A stretch of 64,000 bases of DNA from a virus (lineage: Duplodnaviria; Caudoviricetes). The notes below the pieces were generated by a model. It saw only the letters and a list, made by a program, of their open reading frames with translations. It made no database searches and was not told the origin of the DNA. The stretch lies in the IMG/VR virus record IMGVR_UViG_3300028364_000013. The stretch is one strand, 5' to 3'. The translations under genes and the position numbers were made by a program. The number at the start of each line of letters is the position of its first letter. Position 1 is the stretch's first letter. Of the stretch, positions 1-64,000 are shown one piece after another.

Positions 1-219
1 CAGATGTATTTTTCCATTAAGCCTCTCTACAACATCAAGACCTTTGTTTGTTGTTGCAAAGTCTCCAAGATGAAACACTTCATCGTTTGGGCCAACTACA
101 GAGTTCCACTTTTCAACAAGATAATCCTCTTGTTCCTGTACTGTTTTAAATGGTCTATAAAATAGATTAAATCTATCATCACCATAATGAGAATCACTAC
201 TGAAGAATCTTTTTTTCAT
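1..219 (-). CDS. calcineurin-like metallophosphoesterase (partial, runs off window)
   Basis: Manual translation MKKRFFSSDSHYGDD...VGPNDEVFHLGDF: DxH and GD motifs. Confidence 0.75.
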   Translation of the reverse strand, partial: MKKRFFSSDSHYGDDRFNLFYRPFKTVQEQEDYLVEKWNSVVGPNDEVFHLGDFATTNKGLDVVERLNGKIHL

Positions 220-240
220 AATATATGTTTTATTTTATTT

Positions 241-555
241 TTAATCTTTCCAACTTCCTTCAGGCAAATCCATAAGCTGAAGATGTGTGTCTTCAAATCT
301 AACATATTTATTTGGAGTTTCACCACTAATTAATTTTGGTTTAATTTCAACAACAATTATCCACCACATCCAAAAACAACGATTTACTTTTGGCATATAA
401 TGTGACTTACAATTTACGTATTTGAAGTCTTTTCCATTTTCAACACTCCAGTAACAACTTTTAAAAGCTTCCCAATAAGGTTTTCTTCTAAATTTAGAAC
501 CTTTTGGTTTTTTTGAAATTCGTATTGAAATATTTTCGTTATTTACTAAATTCAT
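241..555 (-). CDS. hypothetical protein
   Basis: ORF in co-oriented run. Confidence 0.55.
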   Translation of the reverse strand: MNLVNNENISIRISKKPKGSKFRRKPYWEAFKSCYWSVENGKDFKYVNCKSHYMPKVNRCFWMWWIIVVEIKPKLISGETPNKYVRFEDTHLQLMDLPEGSWKD

Positions 556-561
556 ATCTAA

Positions 562-1278
562 TTATTTTCTAAACCAATAAATATTACCATCAGACATAGC
601 ATCGCCCCAATTGATGTAATCATCTCTCATTCCTTCATTAAAATCTTCTTTGTCCATATCATCCCAATCTGGGTCTGGAGCTGTATGATTAGTTTTTCTT
701 CTTTCATACTCTTTCCACCACTCTTTTTTTGAAAACCCTGTTGTATAATCAGGAATAATTCCAATCTCCCAACCACAAGACTTAACATCAACAGTAGCAG
801 GAAGTCCATACCAACAAATTTTTCTACCCTGTTCTGATTGTGGGTCAAGAAAATTATATACATGTTCACAAAGAACTACTTTAAGATACTCAGCTTTTGA
901 CATTGCAAATGACATACCTCCATCTCCACCTGTTGTTCCAAAAGAGTATACAAGTATTCCATTGCACCACATTTCACAAGAAGTTCTTCCACTAAATCTA
1001 AGTTCATCCCATTTAACTTTAGAATTAGTTCTTTGCTTAAATCTAATATCCCAAGATAACCTTTCTATACTTGATGACCATGCTTTAAAATGCTCACTAT
1101 CTTCTGGCGGAATTAAATCAACTGGAAGTCTGTCAGAATAATATAACCACCAATTTTTTGGCTCTCCATTGTAACCTTGATGTTCTCTTCCTTCTATGCT
1201 ATAAACATCATACTCTTTATCATGTATTAATACATGAAAAATTTTTCTTGGTGTTCCTATGTTACTTTCTGATTCCAT
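562..1278 (-). CDS. hypothetical protein
   Basis: 238-aa ORF, tight packing. Confidence 0.75.
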   Translation of the reverse strand: MESESNIGTPRKIFHVLIHDKEYDVYSIEGREHQGYNGEPKNWWLYYSDRLPVDLIPPEDSEHFKAWSSSIERLSWDIRFKQRTNSKVKWDELRFSGRTSCEMWCNGILVYSFGTTGGDGGMSFAMSKAEYLKVVLCEHVYNFLDPQSEQGRKICWYGLPATVDVKSCGWEIGIIPDYTTGFSKKEWWKEYERRKTNHTAPDPDWDDMDKEDFNEGMRDDYINWGDAMSDGNIYWFRK

Positions 1279-1280
1279 TT

Positions 1281-1508
1281 TTATTTCAATTTAATTTCCA
1301 AACTTTCTTTAAACCTAACAAGTAATTCTCCTACTAATAAATCATAATCATTATTTGGTTCAGCTGGAACATTTCGGGAAGGTATTTTTCCTTTTATGTA
1401 CATATTGTCAGTAGCTGTATCTACAGCTTCGATTAACTCTTCATCAGTTAATGTGCATTTTCTAAATGATACTATCGAATTCATATTTTTATTTTTTAAA
1501 ACTTCCAA
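1281..1508 (-). CDS. hypothetical protein
   Basis: ORF in operon. Confidence 0.6.
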   Translation of the reverse strand: MEVLKNKNMNSIVSFRKCTLTDEELIEAVDTATDNMYIKGKIPSRNVPAEPNNDYDLLVGELLVRFKESLEIKLK

Positions 1509-2037
1509 AATTTACTATCATTTTTTCCAATGATTTACTTATCTCTTTTTTTGATTTACACAAATGTTCAATCATCTCATAAGGACTTCCGCCTCTTGAA
1601 ATTGATTCGAATATCGTTCTGAATTCTGCATCGAACATGAACTCTTTAATAAAATCTGGTGTAAATTCTTTTTCTAAATCCTCCTTACTTATTCTTTTAT
1701 GGTTTTTATTAAAAGAATCCTTCCAACTAAATCTACAATCAGTATCTCTACAAATCCACTCCACATCAACTGGGTCATGTGATTTATCAAAATTGTTACA
1801 CTTAGGACATGTTTCTGCTGTGATATTTGGTTTGGTATTTTTTTCTAATAAGATACCATCAATAGAAAGCCAGTCTTTTTGACAAACATTATGAATTCCA
1901 CCAGAATAATCACCTTCTAACTCTACTTGGTTTTTTCTAATCCCAACCACCTTCATCATTTCTCTACCTTGATATAAATCAGTGTGATATACTTTTTGCC
2001 CTAATTCTAATTTCATTTTTATAAATTTATAAATCAT
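1489..2037 (-). CDS. multi-module hypothetical protein (Zn-ribbon; C-terminus paralogous to cassette ORF 15114-15362)
   Basis: CPKC...C..C motif; FDAEFRTIFES..RG..PYE.IEHLCKSKKE shared with 15114-15362. Confidence 0.7.
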   Translation of the reverse strand: MIYKFIKMKLELGQKVYHTDLYQGREMMKVVGIRKNQVELEGDYSGGIHNVCQKDWLSIDGILLEKNTKPNITAETCPKCNNFDKSHDPVDVEWICRDTDCRFSWKDSFNKNHKRISKEDLEKEFTPDFIKEFMFDAEFRTIFESISRGGSPYEMIEHLCKSKKEISKSLEKMIVNFGSFKK

Positions 2038-2055
2038 TCATTTCTATGAATAATT

Positions 2056-2289
2056 CTATTTTTCTTCTAACCAATCTTGATGCTCCTGGTCTCCATGTTT
2101 TATTTCTTGAAATAATTCACGCATAAGTTTTGCACAATCTTTCACTGGTACATTAAGTTCTCCAGCCCATTCAATGTGGTCAGATTCCCTTGTCCCATTT
2201 TGCACCTCTTCATCAAATTTGTTTGCAACGAAAGTAGTATTCAATTTAGTGTTTAGTAAAATTGTTTTTCCTGATATTACTTTATTCAT
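2056..2289 (-). CDS. hypothetical protein
   Basis: ORF in operon. Confidence 0.55.
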   Translation of the reverse strand: MNKVISGKTILLNTKLNTTFVANKFDEEVQNGTRESDHIEWAGELNVPVKDCAKLMRELFQEIKHGDQEHQDWLEEK

Positions 2290-2295
2290 AATTAT

Positions 2296-2538
2296 TTATT
2301 TTTCTATCCCCATACTATCAATGTGAGCAGTCGCAATATCTCCAGATTTTTTCACAGATGCTTCATGACTATTTGAATATGCATAAGCAATATCGTCAAT
2401 TTCAACATGCATTTTTTCAAATAATTCAATAAATTTTTTTAAATTATCATGTCTTTCTGGGTCACGAGAACCACAACCCAATGGTCTAATTGGCCCAACT
2501 AATTTAGTAATTACTTCGTAAATTTGTTCTGTCTCCAT
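2296..2538 (-). CDS. hypothetical protein
   Basis: ORF in operon. Confidence 0.65.
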   Translation of the reverse strand: METEQIYEVITKLVGPIRPLGCGSRDPERHDNLKKFIELFEKMHVEIDDIAYAYSNSHEASVKKSGDIATAHIDSMGIEK

Positions 2539-2736
2539 TTTGTTTTTTTTTAAACTTTAAACAATTACATTCTTCTTTTTTGGTTTTAACAAAAGGAATT
2601 CCTTGAGAAGTAAACTCAACTTCAAAAAATCTCCATCCAGATACCGTTCTAATCCACATAATCAGTTTATATTAAAAGTGATTCTATATTCATTTTGTGT
2701 CTATTTAAACTCTATCTCAATTACTCTTGTGTTCTT

Positions 2737-2949
2737 CTAAATTCCAACAGCCTTATCTTCCTTGCCTTCTTTTCTTAGCTTTTCAATTAAGTCAAGCCTA
2801 AGCTTTTCAGTATCTTCTACAGAAAGTTCTCCATGAAAATTTGTTGTTGGGAAAGCATTGTATCCAAGTTCATCACAAGGTTCAATTATTCCGACTGGCT
2901 CATCGCAGGTGCTGCAAATTGACCATATAAATACCTTTCTCATCTCCAA
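2737..2949 (-). CDS. hypothetical protein
   Basis: ORF in operon. Confidence 0.55.
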   Translation of the reverse strand: MEMRKVFIWSICSTCDEPVGIIEPCDELGYNAFPTTNFHGELSVEDTEKLRLDLIEKLRKEGKEDKAVGI

Positions 2950-3170
2950 GCATTAAAGAAGTTAAGAGTAAGTTCTCCTACAGAACATACATCCGCATCT
3001 GATTCCTCAAAGTCATCCAACTCTTCATTATAAGCGCCCAAGTGATTTTCAAGGTCTTCCTCAAACTTATCAAGCCTGGCAGCCTTTCTTTCTAATTCGT
3101 CAAGTACTTTTGAATCAATTTCTACTTTTACCATTTTTGTCTTTTTTAATTTCAAGACAAATATAAGCAA
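2940..3170 (-). CDS. hypothetical protein (start probably at internal Met)
   Basis: ORF in operon. Confidence 0.55.
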   Translation of the reverse strand: MLIFVLKLKKTKMVKVEIDSKVLDELERKAARLDKFEEDLENHLGAYNEELDDFEESDADVCSVGELTLNFFNAWR

Positions 3171-3172
3171 AA

Positions 3173-3568
3173 TTATTTCAAATCTTTAAGTTTCTTTGTA
3201 AAATCTTTTGACACTTTATCAGACTTAACGTTTTCATCAATTCTTTTCTGGCGAATAACATAAGCACCATAAGCTTTTTCTCCTTCAGCAAGAATTTGTT
3301 TCTTCACAGCATTTAAGTCATGAGAATAAATAACCTTAGTTTCATGTCTATCGAATTCATCAATAGCATTTTCGACTGCTGAAGAAAAAGTTCCTTTTCT
3401 CCAAACACTTCGTACATAATGCTTTTGGTCAAGAGAACTGTCTAATACATAAAACCTGTCTTCACTTGGTTTTCCTTTGGCTTCTTCGTTCTTCCATTGA
3501 GGACCTACTACAACCATATACTCAAGACCTCTTGATTCAAGGAATTGTTCTAAATTTTGAATTTTCAT
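3173..3568 (-). CDS. hypothetical protein
   Basis: ORF overlaps neighbour by 4 nt. Confidence 0.65.
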   Translation of the reverse strand: MKIQNLEQFLESRGLEYMVVVGPQWKNEEAKGKPSEDRFYVLDSSLDQKHYVRSVWRKGTFSSAVENAIDEFDRHETKVIYSHDLNAVKKQILAEGEKAYGAYVIRQKRIDENVKSDKVSKDFTKKLKDLK

Positions 3569-3975
3569 AATTGTTCATTTAATAAAAAGAAGAATGTCCA
3601 CAAGCGGTGCTCTCCTGATTGAATTTCTACTGTGAACTCCTGGTTGTTGTCGCTATAGCTTCCAAGAATCCATTCATCCTTAAAACCTTCACAATAGTGG
3701 TGTGAATAGTCTTCCTTTCCTTCTTTATGCAATAGGCTCAAAGGGAAAATTAATGGCTTTTTAGACCATACAGAAACCTTCCAGTCGTGAAAGTTGCAAC
3801 GAGTTATTATTGTCGTTCCATCCTTAAGAACAGTCTTGTATACTGGTAACTTAGCAGACTTTGAGGTGTGTTCTGATACAGCTTCAACAGATTCTACTTT
3901 ATCATAGAAAATGCCTGTGCCCATCAAGTCACGAAAGAATACAAATTGATTTGACATGGCTTTCTTGTAAATCAT
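3565..3975 (-). CDS. hypothetical protein
   Basis: ORF in operon. Confidence 0.65.
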   Translation of the reverse strand: MIYKKAMSNQFVFFRDLMGTGIFYDKVESVEAVSEHTSKSAKLPVYKTVLKDGTTIITRCNFHDWKVSVWSKKPLIFPLSLLHKEGKEDYSHHYCEGFKDEWILGSYSDNNQEFTVEIQSGEHRLWTFFFLLNEQL

Positions 3976-4090
3976 GTTATCTGGAGTGTTCTCCTCGTTT
4001 CTATTGTACCAAGCCTGAATTGGTGCTCAATATGTTTTTTGTTGCCAATCTGGCAATATTGATATATCTACTGCTTCCATAATTTTATTT

Positions 4091-4399
4091 TTACATGCTT
4101 GCATAAATTTGAAATCCATCTCCATCATCTGAGATTTCTACTCCATAAGATATAGCTTTTTTAACATCTTCTTCTGTAAAATCCTGGAATATTTCCATAC
4201 CACTTCCTATATACATCACATCATGTTCTCCATGAAAGAAATTTCTCTCACCTTTATTCTCTGGCTTGAGTTTATCATATAAAAACATGATAGCACAAAT
4301 CTGTCTGGCCTCGTACTGAGGTTCAATCAATGGGTCTCCATATGAATGTTCTTCTTCAAACCTTTCAAACCACTCTTCTAATTGTTCTTCGTTTTCCAT
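4091..4399 (-). CDS. hypothetical protein
   Basis: acidic ORF in operon. Confidence 0.65.
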   Translation of the reverse strand: MENEEQLEEWFERFEEEHSYGDPLIEPQYEARQICAIMFLYDKLKPENKGERNFFHGEHDVMYIGSGMEIFQDFTEEDVKKAISYGVEISDDGDGFQIYASM

Positions 4400-4401
4400 A
4401 A

Positions 4402-4593
4402 TTATCCTTTTGATGGCGTGTTAATAACCATTATTTCTACTTTCATTTCAAGAGATAGCTCTGCTTCACAATCTCCACAAATCTCCAACGTTCCATTGTA
4501 TGGTTCCTCACACAAGCTTTCTAATTCACCTGCAAGGTCATGTCCACAATTGGGACACTGAATATTCATTGTACTATAAGTTCCTATTTCCAT
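4402..4593 (-). CDS. small Zn-ribbon protein
   Basis: CPNC...CGDC. Confidence 0.6.
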   Translation of the reverse strand: MEIGTYSTMNIQCPNCGHDLAGELESLCEEPYNGTLEICGDCEAELSLEMKVEIMVINTPSKG

Positions 4594-4770
4594 TATGCTA
4601 ACATTTTTTTAAGTTCATCAAGTGTAATAACTTCCTTTCCAAGGCCTTTTGCTTTAACAACCTTGCTGCTTCCAGAGCTTGGGTCTTTACACACAAGGTG
4701 AGTAATCTTTGCGCTTACTCCAGAAGCAATAGTTCCACCTTTATCAACAATGATGGTTTTGAGGTTTTTA
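4593..4770 (-). pseudogene. orphan C-terminal BRCT fragment (NAD-dependent ligase tail)
   Basis: LKTIIVDKGGTIASGVSAKITHLVCKDPSSGSSKVVKAKGLGKEVITLDEL matches BRCT consensus; N-terminal strand and a plausible start missing. Confidence 0.75.
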
Positions 4771-5232
4771 ATTATTTTTAAATTTTCTATATAAACGTGC
4801 AACATTTCCACTTGTGTGGCATCCAATTTTACCTTTGTATGTTGGCACCCCAATTTTATTCAACTCTTTCGTTATTTGCTCGTAATTCAAACCCTTTTGT
4901 TTTAATTCATCAATTATTTTAAATATCTGTAAATTTTTCTCATCTGTCAAGGAGTCAATTCTCTTTTTTTGAGCACCTTTAACCCTATGTTCGTATTTAA
5001 GGTTCTCAGGCTTACCAAGTACAACCCCTCTCTCTTTCGCTCTTTTTAACCCCTCTATTGTCAATCTTCTATGCTCTGGCCTGTTCTTTAAACCATGAAC
5101 TTTACAATGACATTTTACACAAAGAGGTATTGTTTTATTTCCACCTCTTGATTTAGGTATAACATGATGATTTTCTTCTGCTGGCTCATCACATTCAAAA
5201 CAAATATCAGTATCTATTACAATTTTCGCCAT
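4768..5232 (-). CDS. HNH endonuclease with C-terminal recombinase-type DNA-binding region
   Basis: CFEC..HHVIP..RGG...LC..CH..VH; GVVLGKP and ITKELNKIG segments. Confidence 0.8.
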   Translation of the reverse strand: MAKIVIDTDICFECDEPAEENHHVIPKSRGGNKTIPLCVKCHCKVHGLKNRPEHRRLTIEGLKRAKERGVVLGKPENLKYEHRVKGAQKKRIDSLTDEKNLQIFKIIDELKQKGLNYEQITKELNKIGVPTYKGKIGCHTSGNVARLYRKFKNN

Positions 5233-5329
5233 TAATTATTATACGAATTTAAACCAATAATGTTTCATAAAAGTATGATAAAAATATAATTTTTACTTTT
5301 TATTTACTATTTATAAGAAACAAATAAAT

Positions 5330-5482
5330 ATGGGAAGACCAAAATTAAAAGAAAAAGAAAAGAAAGCAAGACTTGGGATTACAATTTCTAAAGAATTAAA
5401 TAAACTTCTTGGTATAGAGACACCTAATAAGTCTGGGTTTATAGAGAACTTAATTCAAAAATATTTCGATGAAAAAAAATAA
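5330..5482 (+). CDS. 50-aa ribbon-helix-helix-like protein (not in ORF track)
   Basis: MGRPKLKEKEKKARLGITISKELNKLLGIETPNKSGFIENLIQKYFDEKK; overlaps endonuclease start. Confidence 0.7.
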   Translation: MGRPKLKEKEKKARLGITISKELNKLLGIETPNKSGFIENLIQKYFDEKK

Positions 5483-6443
5483 TATAGTAAACCACATCAG
5501 CTATAACAAATTGCTTCAGGAATTTCACCCAAAAAAAAACAATGATGTTAAATTATTGGATTTTAGTCATGGAAGTCATAAAAAAGTCTGGTGGAAGTGT
5601 AGCGCTTCTTATGACCACGAGTGGGAAGCTACAATAAACCACAGAGCTCAAGGACGTGGGTGTCCATTTTGTAGCGGTAAGAAAGTTGCTGAATCAAACG
5701 CTTTGTCAACAACTCATCCAGAAATAGCAAAAGAGTGGCATCCAACAAAAAACACCTTGACACCAGACGATATAACTTTTGGTAGTGAAAAAAATATTTG
5801 GTGGAAATGCGATATTGCTGACGACCATGAATGGGAGACAACAGTTAAACATAGGTCAAGTGGAAATGGTTGCCCTTGTTGTTCTGGTTATAAAGTTGTA
5901 AACTCTAACTCTCTTACCACACAACACTCAGAATTATCAAAAGAATGGCATCCAACAAAAAATGGAGTAATAACTCCAAATGATGTATCTGGTGGTCATC
6001 GCAAAGTATGGTGGATATGTTCGCAAGATGGTAACCATCAATGGAAGGCTTCTATAAAAGATAGAATAAGAGGTAGGAGATGCCCTCATTGTCATTATCC
6101 TAAAAGCAAAGGTCACCTAAAAATAGAAAAAATACTTATTGATAATAATATTAATTTTGAAACAGAGAAAAAGTTTGATGATTGTGTGTTCAAAAGAATG
6201 CTTAGATTTGATATTTATTTACCAACCTTAAATGCTTTAGTTGAATATGATGGAAGACAACATACCAATGCAGTTGATATATTTGGAGGTAAAAAAGAAT
6301 TGGTTAAAACCCAGAAAAGAGATAAAATAAAAGATGAATATGCTAAAAATAACAATATTCATCTTTTAAGAATTTCTCACAAAGAATTCAAAAATATTGA
6401 GTCAATTGTGTTAGATTATTTGAAGGTAATTACAAACTCTTAA
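5469..6443 (+). CDS. putative homing endonuclease: tandem Zn-ribbon repeats + Vsr/DUF559-like nuclease domain
   Basis: Repeats HP.KN....VWWKC....HEW.......GCP.C; C-terminal RFDIYLP...VEYDGRQH. Confidence 0.8.
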   Translation: MKKNNIVNHISYNKLLQEFHPKKNNDVKLLDFSHGSHKKVWWKCSASYDHEWEATINHRAQGRGCPFCSGKKVAESNALSTTHPEIAKEWHPTKNTLTPDDITFGSEKNIWWKCDIADDHEWETTVKHRSSGNGCPCCSGYKVVNSNSLTTQHSELSKEWHPTKNGVITPNDVSGGHRKVWWICSQDGNHQWKASIKDRIRGRRCPHCHYPKSKGHLKIEKILIDNNINFETEKKFDDCVFKRMLRFDIYLPTLNALVEYDGRQHTNAVDIFGGKKELVKTQKRDKIKDEYAKNNNIHLLRISHKEFKNIESIVLDYLKVITNS

Positions 6444-7848
6444 CAGATTCCTCAATGATTTTTGCAGTTTCAAGTGAATCAAACTCTGTTTTGTCTTCTC
6501 TGATTTCAACAACAGATGGGTGCATTGTTGACCAATTACCATCCCTATCTTGAGATAATCCTTTACAGTTTATCTCAACAATTTTTCCCATTAATTTATC
6601 TTGATTATCAGTTACATACTGCATCATCTTTTCATCCATATTTGATGGGTTTGTTTTCAAAAATCCACAAGAACTTTCTAAACTTAGAGTAGAAATCCAT
6701 TTTTCATTTTTTGTTCCTGGAGTTCCCATTTGAAAGCCCACAATTTTAAGGTCAATGTTCATATCAAGCTTCATTTTCACTTGCCAATTAGGCTTCCCAT
6801 CTTTCCATGCCCCTTTATAATCCTTCAATATTGTACCCTCAAGACCTCTCTCAAGCGCTTCAATGAAATGCTCCATTGATTCCTTAACAGTTGTAACTTC
6901 TTTTGTCTCAACAAGCTCTATTCGAGTTGGTTGTTTATTAACAAGAATAGATTTCAATTCTTCAAAACGCTCTTTATAAGGTCTCTTTGAATTTTTATTG
7001 TAATACTCATCAACTGTGATAACATCCCAACATGTATAAACTACAGAGTCTAAAGCTTCTTGAAATGTTAAATCATCTTTTCCAAAATCAGACTTATGCT
7101 TCTTCAAAAATGCATCAATCTTTTTTTGAGTTTCAATAAGACCACGTTCATCTTCTTTAAGTTGAATGTCAACAAGAGACGAAACAATTCCATTGGCTGT
7201 TCTTCTAACTGGAACGCCTATAACTGTAAGTTCTCCATTTAATACAATTTCATCTCCAATATCAGATAACTCTTTAATAAACCTTGCATCTTTAAGTCCA
7301 TTTGGCTCTCCAGCTCTACTTACAAACTCCACTTCTCCGTCACGAACAATTGCGTTTGCATAGCGACCATCCATCTTAATTTGACTCAAGGCCACACCCT
7401 TTTTAATAATAGTCTCAACAAGTTTTTTATCATAAGACTTAGCTCCCATATAAGGAGTTTTTTCAACAAGGCCATCAATTACCTTGTTTACATTGGTTCT
7501 TCCCATTCCAATTTTTAAATCCTTTTCAATAATTCGAATAACAACATATTGGTCTTCAATATTTATTGAGCTTAGTATATGTTGAAGGTGATTTGTTGCT
7601 ACTCCTCCAGTGAATTCTCTTGATGATAATCTTGATAATTCATCAACAGCCCATCCAAGCCCTTTGTCTTCTCCAATGTATTGAAATTCTGGGATTTGTT
7701 TTATGTAGAATTTAACTCTCTTTGACATTGCTTGATATAGTACATCTTTCAATAACTCATTATCTGAGTATTTTTTAAGAATTTCAATTTTAGCATTTGT
7801 TCCTGGCTCTGCAGAAATCTCATCAAGTATTGATTTTATTGTTGTCAT
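6430..7848 (-). CDS. lig: ATP-dependent DNA ligase (T4 gp30-like)
   Basis: Motif I KMDG, motif III NGEL, motif IV EGTILK, motif V KMK, OB domain. Confidence 0.92.
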   Translation of the reverse strand: MTTIKSILDEISAEPGTNAKIEILKKYSDNELLKDVLYQAMSKRVKFYIKQIPEFQYIGEDKGLGWAVDELSRLSSREFTGGVATNHLQHILSSINIEDQYVVIRIIEKDLKIGMGRTNVNKVIDGLVEKTPYMGAKSYDKKLVETIIKKGVALSQIKMDGRYANAIVRDGEVEFVSRAGEPNGLKDARFIKELSDIGDEIVLNGELTVIGVPVRRTANGIVSSLVDIQLKEDERGLIETQKKIDAFLKKHKSDFGKDDLTFQEALDSVVYTCWDVITVDEYYNKNSKRPYKERFEELKSILVNKQPTRIELVETKEVTTVKESMEHFIEALERGLEGTILKDYKGAWKDGKPNWQVKMKLDMNIDLKIVGFQMGTPGTKNEKWISTLSLESSCGFLKTNPSNMDEKMMQYVTDNQDKLMGKIVEINCKGLSQDRDGNWSTMHPSVVEIREDKTEFDSLETAKIIEESVKSL

Positions 7849-7859
7849 AATTTTTGTTT

Positions 7860-7916
7860 TTAAGCTTCGTTAGCTTCTCTAATTTTAGAAACCAGTTCAT
7901 TTGTTGCTGTACTCAT
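7860..7916 (-). pseudogene. 18-codon stub resembling the N-terminus of NAD-dependent DNA ligase
   Basis: MSTATNELVSKIREANEA* resembles LigA domain Ia start (eL...i..an.aY); stop falls where Tyr is expected. Confidence 0.6.
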
Positions 7917-7925
7917 AATTTTTAT

Positions 7926-8141
7926 TTAATGTCTGGCAGCAATGCACTGCCCAGTTGGTTTAATATCTAATTCTCCTTTATAGTTTGTGAACTCCACCAT
8001 AATTCTTCCATATTGGTCAGCAAATCCACTAACGCAACCACCCATGCTACTTGGCATATTTGAATATAATTTTAGCCTGAGCCTTTTGCTTACTATTGAT
8101 TTTCTAATCTTTTTTCTAAAGCTTCCTTTTGGTTTTTTCAT
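7926..8141 (-). CDS. hypothetical protein
   Basis: ORF in operon. Confidence 0.55.
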   Translation of the reverse strand: MKKPKGSFRKKIRKSIVSKRLRLKLYSNMPSSMGGCVSGFADQYGRIMVEFTNYKGELDIKPTGQCIAARH

Positions 8142-9239
8142 TTATGCTCTTTTAAAACTTTTTAACGCTTTTTTGATTTCACTTGGAGTTGATTCCATAG
8201 ACATTCTCCAATAATCCATTCTTGGATTCATAATATTGTTATCAAATCCAACATTAAATAACCCATTAACGAAAGACATAACTTCGTCCTTTGGAATCTT
8301 TGTTCCAGTTACTTCCATGTCAGAAAAATAAGAATGCTTAACCTTTCCAGTCATGCCATCGAAACAAAATTCTGCAAGACCTTTGATTTCTTGAAATTCG
8401 TCTCTTGTAAGTTGGTATTGCTTTCCAGTGTAATCACCAGAATACATTTGACAATCTACAATTGTTCCTTCTGGAGCGTTAATTACTTTAAAGTCATTTT
8501 CATTGTAATACTTTTTATGAATCGCAACCTCAAGTGTATAATATCCATCACTCTTTATTTCTGGAAGAACTCCAAACTCCTTTGAATCTATTCGTGTTGT
8601 ACTTTCTCTTAGCTCAATCCAAATACTGTGGTGAAGAGAGTTGTATTCTCTATCGCCATCTTCAATATTTGAATCAATCTCTTCCTTGGCTTTGTCAGAA
8701 GTTTTGTTATCAATTACAATATATCCTGTTGGCATCTTGAAGTCTCTACTAACAACACAACTTTGGTCTTTAATAGAAAATTCTCCACCAATCCACGAGA
8801 AGTAATTTGAACTCCCGTTCATAAAATCTCCAATACTATCTCCAACTCTCTTAAGTTTTTTTATTGCATTAACAGCTTCTTGACTCATTCCGAGCCTTTC
8901 TGTTTCATGAAGAGTACATCCAATACTCCCACCTCCTGCTGGTGAAAAATCTTGGTCAAAATCTGAAGCTTCAAGTGTGTCAACAATAATATTGCCTTTG
9001 TATTCAGTAACAAGAACTTTTAGACCACTTACATTCTTTGGTCCATTATTCAATAAATCTGTAAGGTTTTGGATGTCACTCTCAAATAACTCCACTTGAC
9101 CTTCTGACCAAGAAAGGTCTTTCTTAGCTCCAGACTCTTTATAAAACTCAATTGTTTTTTTCTCATCATCAAGTTTCTTTTGAGTATAATCAATTGTTCC
9201 TTTGATGCTCTCTGGCGAATTTCTATCTCTCATGTCCAT
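8142..9239 (-). CDS. hypothetical protein
   Basis: 365-aa ORF. Confidence 0.8.
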   Translation of the reverse strand: MDMRDRNSPESIKGTIDYTQKKLDDEKKTIEFYKESGAKKDLSWSEGQVELFESDIQNLTDLLNNGPKNVSGLKVLVTEYKGNIIVDTLEASDFDQDFSPAGGGSIGCTLHETERLGMSQEAVNAIKKLKRVGDSIGDFMNGSSNYFSWIGGEFSIKDQSCVVSRDFKMPTGYIVIDNKTSDKAKEEIDSNIEDGDREYNSLHHSIWIELRESTTRIDSKEFGVLPEIKSDGYYTLEVAIHKKYYNENDFKVINAPEGTIVDCQMYSGDYTGKQYQLTRDEFQEIKGLAEFCFDGMTGKVKHSYFSDMEVTGTKIPKDEVMSFVNGLFNVGFDNNIMNPRMDYWRMSMESTPSEIKKALKSFKRA

Positions 9240-9642
9240 AAAATTTATTATAACCCCAATATGTATATGCCCTTTGAACTATATCTTGTAGCAAAGGGTT
9301 TTCTCTTAATTCGTATTCTGAATCTGTGTGAAGCGGAAGCAAATGTCTTGAAATATCTGCAACATCCTGAATTTGCTGTATGTGCTTATTGTACTTGTGT
9401 TCATCAAAAAGCAGTTCGCCTTCATCTCCTTTGATATTATTTATAACATCTTTCTCCCAATCATCAAAAGCACGAATGGCCTGTTCAAATTTATCAAAAA
9501 TCAATTTATCAAGAATGTTTTGGCTATTTTCATTAACCATTTGCTTCAACAGCCAGTATGGTTGTACTTCGAGATTTAGCCCCATTGTAAACAACTTGAG
9601 CTTGTGCTCTGGTCTACTATATTCTAATTTCTTTTCTTCCAT
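9223..9642 (-). CDS. hypothetical protein
   Basis: ORF downstream of promoter motif 9649-9675. Confidence 0.7.
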   Translation of the reverse strand: MEEKKLEYSRPEHKLKLFTMGLNLEVQPYWLLKQMVNENSQNILDKLIFDKFEQAIRAFDDWEKDVINNIKGDEGELLFDEHKYNKHIQQIQDVADISRHLLPLHTDSEYELRENPLLQDIVQRAYTYWGYNKFYGHER

Positions 9643-9674
9643 AATAGGTTATACGAAATAATTTAAACTATGTT

Positions 9675-10262
9675 CTATATCTCATAGAAATTTATAGAAT
9701 ACATGTCTTCAATGTTTCTTGAATAGTTGTGCTCAGACATATAATCCAATAGAGATTGATAGTCTTTTCCAAACATTTTCTCAAATGTAAAGTTTTTAGA
9801 ATCATTACTCAAGAAGTCTTCCACTTTGAAATAACCTGGAAGCACAAGTCTTGAAACCATGTATGTTCTAATTTTAGTAGAACCATTCCAGTCATTAGCA
9901 AGCCAATCTTTTTTGTCAATCTCAGTTTTGCCACTGGAGTCTGCTTTTAGATATGGAGCAAGAACTTTTCTGTACCCATCATCCACCACATAAACAACAG
10001 CAAAGTATTCAACAAACTCATGTTCATTTTCCCAACTTTCAAGTTTTTTGTTTATTTTTCTCCACCCTAACTGGCCATTAAGTTTAGATAGTCCAGAGTC
10101 AACTTCTCTCTTGTAGCTCCACATCTCTTTATTGATTGAATCAATCTTGTTTTTAGACTCTGACTTGTATGAAATTAAATCTTCTCTAAGAGATTCAACC
10201 ATAGCTTCTAACTTATCTCTTTTGAAGAGGTTTGGAAATAATGTTTTTAAAAATCTTTTCAT
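9675..10262 (-). CDS. hypothetical protein
   Basis: 195-aa ORF. Confidence 0.7.
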   Translation of the reverse strand: MKRFLKTLFPNLFKRDKLEAMVESLREDLISYKSESKNKIDSINKEMWSYKREVDSGLSKLNGQLGWRKINKKLESWENEHEFVEYFAVVYVVDDGYRKVLAPYLKADSSGKTEIDKKDWLANDWNGSTKIRTYMVSRLVLPGYFKVEDFLSNDSKNFTFEKMFGKDYQSLLDYMSEHNYSRNIEDMYSINFYEI

Positions 10263-10274
10263 TTTATATTCAAT

Positions 10275-10676
10275 TTAATCTAACAAAGATTCAATCTCAG
10301 ATAATGTAAATTTATCAGCAGCCCTCTTGAACGCTTCCATTTTATATACATCCATAAGTGTCTTAGGGATATAACCCATACTCATCTCATTCTCTACCTC
10401 TTCAAACTCTACAGTTAAATCAGCAACAGAATCTTCAAGACAGCTCACTTCATCCTGCAGCTCTTTTATTTCATCGTTCTTGTCTTCGCAAGAACTACAT
10501 TCTCCATTTAGGATTTCAAACAAAAAATCAGAATTATCCTCTAATACATTTAGAAGGTCTTCGTTGGTCTTGCAGTCATCAATTTCTTTAACGAAATCAG
10601 CTCCAGTTTTCATCACCTCCAAAGCAAATGCTTTTAGAGTCTGCTTGAATACTTTGTTTATTTCTTTGTTTTTCAT
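10275..10676 (-). CDS. hypothetical coiled-coil protein
   Basis: acidic heptads. Confidence 0.7.
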   Translation of the reverse strand: MKNKEINKVFKQTLKAFALEVMKTGADFVKEIDDCKTNEDLLNVLEDNSDFLFEILNGECSSCEDKNDEIKELQDEVSCLEDSVADLTVEFEEVENEMSMGYIPKTLMDVYKMEAFKRAADKFTLSEIESLLD

Positions 10677-11263
10677 ATGTCGTACTTTTGTTTGTATTCC
10701 AGATACTTAATGTGTTTATTTGTCTCCATCCACCACTTGTTCCAAACGGAGTTTCTCTTTTTATAATAATGAATATTAAAATATTTGTCAGAAAATACTG
10801 GACCAAGATTATCCATAATCATAATTGAAAGCGATATTATAGTCACAAATGTTATAACAAAAAACGAAACCCCTAATGACACGTTTCCCAGAGCAACTAA
10901 TACTAAAGAAATTGATAAAAATGGAGATAGAATTAGTGATAAATAAATAAAGTTTGATGTCATACTTTTCCACCAAAAACCTTCTGGCTTTACTGGTGTA
11001 AGTTCTCTAATTTCTTCTTTTGACTTAATTTTAATTTTTAACTTAATGACTTCACATCTCCTGCACTCAACATAACTCTCATCTTCATCAAAAGTATAAG
11101 CCATTCTACCTTCCAGTTTTGGGTGAGGTATGACTCCAGAAATTGTATTTACTTTAAGTCCACTCTTGAAAGGTTTTAACTTATACTTCCCAATGTTTTT
11201 ATCATCGAGAGGTCTCTTCTTGCACTTTTTTCCTATATTCGCCTCAAATTGTTCTACATCCAT
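10673..11263 (-). CDS. hypothetical membrane protein
   Basis: two hydrophobic segments. Confidence 0.7.
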   Translation of the reverse strand: MDVEQFEANIGKKCKKRPLDDKNIGKYKLKPFKSGLKVNTISGVIPHPKLEGRMAYTFDEDESYVECRRCEVIKLKIKIKSKEEIRELTPVKPEGFWWKSMTSNFIYLSLILSPFLSISLVLVALGNVSLGVSFFVITFVTIISLSIMIMDNLGPVFSDKYFNIHYYKKRNSVWNKWWMETNKHIKYLEYKQKYDI

Positions 11264-11296
11264 AGTGGTTATACGATTATTATTATAAAATGTTCT

Positions 11297-11611
11297 TTAC
11301 TTTCTTTCATTTCTTTCATTCTGCTTGATGCCAAAGTAAGTTCCAAAAGAACCACCAAGCAAAAACAATATAACTGGCACAACATCTCCACTCAACACAG
11401 ACTTTATTCCTATTGAGAAAGAGATTAGCGTAAGTATTCCGACCCCGTTGCCAGTAAGTATGGCTGCTAACTTCTTTTTCTCAGCAGTATAAATCACATT
11501 TAATGTCCTAAGATATATGAACATAAACTGTGATAAAAACACAATTATAGCAGACCAGTATGGGTCATTTAATATGTCTTGAATTAATTCTTTCATTAAA
11601 ATTTGTAACAC
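11297..11611 (-). CDS. small membrane protein (DUF5698-like)
   Basis: FIYLRTLNVIYT...AAIL.G..., three TM segments. Confidence 0.6.
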   Translation of the reverse strand: MLQILMKELIQDILNDPYWSAIIVFLSQFMFIYLRTLNVIYTAEKKKLAAILTGNGVGILTLISFSIGIKSVLSGDVVPVILFLLGGSFGTYFGIKQNERNERK

Positions 11612-11913
11612 GAAGGAGGGTTCAATCCTTCTAAATGATTCTTATATTCAGCCATACAATCTCTATGTGCTGATTCTAAATTGTTCTTTAAATCTCTTAA
11701 AAATGACTTATACCATTCTTTATCTTCATCACTGCGAGTCCAGCTTCTTCCATTCTTAAAAAAATCCTGTAGCGCATCTTTAAGTTCTTTTGCACCCTTC
11801 TCATAAAAACCAACTCTGCACTTATACCAATTAGTATAAGAAAGACAGGTTCCTTCTTCAGATGTTATGTCTGGATACCTTTCTCTAATATCTTTAAACT
11901 CTTCGTCTGTCAT
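11596..11913 (-). CDS. hypothetical protein
   Basis: ORF downstream of promoter motif 11946-11972. Confidence 0.65.
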   Translation of the reverse strand: MTDEEFKDIRERYPDITSEEGTCLSYTNWYKCRVGFYEKGAKELKDALQDFFKNGRSWTRSDEDKEWYKSFLRDLKNNLESAHRDCMAEYKNHLEGLNPPSCYKF

Positions 11914-11945
11914 TTGTAACTTTTTAAAATACTATCGTTATATAG

Positions 11946-12022
11946 TTGTACGCAAAGTTAGAGCAAATGTTCTAATAAAAAAAATATAAAAAATAGAACA
12001 TTTTTAATTTGTGTGCGTATAA
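11946..12022. promoter_or_regulatory. back-to-back copies of recurrent promoter-like motif GAACAT-N14/15-CGTATAA
   Basis: Minus copy 11946-11972 (CGTACAA variant) and plus copy 11996-12022 between divergent genes; motif recurs upstream of many operons. Confidence 0.7.
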
Positions 12023-12052
12023 CAAGTTAGAACCAATTTAAAAAGAATAGAT

Positions 12053-12967
12053 ATGAACAAGCCAACAACATATAAAGAAGTTCCATTTATAATTCAAGAT
12101 GGACTTATGTTTAGAGATGAAGTTCTTAACTCATTCCTTTCAGCGGATGGTGGAATTCCTTTGTCAACAATGATTGCATTAGCAGGAACTTCAGGAGCAG
12201 GTAAAACTACTCTTTGTAAGAAACTTCAAAAAGAACTTTCTCCAGACCTATTCTCTACATTCTTCTCTTTAGAGACAAGCAAAAATTCAGTTGCTCGTCA
12301 AACTAAGAGAGTTGAGACTGGAGACAACGCATTGGTTTGTGATGATAAAGATTTTCCAACATGGTCTTCATTTATGAAGTATTTATATGAAGACAAGCCA
12401 ACGATTGCATTCATTGACTCTCTTCAACATGCTGCAAAGCTTCTTTCTAAGGAGAATGGAAAATATAAGTATGATAATTATGCTCAGATTGTAGAAGACC
12501 TTTATACATGGAAAGAAGAGTGCAACACTATTGTTGTAATGATTGTTCAATTAAATGGACAAGGTAAGGTTGAAGGTCCAGAAGCTACAGTTTTTGATGT
12601 AGATGTTCCTTTAAAACTTATTGCTAACCCAAAAACTAAAGAGCGTCACTTAGAGGCTTCTAAAAATAGAAACGGTGGAACAGTTGGTAGCATTTATTAT
12701 GAATTTGTTTCTGATGATAGAATTATTCAATTCTTTGATGAAGACGAATATAAAATTGCTAAAGAAGGAGTTTCTCTTCCAGAGATGGTAACTGATACTG
12801 CATTTCAATTTGCTTCAGCATTCAAAAACCATGAAAACTACAAGTCTTTCAAAAAAGACTTCAACAAAGAAGTAAAAAAGATTTACAACGACAACAATGA
12901 TGATGCTGTAATTTGTACACAGATTGTTATGGTAATGACAAAGTTGTCTAAAGAATACTTTTCATAA
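12053..12967 (+). CDS. RecA-superfamily (RadA/Sms-like) ATPase
   Basis: Walker A GTSGAGKTT, Walker B FIDSLQ, KNRNG motif. Confidence 0.75.
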   Translation: MNKPTTYKEVPFIIQDGLMFRDEVLNSFLSADGGIPLSTMIALAGTSGAGKTTLCKKLQKELSPDLFSTFFSLETSKNSVARQTKRVETGDNALVCDDKDFPTWSSFMKYLYEDKPTIAFIDSLQHAAKLLSKENGKYKYDNYAQIVEDLYTWKEECNTIVVMIVQLNGQGKVEGPEATVFDVDVPLKLIANPKTKERHLEASKNRNGGTVGSIYYEFVSDDRIIQFFDEDEYKIAKEGVSLPEMVTDTAFQFASAFKNHENYKSFKKDFNKEVKKIYNDNNDDAVICTQIVMVMTKLSKEYFS

Positions 12968-13001
12968 ATATTACATTCTTTTATGGTGGTTCTAAAAAGA
13001 A

Positions 13002-13033
13002 AAAAGGGACTCTGAATTAACAGAGTCCCTTTT
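13002..13033. terminator. bidirectional intrinsic terminator
   Basis: AAAAGGGACTCTG-AATTAA-CAGAGTCCCTTTT between convergent genes. Confidence 0.8.
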
Positions 13034-13043
13034 GTATTTAATA

Positions 13044-13232
13044 TCACCTATCTTTAAACATCAATGCCATATTAATTATAGCAGCAACTATTCCTCCAAT
13101 CAGAGGGGCTAAAAACATCCAATTTACTGGGTCTTGATTCACAAAGTAATCTATCCCTTCAACTATTCCCCAGATTGCTCCAGCGCCATACGCCAGTGCA
13201 GCAAGCATGTGTACAATAAATTTACCAACCAT
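13044..13232 (-). CDS. small membrane protein
   Basis: two TM helices. Confidence 0.65.
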   Translation of the reverse strand: MVGKFIVHMLAALAYGAGAIWGIVEGIDYFVNQDPVNWMFLAPLIGGIVAAIINMALMFKDR

Positions 13233-13235
13233 GTC

Positions 13236-13682
13236 TTATTTTTTGTATTCGAAATCAATTTGGGTTTCACCAAATATTACTTTCTTTATGTTAAACAATT
13301 TTTTTCTCTCCTTCAATGCTGGTTTTACATAAGTGTCATCAATGAACTTAACAAGCTTCTTTGCTTTTGCTTTGCTCTTAAATTGCCAGCTTGCACACTC
13401 TCTAAAGTGCTCTCCACATTCACCCTTCATATCTCCTCCAGCTTTCTTAAAAGCTTTCTCAATCTTTTCTGCAAGAGCATAGTTGTCTGGTAAGAAACAT
13501 GCTCCTGGAATTAACTCTTTCCCTTCTGATTCTTCGTGCATGAAGTTCTCAAGGTCGATTGACACACTGTATGTTTTGTACTCTGGGCATTTCTCAAGAC
13601 TCCCCCAGTATCTCGGAGACTTCTTTTTCATAATTAATAAACATTTGAATTGTGTCAGAGATGCCTCCAATAACATGGTCAA
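13236..13682 (-). CDS. hypothetical protein
   Basis: ORF in operon. Confidence 0.65.
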   Translation of the reverse strand: MTMLLEASLTQFKCLLIMKKKSPRYWGSLEKCPEYKTYSVSIDLENFMHEESEGKELIPGACFLPDNYALAEKIEKAFKKAGGDMKGECGEHFRECASWQFKSKAKAKKLVKFIDDTYVKPALKERKKLFNIKKVIFGETQIDFEYKK

Positions 13683-13899
13683 TGTGTTCTTTAAGATTCA
13701 CAAGTTCACCGATGTTAATGCTTGTTTTTTGTTTCTGATTTGTCCTTAAATGACATCATGAAATTATCAAGGTTGACAATCTCCATTCCTATTTTTTTGG
13801 TTGGAACCATTCTTCCTTCCTCAATTTCTCTTTTGACAGCTCTTACGTGTCCTTCTGTTCTATTCATAACAATTATACGTTAATTAAAATTAAATGTTC

Positions 13900-14251
13900 T
13901 TATAAAATTTGATGAAAATGATTTATTACAATAAAAGCCAGCGTAACACTTGATACAAATGCGTCAAGTTTTATAACTATTAAACTTTTTAGTCGTGCTG
14001 TTTTTACAAAACCTTCTTCTATAGAATCCTGTAGAGAATCCAAATGCCAGGAGACATAAAAACATAATCCACTGACCAGCAAATAAAACTCCTACGATAG
14101 CCCAGAAAAAATATGCTATTCCCATAAATATGAAGTTAGGGTGCATTAGTCCACTTTTAAGGCAGGGTGTGCGTATTGCATTAATTTTAAAAGCCCTGTC
14201 AATCACTCTACCCATATCATCATTTTTCACCTTCATTAAAGTGAAACACAC
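13900..14251 (-). pseudogene. C-terminal part of a membrane protein, frameshifted
   Basis: TM segments in two frames joined at an A-run near 13990; probable N-terminal half at 15624-15839. Confidence 0.5.
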
Positions 14252-14489
14252 CCTTTAATTCCATATCCGAGTTTTCACTTCTTTGAGTCCCTATCGCTAT
14301 GTGCATCCAGTCACACTTATTAGAATCTATTGCACATAATACACCTACTTTATAAATGTAACTTGTTCGGTTATCTAACCATGCATCAGAAAGTGCGTCT
14401 TCGTTAACGTCTTCGCTATAATCCCAACTAGTCCATTCATCATTAAACTCGGATATTGCTTTTAGTTTTTCTTTAAGGTAATTTTCCAT
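14220..14489 (-). CDS. hypothetical protein at edge of cassette array 2
   Basis: ORF starts just left of the first attC-like element. Confidence 0.65.
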   Translation of the reverse strand: MENYLKEKLKAISEFNDEWTSWDYSEDVNEDALSDAWLDNRTSYIYKVGVLCAIDSNKCDWMHIAIGTQRSENSDMELKGVFHFNEGEK

Positions 14490-14639
14490 AATTAAAATAA
14501 CGCACCCTAAAAATGTATAAAAATAATAGCTATTAGGTGCTGTTTATAAGGCTATTACTTGTTAATTAAATTTATTCCTATCAGATAGCTAACGCATATT
14601 TACACGCTACTATTATTATACTAAACGTTATGTGCAAGG

Positions 14640-14930
14640 CTAACTTACTGCTTCCAAAAGACGATTTTTAATCCATTCAACATTTGGAACACCATTGCCA
14701 TTTAATACTTCAAGAACTTCGTTTATGGCTTCTTTCATTTTTGGTGCAGAAATAATAAGTTTAGCGTCTTCCATTCTTATTTCATCTGTATATCCATTGT
14801 GGTCGCCATAATCTTCTTGCATTACTTCAAGTCGTGGATAATGTCCATTTTTTTCTGCATTTGGTAAATCTGCTTCTATAAAAAACATTGATTCACTTAC
14901 AACTCTTACTCTCCAATTTTCTGTATTCAT
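14640..14930 (-). CDS. cassette hypothetical protein
   Basis: bounded by complementary R sites. Confidence 0.7.
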   Translation of the reverse strand: MNTENWRVRVVSESMFFIEADLPNAEKNGHYPRLEVMQEDYGDHNGYTDEIRMEDAKLIISAPKMKEAINEVLEVLNGNGVPNVEWIKNRLLEAVS

Positions 14931-15113
14931 TTCGTTTTTAAATTAAATTTAGTGCTGATAAACCGCCCAGCACATAACAGCGTGCATAATAAATTGGCAA
15001 TTCAGTGGTTAAATGAACCTTAGTTTTTCTAATCGAGTTCTGTGGCAGTAGGAAGTTTTCGTTTTCAAAATCGCCAACTTCTCATACACGCAAAACGTTA
15101 GCAAACATTTGGG

Positions 15114-15362
15114 CTACTGCTTAATTTCATCTTTCAGTTGCTCAAATCTTTCTGTTGTTACTATTATTTTTCTTGGTGTATTTTCAATTGCTCTCTCAAG
15201 TGATTGGAATAGTTCTTTTTTGCTTTTACATAAATGCTCTATTGCTTCATAAGGCGTTAATCCTCTCGCCATAGATTCAAAGATGCTTCTAAACTCTGCA
15301 TCAAATTGAAACTCTTCAAAGAACTCTTCCGTAAACTGTGATTTTAATTCAAATTGGTTCAT
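15114..15362 (-). CDS. cassette hypothetical protein, paralog of C-terminus of 1489-2037
   Basis: FDAEFRSIFESMARGLTPYEAIEHLCKSKKE. Confidence 0.75.
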   Translation of the reverse strand: MNQFELKSQFTEEFFEEFQFDAEFRSIFESMARGLTPYEAIEHLCKSKKELFQSLERAIENTPRKIIVTTERFEQLKDEIKQ

Positions 15363-15623
15363 AATAAAAACGATTTGCTAACACAACCTATACACCATAA
15401 AGCAATATAGTATTGTGCTAAGATTAAACATTGTGCTATGCTTTACGGTGCATAGCCAAACCGTTAGCAGCAATACTACTTTAGTTTTTCCAAAGAAGCT
15501 TTCTTTAGTGCCTATTTTAAAATCAACTCTCTCTTCTTCTGTCATTTCTCTTTCTTTATCACACATCAAACATCTCATTTTTGAAAATTCAGTCGGCCAC
15601 CTAAAGTTTATAATTTTCGTTCC

Positions 15624-15839
15624 TCAAATTCCAATCCTTAGCCTTAACGTTATAGGTAAGGCTGAACATCCGACATTGCAGATTAAAAATTCAAGCTCTA
15701 TTTTCTTTTCACCGTTTTCGCTCTCTTTATTTAAACCCTCAAGAAGCCTGAGTCTATATAAGTATTTTTTTGGATTTTGTAAAATACCCAATTCGAATAA
15801 GAAAAATAAAGTACCTAATATGTAAAATAAATTTATCAT
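15624..15839 (-). pseudogene. N-terminal part of a membrane protein truncated at array 2
   Basis: MINLFYILGTLFFLFELGILQNPKKY; reads into the R' site at 15649. Confidence 0.45.
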
Positions 15840-15857
15840 GTTTTATAATTTTTATGT

Positions 15858-16517
15858 TTAACAACCATCGTTTAAGCTAATTAAATAATCTCCACCCTTT
15901 CTGTCTATGGAGCATCCTTCAACGTGAGTGAAATCATCAACACCACACTCTGGGCAAACAGTAAAAGAAGGCTTAGCGTAATTGTTTAAATACCCAGAAA
16001 GACCTCCTCTAAGAACTCTATCCATTGAATTCATTACAATAAAGTCAATTTCTTGTAACTCTGTTACTGAAGTTTTTGACACCACACCTTTCAATCTTTC
16101 ATACGTGCTATTACACGTTTCTACAAATAGAGAATCAGAATATTCCTTTAGGTTTTCAAGAGAATTTTGAATTGAACTCATGAGGCTGTCATTTGACACC
16201 ACAAATTCTGGAGCCTCTGATGTTGGAGTAACATATTTTTCTTCTACGAAAAAACTATGAAGATACTCAACTCTATCGCCATCAGACATTATAACCATAG
16301 CCATTAAGTGCTTTTGATAATCTTCTGGCCATACAACTTTGGCAAACTCAGGATTTAAAATTATATCCCAAGTAGAACCAATCTCAACTCCATCTGGAAG
16401 GTGCCACTTACCATTTACCATAGTAATTCCGCCTATTATCTTAGGGTTATTAATTGACATATAACCACCCTTGAAACCTTGGATTATTATGTTCTTTACT
16501 GTATGCAAATCTTCCAT
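15858..16517 (-). CDS. hypothetical protein with C-terminal Cys motif
   Basis: CPECGVDDFTHVEGC. Confidence 0.7.
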   Translation of the reverse strand: MEDLHTVKNIIIQGFKGGYMSINNPKIIGGITMVNGKWHLPDGVEIGSTWDIILNPEFAKVVWPEDYQKHLMAMVIMSDGDRVEYLHSFFVEEKYVTPTSEAPEFVVSNDSLMSSIQNSLENLKEYSDSLFVETCNSTYERLKGVVSKTSVTELQEIDFIVMNSMDRVLRGGLSGYLNNYAKPSFTVCPECGVDDFTHVEGCSIDRKGGDYLISLNDGC

Positions 16518-16849
16518 TATACTTTGAATTTATCTCTTTGTTCTAATTCTTCTTGCTCGATTACACTAACGCAATCTGCGCAAACAAAGATAGACTTTTC
16601 TATTGTCTTATCCAAAACTTTTACATATACTTTTCTAAATATGCCATTATAGTGTGGACACCTGTTTGGATGATACTTTTGAAACCTCCAGGTTGGTGGC
16701 CTTAACTTTAGCTTGTGATTCTCAACAAGAGGCTTATCCAGAGCTTCTCTTCTAATTTTGTTCATTAAAATCCTGGACACAAAAAGGAAGGCTAATGTTA
16801 AAAAACATAGCCCTCCAATAATTAGCAATATTAAAATGCCAACATCCAT
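16517..16849 (-). CDS. hypothetical membrane-anchored protein
   Basis: N-terminal TM. Confidence 0.65.
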   Translation of the reverse strand: MDVGILILLIIGGLCFLTLAFLFVSRILMNKIRREALDKPLVENHKLKLRPPTWRFQKYHPNRCPHYNGIFRKVYVKVLDKTIEKSIFVCADCVSVIEQEELEQRDKFKV

Positions 16850-17160
16850 TAAAACAATTCCTTAAGAAGAGTCTTTCTATTTTTAAGGTCAGACTTGTGA
16901 CCAGAAAGAGCTTTCTTTGCCTTTTCAAGTTTGTAATCCGCATCATCAACATCTTTTAAGCTAAAAGGCATGCTAAACTTTGATGCCTCATATTCTTCTT
17001 CAGCTATCTCCACATCAGCTTCTGCTTTAACAATAACTCCTTCAAGTTTTGCAATTTGAACTCCCAATTCAGACTTTCCTGATTTTCCGTTTCTTTTAAT
17101 CTCCTTTTCTTTGTTACCAAGTTCTTCAAGTCTATTTTTTACTCCTTCTTCGTATTTCAT
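16849..17160 (-). CDS. coiled-coil protein
   Basis: heptad pattern. Confidence 0.7.
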   Translation of the reverse strand: MKYEEGVKNRLEELGNKEKEIKRNGKSGKSELGVQIAKLEGVIVKAEADVEIAEEEYEASKFSMPFSLKDVDDADYKLEKAKKALSGHKSDLKNRKTLLKELF

Positions 17161-17180
17161 AATTTATGATTTATTTGTTT

Positions 17181-17858
17181 TTATTTTCTAATAAGTAATT
17201 CTGATGAATATATTTTTCTTCTTTCTGGTTCTGTATCTTCTACTTTTTTTCTTACGATTAATTCGTCATCTTCCATAATTTTAATCGACATCGCTCCATA
17301 TCTCATAGCATCAACGTCAGATTCAAAAATGAAATCAGCCCTATCTCTATATTCATTGCCAATAATTTCAACACTTTTTTGTAAAGATTTTGCATCTACT
17401 ACAATAAAGTATTTATAATCATATGTATATGGAGCGTCAGTTGTAAAAGAAACTCTTTCGTCTTCACCAATATTATCAACAACGTATGTTTCTCCAAATT
17501 TACACCCTAAATATCTCCCTTCAGCTACGCATAATAGCGTATCTCCACTTTTTGGTTTTCTAAAAATAGAATGCTCATCTGATGGTCTTTTGGCTTTATT
17601 ATAATAATTATTTATTTCTTGATTAGATACTTTATAACCTTCAACTTTATCTTTTTGGTTAACTTCAGATATAAAACCATTTGATATAAATATGCACCCC
17701 CCATCTTTATTGTATCCAATTAAAAGTTTAACTCCATATTCAGGATGATTAGACTCTTCAATACAAGAAAAAGGCTGATATGGAAATTCATTATCTTCCC
17801 ACTTAGCAATACTTTCTTTGTAGTTTAACCTATCTGATTTTGGATAATGTAACTTCAT
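17181..17858 (-). CDS. hypothetical protein
   Basis: 225-aa ORF downstream of promoter motif 17877-17903. Confidence 0.7.
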   Translation of the reverse strand: MKLHYPKSDRLNYKESIAKWEDNEFPYQPFSCIEESNHPEYGVKLLIGYNKDGGCIFISNGFISEVNQKDKVEGYKVSNQEINNYYNKAKRPSDEHSIFRKPKSGDTLLCVAEGRYLGCKFGETYVVDNIGEDERVSFTTDAPYTYDYKYFIVVDAKSLQKSVEIIGNEYRDRADFIFESDVDAMRYGAMSIKIMEDDELIVRKKVEDTEPERRKIYSSELLIRK

Positions 17859-17904
17859 GCCTTTATGTTTATTAAGTTATACGATAATAAATTAAAAATG
17901 TTCT

Positions 17905-17938
17905 AAAAAAAAAGCAGTAAGTTAATTCTTACTGCTTT
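17905..17938 (-). terminator. intrinsic terminator
   Basis: AAGCAGTAAG-AATTAA-CTTACTGCTT followed by a T run on the minus strand. Confidence 0.75.
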
Positions 17939-18311
17939 ATTCACTTACCCTAAGCTCGTGCTATCACAAGGTGGGCTCCACTAATCCTGGCGAATCAACT
18001 TCACAGCCTACACGTATCCTCTTAAACCTTCAATCAGGCAAGTATAGATACAATAACGGGTGCATCCCCGACCACTGCAGCAGTCACGCTACTTCATCCA
18101 TGTGTGGCACATTGGGAGGAGACTAATCCTCACACGTTTCATTTAATATTGTGGAGAGGTAGGATTTCATAATGTTTTTTGTCTGCGGAAACCCAATCAT
18201 CACGAAGTGTGGTTGGGATGAGCAGGCCTCTTTTTGTTAGTATACGACAAATATACAAAAAAATTTAATTAATTTCAAGTTTTCTTTTTTTTTATATATT
18301 TATAATAAAAA

Positions 18312-19463
18312 TTGAGAGAAGTGATAACTTACTGCACAGAACTTATTCCAACAAACCCAGATGACATGAGCTTAATCATGAGCATCATGGAGGAATTTCG
18401 CTCTGTCGTTAATGAAGCAAGTCAAATTCAGTTCTCTAATCTTAAGGATTTAAGCGCACTCAAGGCATTGCATAACACTTTTTATCACCCAACAAGAGAA
18501 TCTCACCCTAATTTCCCTTCTCAAATGGTCATTCGTGCCGAGATGGAGTGCCTTGCATCATATAAAGCAATCAAATCCAACAAGCACAAAATATCGAGGC
18601 CATTCGAGAAACATAATCTCTCGATGAGACTTGACAAGAGACTTTATTCTCACGTCAAGGGCGAGCCAACGAAGATAAAGATAACAACCAAAGAAAAGAA
18701 GAAAGAATTCTCAATTGTCCTTTATCCGAAGCTTGAGGAATTAATGAGCAAGCATCAATTTGTTGACCCACTTATATTTGTTCGTGATGGCAAACTAATG
18801 ATTGCGCTGACTTTTGACAATGCAATTGAGCCTGTCAAGTCCACTCTTTGTCTTGGGGTTGACCTTGGCATCCGAAGGGTTGCTGCGCTTTCTGATGGCA
18901 GACTCATCATCGACAAAAAGTTTAACAAAGAAAAGAGAGAACTTCGATATAAGAAGAGGTGTCTCCAGTCCAAGGGAACCAAGAGCTCAAGAAAGCACTT
19001 AAAAAAGCTAAGGAGAAAAGAAAGAGACAAGAACAAGAATCAAACACATCTTGTTGCCAATGAAATCCTCAAGACAAGTGCAAATGTGATTGCGCTGGAG
19101 AACCTAAAGGGAATAAAGGCAAAGAAATATAAAACACAAAATAAAAATGGAGTGAGTCAAGTTCCGTTCTTCGAATTAAGAAGAGTTTTGACTTATAAGG
19201 CCGAGAACATGGGAAAACATGTTTGTTTGGTTTCGCCAGCATATACCAGTCAAATCGACTCTGTTTCAGGAATCCGAGAGGGTGAACGAAGAGGAGTTAG
19301 ATTTTATGCAAAGTCAGGCTTGGTATATGATGCAGACATTAATGCTGCAGTTAACATCGCTCGAAGGAGCAAACACCCCATCTCGCAAGGAAGCTTGCTT
19401 GACGGGCAGGGCGTTGTCAATCGCCCAATCGCATGTCAGCCCAAGACGACCATCACGGTCTGA
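18312..19463 (+). CDS. tnpB: TnpB RNA-guided endonuclease (IS200/IS605/IS607 superfamily), no TnpA
   Basis: RuvC-I LGVDLGIRR, RuvC-II IALENL, RuvC-III DADINAAVNI, SPAYTSQ; C4 zinc finger absent. Confidence 0.9.
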   Translation: MREVITYCTELIPTNPDDMSLIMSIMEEFRSVVNEASQIQFSNLKDLSALKALHNTFYHPTRESHPNFPSQMVIRAEMECLASYKAIKSNKHKISRPFEKHNLSMRLDKRLYSHVKGEPTKIKITTKEKKKEFSIVLYPKLEELMSKHQFVDPLIFVRDGKLMIALTFDNAIEPVKSTLCLGVDLGIRRVAALSDGRLIIDKKFNKEKRELRYKKRCLQSKGTKSSRKHLKKLRRKERDKNKNQTHLVANEILKTSANVIALENLKGIKAKKYKTQNKNGVSQVPFFELRRVLTYKAENMGKHVCLVSPAYTSQIDSVSGIREGERRGVRFYAKSGLVYDADINAAVNIARRSKHPISQGSLLDGQGVVNRPIACQPKTTITV

Positions 19464-19511
19464 TTGGCATTGCAAGCCCATTCATCGCCTTGGCGTGGAT
19501 GGGTAATTGAC
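19464..19511 (+). ncRNA. TnpB right end / omegaRNA 3' scaffold
   Basis: AAGCCCATTCATCGCCTTGGCGTGGATGGGTAATTGAC hairpin; similar end at 57280-57318. Confidence 0.65.
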
Positions 19512-19626
19512 ACCTACATTCTACTAAGGTACTTAAGTGCTCTTTTCCCTTTTCAACTCGTGGCTTTACAGGCCATGGTGTCTATGAATATTGCACCACC
19601 CTCCCGACATTTGACTGTCGTTGCTC

Positions 19627-19905
19627 TTAAATATCGTTCATCTGCTCTTCGATAATCTTACGAACATCTTCAGCAGTTGGTTTCTTATAAATTGGCCAAG
19701 AACACATTGAGCAGCTACAAACTTTCCCTGTGTGTCTCATCCAGATTCCAGATTCTCCAGACTGGACTTCTTTCCAGTAATCAGCCCAACAAAGATTATC
19801 ATTGTTTATACTATAAGACCAGCTCCAGTCATAATAATTTCTGGCTCTTCTCTTTAGATGAACCTCTTTTTTGTACCTACGGTACGCTCTTTTCATGTTT
19901 TTCAT
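19627..19905 (-). CDS. hypothetical protein
   Basis: CSCSMC motif. Confidence 0.65.
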   Translation of the reverse strand: MKNMKRAYRRYKKEVHLKRRARNYYDWSWSYSINNDNLCWADYWKEVQSGESGIWMRHTGKVCSCSMCSWPIYKKPTAEDVRKIIEEQMNDI

Positions 19906-19988
19906 TTCTTACATTGTTATAGCTTGGTGTGCTTGAGTTGAGCACCAAGCTCATTACCTGTAAGAAATCTCTATTACTTTTTTCATTT

Positions 19989-20321
19989 TTATATTTTTTC
20001 AGCAAAACACAATACGTTTTCCTTATCTTTTCTTGATTTGTCTCCTTTTTCGTTGTCGAATCTAAAACCATTTCTGCTACTATACCACCAATCGACAATA
20101 GTATTAGATTTGTAGGCTTTGCTAAAAATAACACATTTGCCCTGCCACTTATCTTCTACATATTCCCAAAATTCTACTGGAGAAACAAGTTTATACATTT
20201 CACCACTATACTTAATAACAGAATCTTCACCATCCTTGTCAGACTTAACAGCATCAAAAAACACTTGACGCTCCTTGTAGAACACCTTCTTTTCTTTAAA
20301 TGTCTTATCTTTCCAACTCAT
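19989..20321 (-). CDS. hypothetical protein
   Basis: ORF in operon. Confidence 0.65.
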   Translation of the reverse strand: MSWKDKTFKEKKVFYKERQVFFDAVKSDKDGEDSVIKYSGEMYKLVSPVEFWEYVEDKWQGKCVIFSKAYKSNTIVDWWYSSRNGFRFDNEKGDKSRKDKENVLCFAEKI

Positions 20322-20322
20322 A

Positions 20323-20577
20323 TTATTTTATCTTGTCCTCTACGTATTTGCTTTGTTCTTCTTCAGATAGGTCAGAAAAAAACTGAACCGCTATTGCCTT
20401 ACCTTCAAGGATAAGTTTAGCCATTTTCTTTCTATCAGCTTTGGTTGTATATTCTTTATCATAATTTAAAGGTTTAGCTATTTGATAGCCTCTCAACATT
20501 TCGCCTTTAACATCAATTGTAAATTCACATTGATTTTCTGTTAAATCACCAATGTCATCAATTAAAATCGCCTTCAT
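20323..20577 (-). CDS. hypothetical protein
   Basis: ORF in operon. Confidence 0.65.
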   Translation of the reverse strand: MKAILIDDIGDLTENQCEFTIDVKGEMLRGYQIAKPLNYDKEYTTKADRKKMAKLILEGKAIAVQFFSDLSEEEQSKYVEDKIK

Positions 20578-20599
20578 AATACTTTTATTTTAAAAATTG

Positions 20600-20673
20600 T
20601 GACCCGTCCAGGATTCGAACCTGGGACCGCAAGTTTAGAAAACTTGTGCTCTATCCAACTGAGCTAACGGGCC
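20600..20673 (-). tRNA. tRNA-Arg(TCT)
   Basis: GGCCCGT acceptor, GCTC/GAGC D stem, CAAGT-TT TCT AA-ACTTG anticodon arm, CCAGG TTCGAAT CCTGG T arm; CCA not encoded. Confidence 0.95.
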
Positions 20674-20940
20674 GTCAAAATGACAATAAGATTGTTGGGT
20701 TTCCTATCTACGACTTCCACGTAGTTACAACGTACCACCCCTGTTTCCTAATGTCACTTTTTCCTTACTATCAGTTTTTCGGTCACAGAGCAAAAGCATG
20801 TCTTAAGTTACTTTTACTCCCCCTCAGTCTTATGTAAGTTAGACTGATATTTTAAATGTCAAAAAAGACAAGAAGTGTATGGCATAACATAAATAAAAAT
20901 AGGCTTCCTCAACTCCTATTAATACACTTCTTATCTATCG

Positions 20941-21013
20941 TGAATGTAACAAGAGTCGAACTTGCAACACTCCCCAACGGTTGTCGGGGCGCTTACCAAT
21001 AAGCTTTACACCC
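20941..21013 (-). ncRNA. tRNA-like element with aberrant anticodon arm
   Basis: Acceptor GGGTGTA/TACATTC, D arm, T loop TTCGACT; anticodon arm CCCCGAC-AACC-GTTGGGG lacks a 7-nt loop. Confidence 0.6.
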
Positions 21014-21133
21014 AGGTCCCAGTTTATCGTACTGGGGAACCAACATTAGACTGCAGACCTTAGTGTTGACAACGGGCAAGATTTAATTGAGTTCTCATTT
21101 GTGCTGCTATCCTGCCAGAAACGCACACGCTTT

Positions 21134-21688
21134 TTACATATTCGAAGCCCTTAATTGTTCTTCGTGAGTTTCTTTATTATTTTCTGCTATTAAAGTTGCA
21201 AGTTTCTTAGATTTTGCTTCGCATATGTCTACAAAAAAATCTTCATTGCTATCCCATGCTTCACCCTTAACTTTATTCATTATCAAATGAATTGATGCAT
21301 GTCTAAATATTGGATAAAATATTTCCCAATCAATATTGGCAATTTTCTCAACCTGCCACTTAATCCACTCTTCTTTCAAAAGTTCTTCATAAATAGTTTC
21401 CTCCTTGTTGGCCATATGTTTTCTAACAGCTCTTGCTCTAATTATCTCTCTTTCTTGTGAAGACATTTGCTTTTCCACTTCAAGGTCAATGTTAACTAAA
21501 TCACAACCTTCAAGTTCAAATTTCATCCTGCACCCACAATATTCATCATAAGTGTATTGGTCATCAACAAAATTGCTTAACAAAATATTAAGCAAACCCA
21601 TTTCTTTCTTAACAGACGCAGAGTGGTCAATGAAGTTTGTTTCAAGGTTGTTTTTAATATCTTCTTTTAAGTTTTCTATATCTGACAT
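21134..21688 (-). CDS. hypothetical protein
   Basis: ORF downstream of promoter motif near 21697-21722. Confidence 0.7.
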   Translation of the reverse strand: MSDIENLKEDIKNNLETNFIDHSASVKKEMGLLNILLSNFVDDQYTYDEYCGCRMKFELEGCDLVNIDLEVEKQMSSQEREIIRARAVRKHMANKEETIYEELLKEEWIKWQVEKIANIDWEIFYPIFRHASIHLIMNKVKGEAWDSNEDFFVDICEAKSKKLATLIAENNKETHEEQLRASNM

Positions 21689-21721
21689 ACTAATGTTATA
21701 CGTTTATTTTTTACTAATGTT

Positions 21722-22375
21722 CTACTCTTGCAAGCTTTTTATAGCCTTAAGTATTTTTTTGTTTGCAGAACTAATTTGACACTTAAGGTTTGGAAAGTTA
21801 TTATTGCTTATTATCATATCAGCATGACTGCATCTAACTTCTTCGGAAACCTGATTATTCATCCTATCAATTACATCTTGTCTTGTACAATTGTCACGAG
21901 CCATAACTCTTTCAATTCTAACAGAATCTTCAGCTGTCACTACAACGATATAATCAAATTTATGATGAATATCAAGTTCTATTGCAATTGCAGCTTCCTC
22001 AATCACATATTCTGAATCTTTTAATATAGTTTCCTGGACCTCACACCAGTCTTCAAAAGCTTCTCCAACAGCTGGATGAACAATTTCATTTAGTATATCC
22101 AACTTATCTTTATCATTAAATACAATACTGGCAAGCTTCTTTCTATCTAATTCCTCTTTAACAGAAACTTTCTTTTTGTCATACTTCTTAACGTATATAT
22201 CATCTCCAAAGTACTTTTTGACATTCATCATTATAAACGGATTTGTATCCATCAAACTTCTGGCTGCCTCATCAGAATAGAACACTGGCACTCCAAGTTC
22301 TTCAAACAATTTGCAGGCCGTTGTTTTTCCTGACCCAATAGAACCCGTAACTAACACTCTAAACAATTTACTCAT
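21722..22375 (-). CDS. coaE: dephospho-CoA kinase
   Basis: VTGSIGSGKTT, vFYSDE, L..IVHPAV, R..RVMARD; start taken as MSKLFRV at 22375. Confidence 0.9.
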   Translation of the reverse strand: MSKLFRVLVTGSIGSGKTTACKLFEELGVPVFYSDEAARSLMDTNPFIMMNVKKYFGDDIYVKKYDKKKVSVKEELDRKKLASIVFNDKDKLDILNEIVHPAVGEAFEDWCEVQETILKDSEYVIEEAAIAIELDIHHKFDYIVVVTAEDSVRIERVMARDNCTRQDVIDRMNNQVSEEVRCSHADMIISNNNFPNLKCQISSANKKILKAIKSLQE

Positions 22376-23102
22376 ATTTATACTTCCATTTAAAACCACA
22401 AGATGTTTTATTAACATCTCTACAACACTTGCTAATAGCTGCATAGGTCACTCCCATGAAATCAGCCGCTTCTTTACATCCAACAAATTCGTTAATAACT
22501 TTTTCATTTGAATTTATCTGTTGAACTATTTTTGAGGATTTTTTTCCTCCAATTTTATAGCCTTTTTTACCTTTATTCCAAGATTCATCACCTTTTTTAA
22601 GTCTACTTTTTTTACCATTCTCTAAAAAAATCTCAATATTACCTGGCAATTTTCCCCCTCTTGTTTCAGACATTTTTTCCTTAGTCTTATTACTATGCTT
22701 TTTTCCTAAGTTACATTGCCTTAAATGTTCTTTAGCTTCTTCGCTCATACTCTTTCCTTTGTTCCAAGAAACATTGCCTTTTTTAAAAGAAGTTTTATTT
22801 GCAAACGTACAGCCATCTCCGCCATTAGTGTTGTTTGTCAATTTAAAACCCCATGTTTTAAATTGACAAATCCAATAAGACTCCCAAAATGACCAATCTT
22901 CAACAAGAACTTCATCTATAACTTCTAAAATTGGTTTTTTATTTTCATTTAATAATTTATTAATCCAATTAACTTTATGTGTTTTCTTTTTACTCTTAGA
23001 GCAATGTTTATAATATCTTCTCTTTGGGTTATTTGATTTACCAACATATCTAACAAAGTTTGTGTCTGGGTCAATTAAAACGTAAATAAATGTTGTATTC
23101 AT
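22368..23102 (-). CDS. GIY-YIG homing endonuclease with NUMOD3/NUMOD1 repeats
   Basis: FIYVL...YVGKS..P.RRY..H; HS..TK.KMS; C-terminal NUMOD1-like helix. Confidence 0.85.
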   Translation of the reverse strand: MNTTFIYVLIDPDTNFVRYVGKSNNPKRRYYKHCSKSKKKTHKVNWINKLLNENKKPILEVIDEVLVEDWSFWESYWICQFKTWGFKLTNNTNGGDGCTFANKTSFKKGNVSWNKGKSMSEEAKEHLRQCNLGKKHSNKTKEKMSETRGGKLPGNIEIFLENGKKSRLKKGDESWNKGKKGYKIGGKKSSKIVQQINSNEKVINEFVGCKEAADFMGVTYAAISKCCRDVNKTSCGFKWKYKYE

Positions 23103-23137
23103 GATAGTGTTTTATCATAAATACACAGAAATTTATT

Positions 23138-23185
23138 TTACTCCAGCCCACTTCCAATTCCTCCAGTTACAAGTACTTTATACAT
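23138..23185 (-). pseudogene. stub of original coaE 5' end
   Basis: MYKVLVTGGIGSGLE*: CoaE P-loop start. Confidence 0.75.
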
Positions 23186-23194
23186 AATCAATAT

Positions 23195-24766
23195 TTAAAA
23201 TGGAAAATCATTTACTTCAGCTAAATCCCTTGCTTCCTCTACTCTTTTTCCTTGAACTAAATCTTCAAGTATTGCAGCTCCTTTTTGGATTATTTCTCTC
23301 TTTGTTTCTTTCATACCTTCAACTTCATGAGTTCTAAATCTTATTGGGCTTTTTTCCAAAGGAAGAATGTCATATCTCTCACACATTAACTCAAGGCTTT
23401 TCTTTATTGCTTCAGGAGCATCATAGTTAAATTTCCCCTTAAGTTGCGCAATTTTGAATTCGTACTCAGAAGGGTCATCAACATTTTTTGCTTTCTCTTC
23501 TGCAACTTGCTCTTCTTTAGTCATAAACCATTTTGGAAGAGCTTCTTCATCCTCTTCTTTTTTCTTTTTGGTTGCATTAATTTGAAGCGTGTATCTTTCG
23601 TCATTAAACAAAAGACTGTAAATAGCGCAGTATCCTGTGTTTATGTTACTCTTGTAACCATGAACACAATGATGAAGCATTTCGCTTTCGTGGTCCAGTC
23701 TACGAGCTGTTTTTATCTTCTCAACTTCCATCTCTGGAGTAGATTTAATGTTTGGATATATTTTAGCAACCTTTAACTTACCACCACCCTCTTTCTTCTT
23801 TAAAATATCTCTACTTATTTTATCGTGTTTTTTCTTAATGGTAACGTAAGAGCTCATATTCAAATTTATCTCTTCCCCTTCTTCTTCAGCCATGTTGAAG
23901 TAATCAATCAAAATGGTTCTCTCACATCTATTGTCCTTGCATAGAAAATAATAATACAGCAACAACTTACTCTCTTCTCCATTAGTAAGAAGGTGCTTGA
24001 TTTGACTGCTATTTTCTTTTATGAAATTGGTAATTGAGTGAATTTTATTTGGATTAATTAACCTATAAAGCTTAATTACTTGATTTACAGACATAAATTT
24101 AAACAAAACTTTAGCTGGCATCAAACCACATTCAAAATTTACAGCTTCAGAAATAGAACTGGCTTTTCTTGAGTTTTTATTTTGAATTGATATGGTTTCA
24201 ACTTCTTTTAAATTTTCAACCCAACCTTGTCCACCAAGCATTGTGCTCATCAAAACTCTTACTTCATTTTCTTTTATAAATGAATTAATTACAAATGAAT
24301 GCCAATTTTTAAGAGACAGCCATCTCTTACCACCAATGAGGACATAGTTTTTGGTATTTACTTTAAATGCTATTTGTTTTTTTGCAATAACCAAAATTCT
24401 ATCTATCTTAGAATTGTGAGGAGCTCTAATGCTTGTGTCGTGGTCATACATCTCCAATGAATCATAAGTTTTTGAATACCTTAAAACTCTATTGTCATGA
24501 GAGCCATATACAAACCCTTTGTGATTTGACCTTGGGATTAGCTTGTTTATTTTTTCATCTTTTACATCAGGAACAAGCATGCAAGGCAAAGTGCCATGTT
24601 TAATTACATAATCTTTGATGCACTTAAACTCTTCTCTGGATACAGTGTCTCCATTATAAAAATAACTCTCTCTAACCCAGTAGATAAAGTGTTCAGTTTC
24701 AAAGTGAGAATTTGGTTTAAAATTCTTTAAAATTTCATCAATTATTTTTTGCTTTTCCTTTGTCAT
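23195..24766 (-). CDS. PcfJ-like domain protein
   Basis: DYFNMA...KKHD; L..ESEMLHHCVHGY; RYTLQI; QLKGKFN. Confidence 0.7.
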   Translation of the reverse strand: MTKEKQKIIDEILKNFKPNSHFETEHFIYWVRESYFYNGDTVSREEFKCIKDYVIKHGTLPCMLVPDVKDEKINKLIPRSNHKGFVYGSHDNRVLRYSKTYDSLEMYDHDTSIRAPHNSKIDRILVIAKKQIAFKVNTKNYVLIGGKRWLSLKNWHSFVINSFIKENEVRVLMSTMLGGQGWVENLKEVETISIQNKNSRKASSISEAVNFECGLMPAKVLFKFMSVNQVIKLYRLINPNKIHSITNFIKENSSQIKHLLTNGEESKLLLYYYFLCKDNRCERTILIDYFNMAEEEGEEINLNMSSYVTIKKKHDKISRDILKKKEGGGKLKVAKIYPNIKSTPEMEVEKIKTARRLDHESEMLHHCVHGYKSNINTGYCAIYSLLFNDERYTLQINATKKKKEEDEEALPKWFMTKEEQVAEEKAKNVDDPSEYEFKIAQLKGKFNYDAPEAIKKSLELMCERYDILPLEKSPIRFRTHEVEGMKETKREIIQKGAAILEDLVQGKRVEEARDLAEVNDFPF

Positions 24767-25140
24767 ACGTAAGTTCTTCCTGGTTTATCAATTGAGTCTT
24801 TAAGGTTTTTCTCATTATTAGTCTGAGTTTTCTTAAGAACCTTTCTATACTCATTCTCTATCATTTTGAATCTTTCGTTCATTCTGTTGATATAAACAAT
24901 GGCAGCATATTTATTGAGTTCATCAATAGTTTTCTGCTTTAAAATCCACATGCAATATCTGGTAACATTATAAATCTGATGGATGGTCTTGAAATCCTCT
25001 GGAGATTTATTCACATAACTCCCCTTAGCAAAAACAAGCTTTCTTTTAGAATTAACATTAAAATAGTCGCAATGATATATGTCTACACCTTCTAAATCTT
25101 GTATCATGTTAATCAGTTTTGTTCCCGTCTCGCTTGTCAA
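24763..25140 (-). CDS. hypothetical protein
   Basis: ORF in operon. Confidence 0.6.
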   Translation of the reverse strand: MTSETGTKLINMIQDLEGVDIYHCDYFNVNSKRKLVFAKGSYVNKSPEDFKTIHQIYNVTRYCMWILKQKTIDELNKYAAIVYINRMNERFKMIENEYRKVLKKTQTNNEKNLKDSIDKPGRTYV

Positions 25141-26083
25141 TTAATTTTTTAAGCTTTGCAGCTTTCTCGTAATCCTCAGAATCATGAGCCTCTTGTAGCT
25201 GCTCTTCAAGATAAATTTTAGAACCTTCTGACAATGCAATTATCACATTATCAACCTCATCTTGACTGCTTATTCCAGTTGGCTCTGCTTTAGGGTATAG
25301 AACATCCCAGAAAGTAATATTATCATCTTCCTGCAGGTTCTCATCAATCATCGCATCAATTTCTCCAGTTACAGTTTCCCAATTTTTAGTATTCTCTTCC
25401 ATGGTGCCTTCTTCAATCCACTTCTCCATCTGCTCATTTTGCTTTACCAAATCTTTTCTTTGAGCATCTCTTTCTTCTGGCTTACCATAGAAACTTATTT
25501 CACGCAAAATAGATGAAATTACTTGATAGGATGTTACTGGCTTGTAACTCGCTTTAATTATAGCATCCAATTCGTCTTCATAAGTTTTTGAATTGTGGAC
25601 TTCAAATGAATTGTCTATGAATAGTAAATTGTTCTTTATTTCTCCCAGAGAAGAAAAAGCAATAGAAATTCCATATTCTTCCTTATCAATATCTTTATTG
25701 ATTCTTCCAAATGCATCAAAAGAAAGGTAATCTATAAAATCAACATCACCATTGTATTCATATACATCACAAATCCAGGAAAGCCTAAGTCTGTATTCTT
25801 GATTTTCAAAAACAACATCAATATCCCTCTCATAGTCACTTATGAAATCTTCAATAACATTACCTCTAAGCTCAGATGCGAAAAGTATGTTAAAAAAATC
25901 TTTGTGAAATATAATCAAATCAAACAGTCTGCCGAAAGTTAAATCCTCTCCAAGCTCAATATCCTCCCCAAGACTAAATAGTACATCATCAACACCAATC
26001 TCTTTGACTGTATCTGAATCTGGCTTAGTACTTTTTAATGTAAATGGGGAACGATAGATTTTATCTTTAGTTATCGTTATCAT
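25109..26083 (-). CDS. hypothetical protein with C-terminal UVR-like motif
   Basis: LQEAHDSEDYEKAAKLKKLI. Confidence 0.7.
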   Translation of the reverse strand: MITITKDKIYRSPFTLKSTKPDSDTVKEIGVDDVLFSLGEDIELGEDLTFGRLFDLIIFHKDFFNILFASELRGNVIEDFISDYERDIDVVFENQEYRLRLSWICDVYEYNGDVDFIDYLSFDAFGRINKDIDKEEYGISIAFSSLGEIKNNLLFIDNSFEVHNSKTYEDELDAIIKASYKPVTSYQVISSILREISFYGKPEERDAQRKDLVKQNEQMEKWIEEGTMEENTKNWETVTGEIDAMIDENLQEDDNITFWDVLYPKAEPTGISSQDEVDNVIIALSEGSKIYLEEQLQEAHDSEDYEKAAKLKKLIDKRDGNKTD

Positions 26084-26707
26084 TTATTTGTCTTTAAACT
26101 TATCTCTTAATTTCTGAAGTGCGTCAAGGTCACCAAGTGTGCTCTTTTTTGAACCAGTGGACTGGTACGACTTCGGCTTTGATTTTCTTTTCTTAACCGC
26201 AATTCCAGGATGGAAAGGGTTCTTTGTCATCTGGTTAAGCAACCAGATAATATCTTTATCTCCAGCGAGATATTTATTCATTACCCAACCTACAAAGGCA
26301 AGATAAGATTCTTGAGACATATAAGTCTTGGTGTTTTTTCCCTGAAGCGCCAGCGTCTTTCCGTTAAGAAGTTGACTCATAGGTGTTGGGCTTGCAAAAA
26401 ACCCTCTTTCAGCATCAAAAGACCTTAAGAAGTCATCAAGATTCATTTTGAAGGAGTCTGTGTTGTTTGCTGCAATTACAGCTTCAACAGTCATCAGTTT
26501 GTCATGTGTGAATACGCAATGAACTCTTGGCTTTTTCTTTCCAACTTCTTTAGCTGGCTCAGACTGAGCTACTCCTACGCTTTTAAATGGTAGATATGAC
26601 CTAATTAGATGTGAAAAGAAAGCTTTGTTCTTTTGCTTTCCGCTTTCGTCTTTAAGATTATACATCTGTTCAATCTTGTCAACTATGTTTGTCTTTTTCT
26701 CTTCCAT
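26084..26707 (-). CDS. hypothetical protein
   Basis: 207-aa ORF. Confidence 0.7.
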   Translation of the reverse strand: MEEKKTNIVDKIEQMYNLKDESGKQKNKAFFSHLIRSYLPFKSVGVAQSEPAKEVGKKKPRVHCVFTHDKLMTVEAVIAANNTDSFKMNLDDFLRSFDAERGFFASPTPMSQLLNGKTLALQGKNTKTYMSQESYLAFVGWVMNKYLAGDKDIIWLLNQMTKNPFHPGIAVKKRKSKPKSYQSTGSKKSTLGDLDALQKLRDKFKDK

Positions 26708-26714
26708 TTTTATT

Positions 26715-27101
26715 TTAAATTATAATAAGTAAAGCAACGAACTGGAGCAACAAACTTACAAAAATTATTGCACCCATCAAAGAAATTTTTCTTAAAAAAT
26801 AACCACCTACTCCATTTTTTTCAACCAAAACTTGAATGTCGCTACCGAAAATACCTCTATCAATTAGGATGTAACTAAATAGAGATAATAAAACAACAAT
26901 CACCATTGAAGGTGGTTGGTAATCAATTTCATTCAATAAACTTGGGTCTTCTTTGAACCCTTCTGGAAGTTGAGAAAAAATAGTAAAAACAGAATCAAAT
27001 TCTGAACCTTGTCGGTAGATTCTCCCTTTAAGTTGTGTGTATTCAGAATCAGTCCAAGGAAGTGTGATGCAAATCATTTTATTTTTTTGTTCTTTTGCCA
27101 T
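26715..27101 (-). CDS. chimeric ORF: helicase motif VI fragment + membrane segment
   Basis: LPWTDSEYTQLKGRIYRQG followed by hydrophobic stretches. Confidence 0.45.
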   Translation of the reverse strand: MAKEQKNKMICITLPWTDSEYTQLKGRIYRQGSEFDSVFTIFSQLPEGFKEDPSLLNEIDYQPPSMVIVVLLSLFSYILIDRGIFGSDIQVLVEKNGVGGYFLRKISLMGAIIFVSLLLQFVALLIII

Positions 27102-27133
27102 CTGTACTTATACGAAATAAAAATTAAAATGTT

Positions 27134-27511
27134 TTAAAAAGGAAGGTCTTCTTGTAAAATAAATGAAATTTTACCTTCAGTTTCTTTTTCCTCCAGCTCA
27201 TAATAACTCCTTCCTGTTGAGAAGCTTTTGAACACTTTGTACCATGCAGATTCTTTTACATTCAAATAAGGCCAGTTTTTGTTACTCTTGCACCAAAACA
27301 TTGCAGTATTAACAAAATCTCTAAAAGAAAGAACGTGAAGTTTTTCTCCAAGAGCATTTTCAAAAACTACAGCTTCATCGGTCTCACAAATATATAAATA
27401 CGCAGAACCTTCATACAGCCCTTCAATAGTATAAACACCAGGCTTTGACTCTTTGATTTGAATTCCTGCCTCGTTACATTCTGCAGCTATTTTTTCTAAA
27501 ATTACATCCAT
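27134..27511 (-). CDS. hypothetical protein
   Basis: ORF in operon. Confidence 0.6.
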   Translation of the reverse strand: MDVILEKIAAECNEAGIQIKESKPGVYTIEGLYEGSAYLYICETDEAVVFENALGEKLHVLSFRDFVNTAMFWCKSNKNWPYLNVKESAWYKVFKSFSTGRSYYELEEKETEGKISFILQEDLPF

Positions 27512-28194
27512 TAGTCTCTATTAAATATGAAGTCATCGACTCCTTGATTTGCGAAGTAAAGATAGTGCCTTTCTTCCAAACCTAAAAATTTTATTACCTT
27601 AAATTCAAAATCAATTTCATAACTGTCTATCACATAACCTTCTCCTTCAAGCTTACTTCGATGATATTCAACGTATTGCTTAAATTTATCAGCAGAAACA
27701 ATTGCGTGTATTTTTCCTCCACCACACCCTATTTTATAGAATGTCCATAAATTTGATTCTCCATCCTCTTTGTAGAATTCAACTTCTATACCACGCTCCT
27801 TATACATCTCCATGGCAATTTTTTGACCTTCACCATATCTTGGATGGTCCCAATCTGGCTCTGGAGCAACAACTCTCTTAAATCCTTTTGTCGTAATCTC
27901 ACCTGCGCAAATAGAACAGGTAAAGAACGTGCAGTAAAGCGTCATCCCTTTAAGCGGTATGTCAGCTTCAAGAATACAATTTCTTTCTGCGTGAATCGTC
28001 CAATGATGTTTCTCTGGCGATTCATGTCTGCAAGCAATATCATCATTCACTCCTCTTGGAAAACCGTTGAAGCCTACGCTTACAATTTTCTTTTCATCAT
28101 CAACAATTACAGCGCCAACGCCAGTTCCTTTATCTTTTGACCAGGTGGCTGCCATCTTGGCCAGGTCCATAAAACGCTTGTCCCACTTATTCAT
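27511..28194 (-). CDS. dCMP deaminase with extra C-terminal domain
   Basis: SKD..T.VGAVIV, GFNGFPRG, HAERN, C..CA. Confidence 0.88.
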   Translation of the reverse strand: MNKWDKRFMDLAKMAATWSKDKGTGVGAVIVDDEKKIVSVGFNGFPRGVNDDIACRHESPEKHHWTIHAERNCILEADIPLKGMTLYCTFFTCSICAGEITTKGFKRVVAPEPDWDHPRYGEGQKIAMEMYKERGIEVEFYKEDGESNLWTFYKIGCGGGKIHAIVSADKFKQYVEYHRSKLEGEGYVIDSYEIDFEFKVIKFLGLEERHYLYFANQGVDDFIFNRD

Positions 28195-28299
28195 ACTAAA
28201 TTTTTTTCAATTTATCTACATCGTAAGAAACATCTATAATGGCATTTATAATACCAGGCATTTCAAATTCATTTTCACATTTTTCACAATAAAAGTACA

Positions 28300-28546
28300 A
28301 AGCCTTTCTTTTTCATCATCAAGAGACCAAGATTGGGTTTTTATAGCAGACATGTTAGATAAATTGGATATTAAATATAAAATTAGAACTCTAACAGATG
28401 ATAGAGGAGAGTCATCTCAAGTTAATTTTTTCAACAAATATGACATCATTAAATTCTTTAAATATATCAATAAAACAAATGATTATGATAAAATTGGTTT
28501 AAAAAGAAAATATGATAAATTTATACTTTTAAATCAATATGTTTAA
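28300..28546 (+). pseudogene. LAGLIDADG-type endonuclease C-terminal remnant
   Basis: QDWVF...L.KL.I.Y.I....S....IIKF..YI.....IGLKRKYDKF; no credible N-terminus. Confidence 0.5.
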
Positions 28547-28552
28547 TTTCTT

Positions 28553-29476
28553 TTATGATTTAATAATATCATTATCTCTCTTTTCCAAAAACTTATGATT
28601 ATTAATGTGTTCTTCTCGCTCTTTTAATACAGCTCCAACATCCATATTCATAACTTTGTCTATAACTTCTCCAGGAACTCTAAATTCCTCAAATTCACCA
28701 TCTTTTTTAACAAGTACAACAACTGCTCCAAAAAAGTTTATGTTTTCATATTTAGTCCCCTCCAGCATTTTTAAAAGCAATTTTCCATAAAGAGGTAGTT
28801 GAACATAATAATGCCCAAGTGCTGTATCCCAATGATTTTCAAAAGGAGGTAACATTAACTTAGTCCACCTTCTAACTTCAAAATTTTCAGGTTTATTAGA
28901 TTTCCAATCTGTAATTACAATTCCGATGTTCCCATCCTTATCAATCATAAGCCAAACTTTATCTGGCTGACCAGTGTATCCAAACTCAGCACTACCAAGA
29001 ACCATCTCAGTATCAAGAAGAACTGCTCCTCTCTCATGCATAAGGTCAAGAAAATCTCTTCCAGATTGAATCATTGCATCCCCATCGCTTATTTGGTCTT
29101 CGTCACATTCAAATATTGGAAGTCTGACTTCTTTGTAGCTCCCGTATTGGTCAACAAGCTCTTGCTCCAGTATGAAATGGACTCTTGAGCCCTTATTGGT
29201 TGCGTAGCTTCCTTTTTCAGACCACTCGGTAAGCAATTCTTTCTCTTTCTGCTTATCTTCGCCACATTGTTTAAATGTCCCAGTCTTGGTGGAATCGAAT
29301 ACATGATAAAAAGACTTAAGTACAGTTGATACTGATGGAAACTTAGTTGTTATATCTCCTTTTAAATCTTTGATATAATAAGTATGCGTATCTTCAACAA
29401 AGGTCAAGGACATTTCCTTTTGCTTCTTGTCGATAACATCTCTTATCTCTTTTGCTATTTCTTTTAAATCTACCAT
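28553..29476 (-). CDS. PD-(D/E)XK (Cas4-like fold) exonuclease
   Basis: PSVSTVL, KGSRVH, GQPD, ITDWKS, QLPLY. Confidence 0.8.
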   Translation of the reverse strand: MVDLKEIAKEIRDVIDKKQKEMSLTFVEDTHTYYIKDLKGDITTKFPSVSTVLKSFYHVFDSTKTGTFKQCGEDKQKEKELLTEWSEKGSYATNKGSRVHFILEQELVDQYGSYKEVRLPIFECDEDQISDGDAMIQSGRDFLDLMHERGAVLLDTEMVLGSAEFGYTGQPDKVWLMIDKDGNIGIVITDWKSNKPENFEVRRWTKLMLPPFENHWDTALGHYYVQLPLYGKLLLKMLEGTKYENINFFGAVVVLVKKDGEFEEFRVPGEVIDKVMNMDVGAVLKEREEHINNHKFLEKRDNDIIKS

Positions 29477-29859
29477 TATAATGTTTCGTCAAGTTCACCC
29501 CAACCTACCATAATAGTTATAGGCTTTGCTTGATTTTTTGATGTAAGTTTATATTCTTTTGTGCTATGATTAACCTCCATTACTTTGAATAGCATTGCAG
29601 TATCTGTCACTCTATGACTAATCTCTTCTCCTGGGCCATATTCTGGTGCCAACACTTCAACTTTTTGTGGAGTTAGTATTGGCTCTTTTAATTTTCCTTC
29701 AATATTATCAAGCTTTCTTTCGATTTCTTCCATATAATATTCAGCATCAATTTTCCCCTTATTGATGTCATCTATTTTATCATAGATTTTGTTGTAAATT
29801 TCTCTTTCAGTTTCAAGAATAAACTTCTCTCTTTCTGATAATTTAGATAGTGTTTCCAT
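29476..29859 (-). CDS. hypothetical protein
   Basis: ORF in operon. Confidence 0.65.
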   Translation of the reverse strand: METLSKLSEREKFILETEREIYNKIYDKIDDINKGKIDAEYYMEEIERKLDNIEGKLKEPILTPQKVEVLAPEYGPGEEISHRVTDTAMLFKVMEVNHSTKEYKLTSKNQAKPITIMVGWGELDETL

Positions 29860-30617
29860 TATTGTATTATTTTTTTTACTTTTTCTAATTTTTCTTCACC
29901 TATAAGCTTGTTCATAACACTCCAGAATAACTTATCATTTTTTGCAAGACTATCTGATAACCTGAATATAGGAGCGCTCGATTGGATTCCTTTTAAAGGA
30001 ATGTCGTAAGCATATTGAAGCATAAACTTTTTACTAATCAAAACTGCTTCTGGACTTTCGTTAAGAAGAGTATCGTAATCTTCAGACTCTTCAACAAGAG
30101 CAAGAGCGCTTGGATAAAAATCTTTTAAAAGAGATTTATAAAGACTATCTCCAATTGCTGTTGTAGCTTTACCAAACCCTTTTGTTAGAGCTTCAATTCT
30201 CGCTGCTCTATTAATCACTGTTCCAACGTAAGTGTTCAAGTAACCCTTTCCTACTTTCCAAACACTACCAGAGTCAGCTCCAATTCCAAAAGAAACGTGA
30301 GTACCTGGATTGTCGTTCACAAACTTTTCACACAACGTATTTAAAGCCTTGTGTGCAGCCAATATATAAGCGTATCCCTTTTGGTCGTGGTCATCCTTGT
30401 CTAAGAAAATAGCCAATATACCATCTCCAATAGAATGCATCCACACTTTATCAGATATAGTCGTTGCCAGAGAATTTAGAGTGAAGTAATACTTCTCTAT
30501 AAACACCAGAAACTTCTCATCATCTGCATGTTGAAAATCCTTAAACGTCTTCGAGAAGTTTCTAAGGTCTGTAATCACAGACGTAGCATGTCTCTTATTT
30601 TTCTCTAAATCACTCAT
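29859..30617 (-). CDS. class III adenylate/guanylate cyclase domain protein
   Basis: VITDLRNFS, IGDGILAIF, GIGADSG, GTVINRAARIE. Confidence 0.85.
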   Translation of the reverse strand: MSDLEKNKRHATSVITDLRNFSKTFKDFQHADDEKFLVFIEKYYFTLNSLATTISDKVWMHSIGDGILAIFLDKDDHDQKGYAYILAAHKALNTLCEKFVNDNPGTHVSFGIGADSGSVWKVGKGYLNTYVGTVINRAARIEALTKGFGKATTAIGDSLYKSLLKDFYPSALALVEESEDYDTLLNESPEAVLISKKFMLQYAYDIPLKGIQSSAPIFRLSDSLAKNDKLFWSVMNKLIGEEKLEKVKKIIQ

Positions 30618-30898
30618 CCTATGTGTCCATCAAACTGTTTATATTCTTCAAGAGTAAGTTGTTGCCAACTAATTACCTCATAGTGCTCACGGCTCTTGTA
30701 TCCTTTATTTTCTATGTATTTTCCATACTTTTCATTGCAATCCATCTGCCACTGCAAAGGGTGTATATCTGTTAAGCATTGATTGTTGCCATCTATGCAT
30801 CCAGTAGAAACCCACCCTTCAGTTACTCCTGCGTTTCTCCATCCGTATTTTTTACAGTTGTAATATACGAAATAGTATTTAGGTTCCTTGTTCATCAC
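30614..30898 (-). CDS. hypothetical protein
   Basis: ORF in operon. Confidence 0.6.
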   Translation of the reverse strand: MMNKEPKYYFVYYNCKKYGWRNAGVTEGWVSTGCIDGNNQCLTDIHPLQWQMDCNEKYGKYIENKGYKSREHYEVISWQQLTLEEYKQFDGHIG

Positions 30899-31184
30899 TC
30901 ATTTTTTTAACAATCATTTCTACCTTTTCCTTTTTATCTATAATGTGATTGCACTCCTTGATTACTGCAAGATAGTCTTTGTACATATCCAAAAACATCT
31001 CAACATTTTCATTCACCATATCTCCAGATAATCTGTACTTAAGTTCGTCCTCGGTGTCCTCATATGATATTCTAATATCAGTCATGACATCAACCAGAGC
31101 AACAACTCTCTCTTCAATAGTCATTGTATTGAATATGCTCGCAACACCGCTTGGGTTGTTTCTTATTGAGTAGATATACTTCAT
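30879..31184 (-). CDS. hypothetical protein
   Basis: ORF in operon. Confidence 0.6.
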   Translation of the reverse strand: MKYIYSIRNNPSGVASIFNTMTIEERVVALVDVMTDIRISYEDTEDELKYRLSGDMVNENVEMFLDMYKDYLAVIKECNHIIDKKEKVEMIVKKMSDEQGT

Positions 31185-31789
31185 TCTTCAAGTGCTTTTT
31201 TAATATCTTCTAAAAAATCATACAATTCTTTATCAGCATGCATGCCAACATCAATTTTATGATTAAGCTCTTCTGAAAGCTTAAACCTCTCAACGCTTAT
31301 CGCATAATGCTCGAATAAACCATTAAAGTATTCCTGTCGATACTCACCATCATTTTCATGTATTGTTCTAATAAGCTCTCCATCTTGGTCGAAGAATGCG
31401 TCACAATAAGGAACGCTTACAATAAACATTTTTTTATTAGCCATTTTCTTTACTTTTTTTCTTTTATGCTTACCTCCAACCACTTCAACGACAACTCCAT
31501 AAACAGCTTTTGTCCATCCATTTACATACCCTTGATTGTTTGAAATCTGACAACCACGCTTATCATCTTTTGCAGTAACAAGGTGAGTGTACCAATTTCC
31601 TTTAACTTTGCAGTATGCAATATCTCCAACCTGAACGCTATCGCATGTAGCAGGAGCAAGCATATGTTCTTGGCCAGACTTAATAAGAGGAACCATAGAG
31701 TTACCTTTCTCGCTCGTCAAGAAAGATTCTCCACTTTGTAGTCGTTCTAATTTGTAATTTCTTGCCATTGTTTTTATCTCTCGATGCAA
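31181..31789 (-). CDS. peptidase S24/S26-like domain fused to unknown domain
   Basis: GNSMVPLIKSG..., VGDI.YCKV.G...THLV. Confidence 0.6.
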   Translation of the reverse strand: MHREIKTMARNYKLERLQSGESFLTSEKGNSMVPLIKSGQEHMLAPATCDSVQVGDIAYCKVKGNWYTHLVTAKDDKRGCQISNNQGYVNGWTKAVYGVVVEVVGGKHKRKKVKKMANKKMFIVSVPYCDAFFDQDGELIRTIHENDGEYRQEYFNGLFEHYAISVERFKLSEELNHKIDVGMHADKELYDFLEDIKKALEE

Positions 31790-31828
31790 ATGTATAGCAA
31801 ATATTTCAATTAAAAAAATTTTGTTCTT

Positions 31829-34126
31829 ATGATTTATTTAGACTATATTTACACACAGATAATTGACAACATGAACGACAGCAAGAAAGAGAAAGTAACA
31901 GGAATTATAGATAAGATAATTTTTCACAATCAAGATAATGGATACTATATACTAAGCGTATCTCTTCCAAATGATGAAGATGTAACCATTACAGCAAGCC
32001 ACCCAAGTCTTCACGAAGGTGTAACTTATGAATTTGAAGGTGGATGGATTGAGCATGCTCGTTTTGGAAAACAGATGAACTCTAAAGCTGTATATGAAGT
32101 TCCACCAAACACTAAAGAAGGCCTTAAGGCATATCTTGCGTCAAGTTTCTTTCCAGGAATTGGTCCAGTTATCGCAAATCGAATAATCAAGCATTTTAAA
32201 AATGATGATGTCATAAGAGTGTTTAACGAAGACATCGAACTGCTTCTTGATGTTCCTGGAGTTTCTAAAAAGAAGTTAGAAGCAATCAAGGAGTCATGGG
32301 AGGCAAACAACGAAATAAATGAAATAATGATGTTCCTTCAGCAATTTGGTATTACCACTGTATATGCTGCAAAGATTTATAAGCATTATGGAAAAGGTTG
32401 TGTTGCTCAAATCAAAGAGAGACCTTATGAGATTGCAAGAGATATTAAAGGAATAGGATTCAAGTATGCAGATAAAATTGCTCTTGAAGTTGGTGTTGAG
32501 CCTGATAGCGAAGAGAGAATAAAAGCCTGCATTATGCACATCCTTGAATCTGGTAGTCTTGATGGTCATTGCTATTTATTAAGAGAGCAAATTACTATTA
32601 AGTCAACCGAATTACTTGGAGTTGACATTAGACCCCAAGTTGAGAACATCTTAAAGTATATGATTCAAGAAAAAGATATTTTAACAATATATCTTGATGA
32701 TGAAGAAAACGAAACAAGGTACTATTCTAAAAAGCTTTATTATAATGAAAAAAAATGTGCCAACAGAATTGGAGAACTTTTATTAAATCACAAAAACATT
32801 GAAATATCTGAAACAATAATTGAAACTGGCAAATTAAGTAATGAACAAAAAGAATCAGTTTTTGGAGTTATATCTAAAGGGGTTTCAATATTAACTGGAG
32901 GCCCTGGTTGTGGAAAAACATATACAACAAAAACTATTGTTGAAGTATTGTTGAAATTAGGTAAAAACTTAGCGGTTTGTGCTCCTACAGGAAAAGCTGC
33001 ATTACGTAGCACATCAGTTATTGGATTTGAAGCTTCAACTATTCATAGACTTCTTGGTTGGGACCCAGAGAGTTTTGGATTTATGCATAATGAAAATAAT
33101 CCATTACCATTTGATTTTATAATAACAGAAGAAGCTTCGATGATTGATATAAATTTAATGTCATCATTTTTAAAAGCAATACCTGACGAATGTCAGATAT
33201 TATTTGTTGGAGACCACAATCAATTACCCCCTGTAAATGCTGGAGCACCATTTAGAGATATGATAGAAAGCGAAATTGTTCCAACATTTAAACTTACTGA
33301 AATTTTTAGACAAGCTAAAAACTCTGAAATCATAACTTCAGCACATGATATAAATAATGGAATAATGCCTGTAATCAAAAATCCTTTAATAAATCCAGAG
33401 ATTTGGAAAGATGGAACAGATTGTATGTTTATTGACTCTGGAGTTGGTGAATATGGAAGGCCGAATAGTGAATATCCAGAGCGGTCTTCTCTTAGATATG
33501 GTATGGATGTGGTGGATATGATTAAAAACATTTACACTAAAACTATAAAAAAGTACTATAACACAGATGATATTCAAATATTAATCCCAATGAAAGTATC
33601 TGATTTAGGAACTATTAAAATAAACTCAATTATTCAAGAAACAATAAATCCACTAAAAAGAGGAGATGAAGAAATAAAAATAGGTGATAAAAAATTTAGA
33701 AAAAACGATAAAGTAATCCATATACAGAATAATTATGACCTTGAGGTTTTTAATGGAGAAATAGGAAAGATAATATTAATTGATTCCATTTCTGGTTTTT
33801 GTGAAGTAGAATTTGATGGGGGTAAAATAATTAAATATAAAAAATCAAATATGATTGAACTTGAACTTTCGTTTGCCGTTTCAATACATAAATACCAAGG
33901 CAGTGAATGTTCTTGCATAATATTACCAATAATGCCAACATACAACAGAATGCTTGAGAGAACTTTAATCTATACTGGAATCACTCGTGCAAAAAAATTG
34001 TGTATTTTTATTGGCAAAAGAGAATCGTTGCAAAAAGCTGTTAATACAGTTAATTCATCTAAAAGACAAACTTCTCTTAAAGAACTTTTAATTGAGTCTG
34101 ATATGGTAAATTCACTTATCCCTTAA
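31829..34126 (+). CDS. recD2: RecD2-type SF1B helicase
   Basis: N-terminal OB, GIGP and GIGFKYAD HhH motifs, TGGPGCGKT, EEASM, GDHNQLPPV, SIHKYQGSE, YTGITRAK. Confidence 0.92.
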   Translation: MIYLDYIYTQIIDNMNDSKKEKVTGIIDKIIFHNQDNGYYILSVSLPNDEDVTITASHPSLHEGVTYEFEGGWIEHARFGKQMNSKAVYEVPPNTKEGLKAYLASSFFPGIGPVIANRIIKHFKNDDVIRVFNEDIELLLDVPGVSKKKLEAIKESWEANNEINEIMMFLQQFGITTVYAAKIYKHYGKGCVAQIKERPYEIARDIKGIGFKYADKIALEVGVEPDSEERIKACIMHILESGSLDGHCYLLREQITIKSTELLGVDIRPQVENILKYMIQEKDILTIYLDDEENETRYYSKKLYYNEKKCANRIGELLLNHKNIEISETIIETGKLSNEQKESVFGVISKGVSILTGGPGCGKTYTTKTIVEVLLKLGKNLAVCAPTGKAALRSTSVIGFEASTIHRLLGWDPESFGFMHNENNPLPFDFIITEEASMIDINLMSSFLKAIPDECQILFVGDHNQLPPVNAGAPFRDMIESEIVPTFKLTEIFRQAKNSEIITSAHDINNGIMPVIKNPLINPEIWKDGTDCMFIDSGVGEYGRPNSEYPERSSLRYGMDVVDMIKNIYTKTIKKYYNTDDIQILIPMKVSDLGTIKINSIIQETINPLKRGDEEIKIGDKKFRKNDKVIHIQNNYDLEVFNGEIGKIILIDSISGFCEVEFDGGKIIKYKKSNMIELELSFAVSIHKYQGSECSCIILPIMPTYNRMLERTLIYTGITRAKKLCIFIGKRESLQKAVNTVNSSKRQTSLKELLIESDMVNSLIP

Positions 34127-35092
34127 TGTTCTATATTTATAAAACTCTTGTGATTCTAATTGTTTAAAATTTAATAAATTTAAAACTATTTCAGGAGAAT
34201 TGTTATACAAATCCACAAAATAAATCTCTTTATCAATTTTCCATAAAATTATTAATCCAATATTATTTTCTTTACAATATTTTTCTTTTATTTTATCTCT
34301 TTTCTGTGTCTCTTTTAATTTTTCGATTCCACCGAAATATTCAACAGATTCAAAATGTTGATTTCCATGATATTCTATACACACATTTTGTTTTGGCAAA
34401 TAAAAATCAAATTTTAAATGCAAAATATATTTACAATCATTAAATTTTTTCTCACCTTCCAACTTTACCATGTTTTCTTTTAAAATTTTATAAATCATTT
34501 TTTCTCCATTTGAAAACTTGCACTTAGGACACCCATCGCCTCTTTTATGTGCGTTAGGGGTTTGCTTAAAATCACCATGATTTGAACATATGATAGATAC
34601 TTTTTTCATACAATTATCATAATTAACTTTTGAGTAATCATATTTATCTCCATGAACTAATTTAGAATCAGATATAAACTCTTTCAATGTCAATCTTGAT
34701 TTATTTGCATTTAATTTAATTCCACACTTTATACAACCATATTTTAAATGATTTTTAGGAGTTTGTTTAAACTCTCCATGTTCTGGACAAATAATTTTTA
34801 CTGCTTTTAAAGAATTGTTGTATTGAACTAGAGAGTAATCGTATTTATTTGTATGTATATTCCTCACCTTTTTAATAAATTCTTCAGTCGTTATATTTTT
34901 GTTAACACATTTTGGACACCCCTGTCCTCTAAAATGTTTTTCTGCAGATTGTTCAAAAATACCATGTTCTGAACAAATAATTTCAACCTTCAATTTACTC
35001 CCTAAATATTCAACAAGTGAATAATCATATTTGTATTCATGAATTTTATTTGACCTTTCTGTAAACTCTTCTGTTGTTAGTTTTACTGACAT
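34112..35092 (-). CDS. putative homing endonuclease: YDYS/IC..HG repeats + Vsr/DUF559-like nuclease
   Basis: 3 repeats KYDYS.V.Y.....V.IIC..HG.F.Q; KFDFYLP...IEYHGNQH. Confidence 0.8.
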   Translation of the reverse strand: MSVKLTTEEFTERSNKIHEYKYDYSLVEYLGSKLKVEIICSEHGIFEQSAEKHFRGQGCPKCVNKNITTEEFIKKVRNIHTNKYDYSLVQYNNSLKAVKIICPEHGEFKQTPKNHLKYGCIKCGIKLNANKSRLTLKEFISDSKLVHGDKYDYSKVNYDNCMKKVSIICSNHGDFKQTPNAHKRGDGCPKCKFSNGEKMIYKILKENMVKLEGEKKFNDCKYILHLKFDFYLPKQNVCIEYHGNQHFESVEYFGGIEKLKETQKRDKIKEKYCKENNIGLIILWKIDKEIYFVDLYNNSPEIVLNLLNFKQLESQEFYKYRTLRDK

Positions 35093-35093
35093 C

Positions 35094-35246
35094 TTAAACT
35101 CCTTTTTCTAAAGACTCTCTAATAACCTCTGATACTTTAACTATTCTCTTTTCTTCATTACTACGCTTAATAGCCTTTTCTACGTATTTCTGGTATAACT
35201 CATAACTCAGTCTAACGCTCAAGTGTTTATCAATTGTTTTTTTCAT
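35094..35246 (-). CDS. 50-aa ribbon-helix-helix-like protein (not in ORF track)
   Basis: MKKTIDKHLSVRLSYELYQKYVEKAIKRSNEEKRIVKVSEVIRESLEKGV; stop 1 nt before endonuclease start. Confidence 0.7.
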   Translation of the reverse strand: MKKTIDKHLSVRLSYELYQKYVEKAIKRSNEEKRIVKVSEVIRESLEKGV

Positions 35247-35303
35247 TGTAATATTGTATATTTGTGTTACAATTATAAATAGTAATAAAAATAAAAATCA
35301 TAT

Positions 35304-35460
35304 ATGAATAGAAAACCACTTGGATATTGGACAAAAGAATTATATCATGAAACAGCTCTAAAGTGTGATTCAAGAAGTGAGTTTCAAAAAAAATATAGTG
35401 GAGCTTATCAAGCTGCTTATAGCAATGGTTGGCTCGATGAAATTTGTCCCCATATGAGAC
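35304..35460 (+). pseudogene. endonuclease-associated DNA-binding repeat fragment
   Basis: GYWTKE....ALKC.SRSEF.KKYSGAY.AA..NGWLDEICPHM. Confidence 0.55.
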
Positions 35461-35704
35461 GATACAAACCTGCGTTATCATTCCAATCATGACTCAATAC
35501 TCAAGAATGCTTTATAGAAATTTATTGTACACAGGACTTACAAGAGCAAAGAAGTTGGCTGTATTTGTTGGACAACGTAAGGCGTTTAATATGGCGATTG
35601 ATAATGTTGACCCAAGAGCAAGACAAACCTCCTTAAAAGAGCTGTTAATTGAGACTGGGATTATAAAAAAAGGAGTTAATCTTTTACGACAACTCCTTCT
35701 TTAA
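35460..35704 (+). pseudogene. second, diverged copy of RecD2 C-terminus
   Basis: CVIIPIMTQYSRMLYRNLLYTGLTRAKKLAVFVGQRK...RQTSLKELLIE aligns to the end of 31829-34126. Confidence 0.85.
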
Positions 35705-36056
35705 TATCTTTAATGTACTGTTCCTTTGTGCCTTCAAGTTCATTATATTCCTCTTCTGATACAAAATCGCAATCTACAAATTCAAGCTCAATCTTTTTTA
35801 ATATCGCCTGCCTGGCTTTCATCTTAGCGAAAAAAGCTGCCCTGGCTGGTATAAACATCTCATACTCTTTATGACTCTCTTGTGGGTTTAAAGGGTCGTT
35901 AACCTTTATAGTAAACTTTACAAAGTACATCCTGTTCTTTAAAGCTCTCTCTTTACGAACTTTCTTTTTCTTATATGTACCAAGCTTCCACTTCCTAAAG
36001 AGGTCGAAGAATTTTAAAATAAACTTAGGTAAATTTGAAGGTTCGTTTTTTGTCAT
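35676..36056 (-). CDS. hypothetical protein
   Basis: ORF in operon. Confidence 0.65.
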   Translation of the reverse strand: MTKNEPSNLPKFILKFFDLFRKWKLGTYKKKKVRKERALKNRMYFVKFTIKVNDPLNPQESHKEYEMFIPARAAFFAKMKARQAILKKIELEFVDCDFVSEEEYNELEGTKEQYIKDIKEGVVVKD

Positions 36057-36059
36057 TTG

Positions 36060-36458
36060 TTATTTTGCTAAAAAACCTTCAAAATTAGATTTTATATTAT
36101 TTAATTGAGCACTGTCTTTTATGTAATCAAGAACCTCACCGTCTTCAATGTTGTATGGTATTGCAAACAAGTCAAAAACTCCATCTTCAAATGAAAATAT
36201 TGCAACATAATCATTATTAATGTCTCCACCTTTAGGGAAATCAAGAGATAAATACACTCTTTTAGCGCCATTGTTTTTGTATTCTGCAAACCTCCTATAA
36301 CAAGAAGCAACATCACCACCTAATGCTAATGCGTTTATTTCAAACTTATTATCTTTTGTTTCTACAAAAAGTTGAAATGGGTAATGACCATAACAATTGC
36401 TATTTTCAATGAAATCTATTTTCACCATTGATTCTACAAATTCTTCTACTGTATTCAT
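36060..36458 (-). CDS. hypothetical protein
   Basis: ORF in operon. Confidence 0.65.
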   Translation of the reverse strand: MNTVEEFVESMVKIDFIENSNCYGHYPFQLFVETKDNKFEINALALGGDVASCYRRFAEYKNNGAKRVYLSLDFPKGGDINNDYVAIFSFEDGVFDLFAIPYNIEDGEVLDYIKDSAQLNNIKSNFEGFLAK

Positions 36459-36475
36459 TTTTATAAATTTAATTT

Positions 36476-36766
36476 TTAAACAAAATTTGCTCCTCCTTTA
36501 TAGAAAATATAATGAGATTTACAAGGTAATTGATAATTCCCAACACTTGGTTGCATACTTATATTATCATTTGAATCTAATTGGTAACTCCACTCTCCTT
36601 TTCCCAATGGCATAACCGTCTTACTACCGCATCCACACATACATTTATGAATAGATACGCTGTAAATGTCAGAAATGTAAATTACATTATCTTCAAATTC
36701 ATTAAAATCAGGCATGGTTTCCACTTTTTTATATGTTACCTCTATCCTGTTTTTAGTTTTTTTCAT
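36476..36766 (-). CDS. DUF6527-like protein
   Basis: HKCMCGCG...PL...W......PSVGN....CKSHY. Confidence 0.65.
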   Translation of the reverse strand: MKKTKNRIEVTYKKVETMPDFNEFEDNVIYISDIYSVSIHKCMCGCGSKTVMPLGKGEWSYQLDSNDNISMQPSVGNYQLPCKSHYIFYKGGANFV

Positions 36767-37035
36767 TTATTCTTTATAAATTCAATTAAAGCTTTTTTGC
36801 TTAGTATGATTGTATCTTCAAGTGATGCTGCTAAAAGATTGTCGGGAGTATTTTCTTGCAAATATCCAAGGCCAGTTACAAGCCACATGGCTCCATCATC
36901 AACTTTTACTTCCGCAGCGTTTCCACCTTGTGTTTTTTTTAATGTTCCAATAAGCTTGTGTACGTTTTCGTCTAAGACCAAATTGTCATATTGCAAGCCT
37001 TCAAGTTCTTTGTCTTTCATAATTTCTCTTTGCAA
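36763..37035 (-). CDS. hypothetical protein
   Basis: ORF in operon. Confidence 0.55.
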   Translation of the reverse strand: MQREIMKDKELEGLQYDNLVLDENVHKLIGTLKKTQGGNAAEVKVDDGAMWLVTGLGYLQENTPDNLLAASLEDTIILSKKALIEFIKNK

Positions 37036-37103
37036 AAAAATACAAAGAAAAATTATGAAAGTAAAGAACTTATCCCATTATACGAAAAAAAAATAAAAAT
37101 GTT

Positions 37104-37673
37104 TTATTCTACTCCTAAATCATTTCTCTCTCTATCGAAAAAGTAGTCTCTCGCAACCTGTGAGATGTATTTATTAATCTCCTTTGGCTCAAGTCCAGCG
37201 TCAGCAATAACATCAAGCTCTTCCTTCATAACGTCATTAATTACCATTCTAAGGTAATCACCAAGCTTCGCTCTGTCAACATGCCCTCCGTTGATTAAAT
37301 CAAATGTTTCTGAAAGCATTTGTTCTAAACGCCAATTTGGAGTAACCTTATTTACAGTCTCATGAATTTTATTAAGCTTCTCATTATCAACAACCTTAAG
37401 TGTTTTTACTTTTGACGCACCAGCATGCTTTTCACCTTTGGATTTAAAAATATGTCTTGACCCATCTTCCATTAGACAGGAAAAGACAATCCCTTCACCA
37501 ATCCCTATTTCTTCAAATTCTTTTGCAACAGGACATTCATTTTCAACTTCAAGAGTCATATTAATTATATCATTCTGCACAATATCTGGTCTATTGAAGT
37601 CAATATCCACTTCGTAGGTCTTGAAGTCTTCAATATTATAAATTTTATTTTCTGGTGAACTTAAATTTTTCAT
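37104..37673 (-). CDS. RNA ligase (Rnl2-like), C-terminal half
   Basis: VENECPVAK, motif IV GEGIVF, motif V FKSKGEKH. Confidence 0.8.
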   Translation of the reverse strand: MKNLSSPENKIYNIEDFKTYEVDIDFNRPDIVQNDIINMTLEVENECPVAKEFEEIGIGEGIVFSCLMEDGSRHIFKSKGEKHAGASKVKTLKVVDNEKLNKIHETVNKVTPNWRLEQMLSETFDLINGGHVDRAKLGDYLRMVINDVMKEELDVIADAGLEPKEINKYISQVARDYFFDRERNDLGVE

Positions 37674-37680
37674 GTTTATT

Positions 37681-38577
37681 TTATTTTGTTTTTTTACAAT
37701 ACCAGCCAGTATATTTTAACAAGCCTTTTTTTTCTAACCTTTTTTTGTTTGACCCTAAATTATTATAAATAGGCTCTCCTTTTTCTCTATATGACTTCTT
37801 AAACGCTCCATATGGTAAGTTATTTTTTTTGCAAAATTCTGTAAAATTTTCATTTAAAATGTGATACTTTTTCACATGATTATTATCATATATAAAATAC
37901 TCACTTTTATTAAAATTAACCCCCTTTGTATATCCAACTAACTCTCCAGAAACATATCTTTTATCATCTACTCTAACTTTTAAAACATTACCATTTTTAT
38001 CTCTCACTGTAGCAATTCCAACATTAACTGACATTAGATTGTCGTCATTTGCATATTCTTCTTTACTAACTCTTTTTTTCTCTCCAGTTACATTGTCAAT
38101 AACACTAACTAATCCATTTTTTTCAAAAGTCCTTGTTAGTTGTCCATTTTTAATTCTTTCATCATCATTATTGACTTGAAATGTATTTCCATCTTTATCA
38201 AAAACAGCTATTTTATTTTTTGCAACTCCAAATAAAGAATCATCTTTATCAAAATCTTCTTTTTTTATTTGCCTTCCATTTAAAGAAACATAACCTTTTC
38301 TAAAACCTCCATGACCACCTAACTTTAAATTATAAGTATCATCTCTTTTTATAAAATCTTCATTAACAATTTTTGATTCCATCAATTTCATTTCATCTTC
38401 ACTTTCACAAAAATGTAAAATCCTTTTTTCAAAATTATCAATACCATATTTATTAATAACACGTTTTATATAAAGTCCAGACCCCATATAACCATCATCA
38501 ATATTTATTGTCTTGTGATACCCAACATAAACCATGTTGTTAATCTTATTTTTTATTTCATAAATTGTGTAAAACAT
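37681..38577 (-). CDS. GIY-YIG homing endonuclease (Seg-like)
   Basis: [19 protein letters not shown]....DDGYMGSG...[11 protein letters not shown]; YNLKLGG.GG. Confidence 0.88.
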
Positions 38578-38628
38578 ATTCTTTTTATTATAAATATCAA
38601 TAAAAAACAGAATACTTACACCAGGCCA

Positions 38629-39246
38629 TTAATTAATTTTTGTCACTACCCAATATGAAGATACTTCCTCATTAAATGGATATACTTTAGCATGGCTAAA
38701 TATAAAAGAGCTTTTCTCTAAATTAGAAATTCCAACATTTTTTTGAATTCCCTTTCCAACCCATTCCATGCATAGCATTATTGTATTTTCTTTTAAATCA
38801 ATATCATTATGTATAGCAAGAGATTTAATCAAATCTATAAAAACTTCTTTTTTTGATTCTGCGAACCAAGCAAAACCTGCATTGTCATTTGTTTCTAATT
38901 TTTTAATTCCCAATATATTTTTTGAAAATTTAGTTTTTTCTCCCTCGTCTTCAACTGTAATATTTGTTTTATCATCAAAAGAAATTTTATATAAAACCTC
39001 TGGAACTGGTGTAATTATTTCATTTTTAGATTGATACCATACCCCTGAAATATCATTATAACAAACTGCTGCAAATGTACCATGTAATTTTATGGTTCCT
39101 TTAAATTTAAGATTAGGTTTTTTAATAGAAGGGTCATATATTGCCTTTCCATTATCATCAAGCCCAGTAAATCCTGCTCTATCGCAAACGCTTTTTACAA
39201 CATTTCTATATTGACCTATTGATGCTGCTGATATAAATTTTTTCAT
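38629..39246 (-). CDS. RNA ligase (Rnl2-like), N-terminal half
   Basis: SIGQYRN, motif I KLHGT, QSKN, DNAGFA, EWVGKGIQK. Confidence 0.8.
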   Translation of the reverse strand: MKKFISAASIGQYRNVVKSVCDRAGFTGLDDNGKAIYDPSIKKPNLKFKGTIKLHGTFAAVCYNDISGVWYQSKNEIITPVPEVLYKISFDDKTNITVEDEGEKTKFSKNILGIKKLETNDNAGFAWFAESKKEVFIDLIKSLAIHNDIDLKENTIMLCMEWVGKGIQKNVGISNLEKSSFIFSHAKVYPFNEEVSSYWVVTKIN

Positions 39247-39806
39247 AATTTTATTCTTTTATTTGTTGAAAGCCAAAGCTTTGGCTCTGTGTTTCTAATT
39301 AATTCATTTAATTCTTCAACCTTGTTTGCAATATCTGGATGGAAGTCTGAAAGAGACTGGTCTTCAGTGCAATACTCTTCATTAAGCTCGTCAATGTTTA
39401 TTTCAGATATGTGAACTTGCTTTTCGCAATGCATAAGCTCTAATTTTTTGATGTCCACTTCATTTTCTTCACAATATTCAACAACATCTTCCATGTCTGA
39501 GAAGAATTTATCATCATGTCTCAAGCACATCATTGACTCTCCATCCCATTCAACTTCTTCTAATTTTAGAAAATTTTCATGAGAAGACTTGGATACGCAG
39601 AAGTCACATTTAGTGCGAGTCTTTTTTATAACAGCTCCACAATCACATTTTGTATGAGTGCTATTTGCATACCTTGCTCTTCTTTCTCCTGCTTCACCTT
39701 TTCCATGATAAAGCCCGTCTGGACCAGTCCAACCTTCAAGGTTTGTTCTGTACTCTACCAAATTAGGGTCGTCATACATTCTTATTTCATCTTTTACTTC
39801 ATCCAT
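39243..39806 (-). CDS. hypothetical protein
   Basis: GE.AARY..STH.KC.CG motif. Confidence 0.7.
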   Translation of the reverse strand: MDEVKDEIRMYDDPNLVEYRTNLEGWTGPDGLYHGKGEAGERRARYANSTHTKCDCGAVIKKTRTKCDFCVSKSSHENFLKLEEVEWDGESMMCLRHDDKFFSDMEDVVEYCEENEVDIKKLELMHCEKQVHISEINIDELNEEYCTEDQSLSDFHPDIANKVEELNELIRNTEPKLWLSTNKRIKL

Positions 39807-40477
39807 GGCTTCTTAATTTCGTATTCTCTTCTAATTACTAAAAGCGTATCAAGACAATCTTGAACTGCTTTGTGCGTCACAATCTTTGGAACTCCTGCTC
39901 TCTGAAGACAATCTCCAAGCCCTGGAGGGGTGTCATCATTATACCAATCAACATACATACTTGTAGGGTCGATTGTTCTGTGGCGCAAGTTTATATACTG
40001 ACTCCACTTGGGAATAATGTCAATAAACTTTCTATCGAAAGCATCAAAATTCTTTCCAGCTGGAGTAATCACAAATGGAGCCTGACTATATTTGTTTGCT
40101 TCAGATATAGCTTTTTCAAAATCACTCCCTTCAATTTTACCAAAGTGAGGATATAGGAAATCAAAGAAATCTTTAGCTAAATCCTTCAGAGAGATGATTC
40201 CATGATGCTTGTCATACGCATCTTGTTCTTCACCTCTTCTGTATGTTTCACGCTTAGCAAGAATTTCAAATATCCTCGCATTCATGTTGATGGCAAATGC
40301 TCCTCCAGTGTATTGCTCGTGTCTGATGATTCTATTATACTGAGGAAGGTCTTCCATCGCCAATATATTGTTTGTATCTTCAATTACAGCTCCGAACTCA
40401 ATTATTTGAAGCTCTTCTACAGTTCCGTTTTTTCCTGGGACTCCAGTTGTTTCTATGTCTATCACAGTATAAATCAT
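39794..40477 (-). CDS. DEDD 3'-5' exonuclease (DnaQ-like)
   Basis: VIDIETTG, GKNF..FD..F, IDP, H.A..DCLDT. Confidence 0.85.
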   Translation of the reverse strand: MIYTVIDIETTGVPGKNGTVEELQIIEFGAVIEDTNNILAMEDLPQYNRIIRHEQYTGGAFAINMNARIFEILAKRETYRRGEEQDAYDKHHGIISLKDLAKDFFDFLYPHFGKIEGSDFEKAISEANKYSQAPFVITPAGKNFDAFDRKFIDIIPKWSQYINLRHRTIDPTSMYVDWYNDDTPPGLGDCLQRAGVPKIVTHKAVQDCLDTLLVIRREYEIKKPWMK

Positions 40478-40482
40478 GATTT

Positions 40483-41230
40483 CTAATTTTTAATTATTTT
40501 ATATTGTCTCTTATGTATTTCTACTTTATCAAGCACAAATTTAGTACTAATTGCTTGAACAAACAAATTAAAAGCATCATCTTTATCAATAACAATAATT
40601 TCAACTGGTTTAACATTACCATCAACCCATTGAATCTTTTTCCATTGCTCATTAGAATAAGTCCCATCAGTTTTGGGCATCTCACCTTTACACACTTTCA
40701 AAGTGAAGTCACTCTTAATTTCAATAAATCTATCTCCAAAGTCAAAATCTGGAATGTATTGTCCATGAGGTGTTTTAAATTTTTTTCTATTTGGTTTTGG
40801 CAAATCAACTCCGTCATTAATTAACCTCTGAAGATATGCTACCTCATAAGAACCAAGAACCTTTCCAGCTTTTGTATTAAAAGTTCTTGACTTACCTATA
40901 ACTGGAAGTCTATCTTCTTTGTCCCAAGCTTCAATTCCACTTTTAGAAATCTGTTCTTTCGACTTTTTAGAATGTTTCCTTCCAGTAAATCCTTTAGTTG
41001 GACCATATACTTCTCTGTTTTTTTTGCAAAGGTCACTCTTGCTAATTTTTGGAACTTTCCATTTATCAAGCCAATATGTTATTGAAAAATCACTTCTATC
41101 AAACAGATTTCCTATATATTTTGCCCCCCTATGCTCTTTTGAATAAAGTTGTATGATTTCTTTTTTTTCTTCTGTAGAAGGCTCTCCCTTTCTTTTATAG
41201 TAAACTCTCTTTCTAACTTGCAGCCACTTT
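40483..41230 (-). pseudogene. 5'-truncated NUMOD3 / PD-(D/E)XK endonuclease
   Basis: Frame stays open well upstream of TTG 40803 (GRKHSKKSKEQIS; SYEVAYL; YIPDF..IEIKS) with no ATG. Confidence 0.6.
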
Positions 41231-41295
41231 GGGCAACCACAAGAAAGATAGATGGAGTTATTTATGAAGGGAACATTAATAAAGGAGAAGATTAA
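41200..41295 (+). pseudogene. C-terminal remnant of an HNH-like endonuclease
   Basis: IVNSLSNLQPLWATTRKIDGVIYEGNINKGED*. Confidence 0.5.
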
Positions 41296-41669
41296 TCTAA
41301 AATTATAATAGAATCTATTTGTTTTCTGGTCATATTGACTCTTGAAACTTGAATTAAAACCTCATCTCCAAGCCTATAGCTATCTCCATTATTAAAATCG
41401 TTTATACAATAGTTTTCTTCATCAACAAATAGATTATTGGATTTTAGCCAATCTTCTGAAACCATTGTATCACATCCATTTTCTATTATTTCTATAAAAA
41501 CACCAAACGAATTTACACTGGAAATAATTCCTTTAAATTTCTCTCCAATTTTACTCTTCAGAAACTCGCACTGCTTGTACTTAATGGATTCTCTCTGTGC
41601 TTTAGCAGCTTTTTGTTCTTGTTCACTTAGATGTTCGCACATTTGTGATAATTGTGATTTATTATACAT
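41292..41669 (-). CDS. rnr: RNase R C-terminal piece (end of RNB + S1)
   Basis: CEHLSEQEQKAAKAQRESIKYKQCEF..IGEKF.G.ISSV..FGVFIE..YRLGDEV.IQV. Confidence 0.85.
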   Translation of the reverse strand: MYNKSQLSQMCEHLSEQEQKAAKAQRESIKYKQCEFLKSKIGEKFKGIISSVNSFGVFIEIIENGCDTMVSEDWLKSNNLFVDEENYCINDFNNGDSYRLGDEVLIQVSRVNMTRKQIDSIIILD

Positions 41670-42472
41670 TATATAGGTAAATTTACTTTATTTAACATTT
41701 TATTTGAGACATGGGTATATATCTCAGTGGTTTTAGATGATGAGTGACCCGCTATCTTCTGAATAATTCTAAGGTCTGTGCCGCTTTCCAATAGATTTGT
41801 GAAAGAAGAATGGCGTAGTGTGTGAATTGAAGAGTTGTTGTCAATATACTTCTTATATATTTTCTGACAACTACCAACTGAATACTGGTCATAATTTTGA
41901 CCATTAAACAAATAAGTTTTTGGCCTATATTCTTTCCAATAATACCTCAACAACTGCAGCACATAGTTCGATAATGGTACAACCCTATCTTTTCTTCCCT
42001 TAGCATTTTTAATATAAATCAACATTCTGATGGAGTCAATATCTTCTATTTTTAAATTAACAACTTCTGATACACGAAGACCAACTGAATACGTTAAAGT
42101 CAATATTGCTTTATGTTTTAAATTTTCAATCTTTGATAACTTATCTTTAATCAATTCTCCATCTATAACTTTTGGTAACTTCTTTTCTTTCTTTGGCCTC
42201 TTAAAAGATACTTTATCATACTTTTTATTGAGCCCAAACTTATAAAGAAATCTAATTGCGTTAATAACTTGATTTTGTTTTGATATAGAAGTGAAATTAT
42301 AATTATTAAGATATAACTGAAAATCTTTTGAATTGAGGTGAATTATTCTTTTATCACCGCACCAAGTAATAAATTGCTTGATGTAATGGGTATAAATGTC
42401 CTTGGTTCTTTCAGAGTAGTTTAAATATATAAACTTTTGTTCACAAATCTTTACAATTTTTTGATTTAACAT
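41669..42472 (-). CDS. tyrosine recombinase, integron-like integrase
   Basis: YS.RT...Y, NQVINAIRFLY, RPKKEKKLP, GLRVSE, KGRKDR, HTLRHS, GHSS..TT.IYTHV. Confidence 0.9.
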   Translation of the reverse strand: MLNQKIVKICEQKFIYLNYSERTKDIYTHYIKQFITWCGDKRIIHLNSKDFQLYLNNYNFTSISKQNQVINAIRFLYKFGLNKKYDKVSFKRPKKEKKLPKVIDGELIKDKLSKIENLKHKAILTLTYSVGLRVSEVVNLKIEDIDSIRMLIYIKNAKGRKDRVVPLSNYVLQLLRYYWKEYRPKTYLFNGQNYDQYSVGSCQKIYKKYIDNNSSIHTLRHSSFTNLLESGTDLRIIQKIAGHSSSKTTEIYTHVSNKMLNKVNLPI

Positions 42473-42510
42473 CTTATATCAATTTAATAATCAATGATTT
42501 ATAAAAAGGT

Positions 42511-42534
42511 GTTTATATATAGTCGTTATGTGGC
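42511..42534 (+). other. attI-like site
   Basis: GTTTATATATAGTC-G/TTATGTGGC: R site without a partner hairpin, just upstream of the divergent integrase. Confidence 0.6.
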
Positions 42535-42693
42535 ATTATACCACCACATCTTTTTTGTGATTTTGTGTTTTTTAACTAATTCCTTCGTATGTTCTTTAAT
42601 ATCTTCGTAATCTTTTGAAACTTCATTCAATTTTTCACAAAAAGATACGTAACAATCGTATTCATCATCAATTCTACTTATACTACTTCCCAT
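42526..42693 (-). CDS. cassette 1 protein, 55 aa (not in ORF track)
   Basis: MGSSISRIDDEYDCY...WWYNAT*; stop lies within the R site. Confidence 0.6.
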   Translation of the reverse strand: MGSSISRIDDEYDCYVSFCEKLNEVSKDYEDIKEHTKELVKKHKITKKMWWYNAT

Positions 42694-42701
42694 AATTTAA
42701 C

Positions 42702-42828
42702 GCCACATAACAACGTATATAAAACATTGCTTTAGTGGTCTTTTATTTAGTTTATTAATAATTCAAAATTTGTTGTTTATCTGTTAAGTTTCGGTTGGCA
42801 ACGTTTCATATACAAAACGTTGTGGTGC
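42702..42828 (+). repeat. attC-like 1
   Basis: GCCACATAAC; GTATATAAAACATTGC / GCAACGTTTCATATAC; GTTGTGGTGC. Confidence 0.85.
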
Positions 42829-42830
42829 AT

Positions 42831-43139
42831 TTAGAAAGAAAGTGCTTCACCTGCAACAACACCAGGGTCGCCATATTTACCTTCATCTTCTTCATCAAAG
42901 TTTTGTATAATTTGAAGAGCCTTTTTATACTTCATAAGGCGTTCAGTTAATGTCTGTTTTGCAAGTTCAATCCATTCACCATTTGGCGAGTGCTTGCAAC
43001 ATAAAATTCCGTTAATCACTTTTTCTTGATAATACATAGTTAAAAAACGCACCACAACAATGTATAACAGCAATAGCGGGTTGTAGTGCTTAATTTTAAC
43101 ACCATTGCTTCTAATTAATATTCTGTTTAATTCAATCAT
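42831..43139 (-). CDS. cassette 2 protein
   Basis: ORF; start either in attC2 or at internal MYYQ. Confidence 0.65.
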   Translation of the reverse strand: MIELNRILIRSNGVKIKHYNPLLLLYIVVVRFLTMYYQEKVINGILCCKHSPNGEWIELAKQTLTERLMKYKKALQIIQNFDEEDEGKYGDPGVVAGEALSF

Positions 43140-43186
43140 TTGTGCTTTCTAATCCGCTACTGCGGTTATACTCAGCGTTATAAGTC
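43049..43186 (+). repeat. attC-like 2
   Basis: GCACCACAAC; GTATAACAGCAATAGCGG / CCGCTACTGCGGTTATAC; GTTATAAGTC. Confidence 0.88.
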
Positions 43187-43387
43187 ATTTAGAACTTCAA
43201 TTCTATGTGGTTCATAATCAATAGGAGTTATATAATACAAACAAGGTATGTTTTTACTCAAACCTCTCATTCCAATCATTACGTCAGAATCATTTTTATA
43301 ATCTACTTTGTCAGATAAAAAACGACTTATAACATCAGCTATATGTAACACCTTTCCATCTTTATCAAATATTTCTAATTTATCCAT
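43178..43387 (-). CDS. cassette 3 protein, starts inside attC3
   Basis: MDKLEIFDKDGKVLHIADV|ISRF. Confidence 0.7.
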   Translation of the reverse strand: MDKLEIFDKDGKVLHIADVISRFLSDKVDYKNDSDVMIGMRGLSKNIPCLYYITPIDYEPHRIEVLNDL

Positions 43388-43459
43388 TGTTTCAGTATTT
43401 TAAGTTAGTATAGTAATCTATCAAGGTCGGCACTACACATAGCCCAAGCGGTTAGGTTT
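43324..43459 (+). repeat. attC-like 3
   Basis: GACTTATAAC; GCTATATGTAAC / CTACACATAGC; GTTAGGTTT. Confidence 0.8.
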
Positions 43460-44057
43460 AATATTCACTAAGTTTAATGCTACCTTCAATCTCATTTCCC
43501 CAAGCATCCCATCCTTGTCTAATATTTCTGGAGAACAATTCTAATTTATTTCCTTTAGATACTTTTTCAATAAGTTCATAAAAGAAGTCTGGTTTTTTTG
43601 AATGGCAAGGGTAGCCGTTTACATATTGTCTTTTTTCTTCAAACCAAGTTCCGTTTATTTTTTCATTTACCAATTCATTAACCTTGCCTTTGGTTGCAAA
43701 AATTAAGTATTCAGTAGACACTTTAAAAGTTCCACCCATTCCGCTACCTATTGGTTTTTTACACCATACAAGGGTTGTAGAGTATTTAAAACCCCAAGCC
43801 TTTACAACTTCTTCCGCTTTCATTAAATACTTATTTGTAACCCACAAATACAAATGACAATTATCAGCAGTCAAGTTTTTAATAGGCAGGTTTACTATGT
43901 CTTCAAATTTCATTGTGTTATAAGGCAAGTCTGCAGACTTATCGCTTTTTGGATTAAACACTTGTACCCCATTTTCTTTTTTGTAACCACCGCTTAATGG
44001 TCTCCCTGCTTTTTGCTCCCAAGCTGGGTCTGCATATATTATATTGTATTTATTCAT
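43458..44057 (-). CDS. MT-A70 family methyltransferase (cassette 4)
   Basis: IIYADPAW, YNTM, LYLWVTN, WGFKY, HSKKP, LELFSR..R.GW..WGNE. Confidence 0.88.
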   Translation of the reverse strand: MNKYNIIYADPAWEQKAGRPLSGGYKKENGVQVFNPKSDKSADLPYNTMKFEDIVNLPIKNLTADNCHLYLWVTNKYLMKAEEVVKAWGFKYSTTLVWCKKPIGSGMGGTFKVSTEYLIFATKGKVNELVNEKINGTWFEEKRQYVNGYPCHSKKPDFFYELIEKVSKGNKLELFSRNIRQGWDAWGNEIEGSIKLSEY

Positions 44058-44085
44058 ATTTATTCTTTAAAATCCGTTCATACTA

Positions 44086-44143
44086 AAACCTAACAATGTG
44101 TAAAACGGCATTAAAACGACCGTTTACACTAGGCGTTGTAAGT
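44086..44143 (+). repeat. attC-like 4 (short)
   Basis: AAACCTAAC; GTGTAAAACGG / CCGTTTACAC (one unpaired base); GTTGTAAGT. Confidence 0.85.
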
Positions 44144-44156
44144 AATTGGTTTTTAC

Positions 44157-44381
44157 CTACTGCGTATCTGCATAAGCACATTCATTACATTTTCTTTCCA
44201 CATATACAGCAGTGTTTTCGCAACTATCACAAACCAACTCCGTACAACACCGTGTATAAATAATAGCTTGCTTATTTCTGTCTTTTAAGATTACGTAAGC
44301 TTCATCGCTTATTTTGTTATCTTGGTGCAACCTATCAAGTGTAAATCCTGTTTGGATAAGTTGGTTATTTGTTTCGTTCAT
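44157..44381 (-). CDS. cassette 5 protein, starts inside attC5
   Basis: ORF crosses R'' at 44241-44248. Confidence 0.65.
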   Translation of the reverse strand: MNETNNQLIQTGFTLDRLHQDNKISDEAYVILKDRNKQAIIYTRCCTELVCDSCENTAVYVERKCNECAYADTQ

Positions 44382-44440
44382 TTTTATAAAATTTAGTTGT
44401 TATTAATCGCTACTATTCATACACAAATCAGTTGTAGTGA
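44241..44440 (+). repeat. attC-like 5 (long)
   Basis: CGTACAAC; GTGTATAAATAATAGC / GCTACTATTCATACAC; GTTGTAGTGA. Confidence 0.82.
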
Positions 44441-44443
44441 ATG

Positions 44444-44635
44444 CTACAATCCTACCTTTGATTTAAGTTCAGATATTGACATCCAGCTTTTAATTGATTT
44501 TGGTTGAACCCAATCGCTTTCCATGTCTGCTTTGAACATTCCATCTTTGTAATAGGCAAATTCAAGTACTCCACTAATATGTTCAACCAACACCCTTGTC
44601 ATATTTTCGGGTAATTCTAAATCTGTATTTTTCAT
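44444..44635 (-). CDS. cassette 6 protein
   Basis: self-contained ORF. Confidence 0.65.
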   Translation of the reverse strand: MKNTDLELPENMTRVLVEHISGVLEFAYYKDGMFKADMESDWVQPKSIKSWMSISELKSKVGL

Positions 44636-44667
44636 TTCAATTATACATTTAAGTTAATAATCCGCAC

Positions 44668-44738
44668 TCACTACAACACTTTGTATAGTGCATAGCTCGT
44701 GCCTCACTACGACACCATACAAGATGCCGTTGTAGGTA
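44668..44738 (+). repeat. attC-like 6
   Basis: TCACTACAAC; TGTATAGTG / CACCATACA; GTTGTAGGTA. Confidence 0.82.
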
Positions 44739-44747
44739 ATAAATTTA

Positions 44748-44930
44748 CTACTCTTGTGGTTCAAGAATGTCATAAGCATCTCTTATACATCCTTTTAATG
44801 TTGTGGCAACTGTTTGCATCCTAAAAGCACCGTTGTAATCTTCGGCTTTTATCTTATCATCAATTAAGCCTTGTAAATGTTGCCACTTGGTTTGCCATTC
44901 TTCAATCTGTTGTTTCAATTTATCTTCCAT
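44748..44930 (-). CDS. cassette 7 protein
   Basis: self-contained ORF. Confidence 0.65.
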   Translation of the reverse strand: MEDKLKQQIEEWQTKWQHLQGLIDDKIKAEDYNGAFRMQTVATTLKGCIRDAYDILEPQE

Positions 44931-44969
44931 TATATTTTTAAGTTTAGTGTTTCAATTCTGCAGGATTAC

Positions 44970-45030
44970 TACCTACAACAAAGGCTATAAAGCCATACAA
45001 GTACAGGCTCATAGCCTAGACATTATATGC
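44970..45030 (+). repeat. attC-like 7 (R' degenerate, ATT)
   Basis: TACCTACAAC; GGCTATAAAGCC / GGCTCATAGCC; ATTATATGC. Confidence 0.78.
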
Positions 45031-45038
45031 AATAAAAA

Positions 45039-45314
45039 TTACTTACGTCTTGGGTCTTCATCACACCATAGTTTATAACAATTAACTTTTCGCTTTATTA
45101 ACCGTGCTTTGTCTTGGATTTCTTCAAGGTTGGTAGCTGTTAATATAGCATCTAATGACACACTTCCACCACTACTGTCATCTAAATATCTTCCAAGCCA
45201 AACACTACCTTCGTCCGCTAATTCGTGCATTTTTGCATAATCAGGGAAACATTCTTTTACTTCTTTAATTAATTTTTGTGAGTACATAATCGTAATTTTA
45301 AAAGCATATAACAA
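45039..45314 (-). CDS. cassette 8 protein (probable start MYSQK)
   Basis: ORF inside cassette. Confidence 0.7.
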   Translation of the reverse strand: MLYAFKITIMYSQKLIKEVKECFPDYAKMHELADEGSVWLGRYLDDSSGGSVSLDAILTATNLEEIQDKARLIKRKVNCYKLWCDEDPRRK

Positions 45315-45437
45315 CGTGTATATTTTATTGCTACATACCGCCTATCTAAAGGCTTGTTAATATTTATTCAGTTCTGTTCTTATTTAAAGTTTATTGATAC
45401 CTATACGCAACAAAGCATACACAAACCGTTACCAAAC
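45304..45437 (+). repeat. attC-like 8
   Basis: GCATATAAC; GTGTATATTTTATTGC / GCAACAAAGCATACAC; GTTACCAAAC. Confidence 0.82.
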
Positions 45438-45438
45438 A

Positions 45439-45729
45439 TTAAATAACTTGGTACATCATTCCTGCAACTTGTGGCCCGTGTGTGTCATACGCTTTATCAT
45501 AAGCATCATTACTATCTTCTGCCTCTATTTCAAACGTCCATCCGTCTTTCCCTTCTGATTCAAACCAGAATAAATAACGTTTGGTAACACTATCTATAGG
45601 TAATGTCTGCCCTAGCTTTAGTGCTTGTAAGCGAAATTCAAATTCGTTTAAGAACTCTTGGTCTGTTGGTGTTCCTCCGATACCCTCCATTCCTTTTACT
45701 ATGTCAATTACTTTTTCTGATATATTCAT
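45439..45729 (-). CDS. cassette 9 protein, starts inside attC9
   Basis: ...LPIDSV|TKRYL. Confidence 0.7.
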   Translation of the reverse strand: MNISEKVIDIVKGMEGIGGTPTDQEFLNEFEFRLQALKLGQTLPIDSVTKRYLFWFESEGKDGWTFEIEAEDSNDAYDKAYDTHGPQVAGMMYQVI

Positions 45730-45788
45730 GATTAATTTTTAGTTATTTAAGTCGGGCAAAAAATACCCATAGATTTAACGTTAGCATT
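45579..45788 (+). repeat. attC-like 9 (long)
   Basis: GTTTGGTAAC; ATCTATAGGTA / TACCCATAGAT; GTTAGCATT. Confidence 0.8.
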
Positions 45789-46036
45789 CATAGTATTTGC
45801 CTTTCATCTATTGGTTTTTGGCATTCAATACAGTAAGGCGTACCATTTTCATCATTATCTCTACCTTTAGCCTGTGAGCATCGGCAAAATAACGAAATGC
45901 TAACATCAGGTATGGAGCAGTTTTTTACTCGCTCCTGGTCACATTCATTCCACACCTTCAACAGTGCTTGTTGTACGCTTGTACTATTGGGATAAGCTGT
46001 TTCAGCCTGTATCTCTTTTATTCTTTCAGTTGTCAT
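45788..46036 (-). CDS. cassette 10 protein, starts inside attC10
   Basis: ...CSIPDV|SISLFC; C-terminal CIEC. Confidence 0.7.
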   Translation of the reverse strand: MTTERIKEIQAETAYPNSTSVQQALLKVWNECDQERVKNCSIPDVSISLFCRCSQAKGRDNDENGTPYCIECQKPIDERQIL

Positions 46037-46098
46037 ACAATAAAGTTTAGTGTTTCAAATCCGTAAAAAATCCGCTCCATACCCCTAGCGTTATATGC
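45896..46098 (+). repeat. attC-like 10 (long)
   Basis: AATGCTAAC; GGTATGGAGCAGTTTTTTAC / GTAAAAAATCCGCTCCATACC; GTTATATGC. Confidence 0.88.
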
Positions 46099-46161
46099 AA
46101 TGCTACGTTATCACTTCGTATTAAGTTTCATCATAACATTCCCTTTGTTTTTCCACCGAAC

Positions 46162-46725
46162 TTATAATTCTAAATCCATATTAAATGGTTTAAAATTATT
46201 ATCTTCAATCATTTTCCTAACTCTTGGATGAAATTTATAAAATATTGAATTTGGTAAATCAATATCCCAATCCATCACGTCTATTAATTTGTTAATAATT
46301 CTACCTTGGAATATTTCATCTACATTTTCTATAAATAATTCATCAAAAGGAAAATGGACATTTCCAAATGTTGAATACATTTCAACCCAATCTAATATTT
46401 CTTTTTCTAATCTACTGTAATCATATCTAACTAAATCTTTTACTAATAGTTCGTTTTCACTATGTGCTATTATCTGACCACCATAGTCTAATAATTCTTT
46501 TCTATAAAGTTTCTTATGATTATCAGATATTTCTTTATACATTTTCTCAGGCATCTCACTACCATTTTCTATGTTTTTATTAACAAATGTTAAAAACTCT
46601 TTATCATCCCATAAATCATCTGAACTTGGTTCATAATTCATATCCTTTAAATTGCCATCTTGGTCAATATATGCTTCATTCAAATATTCACGTATAGTCG
46701 TTGCTATAAATTTTCTTAATTCCAT
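46162..46725 (-). CDS. cassette 11 protein
   Basis: MELRKFIATTIREYLNE; TATTTAT motif upstream. Confidence 0.75.
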   Translation of the reverse strand: MELRKFIATTIREYLNEAYIDQDGNLKDMNYEPSSDDLWDDKEFLTFVNKNIENGSEMPEKMYKEISDNHKKLYRKELLDYGGQIIAHSENELLVKDLVRYDYSRLEKEILDWVEMYSTFGNVHFPFDELFIENVDEIFQGRIINKLIDVMDWDIDLPNSIFYKFHPRVRKMIEDNNFKPFNMDLEL

Positions 46726-46839
46726 AATAATAAATAGTTTAATCTATATATAAATAATCACTTTTTAATATTCCACCCACAAAAATAAAACAAAAAGGCT
46801 TCGTTCTTCGTATCAGCATTTGTGGTTAAAATCCGCACA

Positions 46840-46861
46840 GCATATAACAAGTGTTAGTTGC
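46840..46861 (+). repeat. collapsed attC-like 11 (arms missing)
   Basis: GCATATAAC-AAGT-GTTAGTTGC. Confidence 0.7.
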
Positions 46862-47111
46862 AATGCTGTGGGTTTTTGCAACCTTCGTAGTGTTCCATAT
46901 CGCTTCCGTAACCGTTATACCACAAAACATATTCGCAATTTCTAACTTTTACTATTTGTAAGTCTGCCTTCCATTTAGGGTTGCTTATGTACATTTCTCT
47001 GTTATCTTTTTCTTGCTCAATATTTTCTTTGGTTTCATCTCCACAAGAAGAAAGCACAGCAACTAACACAAAATATAGCGTATAACTTAATTTCGTTCTT
47101 AAATTTTTCAT
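46854..47111 (-). CDS. cassette 12 lipoprotein, starts inside attC12
   Basis: MKNLRTKLSYTLYFVLVAVLSSC lipobox. Confidence 0.7.
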   Translation of the reverse strand: MKNLRTKLSYTLYFVLVAVLSSCGDETKENIEQEKDNREMYISNPKWKADLQIVKVRNCEYVLWYNGYGSDMEHYEGCKNPQHCN

Positions 47112-47194
47112 CTGTTCTGTTTTTAAAGTTTATTAATTATTAAAAGTTTTGTGCTGTTTTTGTCGTTACACACCATATTCAACACGTTATCGGC
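47059..47194 (+). repeat. attC-like 12
   Basis: GCAACTAAC; AATATAGCGTATAAC / GTTACACACCATATT; GTTATCGGC. Confidence 0.78.
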
Positions 47195-47204
47195 AAATGC
47201 TACA

Positions 47205-47378
47205 TTACTTCTTCGTATCAATATTTACGTTAGAAGTTTTTATTTTTTGCCCACGCTCTTTGATTAACTTACGTATTTCAGTTTCACATAAGTTTTTACG
47301 ACTTCTACCATCTTCTTTAGCAATAGCATCAAGAATATCAGTTTCATCTCTATCTAAATGTATTTCTATTCTTACCAT
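47205..47378 (-). CDS. RHH/CopG-like protein, cassette 13 (not in ORF track)
   Basis: MVRIEIHLDRDETDILDAIAKEDGRSRKNLCETEIRKLIKE. Confidence 0.65.
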   Translation of the reverse strand: MVRIEIHLDRDETDILDAIAKEDGRSRKNLCETEIRKLIKERGQKIKTSNVNIDTKK

Positions 47379-47695
47379 TAATCAATCATTTTAATTGATG
47401 AGTATGCAATGTTCCAAACCTCTCCATTTTCTCTTTTACATTTAACTTTCTTTGGATTTAGTTTTAAAACTTCCCAAATTTCACCTTTAAATTTATCACT
47501 AGCAACGGAAACTATGTCTCCTACTTTCAAATCGGTTTTTGATTTTTCTTTCCGTTCCAATTTAATTTGATATTCTTGTTCACGAATAAGTCTATTTGCA
47601 TCAGCAATTACTTTGTTCAATTCATCTAATGATAATCCAGTCAAGTCTATTTTACTTTCAGTATTTATCGTTGCCAGTTCTTGTAGTAAATTCAT
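47378..47695 (-). CDS. cassette 13 protein with SH3/KOW-like C-terminus
   Basis: LKVGDIV......GEIWEV.KLNPKKVKC. Confidence 0.7.
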   Translation of the reverse strand: MNLLQELATINTESKIDLTGLSLDELNKVIADANRLIREQEYQIKLERKEKSKTDLKVGDIVSVASDKFKGEIWEVLKLNPKKVKCKRENGEVWNIAYSSIKMID

Positions 47696-47849
47696 CTTAT
47701 TTTGTTTTAGTGTTATAGTTAATCATACGACAAACTTACGATAAAGTTTCGTATAAACCAAATCTTTTTCAATTATTTTTCTTCCGACCCTAAAAAATAA
47801 AAACTTATTTAGTGCTTCGTATTGAAATTAAGATAGATAATCCGCATCA

Positions 47850-47919
47850 GCCGATAACATTTTGTATATTTCAGTTTGCGAAAAGCAAACCGATAACATA
47901 CAATTTGCCGTTACCCTTA
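47850..47919 (+). repeat. attC-like 13
   Basis: GCCGATAAC; TGTATATTTCAGTTTGC / GCAAACCGATAACATACA; GTTACCCTTA. Confidence 0.85.
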
Positions 47920-47922
47920 ATA

Positions 47923-48420
47923 CTAGACATCTGTTTTCATAAAAGACATCCAATGCGTATTTGAGCGTTTACCTGATTTGTGTCCAAATAATGGTTGATG
48001 GCCAATGGCATTTAATATTTGAGTAACTGTAATTTGGGTTTCGTTCCATTTGAATATTAAAGTCCCATAAGGCTCTAAAACTCGCATACATTCATTAAAT
48101 CCAGTTTTTATATCTAATTCCCAAGTAGGTAATAAAACACCATACTTTTTAGCCATCCAACTGTCTTTTCCTAACTTATTTAAGTGTGGTGGGTCAAATA
48201 CTACCATTTTGAAAGTATTGTCTTTAAATGGCATATCTCTAAAATCAACCTCAATATCAGGTTTAACCTCTATTGTTCTAATTCCAGTATTTACGCTACT
48301 ATCTTTTACTTCTACGGTTTCCGTTCTTATGTCAGCAAATAAAACATTAGGGTTTGTTTTGTCAAACCAGAACATTCTACTTCCGCAACAAGCATCTAAT
48401 ATTTTTTTATCTGTATTCAT
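47923..48420 (-). CDS. class I SAM-dependent methyltransferase (cassette 14)
   Basis: ILDACCGSRMFWFDK, DFRDMPF, VVFDPPH, ECMRVL..GTLIFKWNE. Confidence 0.85.
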   Translation of the reverse strand: MNTDKKILDACCGSRMFWFDKTNPNVLFADIRTETVEVKDSSVNTGIRTIEVKPDIEVDFRDMPFKDNTFKMVVFDPPHLNKLGKDSWMAKKYGVLLPTWELDIKTGFNECMRVLEPYGTLIFKWNETQITVTQILNAIGHQPLFGHKSGKRSNTHWMSFMKTDV

Positions 48421-48451
48421 TATTCAAATTTCGTTTTTAATCAACCCGTAC

Positions 48452-48524
48452 TAAGGGTAACAATTTGTATAATGCATAATTTGTAAAAACAAATTCCGAC
48501 ACCATACAATAGCCGTTAGCGGTA
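48452..48524 (+). repeat. attC-like 14
   Basis: TAAGGGTAAC; TGTATAATG / CACCATACA; GTTAGCGGTA. Confidence 0.82.
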
Positions 48525-48528
48525 ATGG

Positions 48529-48759
48529 TCAGACGTTGTATCTAACAGCAGATGCCATTGCTATCAACAATAGTATTCCTGTTATAATAGCACCATCTGT
48601 TCCGAACATTTGTCCTATACAAAACATTACACCACCTGCCAATATTGTTGATACAAACATATACCATCCAGTTCCACTTTTAGGCTTTAATAAACCACTA
48701 CCGCTAACAAAGGGTTTATTAAATGGCTCAGTTTCGTTTTTCAAATTATCTTTTTCCAT
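48529..48759 (-). CDS. cassette 15 membrane protein
   Basis: ...FNKPFV|SGSG; R'' TACCGCTAAC at 48699; partner arm not found. Confidence 0.65.
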   Translation of the reverse strand: MEKDNLKNETEPFNKPFVSGSGLLKPKSGTGWYMFVSTILAGGVMFCIGQMFGTDGAIITGILLLIAMASAVRYNV

Positions 48760-48859
48760 ATTTTAAAGTTTTATGATTCTAATTAATTTTTGTGCGTAAA
48801 GTAACATTAAGTTAATTATCATAAAATATGATGAAAGTATATCTAAAAAAATAAATAAG

Positions 48860-50422
48860 CTATTGTCCGCCATTCATATAATACCACAATAATCTATGAC
48901 TCAAAATATCGCTGTATCTTCTTATTGGTGATGTAAAGTGACTATAGTGCTTGAATCCGAGTCCATAGTGACCAATTATTTGAGTTGAATAAACTGCTTT
49001 CGACATTGAGCGAATAGCTAACGTTGAAATCATTGCTTCCTCACCACTTCCAGACGCTTTCTTCAACATCTCGTTGAGAGATGCTTTGGTAGCTTCCATG
49101 CTTCCTGAAGTATTAAAGTGATAACCGAACTGAGATACGAATAAACTTAACTCATGCAGTTTCTCTTCACTTGGAAGGTCGTGTGTTCTATATACGAATG
49201 GCTTGGTAAGTCCGTGTGCATAAGTTGCAACATACTTGTTAGCCAATAACATGTACTCTTCAATAAGTTGATGAGCATCTGCAGATTCATGAAAGAAAAC
49301 ATCTATTGGAACATTGTCCTCATCAAGAACAAAGTTTGGCTCTCTTCTGTTGAAGGTGACCGCTCCATCTTTAAATCTTTTCTTTCTAACTTTCTTTGCA
49401 ATGCCATTCAATATTTTCACACAATCGAATACTCCCATCCCTGGTGGAACGCTTTCTATTCTGTCGGCAGTTCCTTCTATAATCTCTTGCGCTTCTTCAT
49501 ACGTCAATCTACAATCAGAGTTGATTACAGTCTTCTTGAAATTGTGCTTAACAACTTCTCCATCTGGAGACATCTGAAAGATAACCGAGAATGTCAGTTT
49601 TTCTTCATTTGGTCGTAAGCTACAGATTCCATTAGAAAGCCTCTCTGGGAGCATTGGAATACATCTATCAACAAGATAAACTGAAGTCGCTCTTCTAAAT
49701 GCTTCCTTATCCAATTCACTTCCTGGTCTAACATAATGTGTTACATCAGCAATGTGAACTCCAATCTCGTAATTCCCATTATCCAATTTCTTGAATGATA
49801 TTGCATCATCAAAATCTTTTGCACTGTCTGGGTCAATGGTGATTGTCAAATCTCCACGCATATCTCTACGCTTAAGAATCTCCTTTTCAGAAATCTCAAC
49901 TGGAATGTCTTCAGCTTCTTTCATAACTGCATCAGAGAAATCATAATCAATATTATGCTTAAACATAATGCTGTTCATTTCAGTCTCGTGAGTTTCAGCT
50001 GCGCCAATCACTTTTGTGACAATACCTTTTGGGCTTTTGTCCTTCTTGTGCCATCGGTGCAATTTAACAACCACAACCTCTCCATCCTTAGCGCCATTTA
50101 GGTGCTCCATTGGAACATAGAAATCTACTGGCATCTTACCTCCAGAAGTTCTAACAAAAGCAAATCCCTTTTCTTCATTGATGTCAATTACACCAGAGAA
50201 TTCAGTTTTGCTTCTATCTTCAACTCTTTCTACTATACCTTGTTCTCCAGTACCTTTTCCGCTTTCGTCTTTAACAATTGACACTGTGACCTTATCTCCA
50301 TGAAGAGCTTGGCCTGTATTTTTTTTGTGAATGAACAAATCATCATTGCCTTCTAATATTAAGTAAGCATGACCGTTTCTTATAAACTCTATTGTTCCTT
50401 CAGTTTGTTTTAATTTTTTCAT
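48860..50422 (-). CDS. rnr: RNase R, N-terminal piece (CSD1/2 + RNB), lacks S1
   Basis: TIDPDSAKDFDDA, VHIADV, RATSVYL, HQLIEEYMLLAN, HFTSPIRRYSD. Confidence 0.92.
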   Translation of the reverse strand: MKKLKQTEGTIEFIRNGHAYLILEGNDDLFIHKKNTGQALHGDKVTVSIVKDESGKGTGEQGIVERVEDRSKTEFSGVIDINEEKGFAFVRTSGGKMPVDFYVPMEHLNGAKDGEVVVVKLHRWHKKDKSPKGIVTKVIGAAETHETEMNSIMFKHNIDYDFSDAVMKEAEDIPVEISEKEILKRRDMRGDLTITIDPDSAKDFDDAISFKKLDNGNYEIGVHIADVTHYVRPGSELDKEAFRRATSVYLVDRCIPMLPERLSNGICSLRPNEEKLTFSVIFQMSPDGEVVKHNFKKTVINSDCRLTYEEAQEIIEGTADRIESVPPGMGVFDCVKILNGIAKKVRKKRFKDGAVTFNRREPNFVLDEDNVPIDVFFHESADAHQLIEEYMLLANKYVATYAHGLTKPFVYRTHDLPSEEKLHELSLFVSQFGYHFNTSGSMEATKASLNEMLKKASGSGEEAMISTLAIRSMSKAVYSTQIIGHYGLGFKHYSHFTSPIRRYSDILSHRLLWYYMNGGQ

Positions 50423-50425
50423 GTT

Positions 50426-50686
50426 TTATTTTCTATTTCTACAGTCAACTTCTGTTGCTGTTATCACTTGATGCATAGAAACCCATACATCATTTCCCGC
50501 CTCGTCATTACCTCTTATGTAACCATCATGCACGCTTCCTCCATAAACCCACATTGCACTTCCATCCACAAGTTGGACATCAAGCCTTGTTTTACAGTCA
50601 TAAGAGTTTGTTGTTTTACCGACACCCTCACAAGAATTTAATACAAATGTAAGCAATGCAAAGCAGATAATAAGTAAATTTTTCAT
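50426..50686 (-). CDS. putative lipoprotein
   Basis: MKNLLIICFALLTFVLNSC lipobox. Confidence 0.7.
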   Translation of the reverse strand: MKNLLIICFALLTFVLNSCEGVGKTTNSYDCKTRLDVQLVDGSAMWVYGGSVHDGYIRGNDEAGNDVWVSMHQVITATEVDCRNRK

Positions 50687-50745
50687 TTTTTATTTTTTGA
50701 TTCTTTTGTTTATACGTTTTTTATGGAAGAATGTTCCTAAAACCT

Positions 50746-52317
50746 TTAATAATTTATATTCTCTGGTCTCATTTGAGGGAAAAATAACACATCTTGAATT
50801 GATTTTTGTTCAGTTAAAATCATTACCAATCTATCAATTCCAATACCAAGACCTGCAGTAGGAGGCATCCCATATTCCAATGCTCTCAAGAAATCTTCAT
50901 CCATACCCATAGCTTCATCATCACCTGCTCCAGCAAGACGAAGTTGCTCTTCAAACCTTTCTCTCTGGTCAATTGGGTCATTAAGCTCACTATAAGCATT
51001 AGCAACTTCTTTACCATTGATTACAAGTTCAAATCTTTCAACTATGCCAGCGTCTGTTCTATGCTTTTTAGCAAGCGGAGACATCTCAACTGGATAATCG
51101 TATACAAACGTTGGTTGAATCAATTTAGGCTCAACAAACTCTCCGAAAATTTCATCAAGAAGCTTCGCTCTACCCATAGAGTTATCAACATGGATTTCAT
51201 GACCAGCAAGAAATACTCTAAGCTCATTATCTGTCATGCTCATTGCTTGACATCCAGAATATCTTTCAATCGCATCAAAGAACTTTATTTTTTCGAATTC
51301 TCCAAAGAAGCTAATTTTATTCTCTCCGAACACAGCTTCAACATCATCAACAATTGAGAATGCTGCTTTTTTTACAATCTGCTCACAAAAGTCCATCATC
51401 CACATATAATCTCTATTGGCTGCGTACAACTCAACTTGAGTAAACTCTGGATTATGGAACCTGCTCATTCCTTCGTTTCTGAAATCTTTAGCAAATTCAT
51501 ACACTCTTTCGAATCCTCCAACAATCAACCTCTTAAGATATAGCTCATTGGCAATTCTCAAATAAAGAGGAATGTCCAATTTATTGTGATGTGTCATAAA
51601 AGGCTTTGCGGTTGCACCACCATGAATTGGCTGTAAAACTGGAGTCTCAACTTCCATGAAAAATTCTTCATCCAATACTTCACGTATTGTTCGAATTATT
51701 CGTGTTCTATCTCTAAATACTTTTTTTGAATCTGGGTTTACCACAAGGTCAACATATCTTTGACGATACTTCATCTCTTGGTTCTCAAAAGAATCGTGAA
51801 CATTTCCTTCCTCATCTTTCTTAACAGTAGGAAGAGGTTTTAAAGACTTAGAAAGTATTGTAAACTTTGTTGCACGAATAGTTAGTTCACCAGTTTGAGT
51901 GACAAACATTTTACCTTCAACACCAACAAAGTCACCAAGGTCAACCAGTTTCTTAAAAACTGTATTGTACATTGTTTTGTCTTCGTCTGGACAAAGCTCG
52001 TCTCTTGAGATGAACACTTGCATTCTTCTTTCTGAATCATCTTGTAATTTAAAGAAAGATGCTTTTCCCATTATGTTCTTACTCATTAGCCTTCCAGACA
52101 ACTTAACAGTCCTTCCCATGTGCTCAATTTGAAGTTCTGTCGAAAAATGTTGAAGCGTATCAAACATTTCCCAAACACTTGTACAATCATATCTTATACG
52201 AGCTCCATTCTCAACATCATTGATAAACGGCTCAGCTGGATAAGGATTAATACCCAGGTCAATCATCGCTTGAAGATGCTCTCGTCTTACTATTTCTTGT
52301 TCTGATAATTTACGCAT
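50746..52317 (-). CDS. lysS: lysyl-tRNA synthetase class II
   Basis: GKASF, YRQRYVDL, YLRIANELYLKRL, FRNEGMSRFHNPEF, YGMPPTAGLGIGIDRL. Confidence 0.97.
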   Translation of the reverse strand: MRKLSEQEIVRREHLQAMIDLGINPYPAEPFINDVENGARIRYDCTSVWEMFDTLQHFSTELQIEHMGRTVKLSGRLMSKNIMGKASFFKLQDDSERRMQVFISRDELCPDEDKTMYNTVFKKLVDLGDFVGVEGKMFVTQTGELTIRATKFTILSKSLKPLPTVKKDEEGNVHDSFENQEMKYRQRYVDLVVNPDSKKVFRDRTRIIRTIREVLDEEFFMEVETPVLQPIHGGATAKPFMTHHNKLDIPLYLRIANELYLKRLIVGGFERVYEFAKDFRNEGMSRFHNPEFTQVELYAANRDYMWMMDFCEQIVKKAAFSIVDDVEAVFGENKISFFGEFEKIKFFDAIERYSGCQAMSMTDNELRVFLAGHEIHVDNSMGRAKLLDEIFGEFVEPKLIQPTFVYDYPVEMSPLAKKHRTDAGIVERFELVINGKEVANAYSELNDPIDQRERFEEQLRLAGAGDDEAMGMDEDFLRALEYGMPPTAGLGIGIDRLVMILTEQKSIQDVLFFPQMRPENINY

Positions 52318-52318
52318 T

Positions 52319-52513
52319 TTAATCTTTTTTATTTAGATTTGACAATCTAAGGTTTTCAAGTTTAAGTTTTTTAATCTCTTCAAACTGCTCTTCAATTTGC
52401 TCTTCAGCAACATCAAGTGCTTGGTATACAAATTTTACAGTCTGATATGGCAATCGCATCTCAGGCTTCAATAACTTTCTTGAATTAATAGTTTCGTCCA
52501 TAATTACATTCAT
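52319..52513 (-). CDS. hypothetical protein
   Basis: ORF in operon. Confidence 0.55.
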   Translation of the reverse strand: MNVIMDETINSRKLLKPEMRLPYQTVKFVYQALDVAEEQIEEQFEEIKKLKLENLRLSNLNKKD

Positions 52514-52516
52514 AAC

Positions 52517-53383
52517 TTATTCTTTTAATTGACCTTGCATTGCTGCGTAATACTCTAAACAATTTTGACCTGGAGAAAGTCCAGATACTTGTCCATCTCC
52601 AGTTTCAATAATCATCCACATGCCGTTTTCCATCTCAGCTATGTCAATCGTGAAGAAGTTGCTATCAATTTCGCAAGCTATCTCTTCAACAAAATCAATT
52701 GTTTCATCATTTGGAGTGCTGTGTTCTACTTTAACGTTAGAGTTTTGAGAACTTGAGATTAATCGTCTGTCATAAAAGAATAATCTATATTCATTTACAT
52801 TTTCTCCATATTTTTTCAAGTCAACAAACTCTTTAAAAACAAGACCTTCACTAAACAACTCTCCTCTATGTTCAACAAACTCCTCTACTTTCTTGAAGAG
52901 GTCTTCTCCACTGATTCCAGTATTCATTCTGAACAAGCCTGGGACTCCTTTTGCAGACTTAACAAAATCTTTCATTAAGAAGTCTTTATCTCCAAAAAAT
53001 TCAGAAATGTCTTGAAGAATGTCAGCATCCCACTCTTTAATGAAAATAGCTTTTGACGTGTGGTCTTTTGTATAATCATAAGACTCTGGGAAGTGATGAC
53101 AATTTTTGTATTGTTCTGGTGTATTCACAAGAACGTAGCCCAGTTCTTCAAGAGTTTTATATAACTCTTCGTACTGAGTTAGGTTTAACATCCAACTCCT
53201 TAATACAAGAGATGTTTTATCATCTATTTGAAATATGTTAGATTTAAACTCTCCTCTAACAAACTCATCATGACTAAACAAAAAACAATCATGACCCTGC
53301 AGTTTTGCAGCGTGATGTTCCTCTATGTAACAGTCATCAACTTTTTTATTGTCAAGTTCATGACATGGGAATAATATCTTCAT
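52517..53383 (-). CDS. ATP-grasp domain protein (R2K-like)
   Basis: RSWML, KDFVKSAK, KEFVDL, NEYRLF, FFTIDIA, IIETGDGQVSG. Confidence 0.75.
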   Translation of the reverse strand: MKILFPCHELDNKKVDDCYIEEHHAAKLQGHDCFLFSHDEFVRGEFKSNIFQIDDKTSLVLRSWMLNLTQYEELYKTLEELGYVLVNTPEQYKNCHHFPESYDYTKDHTSKAIFIKEWDADILQDISEFFGDKDFLMKDFVKSAKGVPGLFRMNTGISGEDLFKKVEEFVEHRGELFSEGLVFKEFVDLKKYGENVNEYRLFFYDRRLISSSQNSNVKVEHSTPNDETIDFVEEIACEIDSNFFTIDIAEMENGMWMIIETGDGQVSGLSPGQNCLEYYAAMQGQLKE

Positions 53384-53429
53384 AAGTCCAGGATTTTATA
53401 AGTTATACGCAAAAATAAGAAATTTGTTC

Positions 53430-53687
53430 TTAAACTTTATCGAAAATTCTTGCTTCTAGGTGAGATAGTTGTCTTTTGAATCCGTCATAGCAAAACGTTT
53501 TATCTTTTGCATGTTTTTTAAGAGTTTCAAAATTGATGTACATGTCTCCGTTTGGAAGTGACTTGTCCCACTTTGTGGCAACATAGTTTCTTCTTTTAAG
53601 AATCTCTGGAACATCTTGCGAGAATTCCACATTATTTGTAACTCTATCAGCAAGTCCAGGATACTCGTAAATAAGCGTGTGGTCCAT
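53430..53687 (-). CDS. hypothetical protein
   Basis: ORF. Confidence 0.55.
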   Translation of the reverse strand: MDHTLIYEYPGLADRVTNNVEFSQDVPEILKRRNYVATKWDKSLPNGDMYINFETLKKHAKDKTFCYDGFKRQLSHLEARIFDKV

Positions 53688-53740
53688 CTTTATAGGATGA
53701 ATAAAAAAAAAGAAAAAACAGAAGTTAAGTTAAATTTATT

Positions 53741-54238
53741 TTATATATTTGCATATAATAAATTTAACTTAGGGGAAGTTGCTTTCCTCCCAACCACGAC
53801 AAGTCGATGATTGGGTTTCCGCAACTGTTTTATGAAACTTGGTGCTCCTCCAGAGTGAGAATCCATTGTAGGGAAGTATAACCAATTGTAGTGAAATGGC
53901 TCGTACTCAAAAGTTATTGGTTGTGAGTCCATTTCTTCATTTCCATCAAATATGCACAATACGAAGCTCCACCCTTTATAATGAGTTTCAAAGAAATTAA
54001 TCAACTCTCCATCAATTTCTGGACCAAGAGCTCCAAGTCTTTCTACAATCTCTCTAACATCTTCTGAAATTAAGACATCATACATTCCAAGATTAAATCT
54101 ATCAAAACTTTTTGACTTCATGCTAAACCCTCTTGAGCGAATTCCATGGCTTTCATCATATTCAAGATGAGCTTGGTTCTCTATGTCTTTTAAGAACTTG
54201 CTGTAATCAGTCGTATCCATGAACCACTCTTTTTTCAA
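53741..54238 (-). CDS. hypothetical protein
   Basis: ORF; 3' end overlaps a structured hairpin. Confidence 0.55.
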   Translation of the reverse strand: MKKEWFMDTTDYSKFLKDIENQAHLEYDESHGIRSRGFSMKSKSFDRFNLGMYDVLISEDVREIVERLGALGPEIDGELINFFETHYKGWSFVLCIFDGNEEMDSQPITFEYEPFHYNWLYFPTMDSHSGGAPSFIKQLRKPNHRLVVVGRKATSPKLNLLYANI

Positions 54239-54289
54239 CTTACCTGGGATTGCCAGTTATGAATTGTATTTTTCTTCTTTCTTCCCACT

Positions 54290-54925
54290 TTATTTTGCAA
54301 CGTCAACTTCTTTGTATAAAAGTTTCATTTTTTCTTGCACTTTATCTTTCTCTTTTACCAGATTGATAACTTTATCCTTCAAAATACCTCTTGCTTTTGA
54401 ATAATTTGATTTAGATGTTCCCTCAGCTATTTCAAGTTTATTTGCAATATCCTTATGAGTCATATCTTCAAACAACTTCATATTGAATACAGCTCTATAA
54501 CAAGGCGACAGCTCTTGAATTAGTCCTAAATATTCTTCTGGCGTTATTTCAGAAGTGTTGATGCCTTCTATTTCGAAACCATCTCCTTCTGGCTGTGTAA
54601 CTAATGATTCGTGGTCTACCACATTTGAATCTTCTAAGAAGAATGTTTTTTTATTTCTTCTTATAGCATCTATGGCTGTGTTTGCAACTATTTTTCTTAT
54701 CCAACCTTCAATGCTTCCACTCTTTTCAAAGTTGTTTATTTTTGCAAAAACTTTTACGAAAGCATCACTTAATACGTCTTGAGCAGCATCTGCATCTTTT
54801 ATGTATCTCATGACAACTACTTTCATTTTTCCATGAAACTCTTTGAACAAAAGTTCTTGGCAATTTCTTTTTCCAGAAATACAACCATCTATAATTTGTT
54901 CTATACTCTTTTCTCTTTTGAACAT
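54290..54925 (-). CDS. ECF-type RNA polymerase sigma factor
   Basis: AQDVLSDAFVKVF, GWIRKIVANTAID, IQELSPCYRAVFNM, EGTSKSNYSKAR. Confidence 0.9.
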   Translation of the reverse strand: MFKREKSIEQIIDGCISGKRNCQELLFKEFHGKMKVVVMRYIKDADAAQDVLSDAFVKVFAKINNFEKSGSIEGWIRKIVANTAIDAIRRNKKTFFLEDSNVVDHESLVTQPEGDGFEIEGINTSEITPEEYLGLIQELSPCYRAVFNMKLFEDMTHKDIANKLEIAEGTSKSNYSKARGILKDKVINLVKEKDKVQEKMKLLYKEVDVAK

Positions 54926-54927
54926 CT

Positions 54928-55152
54928 TTATTTCCCTTCCTTTTTAGGATTCGATTTCATCTTACTTCTGATGATTTCTCCAAGAATGAAGAAAATAACA
55001 CCCCAAGCAAAAAAGAAAAAGTGACCTGCAAACACCAACAAAATCATCCAAGGGTTACCCATCCATGACTTTCTGTGTCTGAAGTAATACGCTCCAGTTA
55101 TTACAACTGCAATTGCTAATACAATCCAAATTGATAATCCTGATACAATCAT
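54928..55152 (-). CDS. small membrane protein
   Basis: two TM segments. Confidence 0.6.
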   Translation of the reverse strand: MIVSGLSIWIVLAIAVVITGAYYFRHRKSWMGNPWMILLVFAGHFFFFAWGVIFFILGEIIRSKMKSNPKKEGK

Positions 55153-55219
55153 TGTTTTAAATTATTAGTTAATAGATATTTAGTTATACGTTAAAAACAT
55201 AATAATGTTCTAAAACATA

Positions 55220-55969
55220 TTATCCTGGAGTCACATCAGCCCTTCCAGCGTCAGTAGAATGACTTCCAGAAGACATTTTTGCTCCCTCATTAGAAACAGC
55301 GCTCGAACCTATGGAACCGTTTTTAATTCTTTCAAGAAGAACTCCCATCATTTCTTGTCTGGCAACTAATTCTTTAAAATCAGTTAAAAAACTTATTTCC
55401 TCTTGAGCTGCAGTTTCATAACCATCGTCAAATGATTCATCACCAGATTTTTCCTCAATCCCAGTTTTAAGTTTCTTCATTCTTGCATTAAGCAACGAAA
55501 AAACTTCTGCAAACTCTTTAGATATAGACTCTTCATCTTCTTCTTCTGAATCTTCAAAAATATTTACCGTTTCAATGTTAACTGGAGTATTGAAGTCGTA
55601 TTCTTTTACAATCTTCTTATAGTTCTTGCAAGCTTGGCTTCTAAGCCCATTTTCTTTAGACCAAACATCATTCTCAATTGATTCAATGACTTGCTCTTTT
55701 AAACCTGGACTTTCAAGTAAATCATACCCAGAGTGCATGCAAATTGCTCCAAGAATTTGATAGCCGATATTCATATCTTCTTCATCTTCAATCCCAACAG
55801 TGTCAATCATCTCTCTGATTTTCGACATGTTTTTAGCCAAGTTCTTGCTTGTGATAGCTTTTGGCTTATCATTTCTTCCATACTCCTTTGTCTTGCAAAG
55901 TTCGTAAATATTTTCTTTCCATTCAAGAGGAGCATCTCCTCCATAAATACTTTCATTCCACCAACCCAA
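55220..55969 (-). CDS. hypothetical protein (TTG start within a duplicated 14-mer)
   Basis: MGWWNESIYGGD.. Confidence 0.7.
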   Translation of the reverse strand: MGWWNESIYGGDAPLEWKENIYELCKTKEYGRNDKPKAITSKNLAKNMSKIREMIDTVGIEDEEDMNIGYQILGAICMHSGYDLLESPGLKEQVIESIENDVWSKENGLRSQACKNYKKIVKEYDFNTPVNIETVNIFEDSEEEDEESISKEFAEVFSLLNARMKKLKTGIEEKSGDESFDDGYETAAQEEISFLTDFKELVARQEMMGVLLERIKNGSIGSSAVSNEGAKMSSGSHSTDAGRADVTPG

Positions 55970-55997
55970 AATTTCTAAGTTTTAATTAATAATTTAT

Positions 55998-56633
55998 TTA
56001 ATATTTCCAAACAAAACCCCCAGCAGTTTTTGCTCTATTGCACAATACATTTGATATTGAATTTGAGTGGATTTTCAAAGATTCTGAAGCTATCTTGCTT
56101 GAATTCCATTCTTTTACAAATTCCATTTCTTTGGTATATTGCTTTACCTTCTTATTATTATATTCTATAGATGCTTGTATAGCTTGAGGCGCTGGCTTAG
56201 TACCTTTATTCGCCAAAGAGATTCTTTTTTTTGTGTCCTCTGTTTGACTATGACCTGTTGAGCCATATCCACCATTTGAGGTGTTGACTAAATCAAAACC
56301 CCAACCTCTAAATTGAGCTATCCAATTAATTTCGAATAATTCCCAATTTTCTCTATACTCTTCAGATAAAAAATTAATTTCAGGCCTTAACCCTCTTTTA
56401 GTTAAATTATTTATCCATCTATAAAGCTTACTTGGCTTTCTCTTGGTTAATCTACCTTCAAATTTTGTTACAGCTCTTTTTGCCTCACAAACATGACCAT
56501 TAAGCCTTTTAGATAGTGTTATCCATGTTTTTCCAATGTATTTTATTTCTTTTGTTTCTGGGTCAGATAAAGTATAAAAAAATACTTTATCTTTTTGTGG
56601 AGTAATTCTTTTCATATCTATAAATAGATACAA
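55998..56633 (-). CDS. GIY-YIG-like homing endonuclease with NUMOD3/NUMOD1
   Basis: FYTLSDP.T.EIKYIGKT...L.KRL.GH; HSQTEDTKKRIS; AGGFVWKY. Confidence 0.82.
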   Translation of the reverse strand: MYLFIDMKRITPQKDKVFFYTLSDPETKEIKYIGKTWITLSKRLNGHVCEAKRAVTKFEGRLTKRKPSKLYRWINNLTKRGLRPEINFLSEEYRENWELFEINWIAQFRGWGFDLVNTSNGGYGSTGHSQTEDTKKRISLANKGTKPAPQAIQASIEYNNKKVKQYTKEMEFVKEWNSSKIASESLKIHSNSISNVLCNRAKTAGGFVWKY

Positions 56634-56664
56634 AAATTAGAACTTTATTCCACCAACCCATAAT

Positions 56665-56937
56665 TCATAATTCAATCAAATCTTTTTGTAATCTTTTAAT
56701 TACCTTTTCAATGCTCTTTTTGTCATTTTTTATATTTATAAACAAATTCTCCTTTTTAGCATTTGGACTTCCGATGTTTCTAATTGTATTTTCTTCAAAA
56801 TACTGAAAACATATATTTAAAAAATCGTTTGTAACATCTTCTTTATCTCCAATCCACATGCCTTTTTTTCGGTCCTGTCTTCCTAAGTAAACTTTTTCTG
56901 TTAAAGGAGAATAGCCTATCCCTTTTCTTGTGCTCAT
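56665..56937 (-). CDS. hypothetical protein (DUF7446-like)
   Basis: IGYSPLT..VYLGR...W.G.K.DVTNDF. Confidence 0.6.
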   Translation of the reverse strand: MSTRKGIGYSPLTEKVYLGRQDRKKGMWIGDKEDVTNDFLNICFQYFEENTIRNIGSPNAKKENLFINIKNDKKSIEKVIKRLQKDLIEL

Positions 56938-57228
56938 AGCAATTGTCTTTTTTAAGTTCAGGACAAATCTAATGAAAATTTATTAAACTGAAAAACTTTA
57001 TCTACCATAATCGCTAAAATCATCATAACTATTCTCCTTCATCCTTTTAAATGCAGAGCTTATTACAGTTTCGTCATGACGATTTAAAACAAAACCTACA
57101 CAAAGTCCAACGATAATTATGAACAATATAATCATTGTGGTTCTGACACTTCCATTTGAAGGTTCTGCTGTTAAATAATCAAAGTCAGCGAACTCCTTCC
57201 TTTCAAATCCAGATTTACAGGGACTGAC

Positions 57229-57318
57229 AGTTAAAAATCAGGACGAACTGCCAACATTGGTTGGAGTGATGACTCCTGAAGCCCATCCCATCGGCTTTGC
57301 CGTGGGTGGGTAGTTCAC
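57229..57318 (+). mobile_element. 90-bp non-autonomous IS200/IS605-family element (right end / omegaRNA-like)
   Basis: Ends GAAGCCCATCCCATCGGCTTTGCCGTGGGTGGGTAGTTCAC; removing it restores ORF MKELN-VSPCKSGF on the minus strand; no target duplication. Confidence 0.75.
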
Positions 57319-57345
57319 ATTCAGTTCTTTCATAATAAGCCTCTT

Positions 57346-57756
57346 TTACAGAAGCTCATCGAATTTTTTTAACCAGCCAGGCTTGGTTGTATCTACTGAG
57401 CTTCCTTGTGTAAATTTATTAATCAACTCTCTATCTCTGAAGTCGTCATCCAAGTGAATATCTATTTCAAGATTAAGAATGATTTTGTATTTCATTTCTC
57501 TATTAGTAAATAGAATTTTTTCTTTAGGAAGCACTATGTTTAATTCTTCAAGAAGGCTGTAAACCTTTTGGTGCTCATTCTTTAGGCCTTTTGTAGAATG
57601 TTCTGGACCATATCTTCTTGTAATCAAATACAAGTCAACATCATCATCTTCTGATAACTTCTTAAACAGTTTTTGGACCTCTTCTTTGTGTGGATTTTTA
57701 CCACCATCAAAATGGTCATCAAGATTACCATCGTAATCAAAAGATATTTTTTTCAT
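57346..57756 (-). CDS. HAD-like protein
   Basis: ISFDYDG..., IDIHLDDD. Confidence 0.65.
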   Translation of the reverse strand: MKKISFDYDGNLDDHFDGGKNPHKEEVQKLFKKLSEDDDVDLYLITRRYGPEHSTKGLKNEHQKVYSLLEELNIVLPKEKILFTNREMKYKIILNLEIDIHLDDDFRDRELINKFTQGSSVDTTKPGWLKKFDELL

Positions 57757-57816
57757 AGTACAAGTTTAACATTTATTGATTATAAATGCAACATAAAAAT
57801 AAAACTTACTTTTTAA

Positions 57817-57990
57817 TTACACATCTTTGTATTTAAAAATATACCCTTTTTTTGATGGTTCTCCAGATTCTAACAATTTTCTAAATTCTTTATTTATTAG
57901 ACCAGAAAATCTATAAGCTTCTGTAGTTGTTTTACATTCTTTTATTATATTTTTATTTATATCATAAATATCAATTGGCTTAGCTCTTTT
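57817..57990 (-). pseudogene. NUMOD1-like endonuclease tail remnant
   Basis: AKPIDIYDINKNIIKECKTTTEAY...GYIFKYK. Confidence 0.5.
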
Positions 57991-58109
57991 ATAAATAAAA
58001 ATAGAAACATTTTTTATTTTTTTACGTATAACTAAATGAAATACTATTTCTACCCTCACAAAGAACTTGAAGAGCTTGTGTTTCCAAATACCTTACCAGA
58101 AAACAGATA

Positions 58110-58547
58110 ATGAAAGATAAAGAAAATAACGAAGATGTAATATACACATTAAGTGAACTTGCAGATTCATATGTCAACAAAGACATTGAGACAATGGATG
58201 AGTGGATGGCTATGATGAGCGATGAAGAATTAGCTGTATTTCATAGAATGTGCAACAAAGAACCTCTTAGCAGAAGTGAAGAAGAAAACTATGAAATAAG
58301 CAAATTTTCTCTCATTCTCTATTGTAGAGAGCTTGGCTTAAAAGAATTAGCTGTAACTCCTGAATTAATGGGAAAAATTACTGGACACTTTGGTATCAAC
58401 ATAATTGTTGAATCACTTAGAAGGAAAGGATTGGCTGAAACTGAAGGTCCATTGTTGCTATATAAAGAAACTAAAATTACTCTCACTGGAAAGGGCAAAG
58501 AGTACCTTGAGGACAATACTTCAGAAGAAAGTGATGAAGAAAATTAA
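58110..58547 (+). CDS. hypothetical protein
   Basis: 145-aa ORF. Confidence 0.7.
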   Translation: MKDKENNEDVIYTLSELADSYVNKDIETMDEWMAMMSDEELAVFHRMCNKEPLSRSEEENYEISKFSLILYCRELGLKELAVTPELMGKITGHFGINIIVESLRRKGLAETEGPLLLYKETKITLTGKGKEYLEDNTSEESDEEN

Positions 58548-58602
58548 TAAAAACAGAACATTCTTACTGGATGTTACGTATAACAAGTGCTAAAATTATA
58601 TT

Positions 58603-58911
58603 ATGGCTGAAAAAGAAACACCTATAAACCCTAAAATTAGAGTTAAACTCCAAGAGTTAATAGAATCAAACACTATTAGGTCTGGTGCCGCCTTTCATAT
58701 AGATGAACTTGATGAGGATGGTTTTAGCTATGCTCTTAATAAAGGTTTTAAACTAACTCCAAGAGAAGCTGGCGCAAATTGCGAAAATGCTCTTAAAGAG
58801 GTTATTAAGAAATCTACAAAGAAAATCAGAGGAATGATTGACTCAAAAGAGTTAAAACAAAACATTTTTCTTAAAAGATTTAATGAAACATTTGAAATAG
58901 AGACATTATGA
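58603..58911 (+). CDS. hypothetical protein
   Basis: downstream of promoter motif 58556-58583. Confidence 0.7.
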   Translation: MAEKETPINPKIRVKLQELIESNTIRSGAAFHIDELDEDGFSYALNKGFKLTPREAGANCENALKEVIKKSTKKIRGMIDSKELKQNIFLKRFNETFEIETL

Positions 58912-59198
58912 AATCAAGAGAAGAACAAATTAAGTTTATCATAGAGCAGATGGACTTTGATAAAATTAACAAAGTAATGGATTTCCTTGGATGGACTTGG
59001 AGGTGCGATGCCGAAGGGAGAAGAACTCCAACAGCAAAAGAGCTTAAGATTGCTGCTGTGCATTGTATCAATCAAGCTTGGGATTCTGAAGACAAAATCT
59101 ATAACTCTGGAGGTTTTGAGTGCGAAGTAATCAATGGAATAATTGAGTTGAAATTCGTAATCGAAAGAGTAAATCCTCTATCTGAAATATTTGGCTAA
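58908..59198 (+). CDS. hypothetical protein
   Basis: FDKINKVM.FLGWTW motif. Confidence 0.7.
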   Translation: MKSREEQIKFIIEQMDFDKINKVMDFLGWTWRCDAEGRRTPTAKELKIAAVHCINQAWDSEDKIYNSGGFECEVINGIIELKFVIERVNPLSEIFG

Positions 59199-59553
59199 AC
59201 ATATGGACTTTTTAGAAAAACATAAAACTGAGGTAGATATATTATTTCAAATTACCAAAAAATACATTAAAGATAAATTTGATGTAGAAATTGTTGATTT
59301 AGAATCTATCAAGAATAAATCGAGAAAAAGACCTCTTGTATATTCCAGAAAAATAATTATGGTAATTTTAATGGAGGTGTATAATAACCAAAAATACACC
59401 CAGGAGCAAATTGCCGAAGTTGTTGGCTTGGACAGAACTTCTTTAATACATCACTGTAAAACACATCTAAATGATTATAGCATTCTCAAAGGCTATAAAG
59501 AAGAGTATGATGTTATGAGAGATGAATTCCTTGAAAAAATAAAAGAATGTTAG
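59191..59553 (+). CDS. DnaA C-terminal-like HTH protein
   Basis: SRKRPLVYSRKIIM...TQEQIAEVVGLDRTSLIHHCK. Confidence 0.65.
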   Translation: MAKHMDFLEKHKTEVDILFQITKKYIKDKFDVEIVDLESIKNKSRKRPLVYSRKIIMVILMEVYNNQKYTQEQIAEVVGLDRTSLIHHCKTHLNDYSILKGYKEEYDVMRDEFLEKIKEC

Positions 59554-59834
59554 AAGATTATAGGTCAATAATGAAAGAGAACTGGCAATCAAATTTTGCT
59601 GGGATTATGTTGCCAATATACATTGTTTCAATGGTATTATCACTAATATTTAGAGAAAGCATAGTTGTTTCCATTATTGTTGGCGCAGCATCTCTTTTAT
59701 TTGCTGTTTCTTTGTGGCTCGTTATTAAGGTTAGGCATAAAGAAAAAATGGCAGAACTCGACAAGTGCAGAAATTCATTTGTTTCAAGATATGGTGAAGA
59801 ACCAAAGACTTTTAAAGAAATGAGAAAAGACTAA
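59547..59834 (+). CDS. membrane protein
   Basis: two TM segments. Confidence 0.6.
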   Translation: MLEDYRSIMKENWQSNFAGIMLPIYIVSMVLSLIFRESIVVSIIVGAASLLFAVSLWLVIKVRHKEKMAELDKCRNSFVSRYGEEPKTFKEMRKD

Positions 59835-60115
59835 CCTTGTTTATTAACTGGAAAGTTTTCTACTTTATTATTCGCATCAATTACAAGTATTGGAATCTCT
59901 CCAAAACCTAATTCTATTGCAGCATAAGCTCTATGCCTTCCATCGTGGTCAATTACCACATCTCCATCAACATATAGAGTTGGTGGGTCGATTTCTTTTC
60001 CAGATTTCATGTGAATTTTCAAATCTTCTATGTTTTCAATAGTTTCTTCATCCATTTTAAGCTCTGGAACTAATCTTAAAAAAATCATTGGGACTTTTAT
60101 AGAAAATCTTTCCAC
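59831..60115 (-). CDS. ParB/Srx-like domain protein
   Basis: IDPP......VIDHDGRHRAYAA..LG...IPI. Confidence 0.65.
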   Translation of the reverse strand: MERFSIKVPMIFLRLVPELKMDEETIENIEDLKIHMKSGKEIDPPTLYVDGDVVIDHDGRHRAYAAIELGFGEIPILVIDANNKVENFPVNKQG

Positions 60116-60178
60116 CTCTTTTTTTTATAATCTGAATCACCATACATTGGTGGGTCAGATAATGTATAAATAATAACC

Positions 60179-61081
60179 TTATTCATTTATACGCAAATCT
60201 TTCTCGATTAATTTCCTGATATAATCAGACACGTTTGTGTTTCCAATTTTATCAATCATCTTATCATATATATCTTTCTTAATCCTAAGATTTAATCTAT
60301 AAGACTCTGGTTTACTTTTATCAACAAAAAGCCCATGTAATTCAACATCAATAGCATCTTTGCTCCCAAGTGTTTTACACATACTATCATACCATTCTTT
60401 GTTGTTGTAGTTTGGGTTATCGGTATAGTCAAAGCTAAGGTGAGAAAAATCTACTTCTTCTCTAATAGACTGAAACCAAACATCATAAAAGAAGTTAATG
60501 CCATTTGTAGATGAGTAAATAATTATTTTTGGGTTATTCGTAAAATCACTAATTAATGTGGTCCAAATTTCTTTTGCTTCTTTCATAAAAGCTACCTCAT
60601 CCATAATAACCATATCAAATCTATACCCTCTAAGTGCGGATGGACTTGCAGGAAGAGCTTTTATATAGCTACCATTATCCAGTCTTATCTCATCTTTATT
60701 ATCTTTAACAAAATTATCTTCCCAGTGAAATATATCGTTTGAATAGCTCTGTAGTATTATTCTTACAAGCTCTATAAATCTAACAGCCTGGTCTTTTTTT
60801 GGGCATATTATAGCTATGGATTTATCAAAAGAGAAGATAAGCTTCCAGGCGCAGTATGCAGCTGAAAGAGATGTCATGTGCATTTGCCTTGACTTCTTTG
60901 TTACACTTAAGTTGTTTTCATGTATGTGTCTTAGGAACTTTTCTTCAAAGTCCATCATCTCAAGATATTCACACTTCCAGGTTTTATTGTTTATACCCAA
61001 CCTGTTCTCTTTAATGAATTTAATTGGGTCTTCTGAGTACTCTCTGTGTTTAATTATTTCTGCTTCTTTCATAATTGTCAT
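60179..61081 (-). CDS. terminase large subunit-like ATPase domain + C-terminal RHH, no nuclease domain
   Basis: DPIKFI, KSRQMHMT, RGY.FDMVIMDEVAF, SSTNGINFFY; C-terminal YRLNLRI...NVSDYIRKLIE. Confidence 0.75.
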   Translation of the reverse strand: MTIMKEAEIIKHREYSEDPIKFIKENRLGINNKTWKCEYLEMMDFEEKFLRHIHENNLSVTKKSRQMHMTSLSAAYCAWKLIFSFDKSIAIICPKKDQAVRFIELVRIILQSYSNDIFHWEDNFVKDNKDEIRLDNGSYIKALPASPSALRGYRFDMVIMDEVAFMKEAKEIWTTLISDFTNNPKIIIYSSTNGINFFYDVWFQSIREEVDFSHLSFDYTDNPNYNNKEWYDSMCKTLGSKDAIDVELHGLFVDKSKPESYRLNLRIKKDIYDKMIDKIGNTNVSDYIRKLIEKDLRINE

Positions 61082-61281
61082 ACAAGCTTTTTTTTACTTG
61101 TCATACATAAATAGTTTTAGAATTTATAAACGAAACATTTAGACTTTAAATTCGTATAACAAAAGCAATTTTATTTCCTTAATTTTGAGTTATTAACATG
61201 TTGATAACTTTTTGAAACAAAATAAAACATTTTTAATTTCAAAACGTATAGTAGTCAGACAAAACAAAATCTAAATAGAAT

Positions 61282-62220
61282 ATGAGACAACTGAAAATTA
61301 CAAAATCAATCACAAATCGTGATTCAGAATCATTTAACAAATATCTTGCAGAAGTAAGTAACATTGGAGACGTTATCTCTCCAGAAGAAGAAATAGAACT
61401 CGCTAAGAGAGTTAGAGCTGGTGATGAAAAAGCTGCAGAAAAATTAATTAAAGCCAATCTTAGATTCGTTGTATCAGTTGCTAAGCAATACAGTGGAAAA
61501 GCTCCTCTTTCAGATTTAATTCAAGAAGGAAACATTGGAATGATTAAAGCTGCTCACAAATTTGATGAGACAAGAGGTTTTAAATTTATATCATATGCTG
61601 TATGGTGGATTCGTCAATCTATATTGCAATCAATTGCTGATGATGGAAGGATGATTAGATTGCCTTTAAATAAGCTCGGTAATCTTAATAAAATTAAAGC
61701 TGCGATTTCTGATTTGAATCAACACCTGGAGAGACAGCCTACCGAAGAAGAGATTTCTGAATTCCTTATAAAACAGGAGTTAGAAAAGGGTGTTCACACA
61801 TCTGGTCCAAGCAAGGGTCAACCAAAAGGAGATGTTTCAAGGTTTACTGTTGAAAAGATTAGGTATGCGCAAGATGAAGGTCAAACAATGAGCTCTATTG
61901 ATGCTCCTATGACAACTGATTCAGACTCAGGAACAATGAGCGACTTAATAGAGGGAGAAGATGAGCATGACATTAATAAAGTTCTTAAAAACTCTGACCT
62001 ACAAGTTGAACTTAAGAGAATAATGCAAAGCCTTACTTATAGAGAAAAAGATGTCTTAATATTATATTTCGGATTATTCGGAACAGCTCCAATAAGTCTT
62101 GAAGAGATTGGTATTAAGTATGACCTTACAAGAGAGAGAGTTAGACAAATTAAAGAAAAAGGAGTTAGGAGATTAAAGAGTAGAATTAGAAATACTTCTC
62201 TAAAAGAGTATGCTCGTTAG
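61282..62220 (+). CDS. sigma-70 family (RpoD/RpoS-like) sigma factor, Bacteroidota type
   Basis: MRQLKITKSITNR; ANLRFVVSVAKQY; DLIQEGNIG; KFISYAVWWIRQSI; LTRERVRQIKEK. Confidence 0.95.
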   Translation: MRQLKITKSITNRDSESFNKYLAEVSNIGDVISPEEEIELAKRVRAGDEKAAEKLIKANLRFVVSVAKQYSGKAPLSDLIQEGNIGMIKAAHKFDETRGFKFISYAVWWIRQSILQSIADDGRMIRLPLNKLGNLNKIKAAISDLNQHLERQPTEEEISEFLIKQELEKGVHTSGPSKGQPKGDVSRFTVEKIRYAQDEGQTMSSIDAPMTTDSDSGTMSDLIEGEDEHDINKVLKNSDLQVELKRIMQSLTYREKDVLILYFGLFGTAPISLEEIGIKYDLTRERVRQIKEKGVRRLKSRIRNTSLKEYAR

Positions 62221-62264
62221 AACATTTTTATTACATTTGTGTATAACCTAATAATAGTTATTTT

Positions 62265-62666
62265 ATGAATGAAGGCAAAAGAGTAATGAAAATTGGTCTG
62301 GACATCCATGGTGTCTGTGATGCAAACCCAGAATTTTTTGTTGAGCTGTCAAAATTATTTGTCAACTCAGGACATGAGGTGATTATAATCACTGGAAGAA
62401 TGAAATCTCATGGAGCTATAGAAGAAATTGAAGAAATTGGAATATCATATACCAAATTTTATTCCATAGTTGATTATCATATTGAAATGGGTACAGAAGT
62501 GATATACGATGAAAAAGGAAACCCGTGGATTGATGATGACTTATGGAATCGTACAAAAGCAGAGATTTGTGAAAAAGAAAATATAGATTTTCATATTGAT
62601 GATTCTCCAATTTATGGTCAATATTTTAAAACTTCATATGCACAAATTATTATAAAAAAAGACTAA
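62265..62666 (+). CDS. HAD-like protein
   Basis: IGLDIHGV..., IDFHIDDS. Confidence 0.6.
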   Translation: MNEGKRVMKIGLDIHGVCDANPEFFVELSKLFVNSGHEVIIITGRMKSHGAIEEIEEIGISYTKFYSIVDYHIEMGTEVIYDEKGNPWIDDDLWNRTKAEICEKENIDFHIDDSPIYGQYFKTSYAQIIIKKD

Positions 62667-62752
62667 CTTTTATATTTCCACACATATTTGTATGCCGTTT
62701 TCCTTTCACGCCTACAAACCTTTGCTATAACATTTATTTATAAATTTAGAAT

Positions 62753-63454
62753 ATGAAAAAAGAGGACTTCACAGAACTTCTAACCGACTTGTATTTAGCA
62801 TATAATCCAGACTTTATTAAGTATGTACCACAGTTAGTTGAAAAATATAATAGAATTGAATTTGATGCAGTTCACAACGTTCTCATGAAATATAATCATG
62901 AGTCATACAATTACTACGATGCCTCTAAATCAACTGATGACTATATCCACTCTCTAATAAAAGATTATAGCGAAGGTAACAAATCGTTAAAAGGATTTAC
63001 TGTAGAAATGCAGATTTTAAGAAATAAAGAAGAAGAAGCTGGAAAGTCTGAAGAACAAAAGAAACTTGAGGAGGCTGCCAACAAAAAAGCTCAAGAAGAA
63101 CTTTCTGGAATTAAAAGTCAAATAGGAGAATCTGAAAAAAAGATAATAGACGCTCAAGAAAAATTGGATGCAAGATTAAAAGAAATAAATCAGCAACTTG
63201 AAAACACTGAGCCATTAGTTCAAAAAGCTTCTATATATGATGATGTAGAAATTTCTATTAAATCTAACTATACAGACTCAGAACTTGAACTCCCGAACAA
63301 AGAGGTTCTTGCTGGGCTTGGAAAAGGTACCAGACTAATTGTTCCAGATAAAAACGGAAAGATGGTTGGACTTATAGTTGAGGAGATTCTTTATGATTGT
63401 ATTTCCCATCCAATGGGAACTCCTATTGTAGAAATTATAATCAATAAACATTAA
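62753..63454 (+). CDS. hypothetical coiled-coil protein
   Basis: 233-aa ORF; TATTTAT upstream. Confidence 0.7.
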   Translation: MKKEDFTELLTDLYLAYNPDFIKYVPQLVEKYNRIEFDAVHNVLMKYNHESYNYYDASKSTDDYIHSLIKDYSEGNKSLKGFTVEMQILRNKEEEAGKSEEQKKLEEAANKKAQEELSGIKSQIGESEKKIIDAQEKLDARLKEINQQLENTEPLVQKASIYDDVEISIKSNYTDSELELPNKEVLAGLGKGTRLIVPDKNGKMVGLIVEEILYDCISHPMGTPIVEIIINKH

Positions 63455-64000
63455 TGGCCAAGGATGGTAAAATAGAATATGTAGAAGTTGAAGGTATTAA
63501 GTGTGAAATTAAGAACCCTAAGAGAAAGGCAATCTCTCAATATTATCAAGAAAGTCTTCGTGGAGAAATTGATAACTATATAGGCTCAATAGACCGTTGG
63601 TCTGAAAGCTCAAGAGCATATAGAGACAGTCTCAAAATAAATGTTATAATTGCACCTTTTGTTTTGGGATGGCTAAGAAAACCAGAAGACGAAGATGAAT
63701 ATCTTGTAATAAAAGGATACATGACTTTGGAAGAGCTTCAAAAAAAGAGAGACAAGGCTTCAGGAAAAAAAGTAACGAGAAAAAGAAAGCCAGCAGTTAA
63801 AAAAGCTGAAGAGACTATAATAGCAAAGAAACCTGTTGCTCCTAAAAAACCAACTGTAGCATCAATAGCTAAAAAACCAGCAACTAAAGGGCTCACAAAG
63901 GGGCCAGTTAAAGCTGAAGAAAAAGCTAAACCAGCTATTAAAAAGACTGTAACTACCAGAAAATCAGCAATTAAGAATGGGGCCACAAAAGGGCCAGTAA
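63454..64000 (+). CDS. protein with Lys/Ala/Pro-rich histone H1-like tail (partial)
   Basis: Manual translation MAKDGKIEY...KKPVAPKKPTVASIAKKPATK; open to window end. Confidence 0.7.
   Translation, partial: MAKDGKIEYVEVEGIKCEIKNPKRKAISQYYQESLRGEIDNYIGSIDRWSESSRAYRDSLKINVIIAPFVLGWLRKPEDEDEYLVIKGYMTLEELQKKRDKASGKKVTRKRKPAVKKAEETIIAKKPVAPKKPTVASIAKKPATKGLTKGPVKAEEKAKPAIKKTVTTRKSAIKNGATKGPV

What the first reader, a model, noticed from the sequence alone, without database searches (positions are those of the whole stretch)
4593..7916. NAD-dependent ligase apparently replaced in place by an ATP-dependent ligase cassette, leaving both ends behind
Seen, in minus-strand order: stub MSTATNELVSKIREANEA* (7916-7860), intact ATP ligase, convergent endonuclease plus RHH gene, HNH gene, then a startless BRCT half-domain ending at 4593. 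Known: LigA begins with a helix like ELxxxIxxANxAY and ends in a BRCT domain, whereas T4-type ATP ligases have neither. Inference: the middle of ligA was exchanged for a non-homologous ligase delivered with endonucleases, a snapshot of nuclease-driven non-orthologous gene displacement.
Basis: partly seen in the sequence, partly recalled or inferred. Interest (0 to 1): 0.85.

Follow-up and report, generated by a model that had tools for sequence, protein, structure and literature searches.

The report
Phage NAD ligase overwritten by ATP ligase
In a large uncultured lake phage the middle of the NAD-dependent DNA ligase gene was replaced, in place, by an unrelated ATP-dependent ligase gene plus homing-endonuclease genes, and relatives still carry the intact "before" gene at the same spot, so this is a rare direct record of one essential enzyme displacing another.

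Summary

**The stubs are ligA ends.**
- The 18-codon stub (7916-7860) and the startless BRCT piece (4771-4593) match the two ends of one family of phage LigA proteins.
- Match strength is 16/18 residues and a 23-nt exact run at the 5' end, and 44/58 residues at the 3' end.

**Relatives carry the intact gene at the same place.**
- Five collinear relatives hold an intact ligA in this slot.
- In contig L080 it starts 2 nt after the homolog of the window's 365-aa gene. It is followed, one gene later, by the start of the 63-aa gene's homolog.
- Other relatives (L002, L082, L083, L085) hold the ATP ligase there with no stubs.
- In-place ligA to ATP-ligase displacement is therefore well supported.

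**New points.**
- The same left junction occurs in four lineages (window, L001, L081, L084) whose ATP ligases differ by up to about 19% in protein sequence.
- The stub is far better conserved than neutral sites, so this is not a fleeting snapshot.
- Every stub-bearing allele whose 3' side can be seen (3 of 3) has a convergent homing endonuclease gene.
- Window and L001 show sharp 99.8% to about 65% identity steps, typical of endonuclease-linked gene conversion.

That a nuclease drove the swap remains circumstantial. An earlier scan note (e1-4904781, unchecked) describes an analogous ligA-destroying element in a bacterium.

The parts
8142..9239 (-). 365-aa gene of unknown function; conserved upstream anchor of the ligase slot
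   Evidence: Its homolog lies directly upstream of intact ligA in L080 (83% aa, 76.7% nt). It lies upstream of ligA in L076 (75.6% aa). It lies directly upstream of a stub-less ATP ligase in L083 (57.9% aa).
7926..8141 (-). 71-aa orphan gene between the anchor and the stub
   Evidence: No relative was found in viral contigs. It is absent from L080, L076, L001, L081 and L084, each of which has a different gene or none here.
7860..7916 (-). 5' remnant of ligA: 18 codons plus a stop created at the junction (ligA TAY Tyr codon reads TAA)
   Evidence: 16/18 residues identical to the LigA P0153 N-terminus. 23-nt exact run with L067 ligA. Second-best genome-wide tblastn hit of LigA. The same stub and junction occur in L001, L081 and L084.
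7849..7859 (-). 11-nt A-rich spacer, native 5' leader of the ATP ligase gene
   Evidence: CTTAAAAA(A)CAA is shared with the region upstream of the stub-less ATP ligase of L002. Equivalent 11-13 nt spacers occur in L001, L081 and L084.
6430..7848 (-). Intact T4-type ATP-dependent DNA ligase (472 aa), the only ligase found in the held record
   Evidence: PF01068 E 1.2e-16, phrog_114 E 1.3e-102, PDB 6dt1 E 4e-35. No NAD-ligase adenylation domain in the 168.6-kb record. 81-92% aa identity to the ligases of collinear relatives. Mosaic against L001: 99.8% nt identity for 7848-6821, then about 65%.
5469..6443 (+). Free-standing homing endonuclease gene (3x DUF4379 zinc fingers plus Vsr-like nuclease), convergent with and overlapping the ligase 3' end
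   Evidence: Pfam and PHROG hits. DNA similarity to 'VSR homing endonuclease' and 'group I intron protein' genes of Staphylococcus phages. A homolog sits at the same place in L081 (59% over 70 aa). It is replaced by a GIY-YIG gene in L001 and absent in L002 and L082.
5330..5482 (+). 50-aa basic protein gene heading the endonuclease operon (regulator? RHH fold not confirmed)
   Evidence: 88% aa identical in L001, although the endonuclease gene behind it differs. No family hit. The AlphaFold model shows two helices.
5233..5329 (.). Divergent intergenic region between the 50-aa gene and the HNH gene
   Evidence: Almost identical to L001. Holds TTCGTATAAT just upstream of the HNH start; this motif occurs only twice in the window.
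4768..5232 (-). HNH endonuclease gene with C-terminal helix-turn-helix-like part; its stop codon marks the right junction
   Evidence: Weak HNH hits plus phrog_125 (invertase-type DNA-binding part). The first ~130 nt are ~85% identical to L001's HNH gene, then unrelated. Its only other relative is 42% identical.
4593..4771 (-). 3' remnant of ligA: last 58 codons plus stop (C-terminal two thirds of the BRCT domain), no start codon
   Evidence: PF00533 E 2.7e-8, profile positions 22-77/78. 44/58 residues identical to P0157. 84% nt identity to L080 ligA over 163 nt, including the TAATG overlap with the next gene. Junction mapped by alignment.
4402..4593 (-). 63-aa zinc-ribbon gene, downstream neighbour
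   Evidence: Only itself in 5.8 billion proteins. Its first 11 codons match the gene start at the end of L080 (MNIKTYSTENM against MEIGTYSTMNI).
3173..3568 (-). 131-aa gene; conserved downstream anchor
   Evidence: A 70% aa homolog lies directly downstream of intact ligA in L076/L077.

Best explanation
An ancestor of this phage carried a ~615-aa NAD-dependent ligase gene (ligA) in a fixed slot of a collinear gene block. About 1.6 kb of that gene (codons ~20-555) was replaced by about 3.1 kb. The lost part comprises the rest of domain Ia, the adenylation, OB and HhH parts, and the first third of BRCT. The incoming DNA came from a related phage that keeps a T4-type ATP-dependent ligase in the same slot.

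The left junction joins ligA codon 18 to the ATP ligase's own short leader and turns the next Tyr codon into a stop. The present right junction is the stop codon of an HNH endonuclease gene. The ATP ligase now supplies the ligase function, and the two ligA ends cannot make a ligase.

The most likely route (inferred) has three steps:
1. During co-infection, a double-strand break occurred in or near ligA, plausibly made by one of the free-standing homing endonucleases that travel with the ATP ligase.
2. The break was resected and repaired from the ATP-ligase phage. Because the two genes share no homology, the joints were illegitimate or used microhomology (CTTA).
3. Only a recombinant that expressed the incoming ligase was viable.

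The composite allele then persisted or spread. It is now found in at least four diverged lineages and keeps exchanging segments with relatives by endonuclease-linked gene conversion.
For: **Shown**
- Both stubs are ligA ends.
- Intact ligA sits in the same slot in L080, L076/L077, L078, L079 and L067, bracketed by homologs of the window's 365-aa, 139-aa, 131-aa and 76-aa genes.
- A stub-less ATP ligase sits in the same slot in L002, L082 and L083. In L083 it lies directly after the 365-aa homolog.
- No NAD-ligase catalytic domain occurs in the held record.
- The ATP ligase is full length and T4-like.
- The identical left junction GCT|TAAAAA occurs in window, L001, L081 and L084, each with a different upstream gene.

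**Circumstantial support for nuclease involvement**
- A convergent endonuclease gene abuts the ligase in 3 of 3 stub-bearing alleles whose 3' side is visible (window, L081, L001). None abuts it in L002 or L082.
- Window against L001 shows 99.8% identity over 1,020 nt of the ligase.
- Next comes a ~65% block made of the ligase 3' end plus a different endonuclease gene.
- After that block identity returns to ~99%. [quoted passage not shown]
Against: - No cleavage site is known, and no target-like similarity was found between ligA and the endonuclease-free ATP-ligase allele.
- Microhomology at the left joint is only 4-5 nt in AT-rich DNA.
- The endonuclease genes turn over quickly: Vsr-type in the window and L081, GIY-YIG in L001, LAGLIDADG near the ligase in stub-less L083. 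They may therefore have arrived after the swap.
- The right junction is not shared with L001, so it may be secondary.
- Only 168.6 kb of a genome that another assembly puts at 364 kb could be searched, so a second ligA elsewhere is not excluded.
- The stub is too well conserved for a simple relic. Something beyond a single old accident is therefore going on.
Confidence: 0.8

Rival explanations
1. The displacement is the same, but endonucleases had no part in it. A plain illegitimate recombination between co-infecting relatives put the ATP ligase into ligA, and the homing endonuclease genes invaded the ATP-ligase locus later as ordinary selfish passengers.
For: - Stub-less relatives show the ATP ligase without any adjacent endonuclease gene (L002, L082).
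- The endonuclease type differs between stub-bearing alleles.
- The right junction is not shared by L001.
- No target-site similarity was found.
Against: - All three stub-bearing alleles with a visible 3' side carry a convergent endonuclease gene.
- The Vsr-type gene is shared by window and L081, whose ligases are only 85% identical, so the association is old.
- The HNH stop codon coincides to the base with the start of ligA homology.
Confidence: 0.35
2. The window's own lineage never lost ligA by itself. The finished composite (stub, ATP ligase, endonuclease genes) was made once elsewhere and imported by homologous recombination into this and other ligA-type phages, with the stubs acting as the crossover regions.
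For: - The left edge of window-L001 similarity falls exactly at the stub's start, and the genes upstream differ in all four stub-bearing lineages.
- The stub is 91-93% identical between window and L001, while the neighbouring genes are 46-72% aa identical and the adjacent ligase is 99.8% identical.
- Each stub's variable first codons resemble those of different intact ligA alleles.
Against: - The AU test does not reject the four stub-bearing ligases forming one clade (p 0.18), so vertical descent with turnover of flanking genes is also possible.
- 54 nt is a short arm.
- A BRCT stub is seen only in the window genotype.
Confidence: 0.3
3. The 5' stub is kept because it works. It acts as a translated 18-19-codon leader that ends 11-13 nt before the ATP ligase start. 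In this role it supplies ligA's original initiation signals and timing and couples translation to the new ligase.
For: - The reading frame is intact and the stop is in the same place in all four lineages.
- Stub identity is 83-88% against 52-60% at third codon positions of the adjacent ligase (binomial P 2e-4 to 8e-8).
- The spacer is always short and A-rich.
- Stub-less ATP ligases are also tightly packed behind the upstream gene.
Against: - A coupling leader needs an open frame, not a conserved peptide, yet the helix residues DLVSKIREANEA stay conserved while synonymous sites vary, as in functional ligA.
- The third-position proxy ignores codon bias in a 33% GC genome.
- The pairs compared are not independent.
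Confidence: 0.3
4. The stubs are chance similarities or an assembly chimera.
For: The 5' stub alone reaches only E 0.29 in a protein search of the genome.
Against: - 23-nt exact run with L067 ligA.
- 16/18 residues identical with start codon aligned to start codon.
- BRCT piece at E 1.7e-17.
- Same strand and order as in an intact ligA.
- Identical sequence in independent assemblies from other runs.
- The same stub in three further lineages.
Confidence: 0.01

Closest known systems
Non-orthologous displacement of NAD-dependent by ATP-dependent DNA ligases in nucleo-cytoplasmic large DNA viruses (Yutin and Koonin 2009, PMC2806865)
   Same: The same two enzyme classes, the same direction (NAD type lost, ATP type gained), and viral genomes. 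The ATP ligases are partly of phage origin.
   Different: That case was inferred from phyletic patterns and trees only, with no locus-level remains. The authors favoured a ligase-less intermediate. Here both ends of the lost gene flank the incoming one, 'before' and 'donor-type' alleles exist in collinear relatives, and no ligase-less or two-ligase stage is needed.
Intronless homing and marker exclusion by free-standing homing endonucleases of T-even phages (SegB, SegF, SegG, MobE; Edgell et al. 2010 PMC2988022; PMC2330249; PMC2790892)
   Same: Free-standing endonuclease genes sit next to a DNA-metabolism gene, are present or absent among relatives, and show sharp identity steps consistent with co-conversion of flanking sequence.
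   Different: Known cases convert one allele into a homologous allele through flanking homology. Here the converted gene and the incoming gene are unrelated and the joints lie inside the destroyed gene. No cleavage has been shown.
Replacement of one homing endonuclease gene by another at the same locus (SegH and Hef in place of mobC and mobE; Sandegren et al. 2005, PMC1275590, cited from the reference list of PMC2988022)
   Same: The Vsr-type gene (window, L081) and the GIY-YIG gene (L001) occupy the same position behind the same 50-aa gene, each with its own version of the ligase 3' end.
recA mobile element of Vibrio cholerae S24 (Rapa et al., PMC4405046)
   Same: A mobile segment sits inside a core DNA-metabolism gene and brings a working substitute for it.
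   Different: That element is a bacterial genomic island that excises as a circle, targets a specific site and carries a homologous (23% divergent) recA. Here the substitute is non-homologous, no integrase is present, and the middle of the target gene is deleted.
Homing endonuclease insertion that splits a gene into working pieces (Aeromonas phage Aeh1 nrdA; Friedrich et al. 2007, PMC1851037, cited from PMC2988022)
   Same: An endonuclease gene lies inside the coding region of an essential phage replication-related gene.
   Different: There both halves stay functional. Here all catalytic parts of ligA are gone, and the function passes to another enzyme.

Membership tests
NAD-dependent DNA ligase LigA (for the two stubs) | N-terminal helix of domain Ia (…L..KI..AN.AYY/AYR…) starting at the initiator Met | tested here: met
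   16/18 residues identical to P0153 and 12-13/16 to L067, P0156 and P0157. Nucleotide alignment with five intact ligA genes.
NAD-dependent DNA ligase LigA (for the two stubs) | Adenylation domain with the catalytic lysine, OB fold and HhH region | tested here: not met
   PF01653 search of the 168.6-kb record found nothing. tblastn with two intact LigAs finds only the two ends. The locus is a remnant, not a ligA gene.
NAD-dependent DNA ligase LigA (for the two stubs) | C-terminal BRCT domain | tested here: inconclusive
   Only profile positions 22-77 of 78 are present (E 2.7e-8). The first strand and part of helix 1 are missing and there is no start codon. It is clearly homologous but not a whole domain.
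T4-type ATP-dependent DNA ligase | Nucleotidyltransferase domain with KxDG motif, flanked by an N-terminal DNA-binding domain and a C-terminal OB domain, full length | tested here: met
   PF01068 residues 136-360 E 1.2e-16. PF04675 weak. KMDG seen in the translation. phrog_114 E 1.3e-102. Matches T4 DNA ligase 6dt1 over residues 4-460, E 4e-35.
T4-type ATP-dependent DNA ligase | ATP-dependent nick sealing | not testable with these tools
   Needs an enzyme assay or complementation of a ligA(ts) host.
Free-standing homing endonuclease genes | Recognisable nuclease fold plus DNA-binding modules | tested here: met
   324-aa protein: 3x DUF4379 E 2.7e-58, phrog_559, phrog_9084 'homing endonuclease'. 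154-aa protein: HNH pattern, only sub-threshold Pfam hits; its L001 homolog passes PF01844. L001 has GIY-YIG plus NUMOD3.
Free-standing homing endonuclease genes | Presence or absence polymorphism among otherwise collinear relatives | tested here: met
   Absent next to the ligase in L002 and L082, present in window, L001 and L081, and a different type in L083.
Free-standing homing endonuclease genes | Co-conversion tracts around the gene | tested here: met
   Identity steps of 99.8%, ~65% and ~99% between window and L001 around the endonuclease gene. This is consistent with conversion but not proof of it.
Free-standing homing endonuclease genes | Site-specific cleavage of the allele that lacks the gene (here: ligA or the endonuclease-free ATP-ligase allele) | not testable with these tools
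   No target site could be inferred. Needs in vitro cleavage mapping.
Group I intron or intein interrupting ligA | Intron RNA structure or in-frame intein, with exons that together encode a whole protein | tested here: not met
   No Rfam intron hit at E<=1 in 4000-8300. The insert holds four genes on both strands. The ligA catalytic exons do not exist.

The most novel reading that the evidence does not exclude
The composite is a natural 'cleave-and-rescue' replacement cassette.
- One of its endonucleases cuts intact ligA of co-infecting relatives inside the part the cassette lacks.
- The break is repaired from the cassette genome, with the conserved ligA ends serving as homology arms.
- The ATP ligase cargo rescues the essential function.

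The element would thus drive itself through ligA-type phage populations while switching their ligase cofactor from NAD+ to ATP.

This would explain three observations: the stub is conserved like a functional ligA end; it marks the edge of the shared block in four different genomic backgrounds; and an endonuclease gene always accompanies it.

A speculative extra from my own knowledge, untested here: the cofactor switch could pay off under host defences that deplete NAD+.
Probability: 0.25. Interest if true: 0.9.

Novelty: new variant of a known kind. Interest (0 to 1): 0.72.

Why it matters
Non-orthologous gene displacement is usually inferred from which genomes have which gene; the event itself is almost never seen. 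Here the remains of the lost gene, the incoming gene, the intact 'before' allele and the donor-type allele all exist in collinear natural relatives. The joints can therefore be read to the base.

The locus shows that an essential replication enzyme can be swapped in one place without a ligase-less or two-ligase stage. The ligase-less stage was the route favoured for giant viruses in PMC2806865.

It also ties such a swap to homing endonuclease genes. This gives a concrete, testable case for the idea that selfish nucleases move useful cargo and reshape core phage functions.

The unexpected conservation of the 18-codon stub across four lineages raises a new question: is it a leader for expression, or a homology arm for spread?

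Tried and rejected
**Searches that found nothing useful**
- Cultured-phage collection: megablast of the locus gave no match.
- Cultured-phage collection: tblastn of the BRCT piece gave no match.
- Cultured-phage collection: the 365-aa gene had only remote Caulobacter phage hits.
- Viral contigs searched with the 365-aa, 71-aa and 63-aa genes gave no usable relatives. The before-state contigs came instead from the LigA family search and exact-protein look-ups.
- The junction pattern in IMG/VR found only L001.

**Ideas tested and dropped**
- Intron or other RNA element: no Rfam hit in the locus or in L071.
- Shared endonuclease target between ligA and the endonuclease-free ATP-ligase allele: short-word blastn gave only noise.
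- Promoter and terminator scan: counts were not above shuffles, and the host type is probably not covered.
- HNH-BRCT fusion by frameshifting: rejected. The BRCT frame is +1 to HNH, no slippery site fits, and two thirds of a BRCT domain would not fold (reading).
- RHH fold of the 50-aa protein: not confirmed.
- Faster decay of the BRCT stub: not seen. It has 23 private changes against 8-24 in the five other BRCT sequences compared (four intact ligA genes and L071).
- Stub-bearing ligases as separate origins: the tree splits them weakly, but the AU test (p 0.18) does not reject one clade.

**Not informative**
- HNH relatives: one locus at 42% identity, with no ligase remnant detected in it.

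Full report
**What is in the window.**
The record is a 168.6-kb fragment of an uncultured virus; another assembly of the same phage reaches 364 kb. Reading the minus strand gives this order:
- a 365-aa gene (9239-8142);
- a 71-aa orphan gene (8141-7926);
- an 18-codon reading frame, MSTATNELVSKIREANEA-stop (7916-7860);
- an 11-nt A-rich spacer;
- a 472-aa ATP-dependent ligase gene (7848-6430);
- on the other strand and convergent with it, a 50-aa gene and a 324-aa endonuclease gene (5330-6443);
- a 154-aa HNH endonuclease gene (5232-4768);
- a startless BRCT-like frame that runs from the HNH stop codon to 4593;
- a 63-aa zinc-ribbon gene whose ATG overlaps that stop.

Family searches confirm the identities.
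- The ligase matches PF01068, phrog_114 (E 1.3e-102) and the T4 DNA ligase structure 6dt1 (E 4e-35) over its full length.
- The 324-aa protein has three DUF4379 zinc fingers and matches phage 'homing endonuclease' families.
- The BRCT piece covers profile positions 22-77 of 78.
- The HNH assignment is weak by Pfam but clear by motif. Its L001 homolog passes the Pfam cut-off.
- The 'RHH' label of the 50-aa protein could not be confirmed.
- Contigs assembled independently from other sequencing runs are 100% identical over 10.6 kb and 775 nt, so the arrangement is real.

**Are the two pieces really ligA ends?** Yes.
- A search of 1.84 billion representative proteins with the BRCT piece returned phage LigA C-termini.
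- A metagenome scan found contig L067 with an intact 616-aa LigA carrying adenylation, OB, HhH and BRCT domains.
- That protein begins MDITTKNDLVSKIREANKAY and ends with a BRCT domain 67% identical to the window's piece.
- At the DNA level the stub shares a 23-nt exact run with it.
- Searching that LigA against the whole held genome gives the BRCT piece as best hit (E 1.7e-17) and the stub as second best, with nothing else.
- A targeted search then uncovered 17 members of this LigA family.
- P0153 matches the stub at 16 of 18 residues, start to start.
- P0157 matches the BRCT piece at 44 of 58 residues, including the last 15 almost exactly.

**Is ligA at this place in relatives?** Yes.
- L067 is collinear with the window's genome on both sides of the ligase slot, at 46-67% protein identity.
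- L076/L077 has this order: homologs of the window's 195/139-aa genes, then the 365-aa gene's homolog (75.6%), two extra genes, intact LigA, then the homolog of the window's 131-aa gene (70%).
- L078 and L079 place LigA two genes after, or directly after, the 139-aa homolog.
- The closest 'before' state is L080. The 365-aa homolog (83% aa, 76.7% nt) ends 2 nt before an intact 624-aa LigA.
- L080's last 163 nt of ligA are 84% identical to the window's BRCT piece, including the TAATG overlap.
- One 67-aa gene later, L080 ends with the first 11 codons of a homolog of the window's 63-aa gene.

Conversely, relatives L002, L082, L083 and L085 carry the ATP ligase (81-86% identical) with no stubs; L002, L082 and L083 place it in the same slot. 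In L083 it lies directly behind the 365-aa homolog. The slot therefore holds either ligase type in this phage group. Because ligA is the broken gene, the direction in the window's lineage was ligA to ATP ligase.

**The joints.**
- On the left, ligA sequence runs to codon 18 (GCT).
- The next ligA codon (TAC/TAT, Tyr) reads TAA, followed by AAACAAAAATT and the ligase ATG.
- The stretch CTTAAAAA(A)CAA is also found upstream of the stub-less ligase of L002. The joint therefore lies within a 4-5-nt microhomology.
- On the right, ligA homology starts at the AAA codon that supplies two bases of the HNH stop codon.
- In LigA terms, residues ~20-555 are gone and about 3.1 kb has been put in.

**The allele is older and more widespread than a snapshot.**
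- The same stub with the same joint precedes the ATP ligase in L001 (ligase 92% identical), L081 (85%) and L084 (86%).
- The gene upstream of the stub differs in all four.
- Between lineages the stub is 83-88% identical in DNA, with its frame and stop intact.
- Third codon positions of the adjacent ligase are only 52-60% identical (binomial P 2e-4 to 8e-8).
- Within the stub, the first seven codons vary and the helix DLVSKIREANEA is conserved with synonymous changes, just as in intact ligA genes.
- The BRCT piece shows no excess of private changes either.

So the stubs are not decaying freely. Three explanations are possible:
- the stub serves as a translated leader for the new ligase;
- the stubs are repeatedly refreshed by recombination with intact ligA, acting as homology arms;
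- the composite entered each lineage recently.

The ligase tree groups window, L001 and L081. It places L084 weakly with stub-less alleles, but an AU test does not reject a single clade (p 0.18).

**Role of the endonucleases.**
- All three stub-bearing alleles whose 3' side is visible have an endonuclease gene convergent with, and overlapping, the ligase end.
- The type is Vsr-like in the window and in L081 (59% identical to each other) and GIY-YIG in L001.
- L002 and L082 have none.
- Window and L001 are 99.8% identical over the first 1,020 nt of the ligase gene.
- They then drop to about 65% through the ligase 3' end and have different endonuclease genes.
- They return to ~99% through the 50-aa gene and the intergenic region, and diverge again about 130 nt into the HNH gene.
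- Neighbouring genes are only 46-72% identical in protein.

Such block-wise steps around endonuclease genes are what intronless homing with co-conversion produces in T-even phages (PMC2988022, PMC2330249, PMC2790892). This makes endonuclease-initiated break repair the most likely engine of exchange at this locus. That it also caused the original ligA loss is inference. No target site was found, and the endonuclease genes turn over fast enough to be later arrivals.

**Comparison with what is known.**
- Displacement of NAD- by ATP-dependent ligases was inferred for giant viruses from trees and gene presence, with a ligase-less intermediate favoured (PMC2806865).
- Homing endonucleases are known to replace a relative's allele by gene conversion (PMC2988022).
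- A genomic island inserted in recA that carries its own recA is known in Vibrio (PMC4405046).
- An earlier, unchecked note of this scan (e1-4904781) reports a ligA-destroying element with its own NAD-type ligase in a bacterium.
- I found no paper describing an in-place swap of the two ligase classes with both ends of the old gene left behind. The library is limited, so absence there is not proof.

I rate this a new variant of known kinds (non-orthologous displacement combined with endonuclease-linked gene conversion). It is well documented, with an open and testable question about why the stub is conserved.

Noticed in passing
L071:1-503 (ENA contig, 503 nt): A complete BRCT coding end, 74% aa and 78% nt identical to the window's stub and sharing its KVVKAK variant. 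It is preceded not by ligA but by a GC-rich long hairpin and a terminator-like stem with a T run. This may be a second truncated ligA allele with another breakpoint, or an assembly chimera. No Rfam hit.
   Followed up: partly
window 6430-6820 against L001:4530-4931: The ATP ligase gene itself is mosaic. Its last ~390 nt are closer to stub-less L002 than to L001, while its first 1,020 nt are 99.8% identical to L001.
   Followed up: partly
window 34250-35026 and a second place outside the window (genome 119917-120660): Two more paralogs (31-35% aa) of the DUF4379/Vsr-type endonuclease, so this nuclease family has invaded several loci of the phage.
   Followed up: no
window 5238-5247 and 37077-37086; L001 near 5925 and 6530; L082 near 1555: The motif TTCGTATAAT (or a close variant) sits just upstream of the HNH gene starts and of other small genes. 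It occurs twice in the window against 0.18 expected. It may be a promoter type of this phage group.
   Followed up: partly
L083:7662-8540: A LAGLIDADG-type endonuclease gene lies about 240 nt downstream of the stub-less ATP ligase in another relative. This is a fourth nuclease family at the same slot.
   Followed up: no
L002:5143-5979 and L082:747-1532: The gene upstream of the stub-less ATP ligase ends in a long Gly/Cys/Ser repeat (…GCGSSGCGSSGCGG…), an unusual low-complexity tail of unknown role.
   Followed up: no
L068:1627-2826: A 399-aa protein made of several copies of a ~45-aa module plus a GIY-YIG core lies near another phage's ligA end. The modules also match window 35298-35573.
   Followed up: no
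window 7926-8141 and 4402-4593: Both genes that touch the stubs are near-orphans: 71 aa with no relative found, and 63 aa with only itself among 5.8 billion proteins. The genes flanking the ligase slot differ in almost every relative, so the slot lies in a hyper-variable stretch.
   Followed up: partly

Follow-up and report, generated by a model that had tools for sequence, protein, structure and literature searches.

Here, we describe a recD2 locus in which a helicase gene appears to have been remodelled by the mobile endonuclease gene next to it. The locus lies in a 64,000-nucleotide stretch of DNA from a lake jumbo phage (hereafter, the window), where a full-length recD2 and a second, different recD2 C-terminus flank an endonuclease cassette. 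The arrangement itself is confirmed, and its likely explanation is that a free-standing homing cassette replaced the 3′ two-thirds of recD2 by co-conversion, leaving the native end of the gene stranded downstream. Homing with co-conversion is known in principle but, in this form, has apparently not been described for phages; the closest precedents are the gene hybrids created by mobile ORFs in fungal mitochondria and the intronless homing of bacteriophage T4. The locus comprises the following features.

31829–34126, plus strand: recD2, 765 aa, full length, with the complete RecD2 domain set
31829–32780, plus strand: native (A-type) 5′ third of recD2, with the OB, HHH and HHH_RecD2 domains
32781–34126, plus strand: B-type, probably imported 3′ two-thirds of recD2, with the helicase core, SH3 domain and C-terminus
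34112–35092, minus strand: endonuclease gene, between recD2 and the orphan
35094–35246, minus strand: 50-codon ORF of the cassette, between recD2 and the orphan
35239–35284: upstream element shared by the cassettes, forming the right border of the mobile unit and holding a 13-nt inverted repeat (35239–35279)
35304–35456, plus strand: filler, one stand-alone DNA-binding module, W-T-x-E ... G-W-L-D-E-I-C-x-H-M
35304–35492, plus strand: 62-codon ORF, between recD2 and the orphan
35444–35704, plus strand: ORF with a UvrD_C_2 fragment, holding the orphan recD2 end
35469–35667, plus strand: orphan recD2 C-terminus, repeating the last 66 recD2 codons
35671–35698: native intergenic hairpin, terminator-like (z −2.4), its 8-bp stem lying between an A run and a T run
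35676–36056, minus strand: next native gene downstream (126 aa), which faces recD2 convergently in relatives without the cassette

An assembly artefact is ruled out: 8 contigs encode the identical 765-aa protein, the gene order recurs in an independent Logan assembly (L092), and a 621-nt contig from another lake sample, corresponding to 35038–35658 and covering the cassette end, the filler and the orphan, shows 0 differences. In runs X3 and X4, from other samples, the stretch is covered piecewise, with no contig bridging the left breakpoint with 31 nt on each side. The preliminary description of this DNA reported two different recD2 C-termini about 1.3 kb apart, and this is borne out: BLASTP aligns the orphan and resident C-termini without gaps, with 36 of 66 positions identical (55%) and 53 of 66 similar (E = 3e-25), and 1.34 kb separate the recD2 stop from the start of the orphan. 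A blastn search for distant matches among 50,697 phage records yielded no relative of the locus, only short matches to endonuclease genes elsewhere; scanning viral contigs with recD2 produced only 6 loci, and the metagenome scan returned mainly distant bacterial recD2.

By domain order (OB_YrrC, HHH, HHH_RecD2, AAA_19/AAA_30, SH3_13 and UvrD_C_2; E-values from 1e-13 to 4e-37) and helicase motifs, the resident protein is a RecD2/YrrC-type SF1B helicase, and in an alignment of 28 sequences it matches at every invariant position, among them the Walker A lysine, the motif V QGS and the motif VI arginine. The gene is a mosaic. Codons 1 to ~317 show 84% DNA identity to a cassette-free relative (L003), and the 5′ third shows 90% protein identity to cassette-free L003/P0002, whereas DNA identity to L003 is 64% (36% mismatches) in the 3′ part. 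Identity in sliding windows changes over from A-like to B-like around codons 300–320, A and B being tree groups that were named only after the trees had been inspected, and the breakpoint falls at 32762–32786, with a maximum chi-square of 117.5 at 32780 that was reached by 0 of 300 shuffles. In the tree of residues 15–300, the window RecD2 is the sister of P0002 with 100% support and the B members are scattered; in the trees of residues 330–693 and 695–761, it is nested inside a 12-member B clade, which includes P0015, P0044, P0050 and P0003–P0016. By AU tests, monophyly of B is rejected for the 5′ part (p = 2e-112), as is a clade of the window and P0002 for the 3′ part (p = 6e-41), so that congruence of the 5′ and 3′ trees is rejected. 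Composition changes along with ancestry. The 3′ two-thirds of the gene, which by eye had seemed more AT-rich than both the 5′ part and the orphan, indeed has the lowest GC/GC3 of the three (0.297/0.168 for 32768–34126, against 0.339/0.272 for 31829–32767 and 0.364/0.338 for the orphan), and the fall in GC3 from 0.27 to 0.17 coincides with the breakpoint; cassette-free relatives display no GC drop along recD2.

The orphan corresponds to native recD2 codons ~694–759, is cut directly after helicase motif V, and lacks the last ~6 codons and the stop of recD2. It shows 87% DNA identity to L003 and 89–91% protein identity to non-B C-termini, and its GC3 resembles that of native relatives. Measured against L003, dN/dS is 0.06/0.67 for the orphan and 0.058/1.01 for the 5′ part of recD2, the two dS values being of the same order; by tree path, the orphan lies nearest to P0002, the same sequence that is sister to the recD2 5′ part. 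Thus, the orphan is closest to the lineage of the 5′ part rather than to unrelated RecD paralogs, and breakpoints are present both in composition and in phylogeny. In the AU test on the 67-column C-terminal alignment, the resident and orphan ends as sisters are not rejected (p = 0.19). The surroundings of the orphan are native as well, in that it precedes the native hairpin and the native downstream gene. Hairpins stand at the same place after intact recD2 in L008, L012 and L013 (the terminator scan did not flag the one at 35671–35698, its loop being too long for the scan rule), and homologues of the 126-aa gene directly follow recD2 in L012, L013 and L022, and follow the cassette in L005. Three further candidate orphans were rejected: P0134 is a frameshifted bacterial recD2, and P0124 and P0125 are short recD2 C-terminal ORFs at contig starts.

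The cassette is linked to the B allele. The 3′ end of the endonuclease gene overlaps the recD2 stop by 15 nt, in convergent orientation, and a cassette with this overlap is found at 7 of the 7 B-clade loci examined and at 0 of 6 non-B loci, a count that leaves out P0003, P0007, P0010, P0012 and P0050. The B 3′ parts form one clade on 5′ backbones that are scattered in the tree, and the cassette shows presence/absence polymorphism with linked flanking sequence, as in intronless homing; even a distant phage (L007), with a recD2 45% identical, has the same layout as the B loci. The closest sampled cassettes are only ~50% identical in the endonuclease, the true donor lying outside the sample. The orphan is absent from 6 of the 7 B-clade loci and from L007. 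Given that the cassette occurs in most relatives without an orphan, the displaced end does not belong to the element as such but was left behind as a by-product of individual homing events. The earlier reading, namely that the cassette imported a diverged 3′ part of recD2 and displaced the native end, was thus essentially right, being supported by the mosaic, the trees, the cassette linkage and the affinity of the orphan; the imported part may also be cleavage-resistant, as that reading assumed.

The endonuclease gene is a separate, free-standing minus-strand ORF, located in neither an intron nor an intein, and an Rfam search of 31500–36500 with an E-value cutoff of 1 detected neither introns nor other RNA families. 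Its product, 326 aa long, consists of three DUF723/treble-clef zinc modules and a C-terminal Vsr-like nuclease domain, and matches Pfam DUF723 and DUF4379 as well as the PHROG homing-endonuclease families phrog_559 (3.6e-69), phrog_9084 and phrog_7140; nothing usable came from NCBIfam or from querying PDB sequences with the endonuclease and the small ORF. Foldseek alone, run with the AF2 model (pLDDT 80.6), produced weak E-values of 0.02–0.2. With VIA-align, residues 193–315 of the model matched Vsr (1cw0_A, Z 9.2, rmsd 2.8, 103 residues; 1vsr, Z 8.1) and the catalytic domain of I-Bth0305I (3r3p_A, Z 7.0, 84/97 residues), and the C-terminal domain, as modelled, has the Vsr fold. An invariant pattern, FD...E..G.QH...K.D..K (F228, D229, E240, G243, Q245, H246, K264, D266 and K269), runs through it, and the protein is predicted to be an active nuclease. 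The family has at least 537 copies in viral contigs; at two of its other loci (L210 and L200), an orphan copy of the 3′ end of the neighbouring gene lies beyond the endonuclease gene.

The 50-codon ORF is present in 7 of 7 B-clade cassettes at 66–80% identity, compared with only 47–52% for the endonuclease there. It has no sequence match in PDB or Pfam; its AF2 model (pLDDT 86.7) consists of two helices and an unstructured N-terminus, and Foldseek retrieved mostly RHH proteins at E ≥ 1.5, so this ORF possibly encodes a ribbon-helix-helix regulator. The upstream element is conserved in the window, L223, L099, L101, L102 and L005 up to ...TTATAAATAG, beyond which all loci diverge. The filler module belongs to a type that occurs as repeats in GIY-YIG homing endonucleases of phages: it shows 46–62% identity to modules in 38 viral contigs, several of which then continue with a GIY-YIG domain, the similarity stops at residue 51–56, and phrog_20046 is matched at 1.9e-13. 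The filler is probably the stump of a second endonuclease gene; no counterpart was found in L003, L004 or L005. The small plus-strand ORFs to the right of the cassette were considered as shared cargo and rejected, those of the window, L223, L099, L101 and L102 being mutually unrelated.

A second orphan, at L223, follows the same cassette end but has an unrelated filler and an L006-type backbone, and is an independent event. It starts 10–12 nt from the window junction, directly behind helicase motif V. The near coincidence of two independent start points, within ~12 nt of each other, points to a site-specific break after motif V, and we infer a cut site just after the motif V codons (QGSEFD|C, ~codon 691–694), where a by-eye search for a pseudopalindrome found nothing convincing. 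The B alleles are presumably resistant to the nuclease. With a cut at motif V, resistance would have to come from another stretch, since the B alleles L004, L099, L100 and L101 encode QGSEFDC as the A alleles do. A fixed difference, MLYRN versus MLER(S/T), 25–55 nt downstream of motif V is a candidate basis; the orphan keeps this stretch.

Could the same locus have arisen without a nuclease-made break? Ordinary homologous recombination between co-infecting phages would make the B core an old allele that sits beside the endonuclease by chance and the orphan an unrelated illegitimate insertion. All 12 B-clade genes change type at about one place, near a variable linker, as expected with a freely recombining 5′ domain, and this shared switch place fits an old diverged block with a freely recombining 5′ flank just as well as repeated homing; which genes lie to the right of the cassette also varies strongly between loci. 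We nevertheless consider this scenario improbable, given the perfect linkage of cassette and B allele (7/7 versus 0/6) on backbones scattered in the 5′ tree, the start of two independent orphans within ~12 nt at a conserved catalytic motif, and the duplicated neighbour-gene ends found with the same endonuclease family at other loci.

Alternatively, the orphan could be a designed part of the element, that is, a “gene-end replacement” unit inserted inside recD2 at codon ~692 that brings its own replacement 3′ end and always has the native end behind it as right homology arm, with the orphan-free loci having lost theirs. Such a design would account for two orphans at one position and for the same layout at other target genes in L210 and L200, has a precedent in fungal mitochondrial mobile ORFs (PMC3630166), and is compatible with later loss, in that the downstream backbones of L223 and L004, the latter orphan-free, are 94% identical. 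However, 6 of 7 B-clade loci and L007 are without an orphan, the imported tract extends 1.1 kb upstream of the supposed insertion point, the sequences between cassette and orphan are unrelated in the window and L223, and the cassette ends of L223 and L004 differ; on these four grounds, separate accidents are favoured, and a designed orphan appears very unlikely. Local tandem duplication with divergence, or a chimeric metagenome assembly, would explain why both C-termini are collinear and in one orientation but can hardly be reconciled with the placement of resident and orphan in separate clades, where either has close relatives from other phages, with the conflicting histories of the 5′ and 3′ parts of recD2, or with the identical arrangement in independent assemblies and samples.

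Under the favoured scenario of homing with co-conversion, the cassette, comprising the Vsr-like nuclease with its zinc-module repeats, the small ORF and the upstream control element, resides directly behind recD2 in one set of related jumbo phages, beside the diverged B version of the helicase core. During a mixed infection, the nuclease would have cut the cassette-free A-type recD2 of the phage ancestor after the motif V codons. The repair route can be read from the junctions only tentatively. On the left side, the break would have been resected or repaired across the whole diverged region, such that the donor replaced ~codon 317 to the stop, a co-conversion tract of ~1.35 kb, yielding an in-frame A/B hybrid helicase. 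On the right side, copying would have passed through the cassette into a neighbouring donor gene, and the copied end would then have been ligated, with no homology involved, to the right side of the break, which had not been resected, whereby the native last 66 codons, the hairpin and the downstream gene stayed behind as the orphan stretch.

A bolder possibility, which we regard as doubtful, is that, in natural populations of lake jumbo phages, this cassette operates as an active gene drive, cutting the motif V codons of the essential recD2 of rivals in co-infection and spreading together with the resistant core, with the stranded end serving as a homology arm for the next round. If true, it would be the phage counterpart of the gene-end replacement by fungal mobile ORFs and a weapon in phage competition. 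The locus is an unusually complete natural record of a free-standing homing endonuclease acting on an essential phage gene, including the hybrid, the tract length, both junctions, the discarded end, relatives with and without the cassette, and a second, independent event in the same position. It yields a cut-site prediction for a widespread, uncharacterised endonuclease family with a Vsr-like nuclease, and suggests that allele replacement by homing, so far mainly a subject of T-even and ICP1 work, shapes core replication genes of uncultured jumbo phages. It also carries a warning for annotation: short “exonuclease V alpha” ORFs beside endonuclease genes can be displaced gene ends.

Among known systems, gene hybrids involving mobile ORFs in fungal mitochondria are represented by atp6 of Allomyces macrogynus and by atp6, atp9, cox2 and nad3 of Glomus sp. 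(PMC3630166). The locus has the layout of these hybrids, with a foreign C-terminal part fused in frame, then the endonuclease ORF, then the displaced native C-terminus; in both cases, it is the native end that groups with close relatives, the inserted end being placed elsewhere (PMC3630166), and the identity between the two ends is low (63.5% for DNA in Glomus atp6 (PMC3630166), 55% for protein here). Unlike in the fungal cases, the host is a jumbo phage rather than a mitochondrion, the nuclease is Vsr-like rather than LAGLIDADG or GIY-YIG, the endonuclease gene is not in phase with its target but lies convergently on the opposite strand and overlaps the stop, the imported tract far exceeds the duplicated part (~450 versus 66 codons) and reaches far upstream, and most related cassettes have no orphan.

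Free-standing T4 endonucleases cut away from their own genes and co-convert the flanks (PMC2988022); SegF, SegG and MobE act in this way in intronless homing and marker exclusion (PMC2988022, PMC2790892). The present case is similar in that the endonuclease gene is intergenic and without an intron, the presumed cut is ~200 bp away from the insertion point, inside the adjacent gene as found in cassette-free relatives, and flanks are co-converted, resulting in localised allele replacement. By contrast, the nuclease family is different; homology resolves both sides in the T4 cases, with no displaced gene end, whereas here an orphan is left; and here homing is deduced wholly from natural variants rather than from crosses. 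The prototype EDxHD homing endonuclease, I-Bth0305I (PMC3239194; PDB 3R3P), is likewise a multidomain phage enzyme with a C-terminal Vsr-like domain, and its target, like the presumed one here, is a DNA-metabolism gene at a conserved motif. However, the I-Bth0305I gene lies within a recA group I intron, whereas the endonuclease described here is free-standing, with no intron detected, and its conserved residues, FD...E..G.QH...K.D..K, are not the literal EDxHD of the I-Bth0305I family. Finally, as in the HEG islands of ICP1 (PMC10448857), a recombinant block with essential phage functions as cargo is bordered by an endonuclease gene, but here the cargo is part of a single gene, resulting in an intragenic hybrid and a stranded gene end.

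The claim of the preliminary description that two different recD2 C-termini flank an endonuclease cassette is correct as written: the orphan fragment downstream of the full-length gene aligns without gaps with recD2 residues 695–760 (36/66 residues identical, E 3e-25). The features are ordered as follows.

31829–34126 (+), recD2; 765 aa, full RecD2 architecture (OB_YrrC, HHH, HHH_RecD2, AAA_19/AAA_30, SH3_13, UvrD_C_2)
34112–35092 (−), endonuclease gene; its last 15 nt overlap the end of recD2, stop included
35094–35246 (−), 50-codon ORF, next after the endonuclease gene
35239 to about 35284, conserved upstream element of the cassette
35304–35492 (+), 62-codon ORF between the upstream element and the orphan
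35469–35667 (+), orphan recD2 end, last in order after the 62-codon ORF

This structure is no assembly artefact. The IMG/VR virus record containing the window is 168.6 kb long; the 765-aa protein is recorded in identical form on 8 contigs, and lake-water metagenome contigs carrying it reach 364 kb. The same gene order, 62-codon ORF and orphan included, recurs in an independent Logan assembly (L092), contigs of two runs, possibly the source runs, span 31500–36500 without difference, and a further lake sample contributes a 621-nt contig across 35038–35658 (cassette end, filler, and orphan) with zero differences.

Among 120 recD2 homologues (50–72% identity), the nearest relatives of the resident C-terminus differ from those of the orphan: the orphan is 85–91% identical to the C-termini of P0008, P0009, P0002 and others, and the resident end is 66–79% identical to another set (P0003, P0004, P0006, P0007, P0010, P0012, P0013, P0015, P0016, and P0050). 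In sliding windows, residues 1 to ~300 are 80–97% identical to P0002, past which this identity drops to 55–65% and that to the second set climbs. DNA identity to L003, the cassette-free locus encoding P0002, falls from ~84% to ~63% near 32750–32790, and a maximum chi-square scan places the breakpoint at 32780 (95% band 32762–32786), with 15.7% mismatches to its left and 36.3% to its right, a chi-square statistic matched by 0 of 300 shuffles. Segment-wise phylogeny, a check proposed in the preliminary description, bears out the breakpoint. In the tree of residues 15–300, the window recD2 has P0002 as its sister (100% support), and the second set is dispersed among other sequences; for residues 330–693, it falls, together with the second set, inside a 12-member clade (B); and for residues 695–761, the resident end belongs to B (96% support), with the orphan placed among non-B sequences and its shortest path leading to P0002. 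AU tests, on groups named only after inspection of the trees, reject monophyly of B in the 5′ segment (p 2e-112) and, in the 3′ segment, a window–P0002 clade (p 6e-41); on the C-terminal alignment of only 67 columns, resident end and orphan as sisters are not rejected (p 0.19). The 3′ part of recD2 had also been described as more AT-rich than the 5′ part and the orphan, and its GC3 is indeed 0.168 versus 0.272 and 0.338. Cassette-free L003, L006, and L008 have GC3 of 0.27–0.36 in both recD2 halves, and B loci L099, L101, and L102 are AT-rich throughout (0.14–0.18). Given this contrast, the imported piece looks like DNA of a lower-GC phage.

The proposed displacement of the native end is likewise upheld, and the orphan can be identified as the native recD2 end, still at its original location. 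Its DNA is 87% identical to L003. A hairpin, placed as in the cassette-free loci L008, L012, and L013, comes next, and the native convergent gene after that. The final six or so codons and the stop are missing. The left edge lies directly 3′ of the motif V codons (native ...QGSEFD/C..., homology beginning at the Cys codon). Relative to L003, the orphan has dN 0.06 and dS 0.67, and the recD2 5′ part has dN 0.058 and dS 1.01, values showing that, for most of its history, the orphan shared both constraint and lineage with the 5′ part, and that its stranding was recent.

The cassette endonuclease, which contains three DUF723/treble-clef zinc modules, has matches among the PHROG homing-endonuclease families. 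In its AF2 model (pLDDT 80.6), the C-terminal domain superposes on both the Vsr endonuclease (Z 9.2) and the I-Bth0305I catalytic domain (Z 7.0), and 8 homologues share invariant acidic, His, and Lys residues. I-Bth0305I is the homing endonuclease of a phage recA intron, with a footprint of about 60 bp (PMC3239194). The 50-codon ORF is better conserved than the endonuclease and may, tentatively, encode a ribbon-helix-helix protein. The filler (35304–35456) holds a single copy of a DNA-binding module found repeated in phage GIY-YIG endonucleases; the similarity ends at residue 51–56, just short of the orphan, and the filler is probably the stump of a second, donor-derived endonuclease gene. The locus has no match to an intron or any other RNA family. 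The element at 35239–35284 includes, on the plus strand, TATATTTG, which resembles a Bacteroidota-type −7 promoter box and points towards filler and orphan; no such box was seen for the minus-strand cassette genes.

An endonuclease homologue that overlaps the recD2 stop and has the 50-codon ORF after it is present in 7/7 B-clade loci fetched (the window, L004, L005, L099, L100, L101, and L102) versus 0/6 non-B loci (L003, L006, L008, L012, L013, and L022), about 6e-4 by Fisher's test, which treats as independent loci that are only partially so. The same layout occurs in L007, from a distant phage (recD2 45% identical). In cassette-free loci, a hairpin and then a convergent gene, homologous to the window gene 35676–36056, lie directly 3′ of recD2. 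In L003, the closest of the cassette-free relatives, recD2 and the homologue of this 126-aa gene are separated by two additional minus-strand genes (at L003:10312–11660); thus, what follows recD2 is variable even where the cassette is missing. In L013, the non-B recD2 is broken by a frameshift near residue 661 (L013:3118–3119; P0049, 648 aa, and P0123, 106 aa), either a sequencing error or a pseudogene.

We propose intronless homing as the simplest account of the locus. A donor carrying the cassette would cut, at motif V, the A-type (native, non-B) recD2 of a phage infecting the same cell, and the left break end would have to seek homology past the diverged helicase core, so that the imported tract would reach about codon 317. 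All twelve B genes change type near the same variable linker, and the same need for homology may account for this common switch point. Copying would then run into a neighbouring donor gene, with the right end joined without homology and the native recD2 end consequently left behind. A difficulty for this account is that the QGSEFDC codons of A alleles are also kept in four B alleles; resistance would then need another source, such as the fixed difference between MLYRN and MLER(S/T) 25–55 nt downstream, in a stretch also present in the orphan.

Used as query against short proteins, the orphan retrieved P0127, inside the 1.5-kb contig L223, which reads from left to right:

small cassette ORF (5′ end only) with the conserved upstream element; 88% identical to 35218–35291
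65-codon ORF, unrelated
L006-kind A-type recD2 end, spanning ...EFDC through the native stop
hairpin and backbone, 94% identical to L004, a locus with the cassette and no orphan

The L223 junction lies in the Ser/Glu codons of QGSE, 10–12 nt off that of the window. Because backbone, filler, and exact junction all differ, the two orphans arose in separate events, and two breaks at one conserved spot would be as expected from a site-specific cut. Two unrelated metagenome contigs (L221:1–12, L222:1–7) start 6–11 nt ahead of the P-I-M codons in A-type recD2, placing their ends about 20 nt or less from the orphan junction, a faint hint that assemblies may break there owing to polymorphism. Among 80 other loci of the endonuclease family, the unrelated L210 and L200 have direct repeats, in L210 of 120 nt (93% identical; 2714–2833, 3765–3884) and in L200 of 51 nt (92% identical; 3870–3920, 4888–4938); in both, one repeat is the 3′ end of a convergent neighbour gene, in L200 weakly resembling a head-tail adaptor, and the other an orphan copy beyond the endonuclease gene.

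A GIY-YIG-type homing endonuclease gene (37681–38577 (−); phrog_314 'homing endonuclease', 3.3e-33) lies 2 kb from the cassette, and the same phage genome encodes two further DUF723/Vsr-like paralogues, 35–48% identical (window 5544–6374 (+); G000:C1:119929–120981). The L004 phage carries a stand-alone Hint-domain ORF and a second DUF723 endonuclease copy a few kb from its recD2 cassette (12026–12493 (−), 14321–14885 (+)). Five related recD2 proteins of 1098 aa (P0077, P0083, P0099, P0107, and P0118) contain Hint and LAGLIDADG intein domains; thus, recD2 of this phage group is a target of at least two kinds of selfish elements.

Intronless homing has been described for the Seg and Mob enzymes of T4, which cut hundreds of bp from their own genes, the flanks being co-converted on repair (PMC2988022, PMC2790892). 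Phages are known to show co-conversion, marker exclusion, and endonuclease genes bordering exchanged blocks (PMC2988022, PMC10448857); the literature searched, in a search that cannot prove absence, yielded no phage in which a native gene end had been displaced. In structure, the nearest precedent comes from fungal mitochondria, whose mobile-ORF gene hybrids have an in-frame foreign C-terminus, an endonuclease ORF, and the native C-terminus kept downstream, where the retained C-terminus groups with close relatives; the Allomyces atp6 case is cited there too (PMC3630166). Set beside these systems, the recD2 locus is well documented, ordinary in mechanism, and a useful natural experiment.

Follow-up and report, generated by a model that had tools for sequence, protein, structure and literature searches.

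The locus described here raises the question of how a phage gene for RNase R (rnr) came to lie in two pieces 7190 nt apart, and whether the two pieces still make one enzyme. The window, by which the whole analysed stretch of 64,000 nt is meant, belongs to an IMG/VR record of 168.6 kb from a giant lake phage, and this rnr is the only one in the whole record, a second copy being absent. An earlier note on this DNA had placed an ORF with CSD and RNB domains at 48860-50422 and an S1 ORF at 41292-41669, and both were confirmed on the minus strand; 7.1 kb of the ORF-to-ORF distance is made up of a cassette array and a recombinase gene. The split is no assembly accident, as identical N-terminal and C-terminal proteins are recorded on several contigs (three and six, respectively, the longest being 364 kb). 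The features of the locus, in the order in which rnr is read, are as follows:

48860-50422, minus strand: rnr-N, 520 aa, with OB_RNB, CSD2 and the RNB catalytic core (Pfam, TIGR02063)
48776-48889, plus strand: relic of an endonuclease gene, 38 codons (tblastn with the 306-aa gap protein of the related locus L083)
48801-48806, minus strand: rnr-N-side boundary of the inserted segment (blastn and MAFFT alignment of the junction)
42526-48800, minus strand: integron-like cassette array of about 16 small ORFs (ORF list, intergenic palindromes, folds)
42473-42525, minus strand: region upstream of the recombinase gene, CTATATATAAACACC...ATTGAT, putatively attI-like in function (by-eye comparison with locus L054)
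41669-42472, minus strand: Xer-type tyrosine recombinase, 267 aa (Pfam Phage_integrase and SAM_4)
41292-41669, minus strand: rnr-C, 125 aa, one long helix followed by S1 (TIGR02063, Pfam)

Regarding the integrity of the two pieces, the statement of the earlier note that both look intact and that the catalytic motif is present holds. The N-terminal piece matches OB_RNB, CSD2 and RNB (positions 1-324 of 326, E 3e-110) and covers positions 64-578 of the 711 positions of TIGR02063 RNase_R. It carries the motif DPDSAKDFDDA with the four aspartates of DxxxxxDxDD (D197, D203, D205 and D206), which are invariant across alignment A1, and it shows 72% identity to residues 1-525 of the unsplit protein of L002, a locus syntenic with the window. 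The C-terminal piece, which starts with MYNKSQLSQMCEHLSEQEQKAAKAQRESIKYKQ, covers TIGR02063 positions 590-706 and contains an S1 domain (E 3e-10). Its AlphaFold2 model (pLDDT 86.7) superposes on the C-terminal part of Escherichia coli RNase R (5XGU) with a TMq of 0.80-0.82 over 122 columns. The first 38 residues of this piece form a helix of the RNB fold and are its best-conserved part (CEH..AAKAQRESIKYKQCE); the lower pLDDT of this helix alone (64-77) is what a partner-dependent helix would be expected to show. The TIGR02063 scores of the two pieces (553.4 bits for N and 104.4 bits for C) each lie below the cutoff of 597.85, which only their sum would exceed. The phage proteins are approximately 50% identical to RNase R of Flavobacteriaceae, and they resemble the bacterial enzymes from E. 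coli (5XGU) and Bacillus subtilis (8CDU) in domain order, catalytic motif and fold. The order CSD1-CSD2-RNB-S1 is retained, but it is distributed over two ORFs, so that the phage form consists of two polypeptides and not one. The phage enzyme comprises approximately 650 aa, compared with 705-760 aa in the listed bacterial relatives, and as the model match begins at position 64 and the length is shorter, the phage proteins seem to lack both the N-terminal HTH and the C-terminal basic tail.

The break point was located with the help of unsplit relatives, as the earlier note had proposed for defining the insertion point. Unsplit relatives read HRLLWEY..KNG.VSKL..QCEHCS at this position; rnr-N stops in the loop after the helix ...SHRLLWYY, ending with ...HRLLWYYMNGGQ directly before its stop codon, and rnr-C begins with MYNKSQLSQMCEHLS, so that the two pieces together span the unsplit protein with an overlap of at most one codon and nothing lost. 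In the AlphaFold2 model of the unsplit L002 protein, the break falls in a coil of nine residues (524-532) between helices 510-523 and 533-566, and the same region is a stretch of variable length in the alignment with B. subtilis RNase R 8CDU. In the junction alignment, the rnr-N tail ..YLKGGQ pairs with the ancestral ..YLKGKN, and this match rules out that the tail is derived from an endonuclease insertion in the manner of Aeh1.

At least 18 N-piece and at least 22 C-piece protein clusters show this split. The 18 N-piece clusters (515-534 aa) terminate 10-16 residues past the HR motif, while the 22 clusters of stand-alone C pieces, 46-85% identical and with the S1 domain intact, are mostly 124-125 aa long and almost all begin with MYN; the pairing of N and C pieces in these other phages is by matching contig sizes and sources only. 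No further split allele was found among the 80 best IMG/VR rnr loci. In every locus read, the C piece lies downstream of the N piece on the same strand, and what lies between them varies: a 9-nt gap (TAA TAA AAT ATG, with two stop codons) in L184, a 121-nt gap with a relic in L082, a gap of approximately 1 kb containing a lysozyme gene in L102 and L124, and a 1.16-kb gap with an antisense homing-endonuclease-like gene and an RHH gene in L083, which is syntenic with the window. The 306-aa gap protein of L083 matches phrog_559 "HNH endonuclease" (3e-76) and phrog_9084 "homing endonuclease" (2e-32), and its gene is an intact ORF there, while the window holds its last 38 codons alone, antisense to rnr and with an in-frame stop (tblastn E 7e-8, 47% identity over 38 aa; 77% DNA identity over 95 nt). 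The last ten codons of this relic overlap the 3′ end of rnr-N. From the L083 gene and the relics, an endonuclease-like gene probably made the first cut. As the L083-type relic abuts rnr-N, the array and the Xer-type recombinase arrived after the split, and the 7.1 kb at 41670-48805 replaced all but the last 38 endonuclease codons.

The inserted segment is integron-like in several respects. The array consists of small, promoter-poor ORFs lined up in a single direction on the rnr strand and encoding two methyltransferases (MT-A70 and methyltransferase matches), one RHH protein (RHH_1) and other products without assigned function. Foldable imperfect palindromes of the attC type, with TAAC...GTTA-type ends and a hairpin form, recur between the ORFs; single-strand DNA folds gave z values of −3.4 and −4.3 at two sites and weaker ones at two others. 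The adjacent tyrosine recombinase has an integron-like SAM_4 N-terminal domain, and L054 carries a similar array with the same kind of site upstream of a 63%-identical recombinase, the attI-like region being kept beside it as compared by eye. The segment differs from integrons in that it is phage-borne and in that the cassette ORFs are directed at the recombinase gene, situated downstream of them on their own strand. The recombinase, whose C-terminus is native (...NLPI, with the L054 homologue ending alike), has its best NCBIfam match in the XerA type (169.5 bits) and matches XerA 4A8E over its full length. The integron integrase model TIGR02249 matches in two separate stretches with a score of 152.6, below its cutoff of 265, and IntI4 2A3V aligns with residues 18-172 and 210-261 of the query, approximately 48 chain residues between them having no counterpart. 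The label "integron" in the earlier note applies only loosely, the recombinase being Xer-like and without the IntI-specific insert. On the rnr-N side, homology to L083 ends at 48806, where the next minus-strand bases are GTTAC, and this boundary may represent a recombinase crossover at a GTT. As an observation apart, L054 and L048 have an array and a recombinase just upstream of an unsplit rnr; rnr lies within the fetched locus for 3 of 80 recombinase loci, which is about chance in a genome of approximately 300 kb, and therefore this recombinase family shows no particular association with rnr and the arrangement is given no weight.

The two pieces are best explained, with a probability of roughly 70%, as an RNase R whose gene is in pieces in the manner of nrdA and mobE of Aeromonas phage Aeh1, in a new gene and with a gap that accepts other genes. 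A free-standing homing-endonuclease gene, accompanied by a small RHH gene, would have entered rnr in an ancestor of this group of giant Bacteroidota-type phages, landing in antisense orientation in the loop that joins the final two RNB helices. Two ORFs covering the original protein nearly codon for codon would have resulted, the N piece ending at the N of ...KGKN|GDVSK... and the C piece beginning there with a new ATG. The two polypeptides may reassemble without a covalent link, the helix of the C piece packing onto the RNB core and placing S1 over the RNA entry channel, and the reassembled pair would resemble the single-chain enzyme. As the gene is already in two pieces, DNA in the gap could be gained or lost without further cost.

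The closest known system is nrdA-a/mobE/nrdA-b of Aeh1 (Friedrich 2007 PNAS; Crona 2010 NAR, PMC3045599), in which nrdA, interrupted by mobE, yields two chains with full activity. In both cases a phage gene for a conserved enzyme of nucleic acid metabolism is cut into two same-strand ORFs, both halves are kept and there is neither intron nor intein; the free-standing homing-endonuclease gene in the Aeh1 gap has its counterpart in the homing-endonuclease-like gene of the relative L083. The differences are that the gene is that of RNase R; that the endonuclease is antisense and of another family (DUF723, treble-clef zinc repeats and a C-terminal nuclease); that essentially no insertion-derived tails exist, whereas those of Aeh1 are essential; that the cut lies between domain-end helices, in contrast to the cut through the active site in Aeh1; and that the rnr split is widespread, outlasts loss of the endonuclease and has a gap bearing other genes. 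Neither phage RNase R nor a split RNase R was the subject of any paper found in a literature search.

Both pieces look constrained. Rough NG86 values put dN at approximately 0.2 in both pieces and dS above 1.6, and the resulting dN/dS of approximately 0.1 or less is an upper-bound estimate only, because dS is saturated; for the S1 piece, whose dN/dS the earlier note had named as a check, this value speaks against decay. When group-A split genes are compared with unsplit ones, identity in the C region falls on the line of the unsplit pairs (residual −1.2, sd 5.4), C pieces diverging no faster than the same region in unsplit genes. The alleles are also mosaic. In "quick" trees, residues 1-440 intersperse six split alleles with the unsplit ones (at least five changes), and a single clade is rejected with a p-AU of 3.4e-37 for a split group that was named after the identity table was known; in the 80 residues next to the break (441-520), the split alleles cluster with three changes, as low a number occurring in 0 of 500 shuffles. 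Clustering beside the break together with scatter elsewhere fits a spread of the split allele across rnr alleles by homing-like gene conversion, which would have carried approximately 60-80 flanking codons along.

Alternatively, the pieces may be independent, N being a self-sufficient exoribonuclease without S1 and C a separate small S1 RNA-binding protein, with no complex between them. According to refs 24 and 25 as cited in PMC5714204, the RNB domain of E. coli alone degrades structured RNA, and therefore the N piece might work unaided. For some pairs of phages, the identity of the N pieces departs from that of the C pieces (63% vs 86%, for example), so tight co-evolution is not evident, and rnr-C stands here in a different expression context, behind the recombinase gene. 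Independence is nevertheless considered unlikely, since the C piece opens with the conserved RNB-fold helix described above, with its low pLDDT when alone, and follows N on the same strand in every locus read.

The position of rnr-C suggests a further reading. The recombinase stop and the rnr-C ATG overlap by one base (TAATG), no usable pattern for a promoter of its own emerged when the Bacteroidota −7 motif TAnnTTTG was sought, and rnr-C is probably translated by coupling to the gene directly ahead. A more far-reaching reading is that the gap is a reusable slot, which giant phages would fill time and again with an endonuclease gene, a lysozyme gene or a whole integron-like array, and that coupled translation of recombinase gene and S1 piece in this phage would make assembly of a complete RNase R dependent on recombinase expression; taken as a whole, this is considered unlikely.

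A gene interrupted by the skin element, sigK, is rejoined by excision, and the array and recombinase could likewise have split an intact rnr that excision might restore. A site-specific recombinase does sit exactly at the C-side junction, and the GTTAC at which L083 homology stops resembles the cores of the array sites. The earlier note was correct in that the array occupies the break, but the array is probably not its cause: the recombinase is absent from the split loci L083, L082, L184, L102 and L124, of which the first three also lack an array, the endonuclease relic separates rnr-N from the array, and the near-chance frequency of rnr among recombinase loci also argues against it. Gene-restoring excision was rejected: the two junctions have no direct repeat of at least 8 nt in common, shared 8-mers are in any case frequent by chance (646 of 1000 shuffles), and after excision a stop codon and the relic would remain instead of a fused ORF. 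An origin by way of the array is accordingly very improbable.

It is just as improbable that the split inactivated rnr and that one or both pieces are relics heading to loss. The gene is interrupted, and the group-B N pieces are strongly diverged in the C-terminal half of RNB; however, the 22 C and 18 N clusters have uniform lengths without internal stops, catalytic and S1 residues are conserved, and dN is far below dS. Of the two possibilities offered by the earlier note, a two-polypeptide RNase R or a relic S1 piece, the former is favoured by the recurrence of the C piece with S1 intact, and the latter is not upheld.

Endonuclease genes are commonly located in introns or inteins. Rejoining of the pieces by RNA or protein splicing, for which fractured genes in environmental phage-like DNA, with split-intein halves flanking a free-standing homing-endonuclease gene, offer a precedent (Dassa 2009, PMC2677866), can hardly be credited, since Rfam including introns gave no match at E up to 0.1 in window positions 40800-50500 or L083 positions 8600-10200, which speaks against a group I/II intron in the gap, the endonuclease gene runs antisense to rnr, the two pieces in L184 are only 9 nt apart with two stop codons in the gap, and neither piece has residues at the break beyond coverage of the unsplit protein, leaving no room for intein halves and thus, unlike in the fractured genes, no trans-splicing ligation.

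To our knowledge, Aeh1 nrdA is the only gene split by a free-standing homing endonuclease that has been worked out biochemically, and in a single phage. The RNase R gene in pieces would be the same kind of event in a different enzyme, with comparable stages: uncut, cut with the endonuclease, endonuclease lost (121 nt, 9 nt) and gap refilled. The mosaic pattern points to spread of the split allele itself. Two ideas become testable: the tolerance of a conserved enzyme for being broken at a loop between two helices, and the role of a split gene as a harmless landing site for mobile DNA. As a natural two-part RNase R, the locus would also help in studying what S1 and the last RNB helix contribute when RNA is bound and unwound. 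In the annotation of phage metagenomes, an RNase R call of approximately 520 aa that lacks S1 is not necessarily a truncated or broken gene; in the loci read here, an ORF of approximately 125 aa for the C piece lies downstream. If the coupling of the S1 piece to the recombinase gene is true, RNA decay would be tied through regulation to the shuffling of cassettes.

The window corresponds, in reverse orientation, to bases 8602-72601 of a 168.6-kb IMG/VR virus record with a completeness rating of 72%, and its rnr proteins are also recorded from a 364-kb contig. On the minus strand, the order is rnr-N (N-terminal piece of RNase R), a 100-nt spacer, ~16 small ORFs, a tyrosine recombinase and rnr-C (C-terminal piece).

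Features of the rnr locus in the window
48860-50422, minus strand: rnr-N, 520 aa; OB_RNB, CSD2 and complete Pfam RNB
42526-48800, minus strand: ~16 small cassette ORFs with imperfect palindromes between them
41669-42472, minus strand: tyrosine recombinase, 267 aa
41292-41669, minus strand: rnr-C, 125 aa; S1 domain

The separation of a CSD/RNB ORF from an S1 ORF, described in the earlier note, stands. The catalytic DPDSAKDFDDA motif is present in the RNB domain of rnr-N, and on the RNase R model TIGR02063 (711 positions) rnr-N occupies 64-578 and rnr-C 590-706, with no second rnr in the 168.6-kb record. The recombinase stop and the rnr-C ATG share one base (TAATG). The closest cellular RNase R proteins are those of Flavobacteriaceae (~50% identity). 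Just upstream of rnr-N lies a phage-encoded class II lysyl-tRNA synthetase (50746-52317, minus strand; tRNA-synt_2, 3e-87), unmatched in the syntenic phage relatives L002 and L083. Between rnr-C and a conserved exonuclease gene lies a 106-aa ORF (40483-40803, minus strand), which has zero Pfam or PHROG hits and is likewise unmatched in L002 and L083; its PDFDF...IEIK pattern recalls the PD-(D/E)XK nuclease core.

Comparison with unsplit phage relatives (645-665 aa), proposed in the earlier note, located the break at HRLLWEY..KNG.VSKL..QCEHCS. The end of rnr-N (..HRLLWYYMNGGQ*) and the start of rnr-C (MYNKSQLSQMCEHLS..) span this stretch with an overlap of at most one codon and nothing lost. 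In an AF2 model (pLDDT 83.8) of the L002 protein, which is unsplit and syntenic with the window, the break is a nine-residue coil (524-532) flanked by helices 510-523 and 533-566; it coincides with a region of variable length in the alignment with B. subtilis RNase R (8CDU). Since the break falls between helices, rnr-C carries the last long RNB helix together with S1. Modelled alone (pLDDT 86.7), rnr-C fits the C-terminal portion of E. coli RNase R 5XGU on superposition (TMq 0.80-0.82); the helix has a lower pLDDT (64-77), as expected if it needs a partner. To the extent that sequence allows a judgement, rejoining by RNA splicing or by split inteins is excluded.

The gene neighbourhood of the window is common to L002 and L083, and the gap differs among relatives.

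What lies between the rnr pieces
L002: unsplit; no gap
L184 (~940-965): split; TAA TAA AAT ATG, one frame throughout, the smallest gap seen
L082: split; 121 nt, containing a relic of the end of the endonuclease gene
L083 (97.8-kb contig): split at the same codon; 1158 nt with an antisense 306-aa ORF and a 50-aa RHH ORF
L102 and L124 (distant): split in the same loop; ~1 kb with an antisense phage lysozyme gene
The window: split; 7190 nt between the ORFs, including a 7136-nt array-plus-recombinase segment

The 306-aa ORF of L083 matches phage homing/HNH endonuclease families (phrog_559, 3e-76; phrog_9084, 2e-32) and contains DUF723 and treble-clef zinc repeats. The lysozyme genes (PF00959; L102 3380-4192 and L124 4296-5327, both minus strand) overlap the N piece at their 3′ ends.

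Among the best 120 matches to rnr-N, 18 clusters are N pieces of 515-534 aa ending 10-16 residues past the HR motif, and the remaining clusters are full length with S1. A search with rnr-C yielded 22 clusters of stand-alone C pieces (mostly 124-125 aa; 46-85% identity), nearly all of which begin MYN and conserve the residues of the helix and S1. Several N and C clusters agree in source, contig count and contig size, and are thus probably neighbours on the same contigs. Every one of the best 80 IMG/VR rnr loci is unsplit except the window. A second group of N pieces, P0040-P0048, shares 51-76% identity with the window over the first 200 residues and only 38-50% over residues 401-460, with the altered motif GHYGLG.NFMPPNAY.WFTSGIRRYAD; these RNB halves are either mosaic or fast-evolving.

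The suggestion that rnr-C is a relic S1 piece is rejected. C-region identity between group-A split forms and unsplit forms is what a regression on 528 unsplit pairs predicts (residual -1.2, sd 5.4), and the stand-alone pieces have neither internal stops nor length drift. The dN/dS check proposed for the S1 piece gave ~0.1 or lower, with dS saturated: when the window is set against L083 or L002, each piece has a dN of ~0.2 and a dS that is >1.6 or undefined.

Nor is the integron likely to have caused the split, as had been proposed. At 48776-48889, beside rnr-N, lie the last 38 codons of an L083-type endonuclease gene, antisense and interrupted in frame by a stop codon (E 7e-8; 77% DNA identity with L083 over 95 nt). 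This relic puts the array second, and L083 is split with no recombinase in its gap; the array thus appears to have arrived after the split. The L083 homology ends at 48806, immediately before GTTAC, and the recombinase, abutting the rnr-C ATG, retains the native C-terminus (...NLPI*) that the 63%-identical protein of phage L054 also has. These two ends indicate that the 7136-nt segment (41670-48805) was a replacement, in which the endonuclease gene, but for its last 38 codons, was lost together with the RHH gene and the former upstream region of rnr-C. Restoration of rnr by excision or rearrangement is unlikely, because no direct repeat of at least 8 nt common to both segment junctions was found and excision would leave the relic and a stop codon. 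Intact endonuclease paralogues occur at 34112-35092 (minus strand; 47% identity over 288 aa) and 5985-6431 (plus strand); the former has its own RHH partner gene (together 34112-35231, minus strand) and overlaps at its 3′ end with the terminus of a 765-aa ORF that converges on it.

The system falls short of a true integron. Its cassettes are separated by attC-like sites that fold into hairpins. The recombinase is Xer-like (full-length match to XerA 4A8E), scores 152.6 on TIGR02249 (cutoff 265), and matches IntI4 2A3V in two blocks only, lacking ~48 residues of the IntI-specific region; "integron-like" is a fair description. The cassette/recombinase system is also present in L054, and the recombinase family occupies >100 IMG/VR loci; rnr lies near it in only 3 of 80, roughly as often as chance would give, and the arrangement differs in each of the three. 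The motif AACTT(T)AAA stands 5-25 nt upstream of many cassette starts (window 42526-48800; L054 400-8000), and in the window GCGGATT comes after many of the attC-like sites; both may be phage promoter or initiation signals carried by cassettes.

In quick trees, and with the identity table already in view when the split group was named, N-piece residues 1-440 place the six closest split alleles each beside unsplit sisters, requiring at least 5 changes and rejecting a single split clade (p-AU 3.4e-37), whereas residues 441-520 cluster the split alleles (3 changes; 0 of 500 shuffles as low). All six share the junction-side signature IRRYSD..SHRLLW, versus IRRYPD..AHRLLW, all stand-alone C pieces have CEHL/CEHI in place of CEHC, and between phages the identity of the N pieces does not track that of the C pieces. 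Such a mosaic would be the expected product of homing with co-conversion of flanks, and equally of ordinary recombination at a hot spot.

Beyond the observed anatomy, recurrence, gap series, endonuclease relic and conservation, we propose that an endonuclease made the first cut in rnr, that translation of rnr-C would be coupled to the recombinase gene, and that the N and C pieces would reassemble. In Aeromonas phage Aeh1, the two chains encoded by nrdA, which mobE splits, make a fully active enzyme (PMC3045599). There is also room for an rnr-N that works alone, without rnr-C. The two-piece RNase R is real and well preserved, and is best filed as a new example of genes in pieces. A literature search found zero papers on phage RNase R or split RNase R. 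The principle is known; what goes beyond it is that the split outlives loss of the endonuclease gene and that the gap takes up other genes, in the window an integron-like array. How widely the split occurs, the series of states it shows and the way the gap is reused are novel and open to test.
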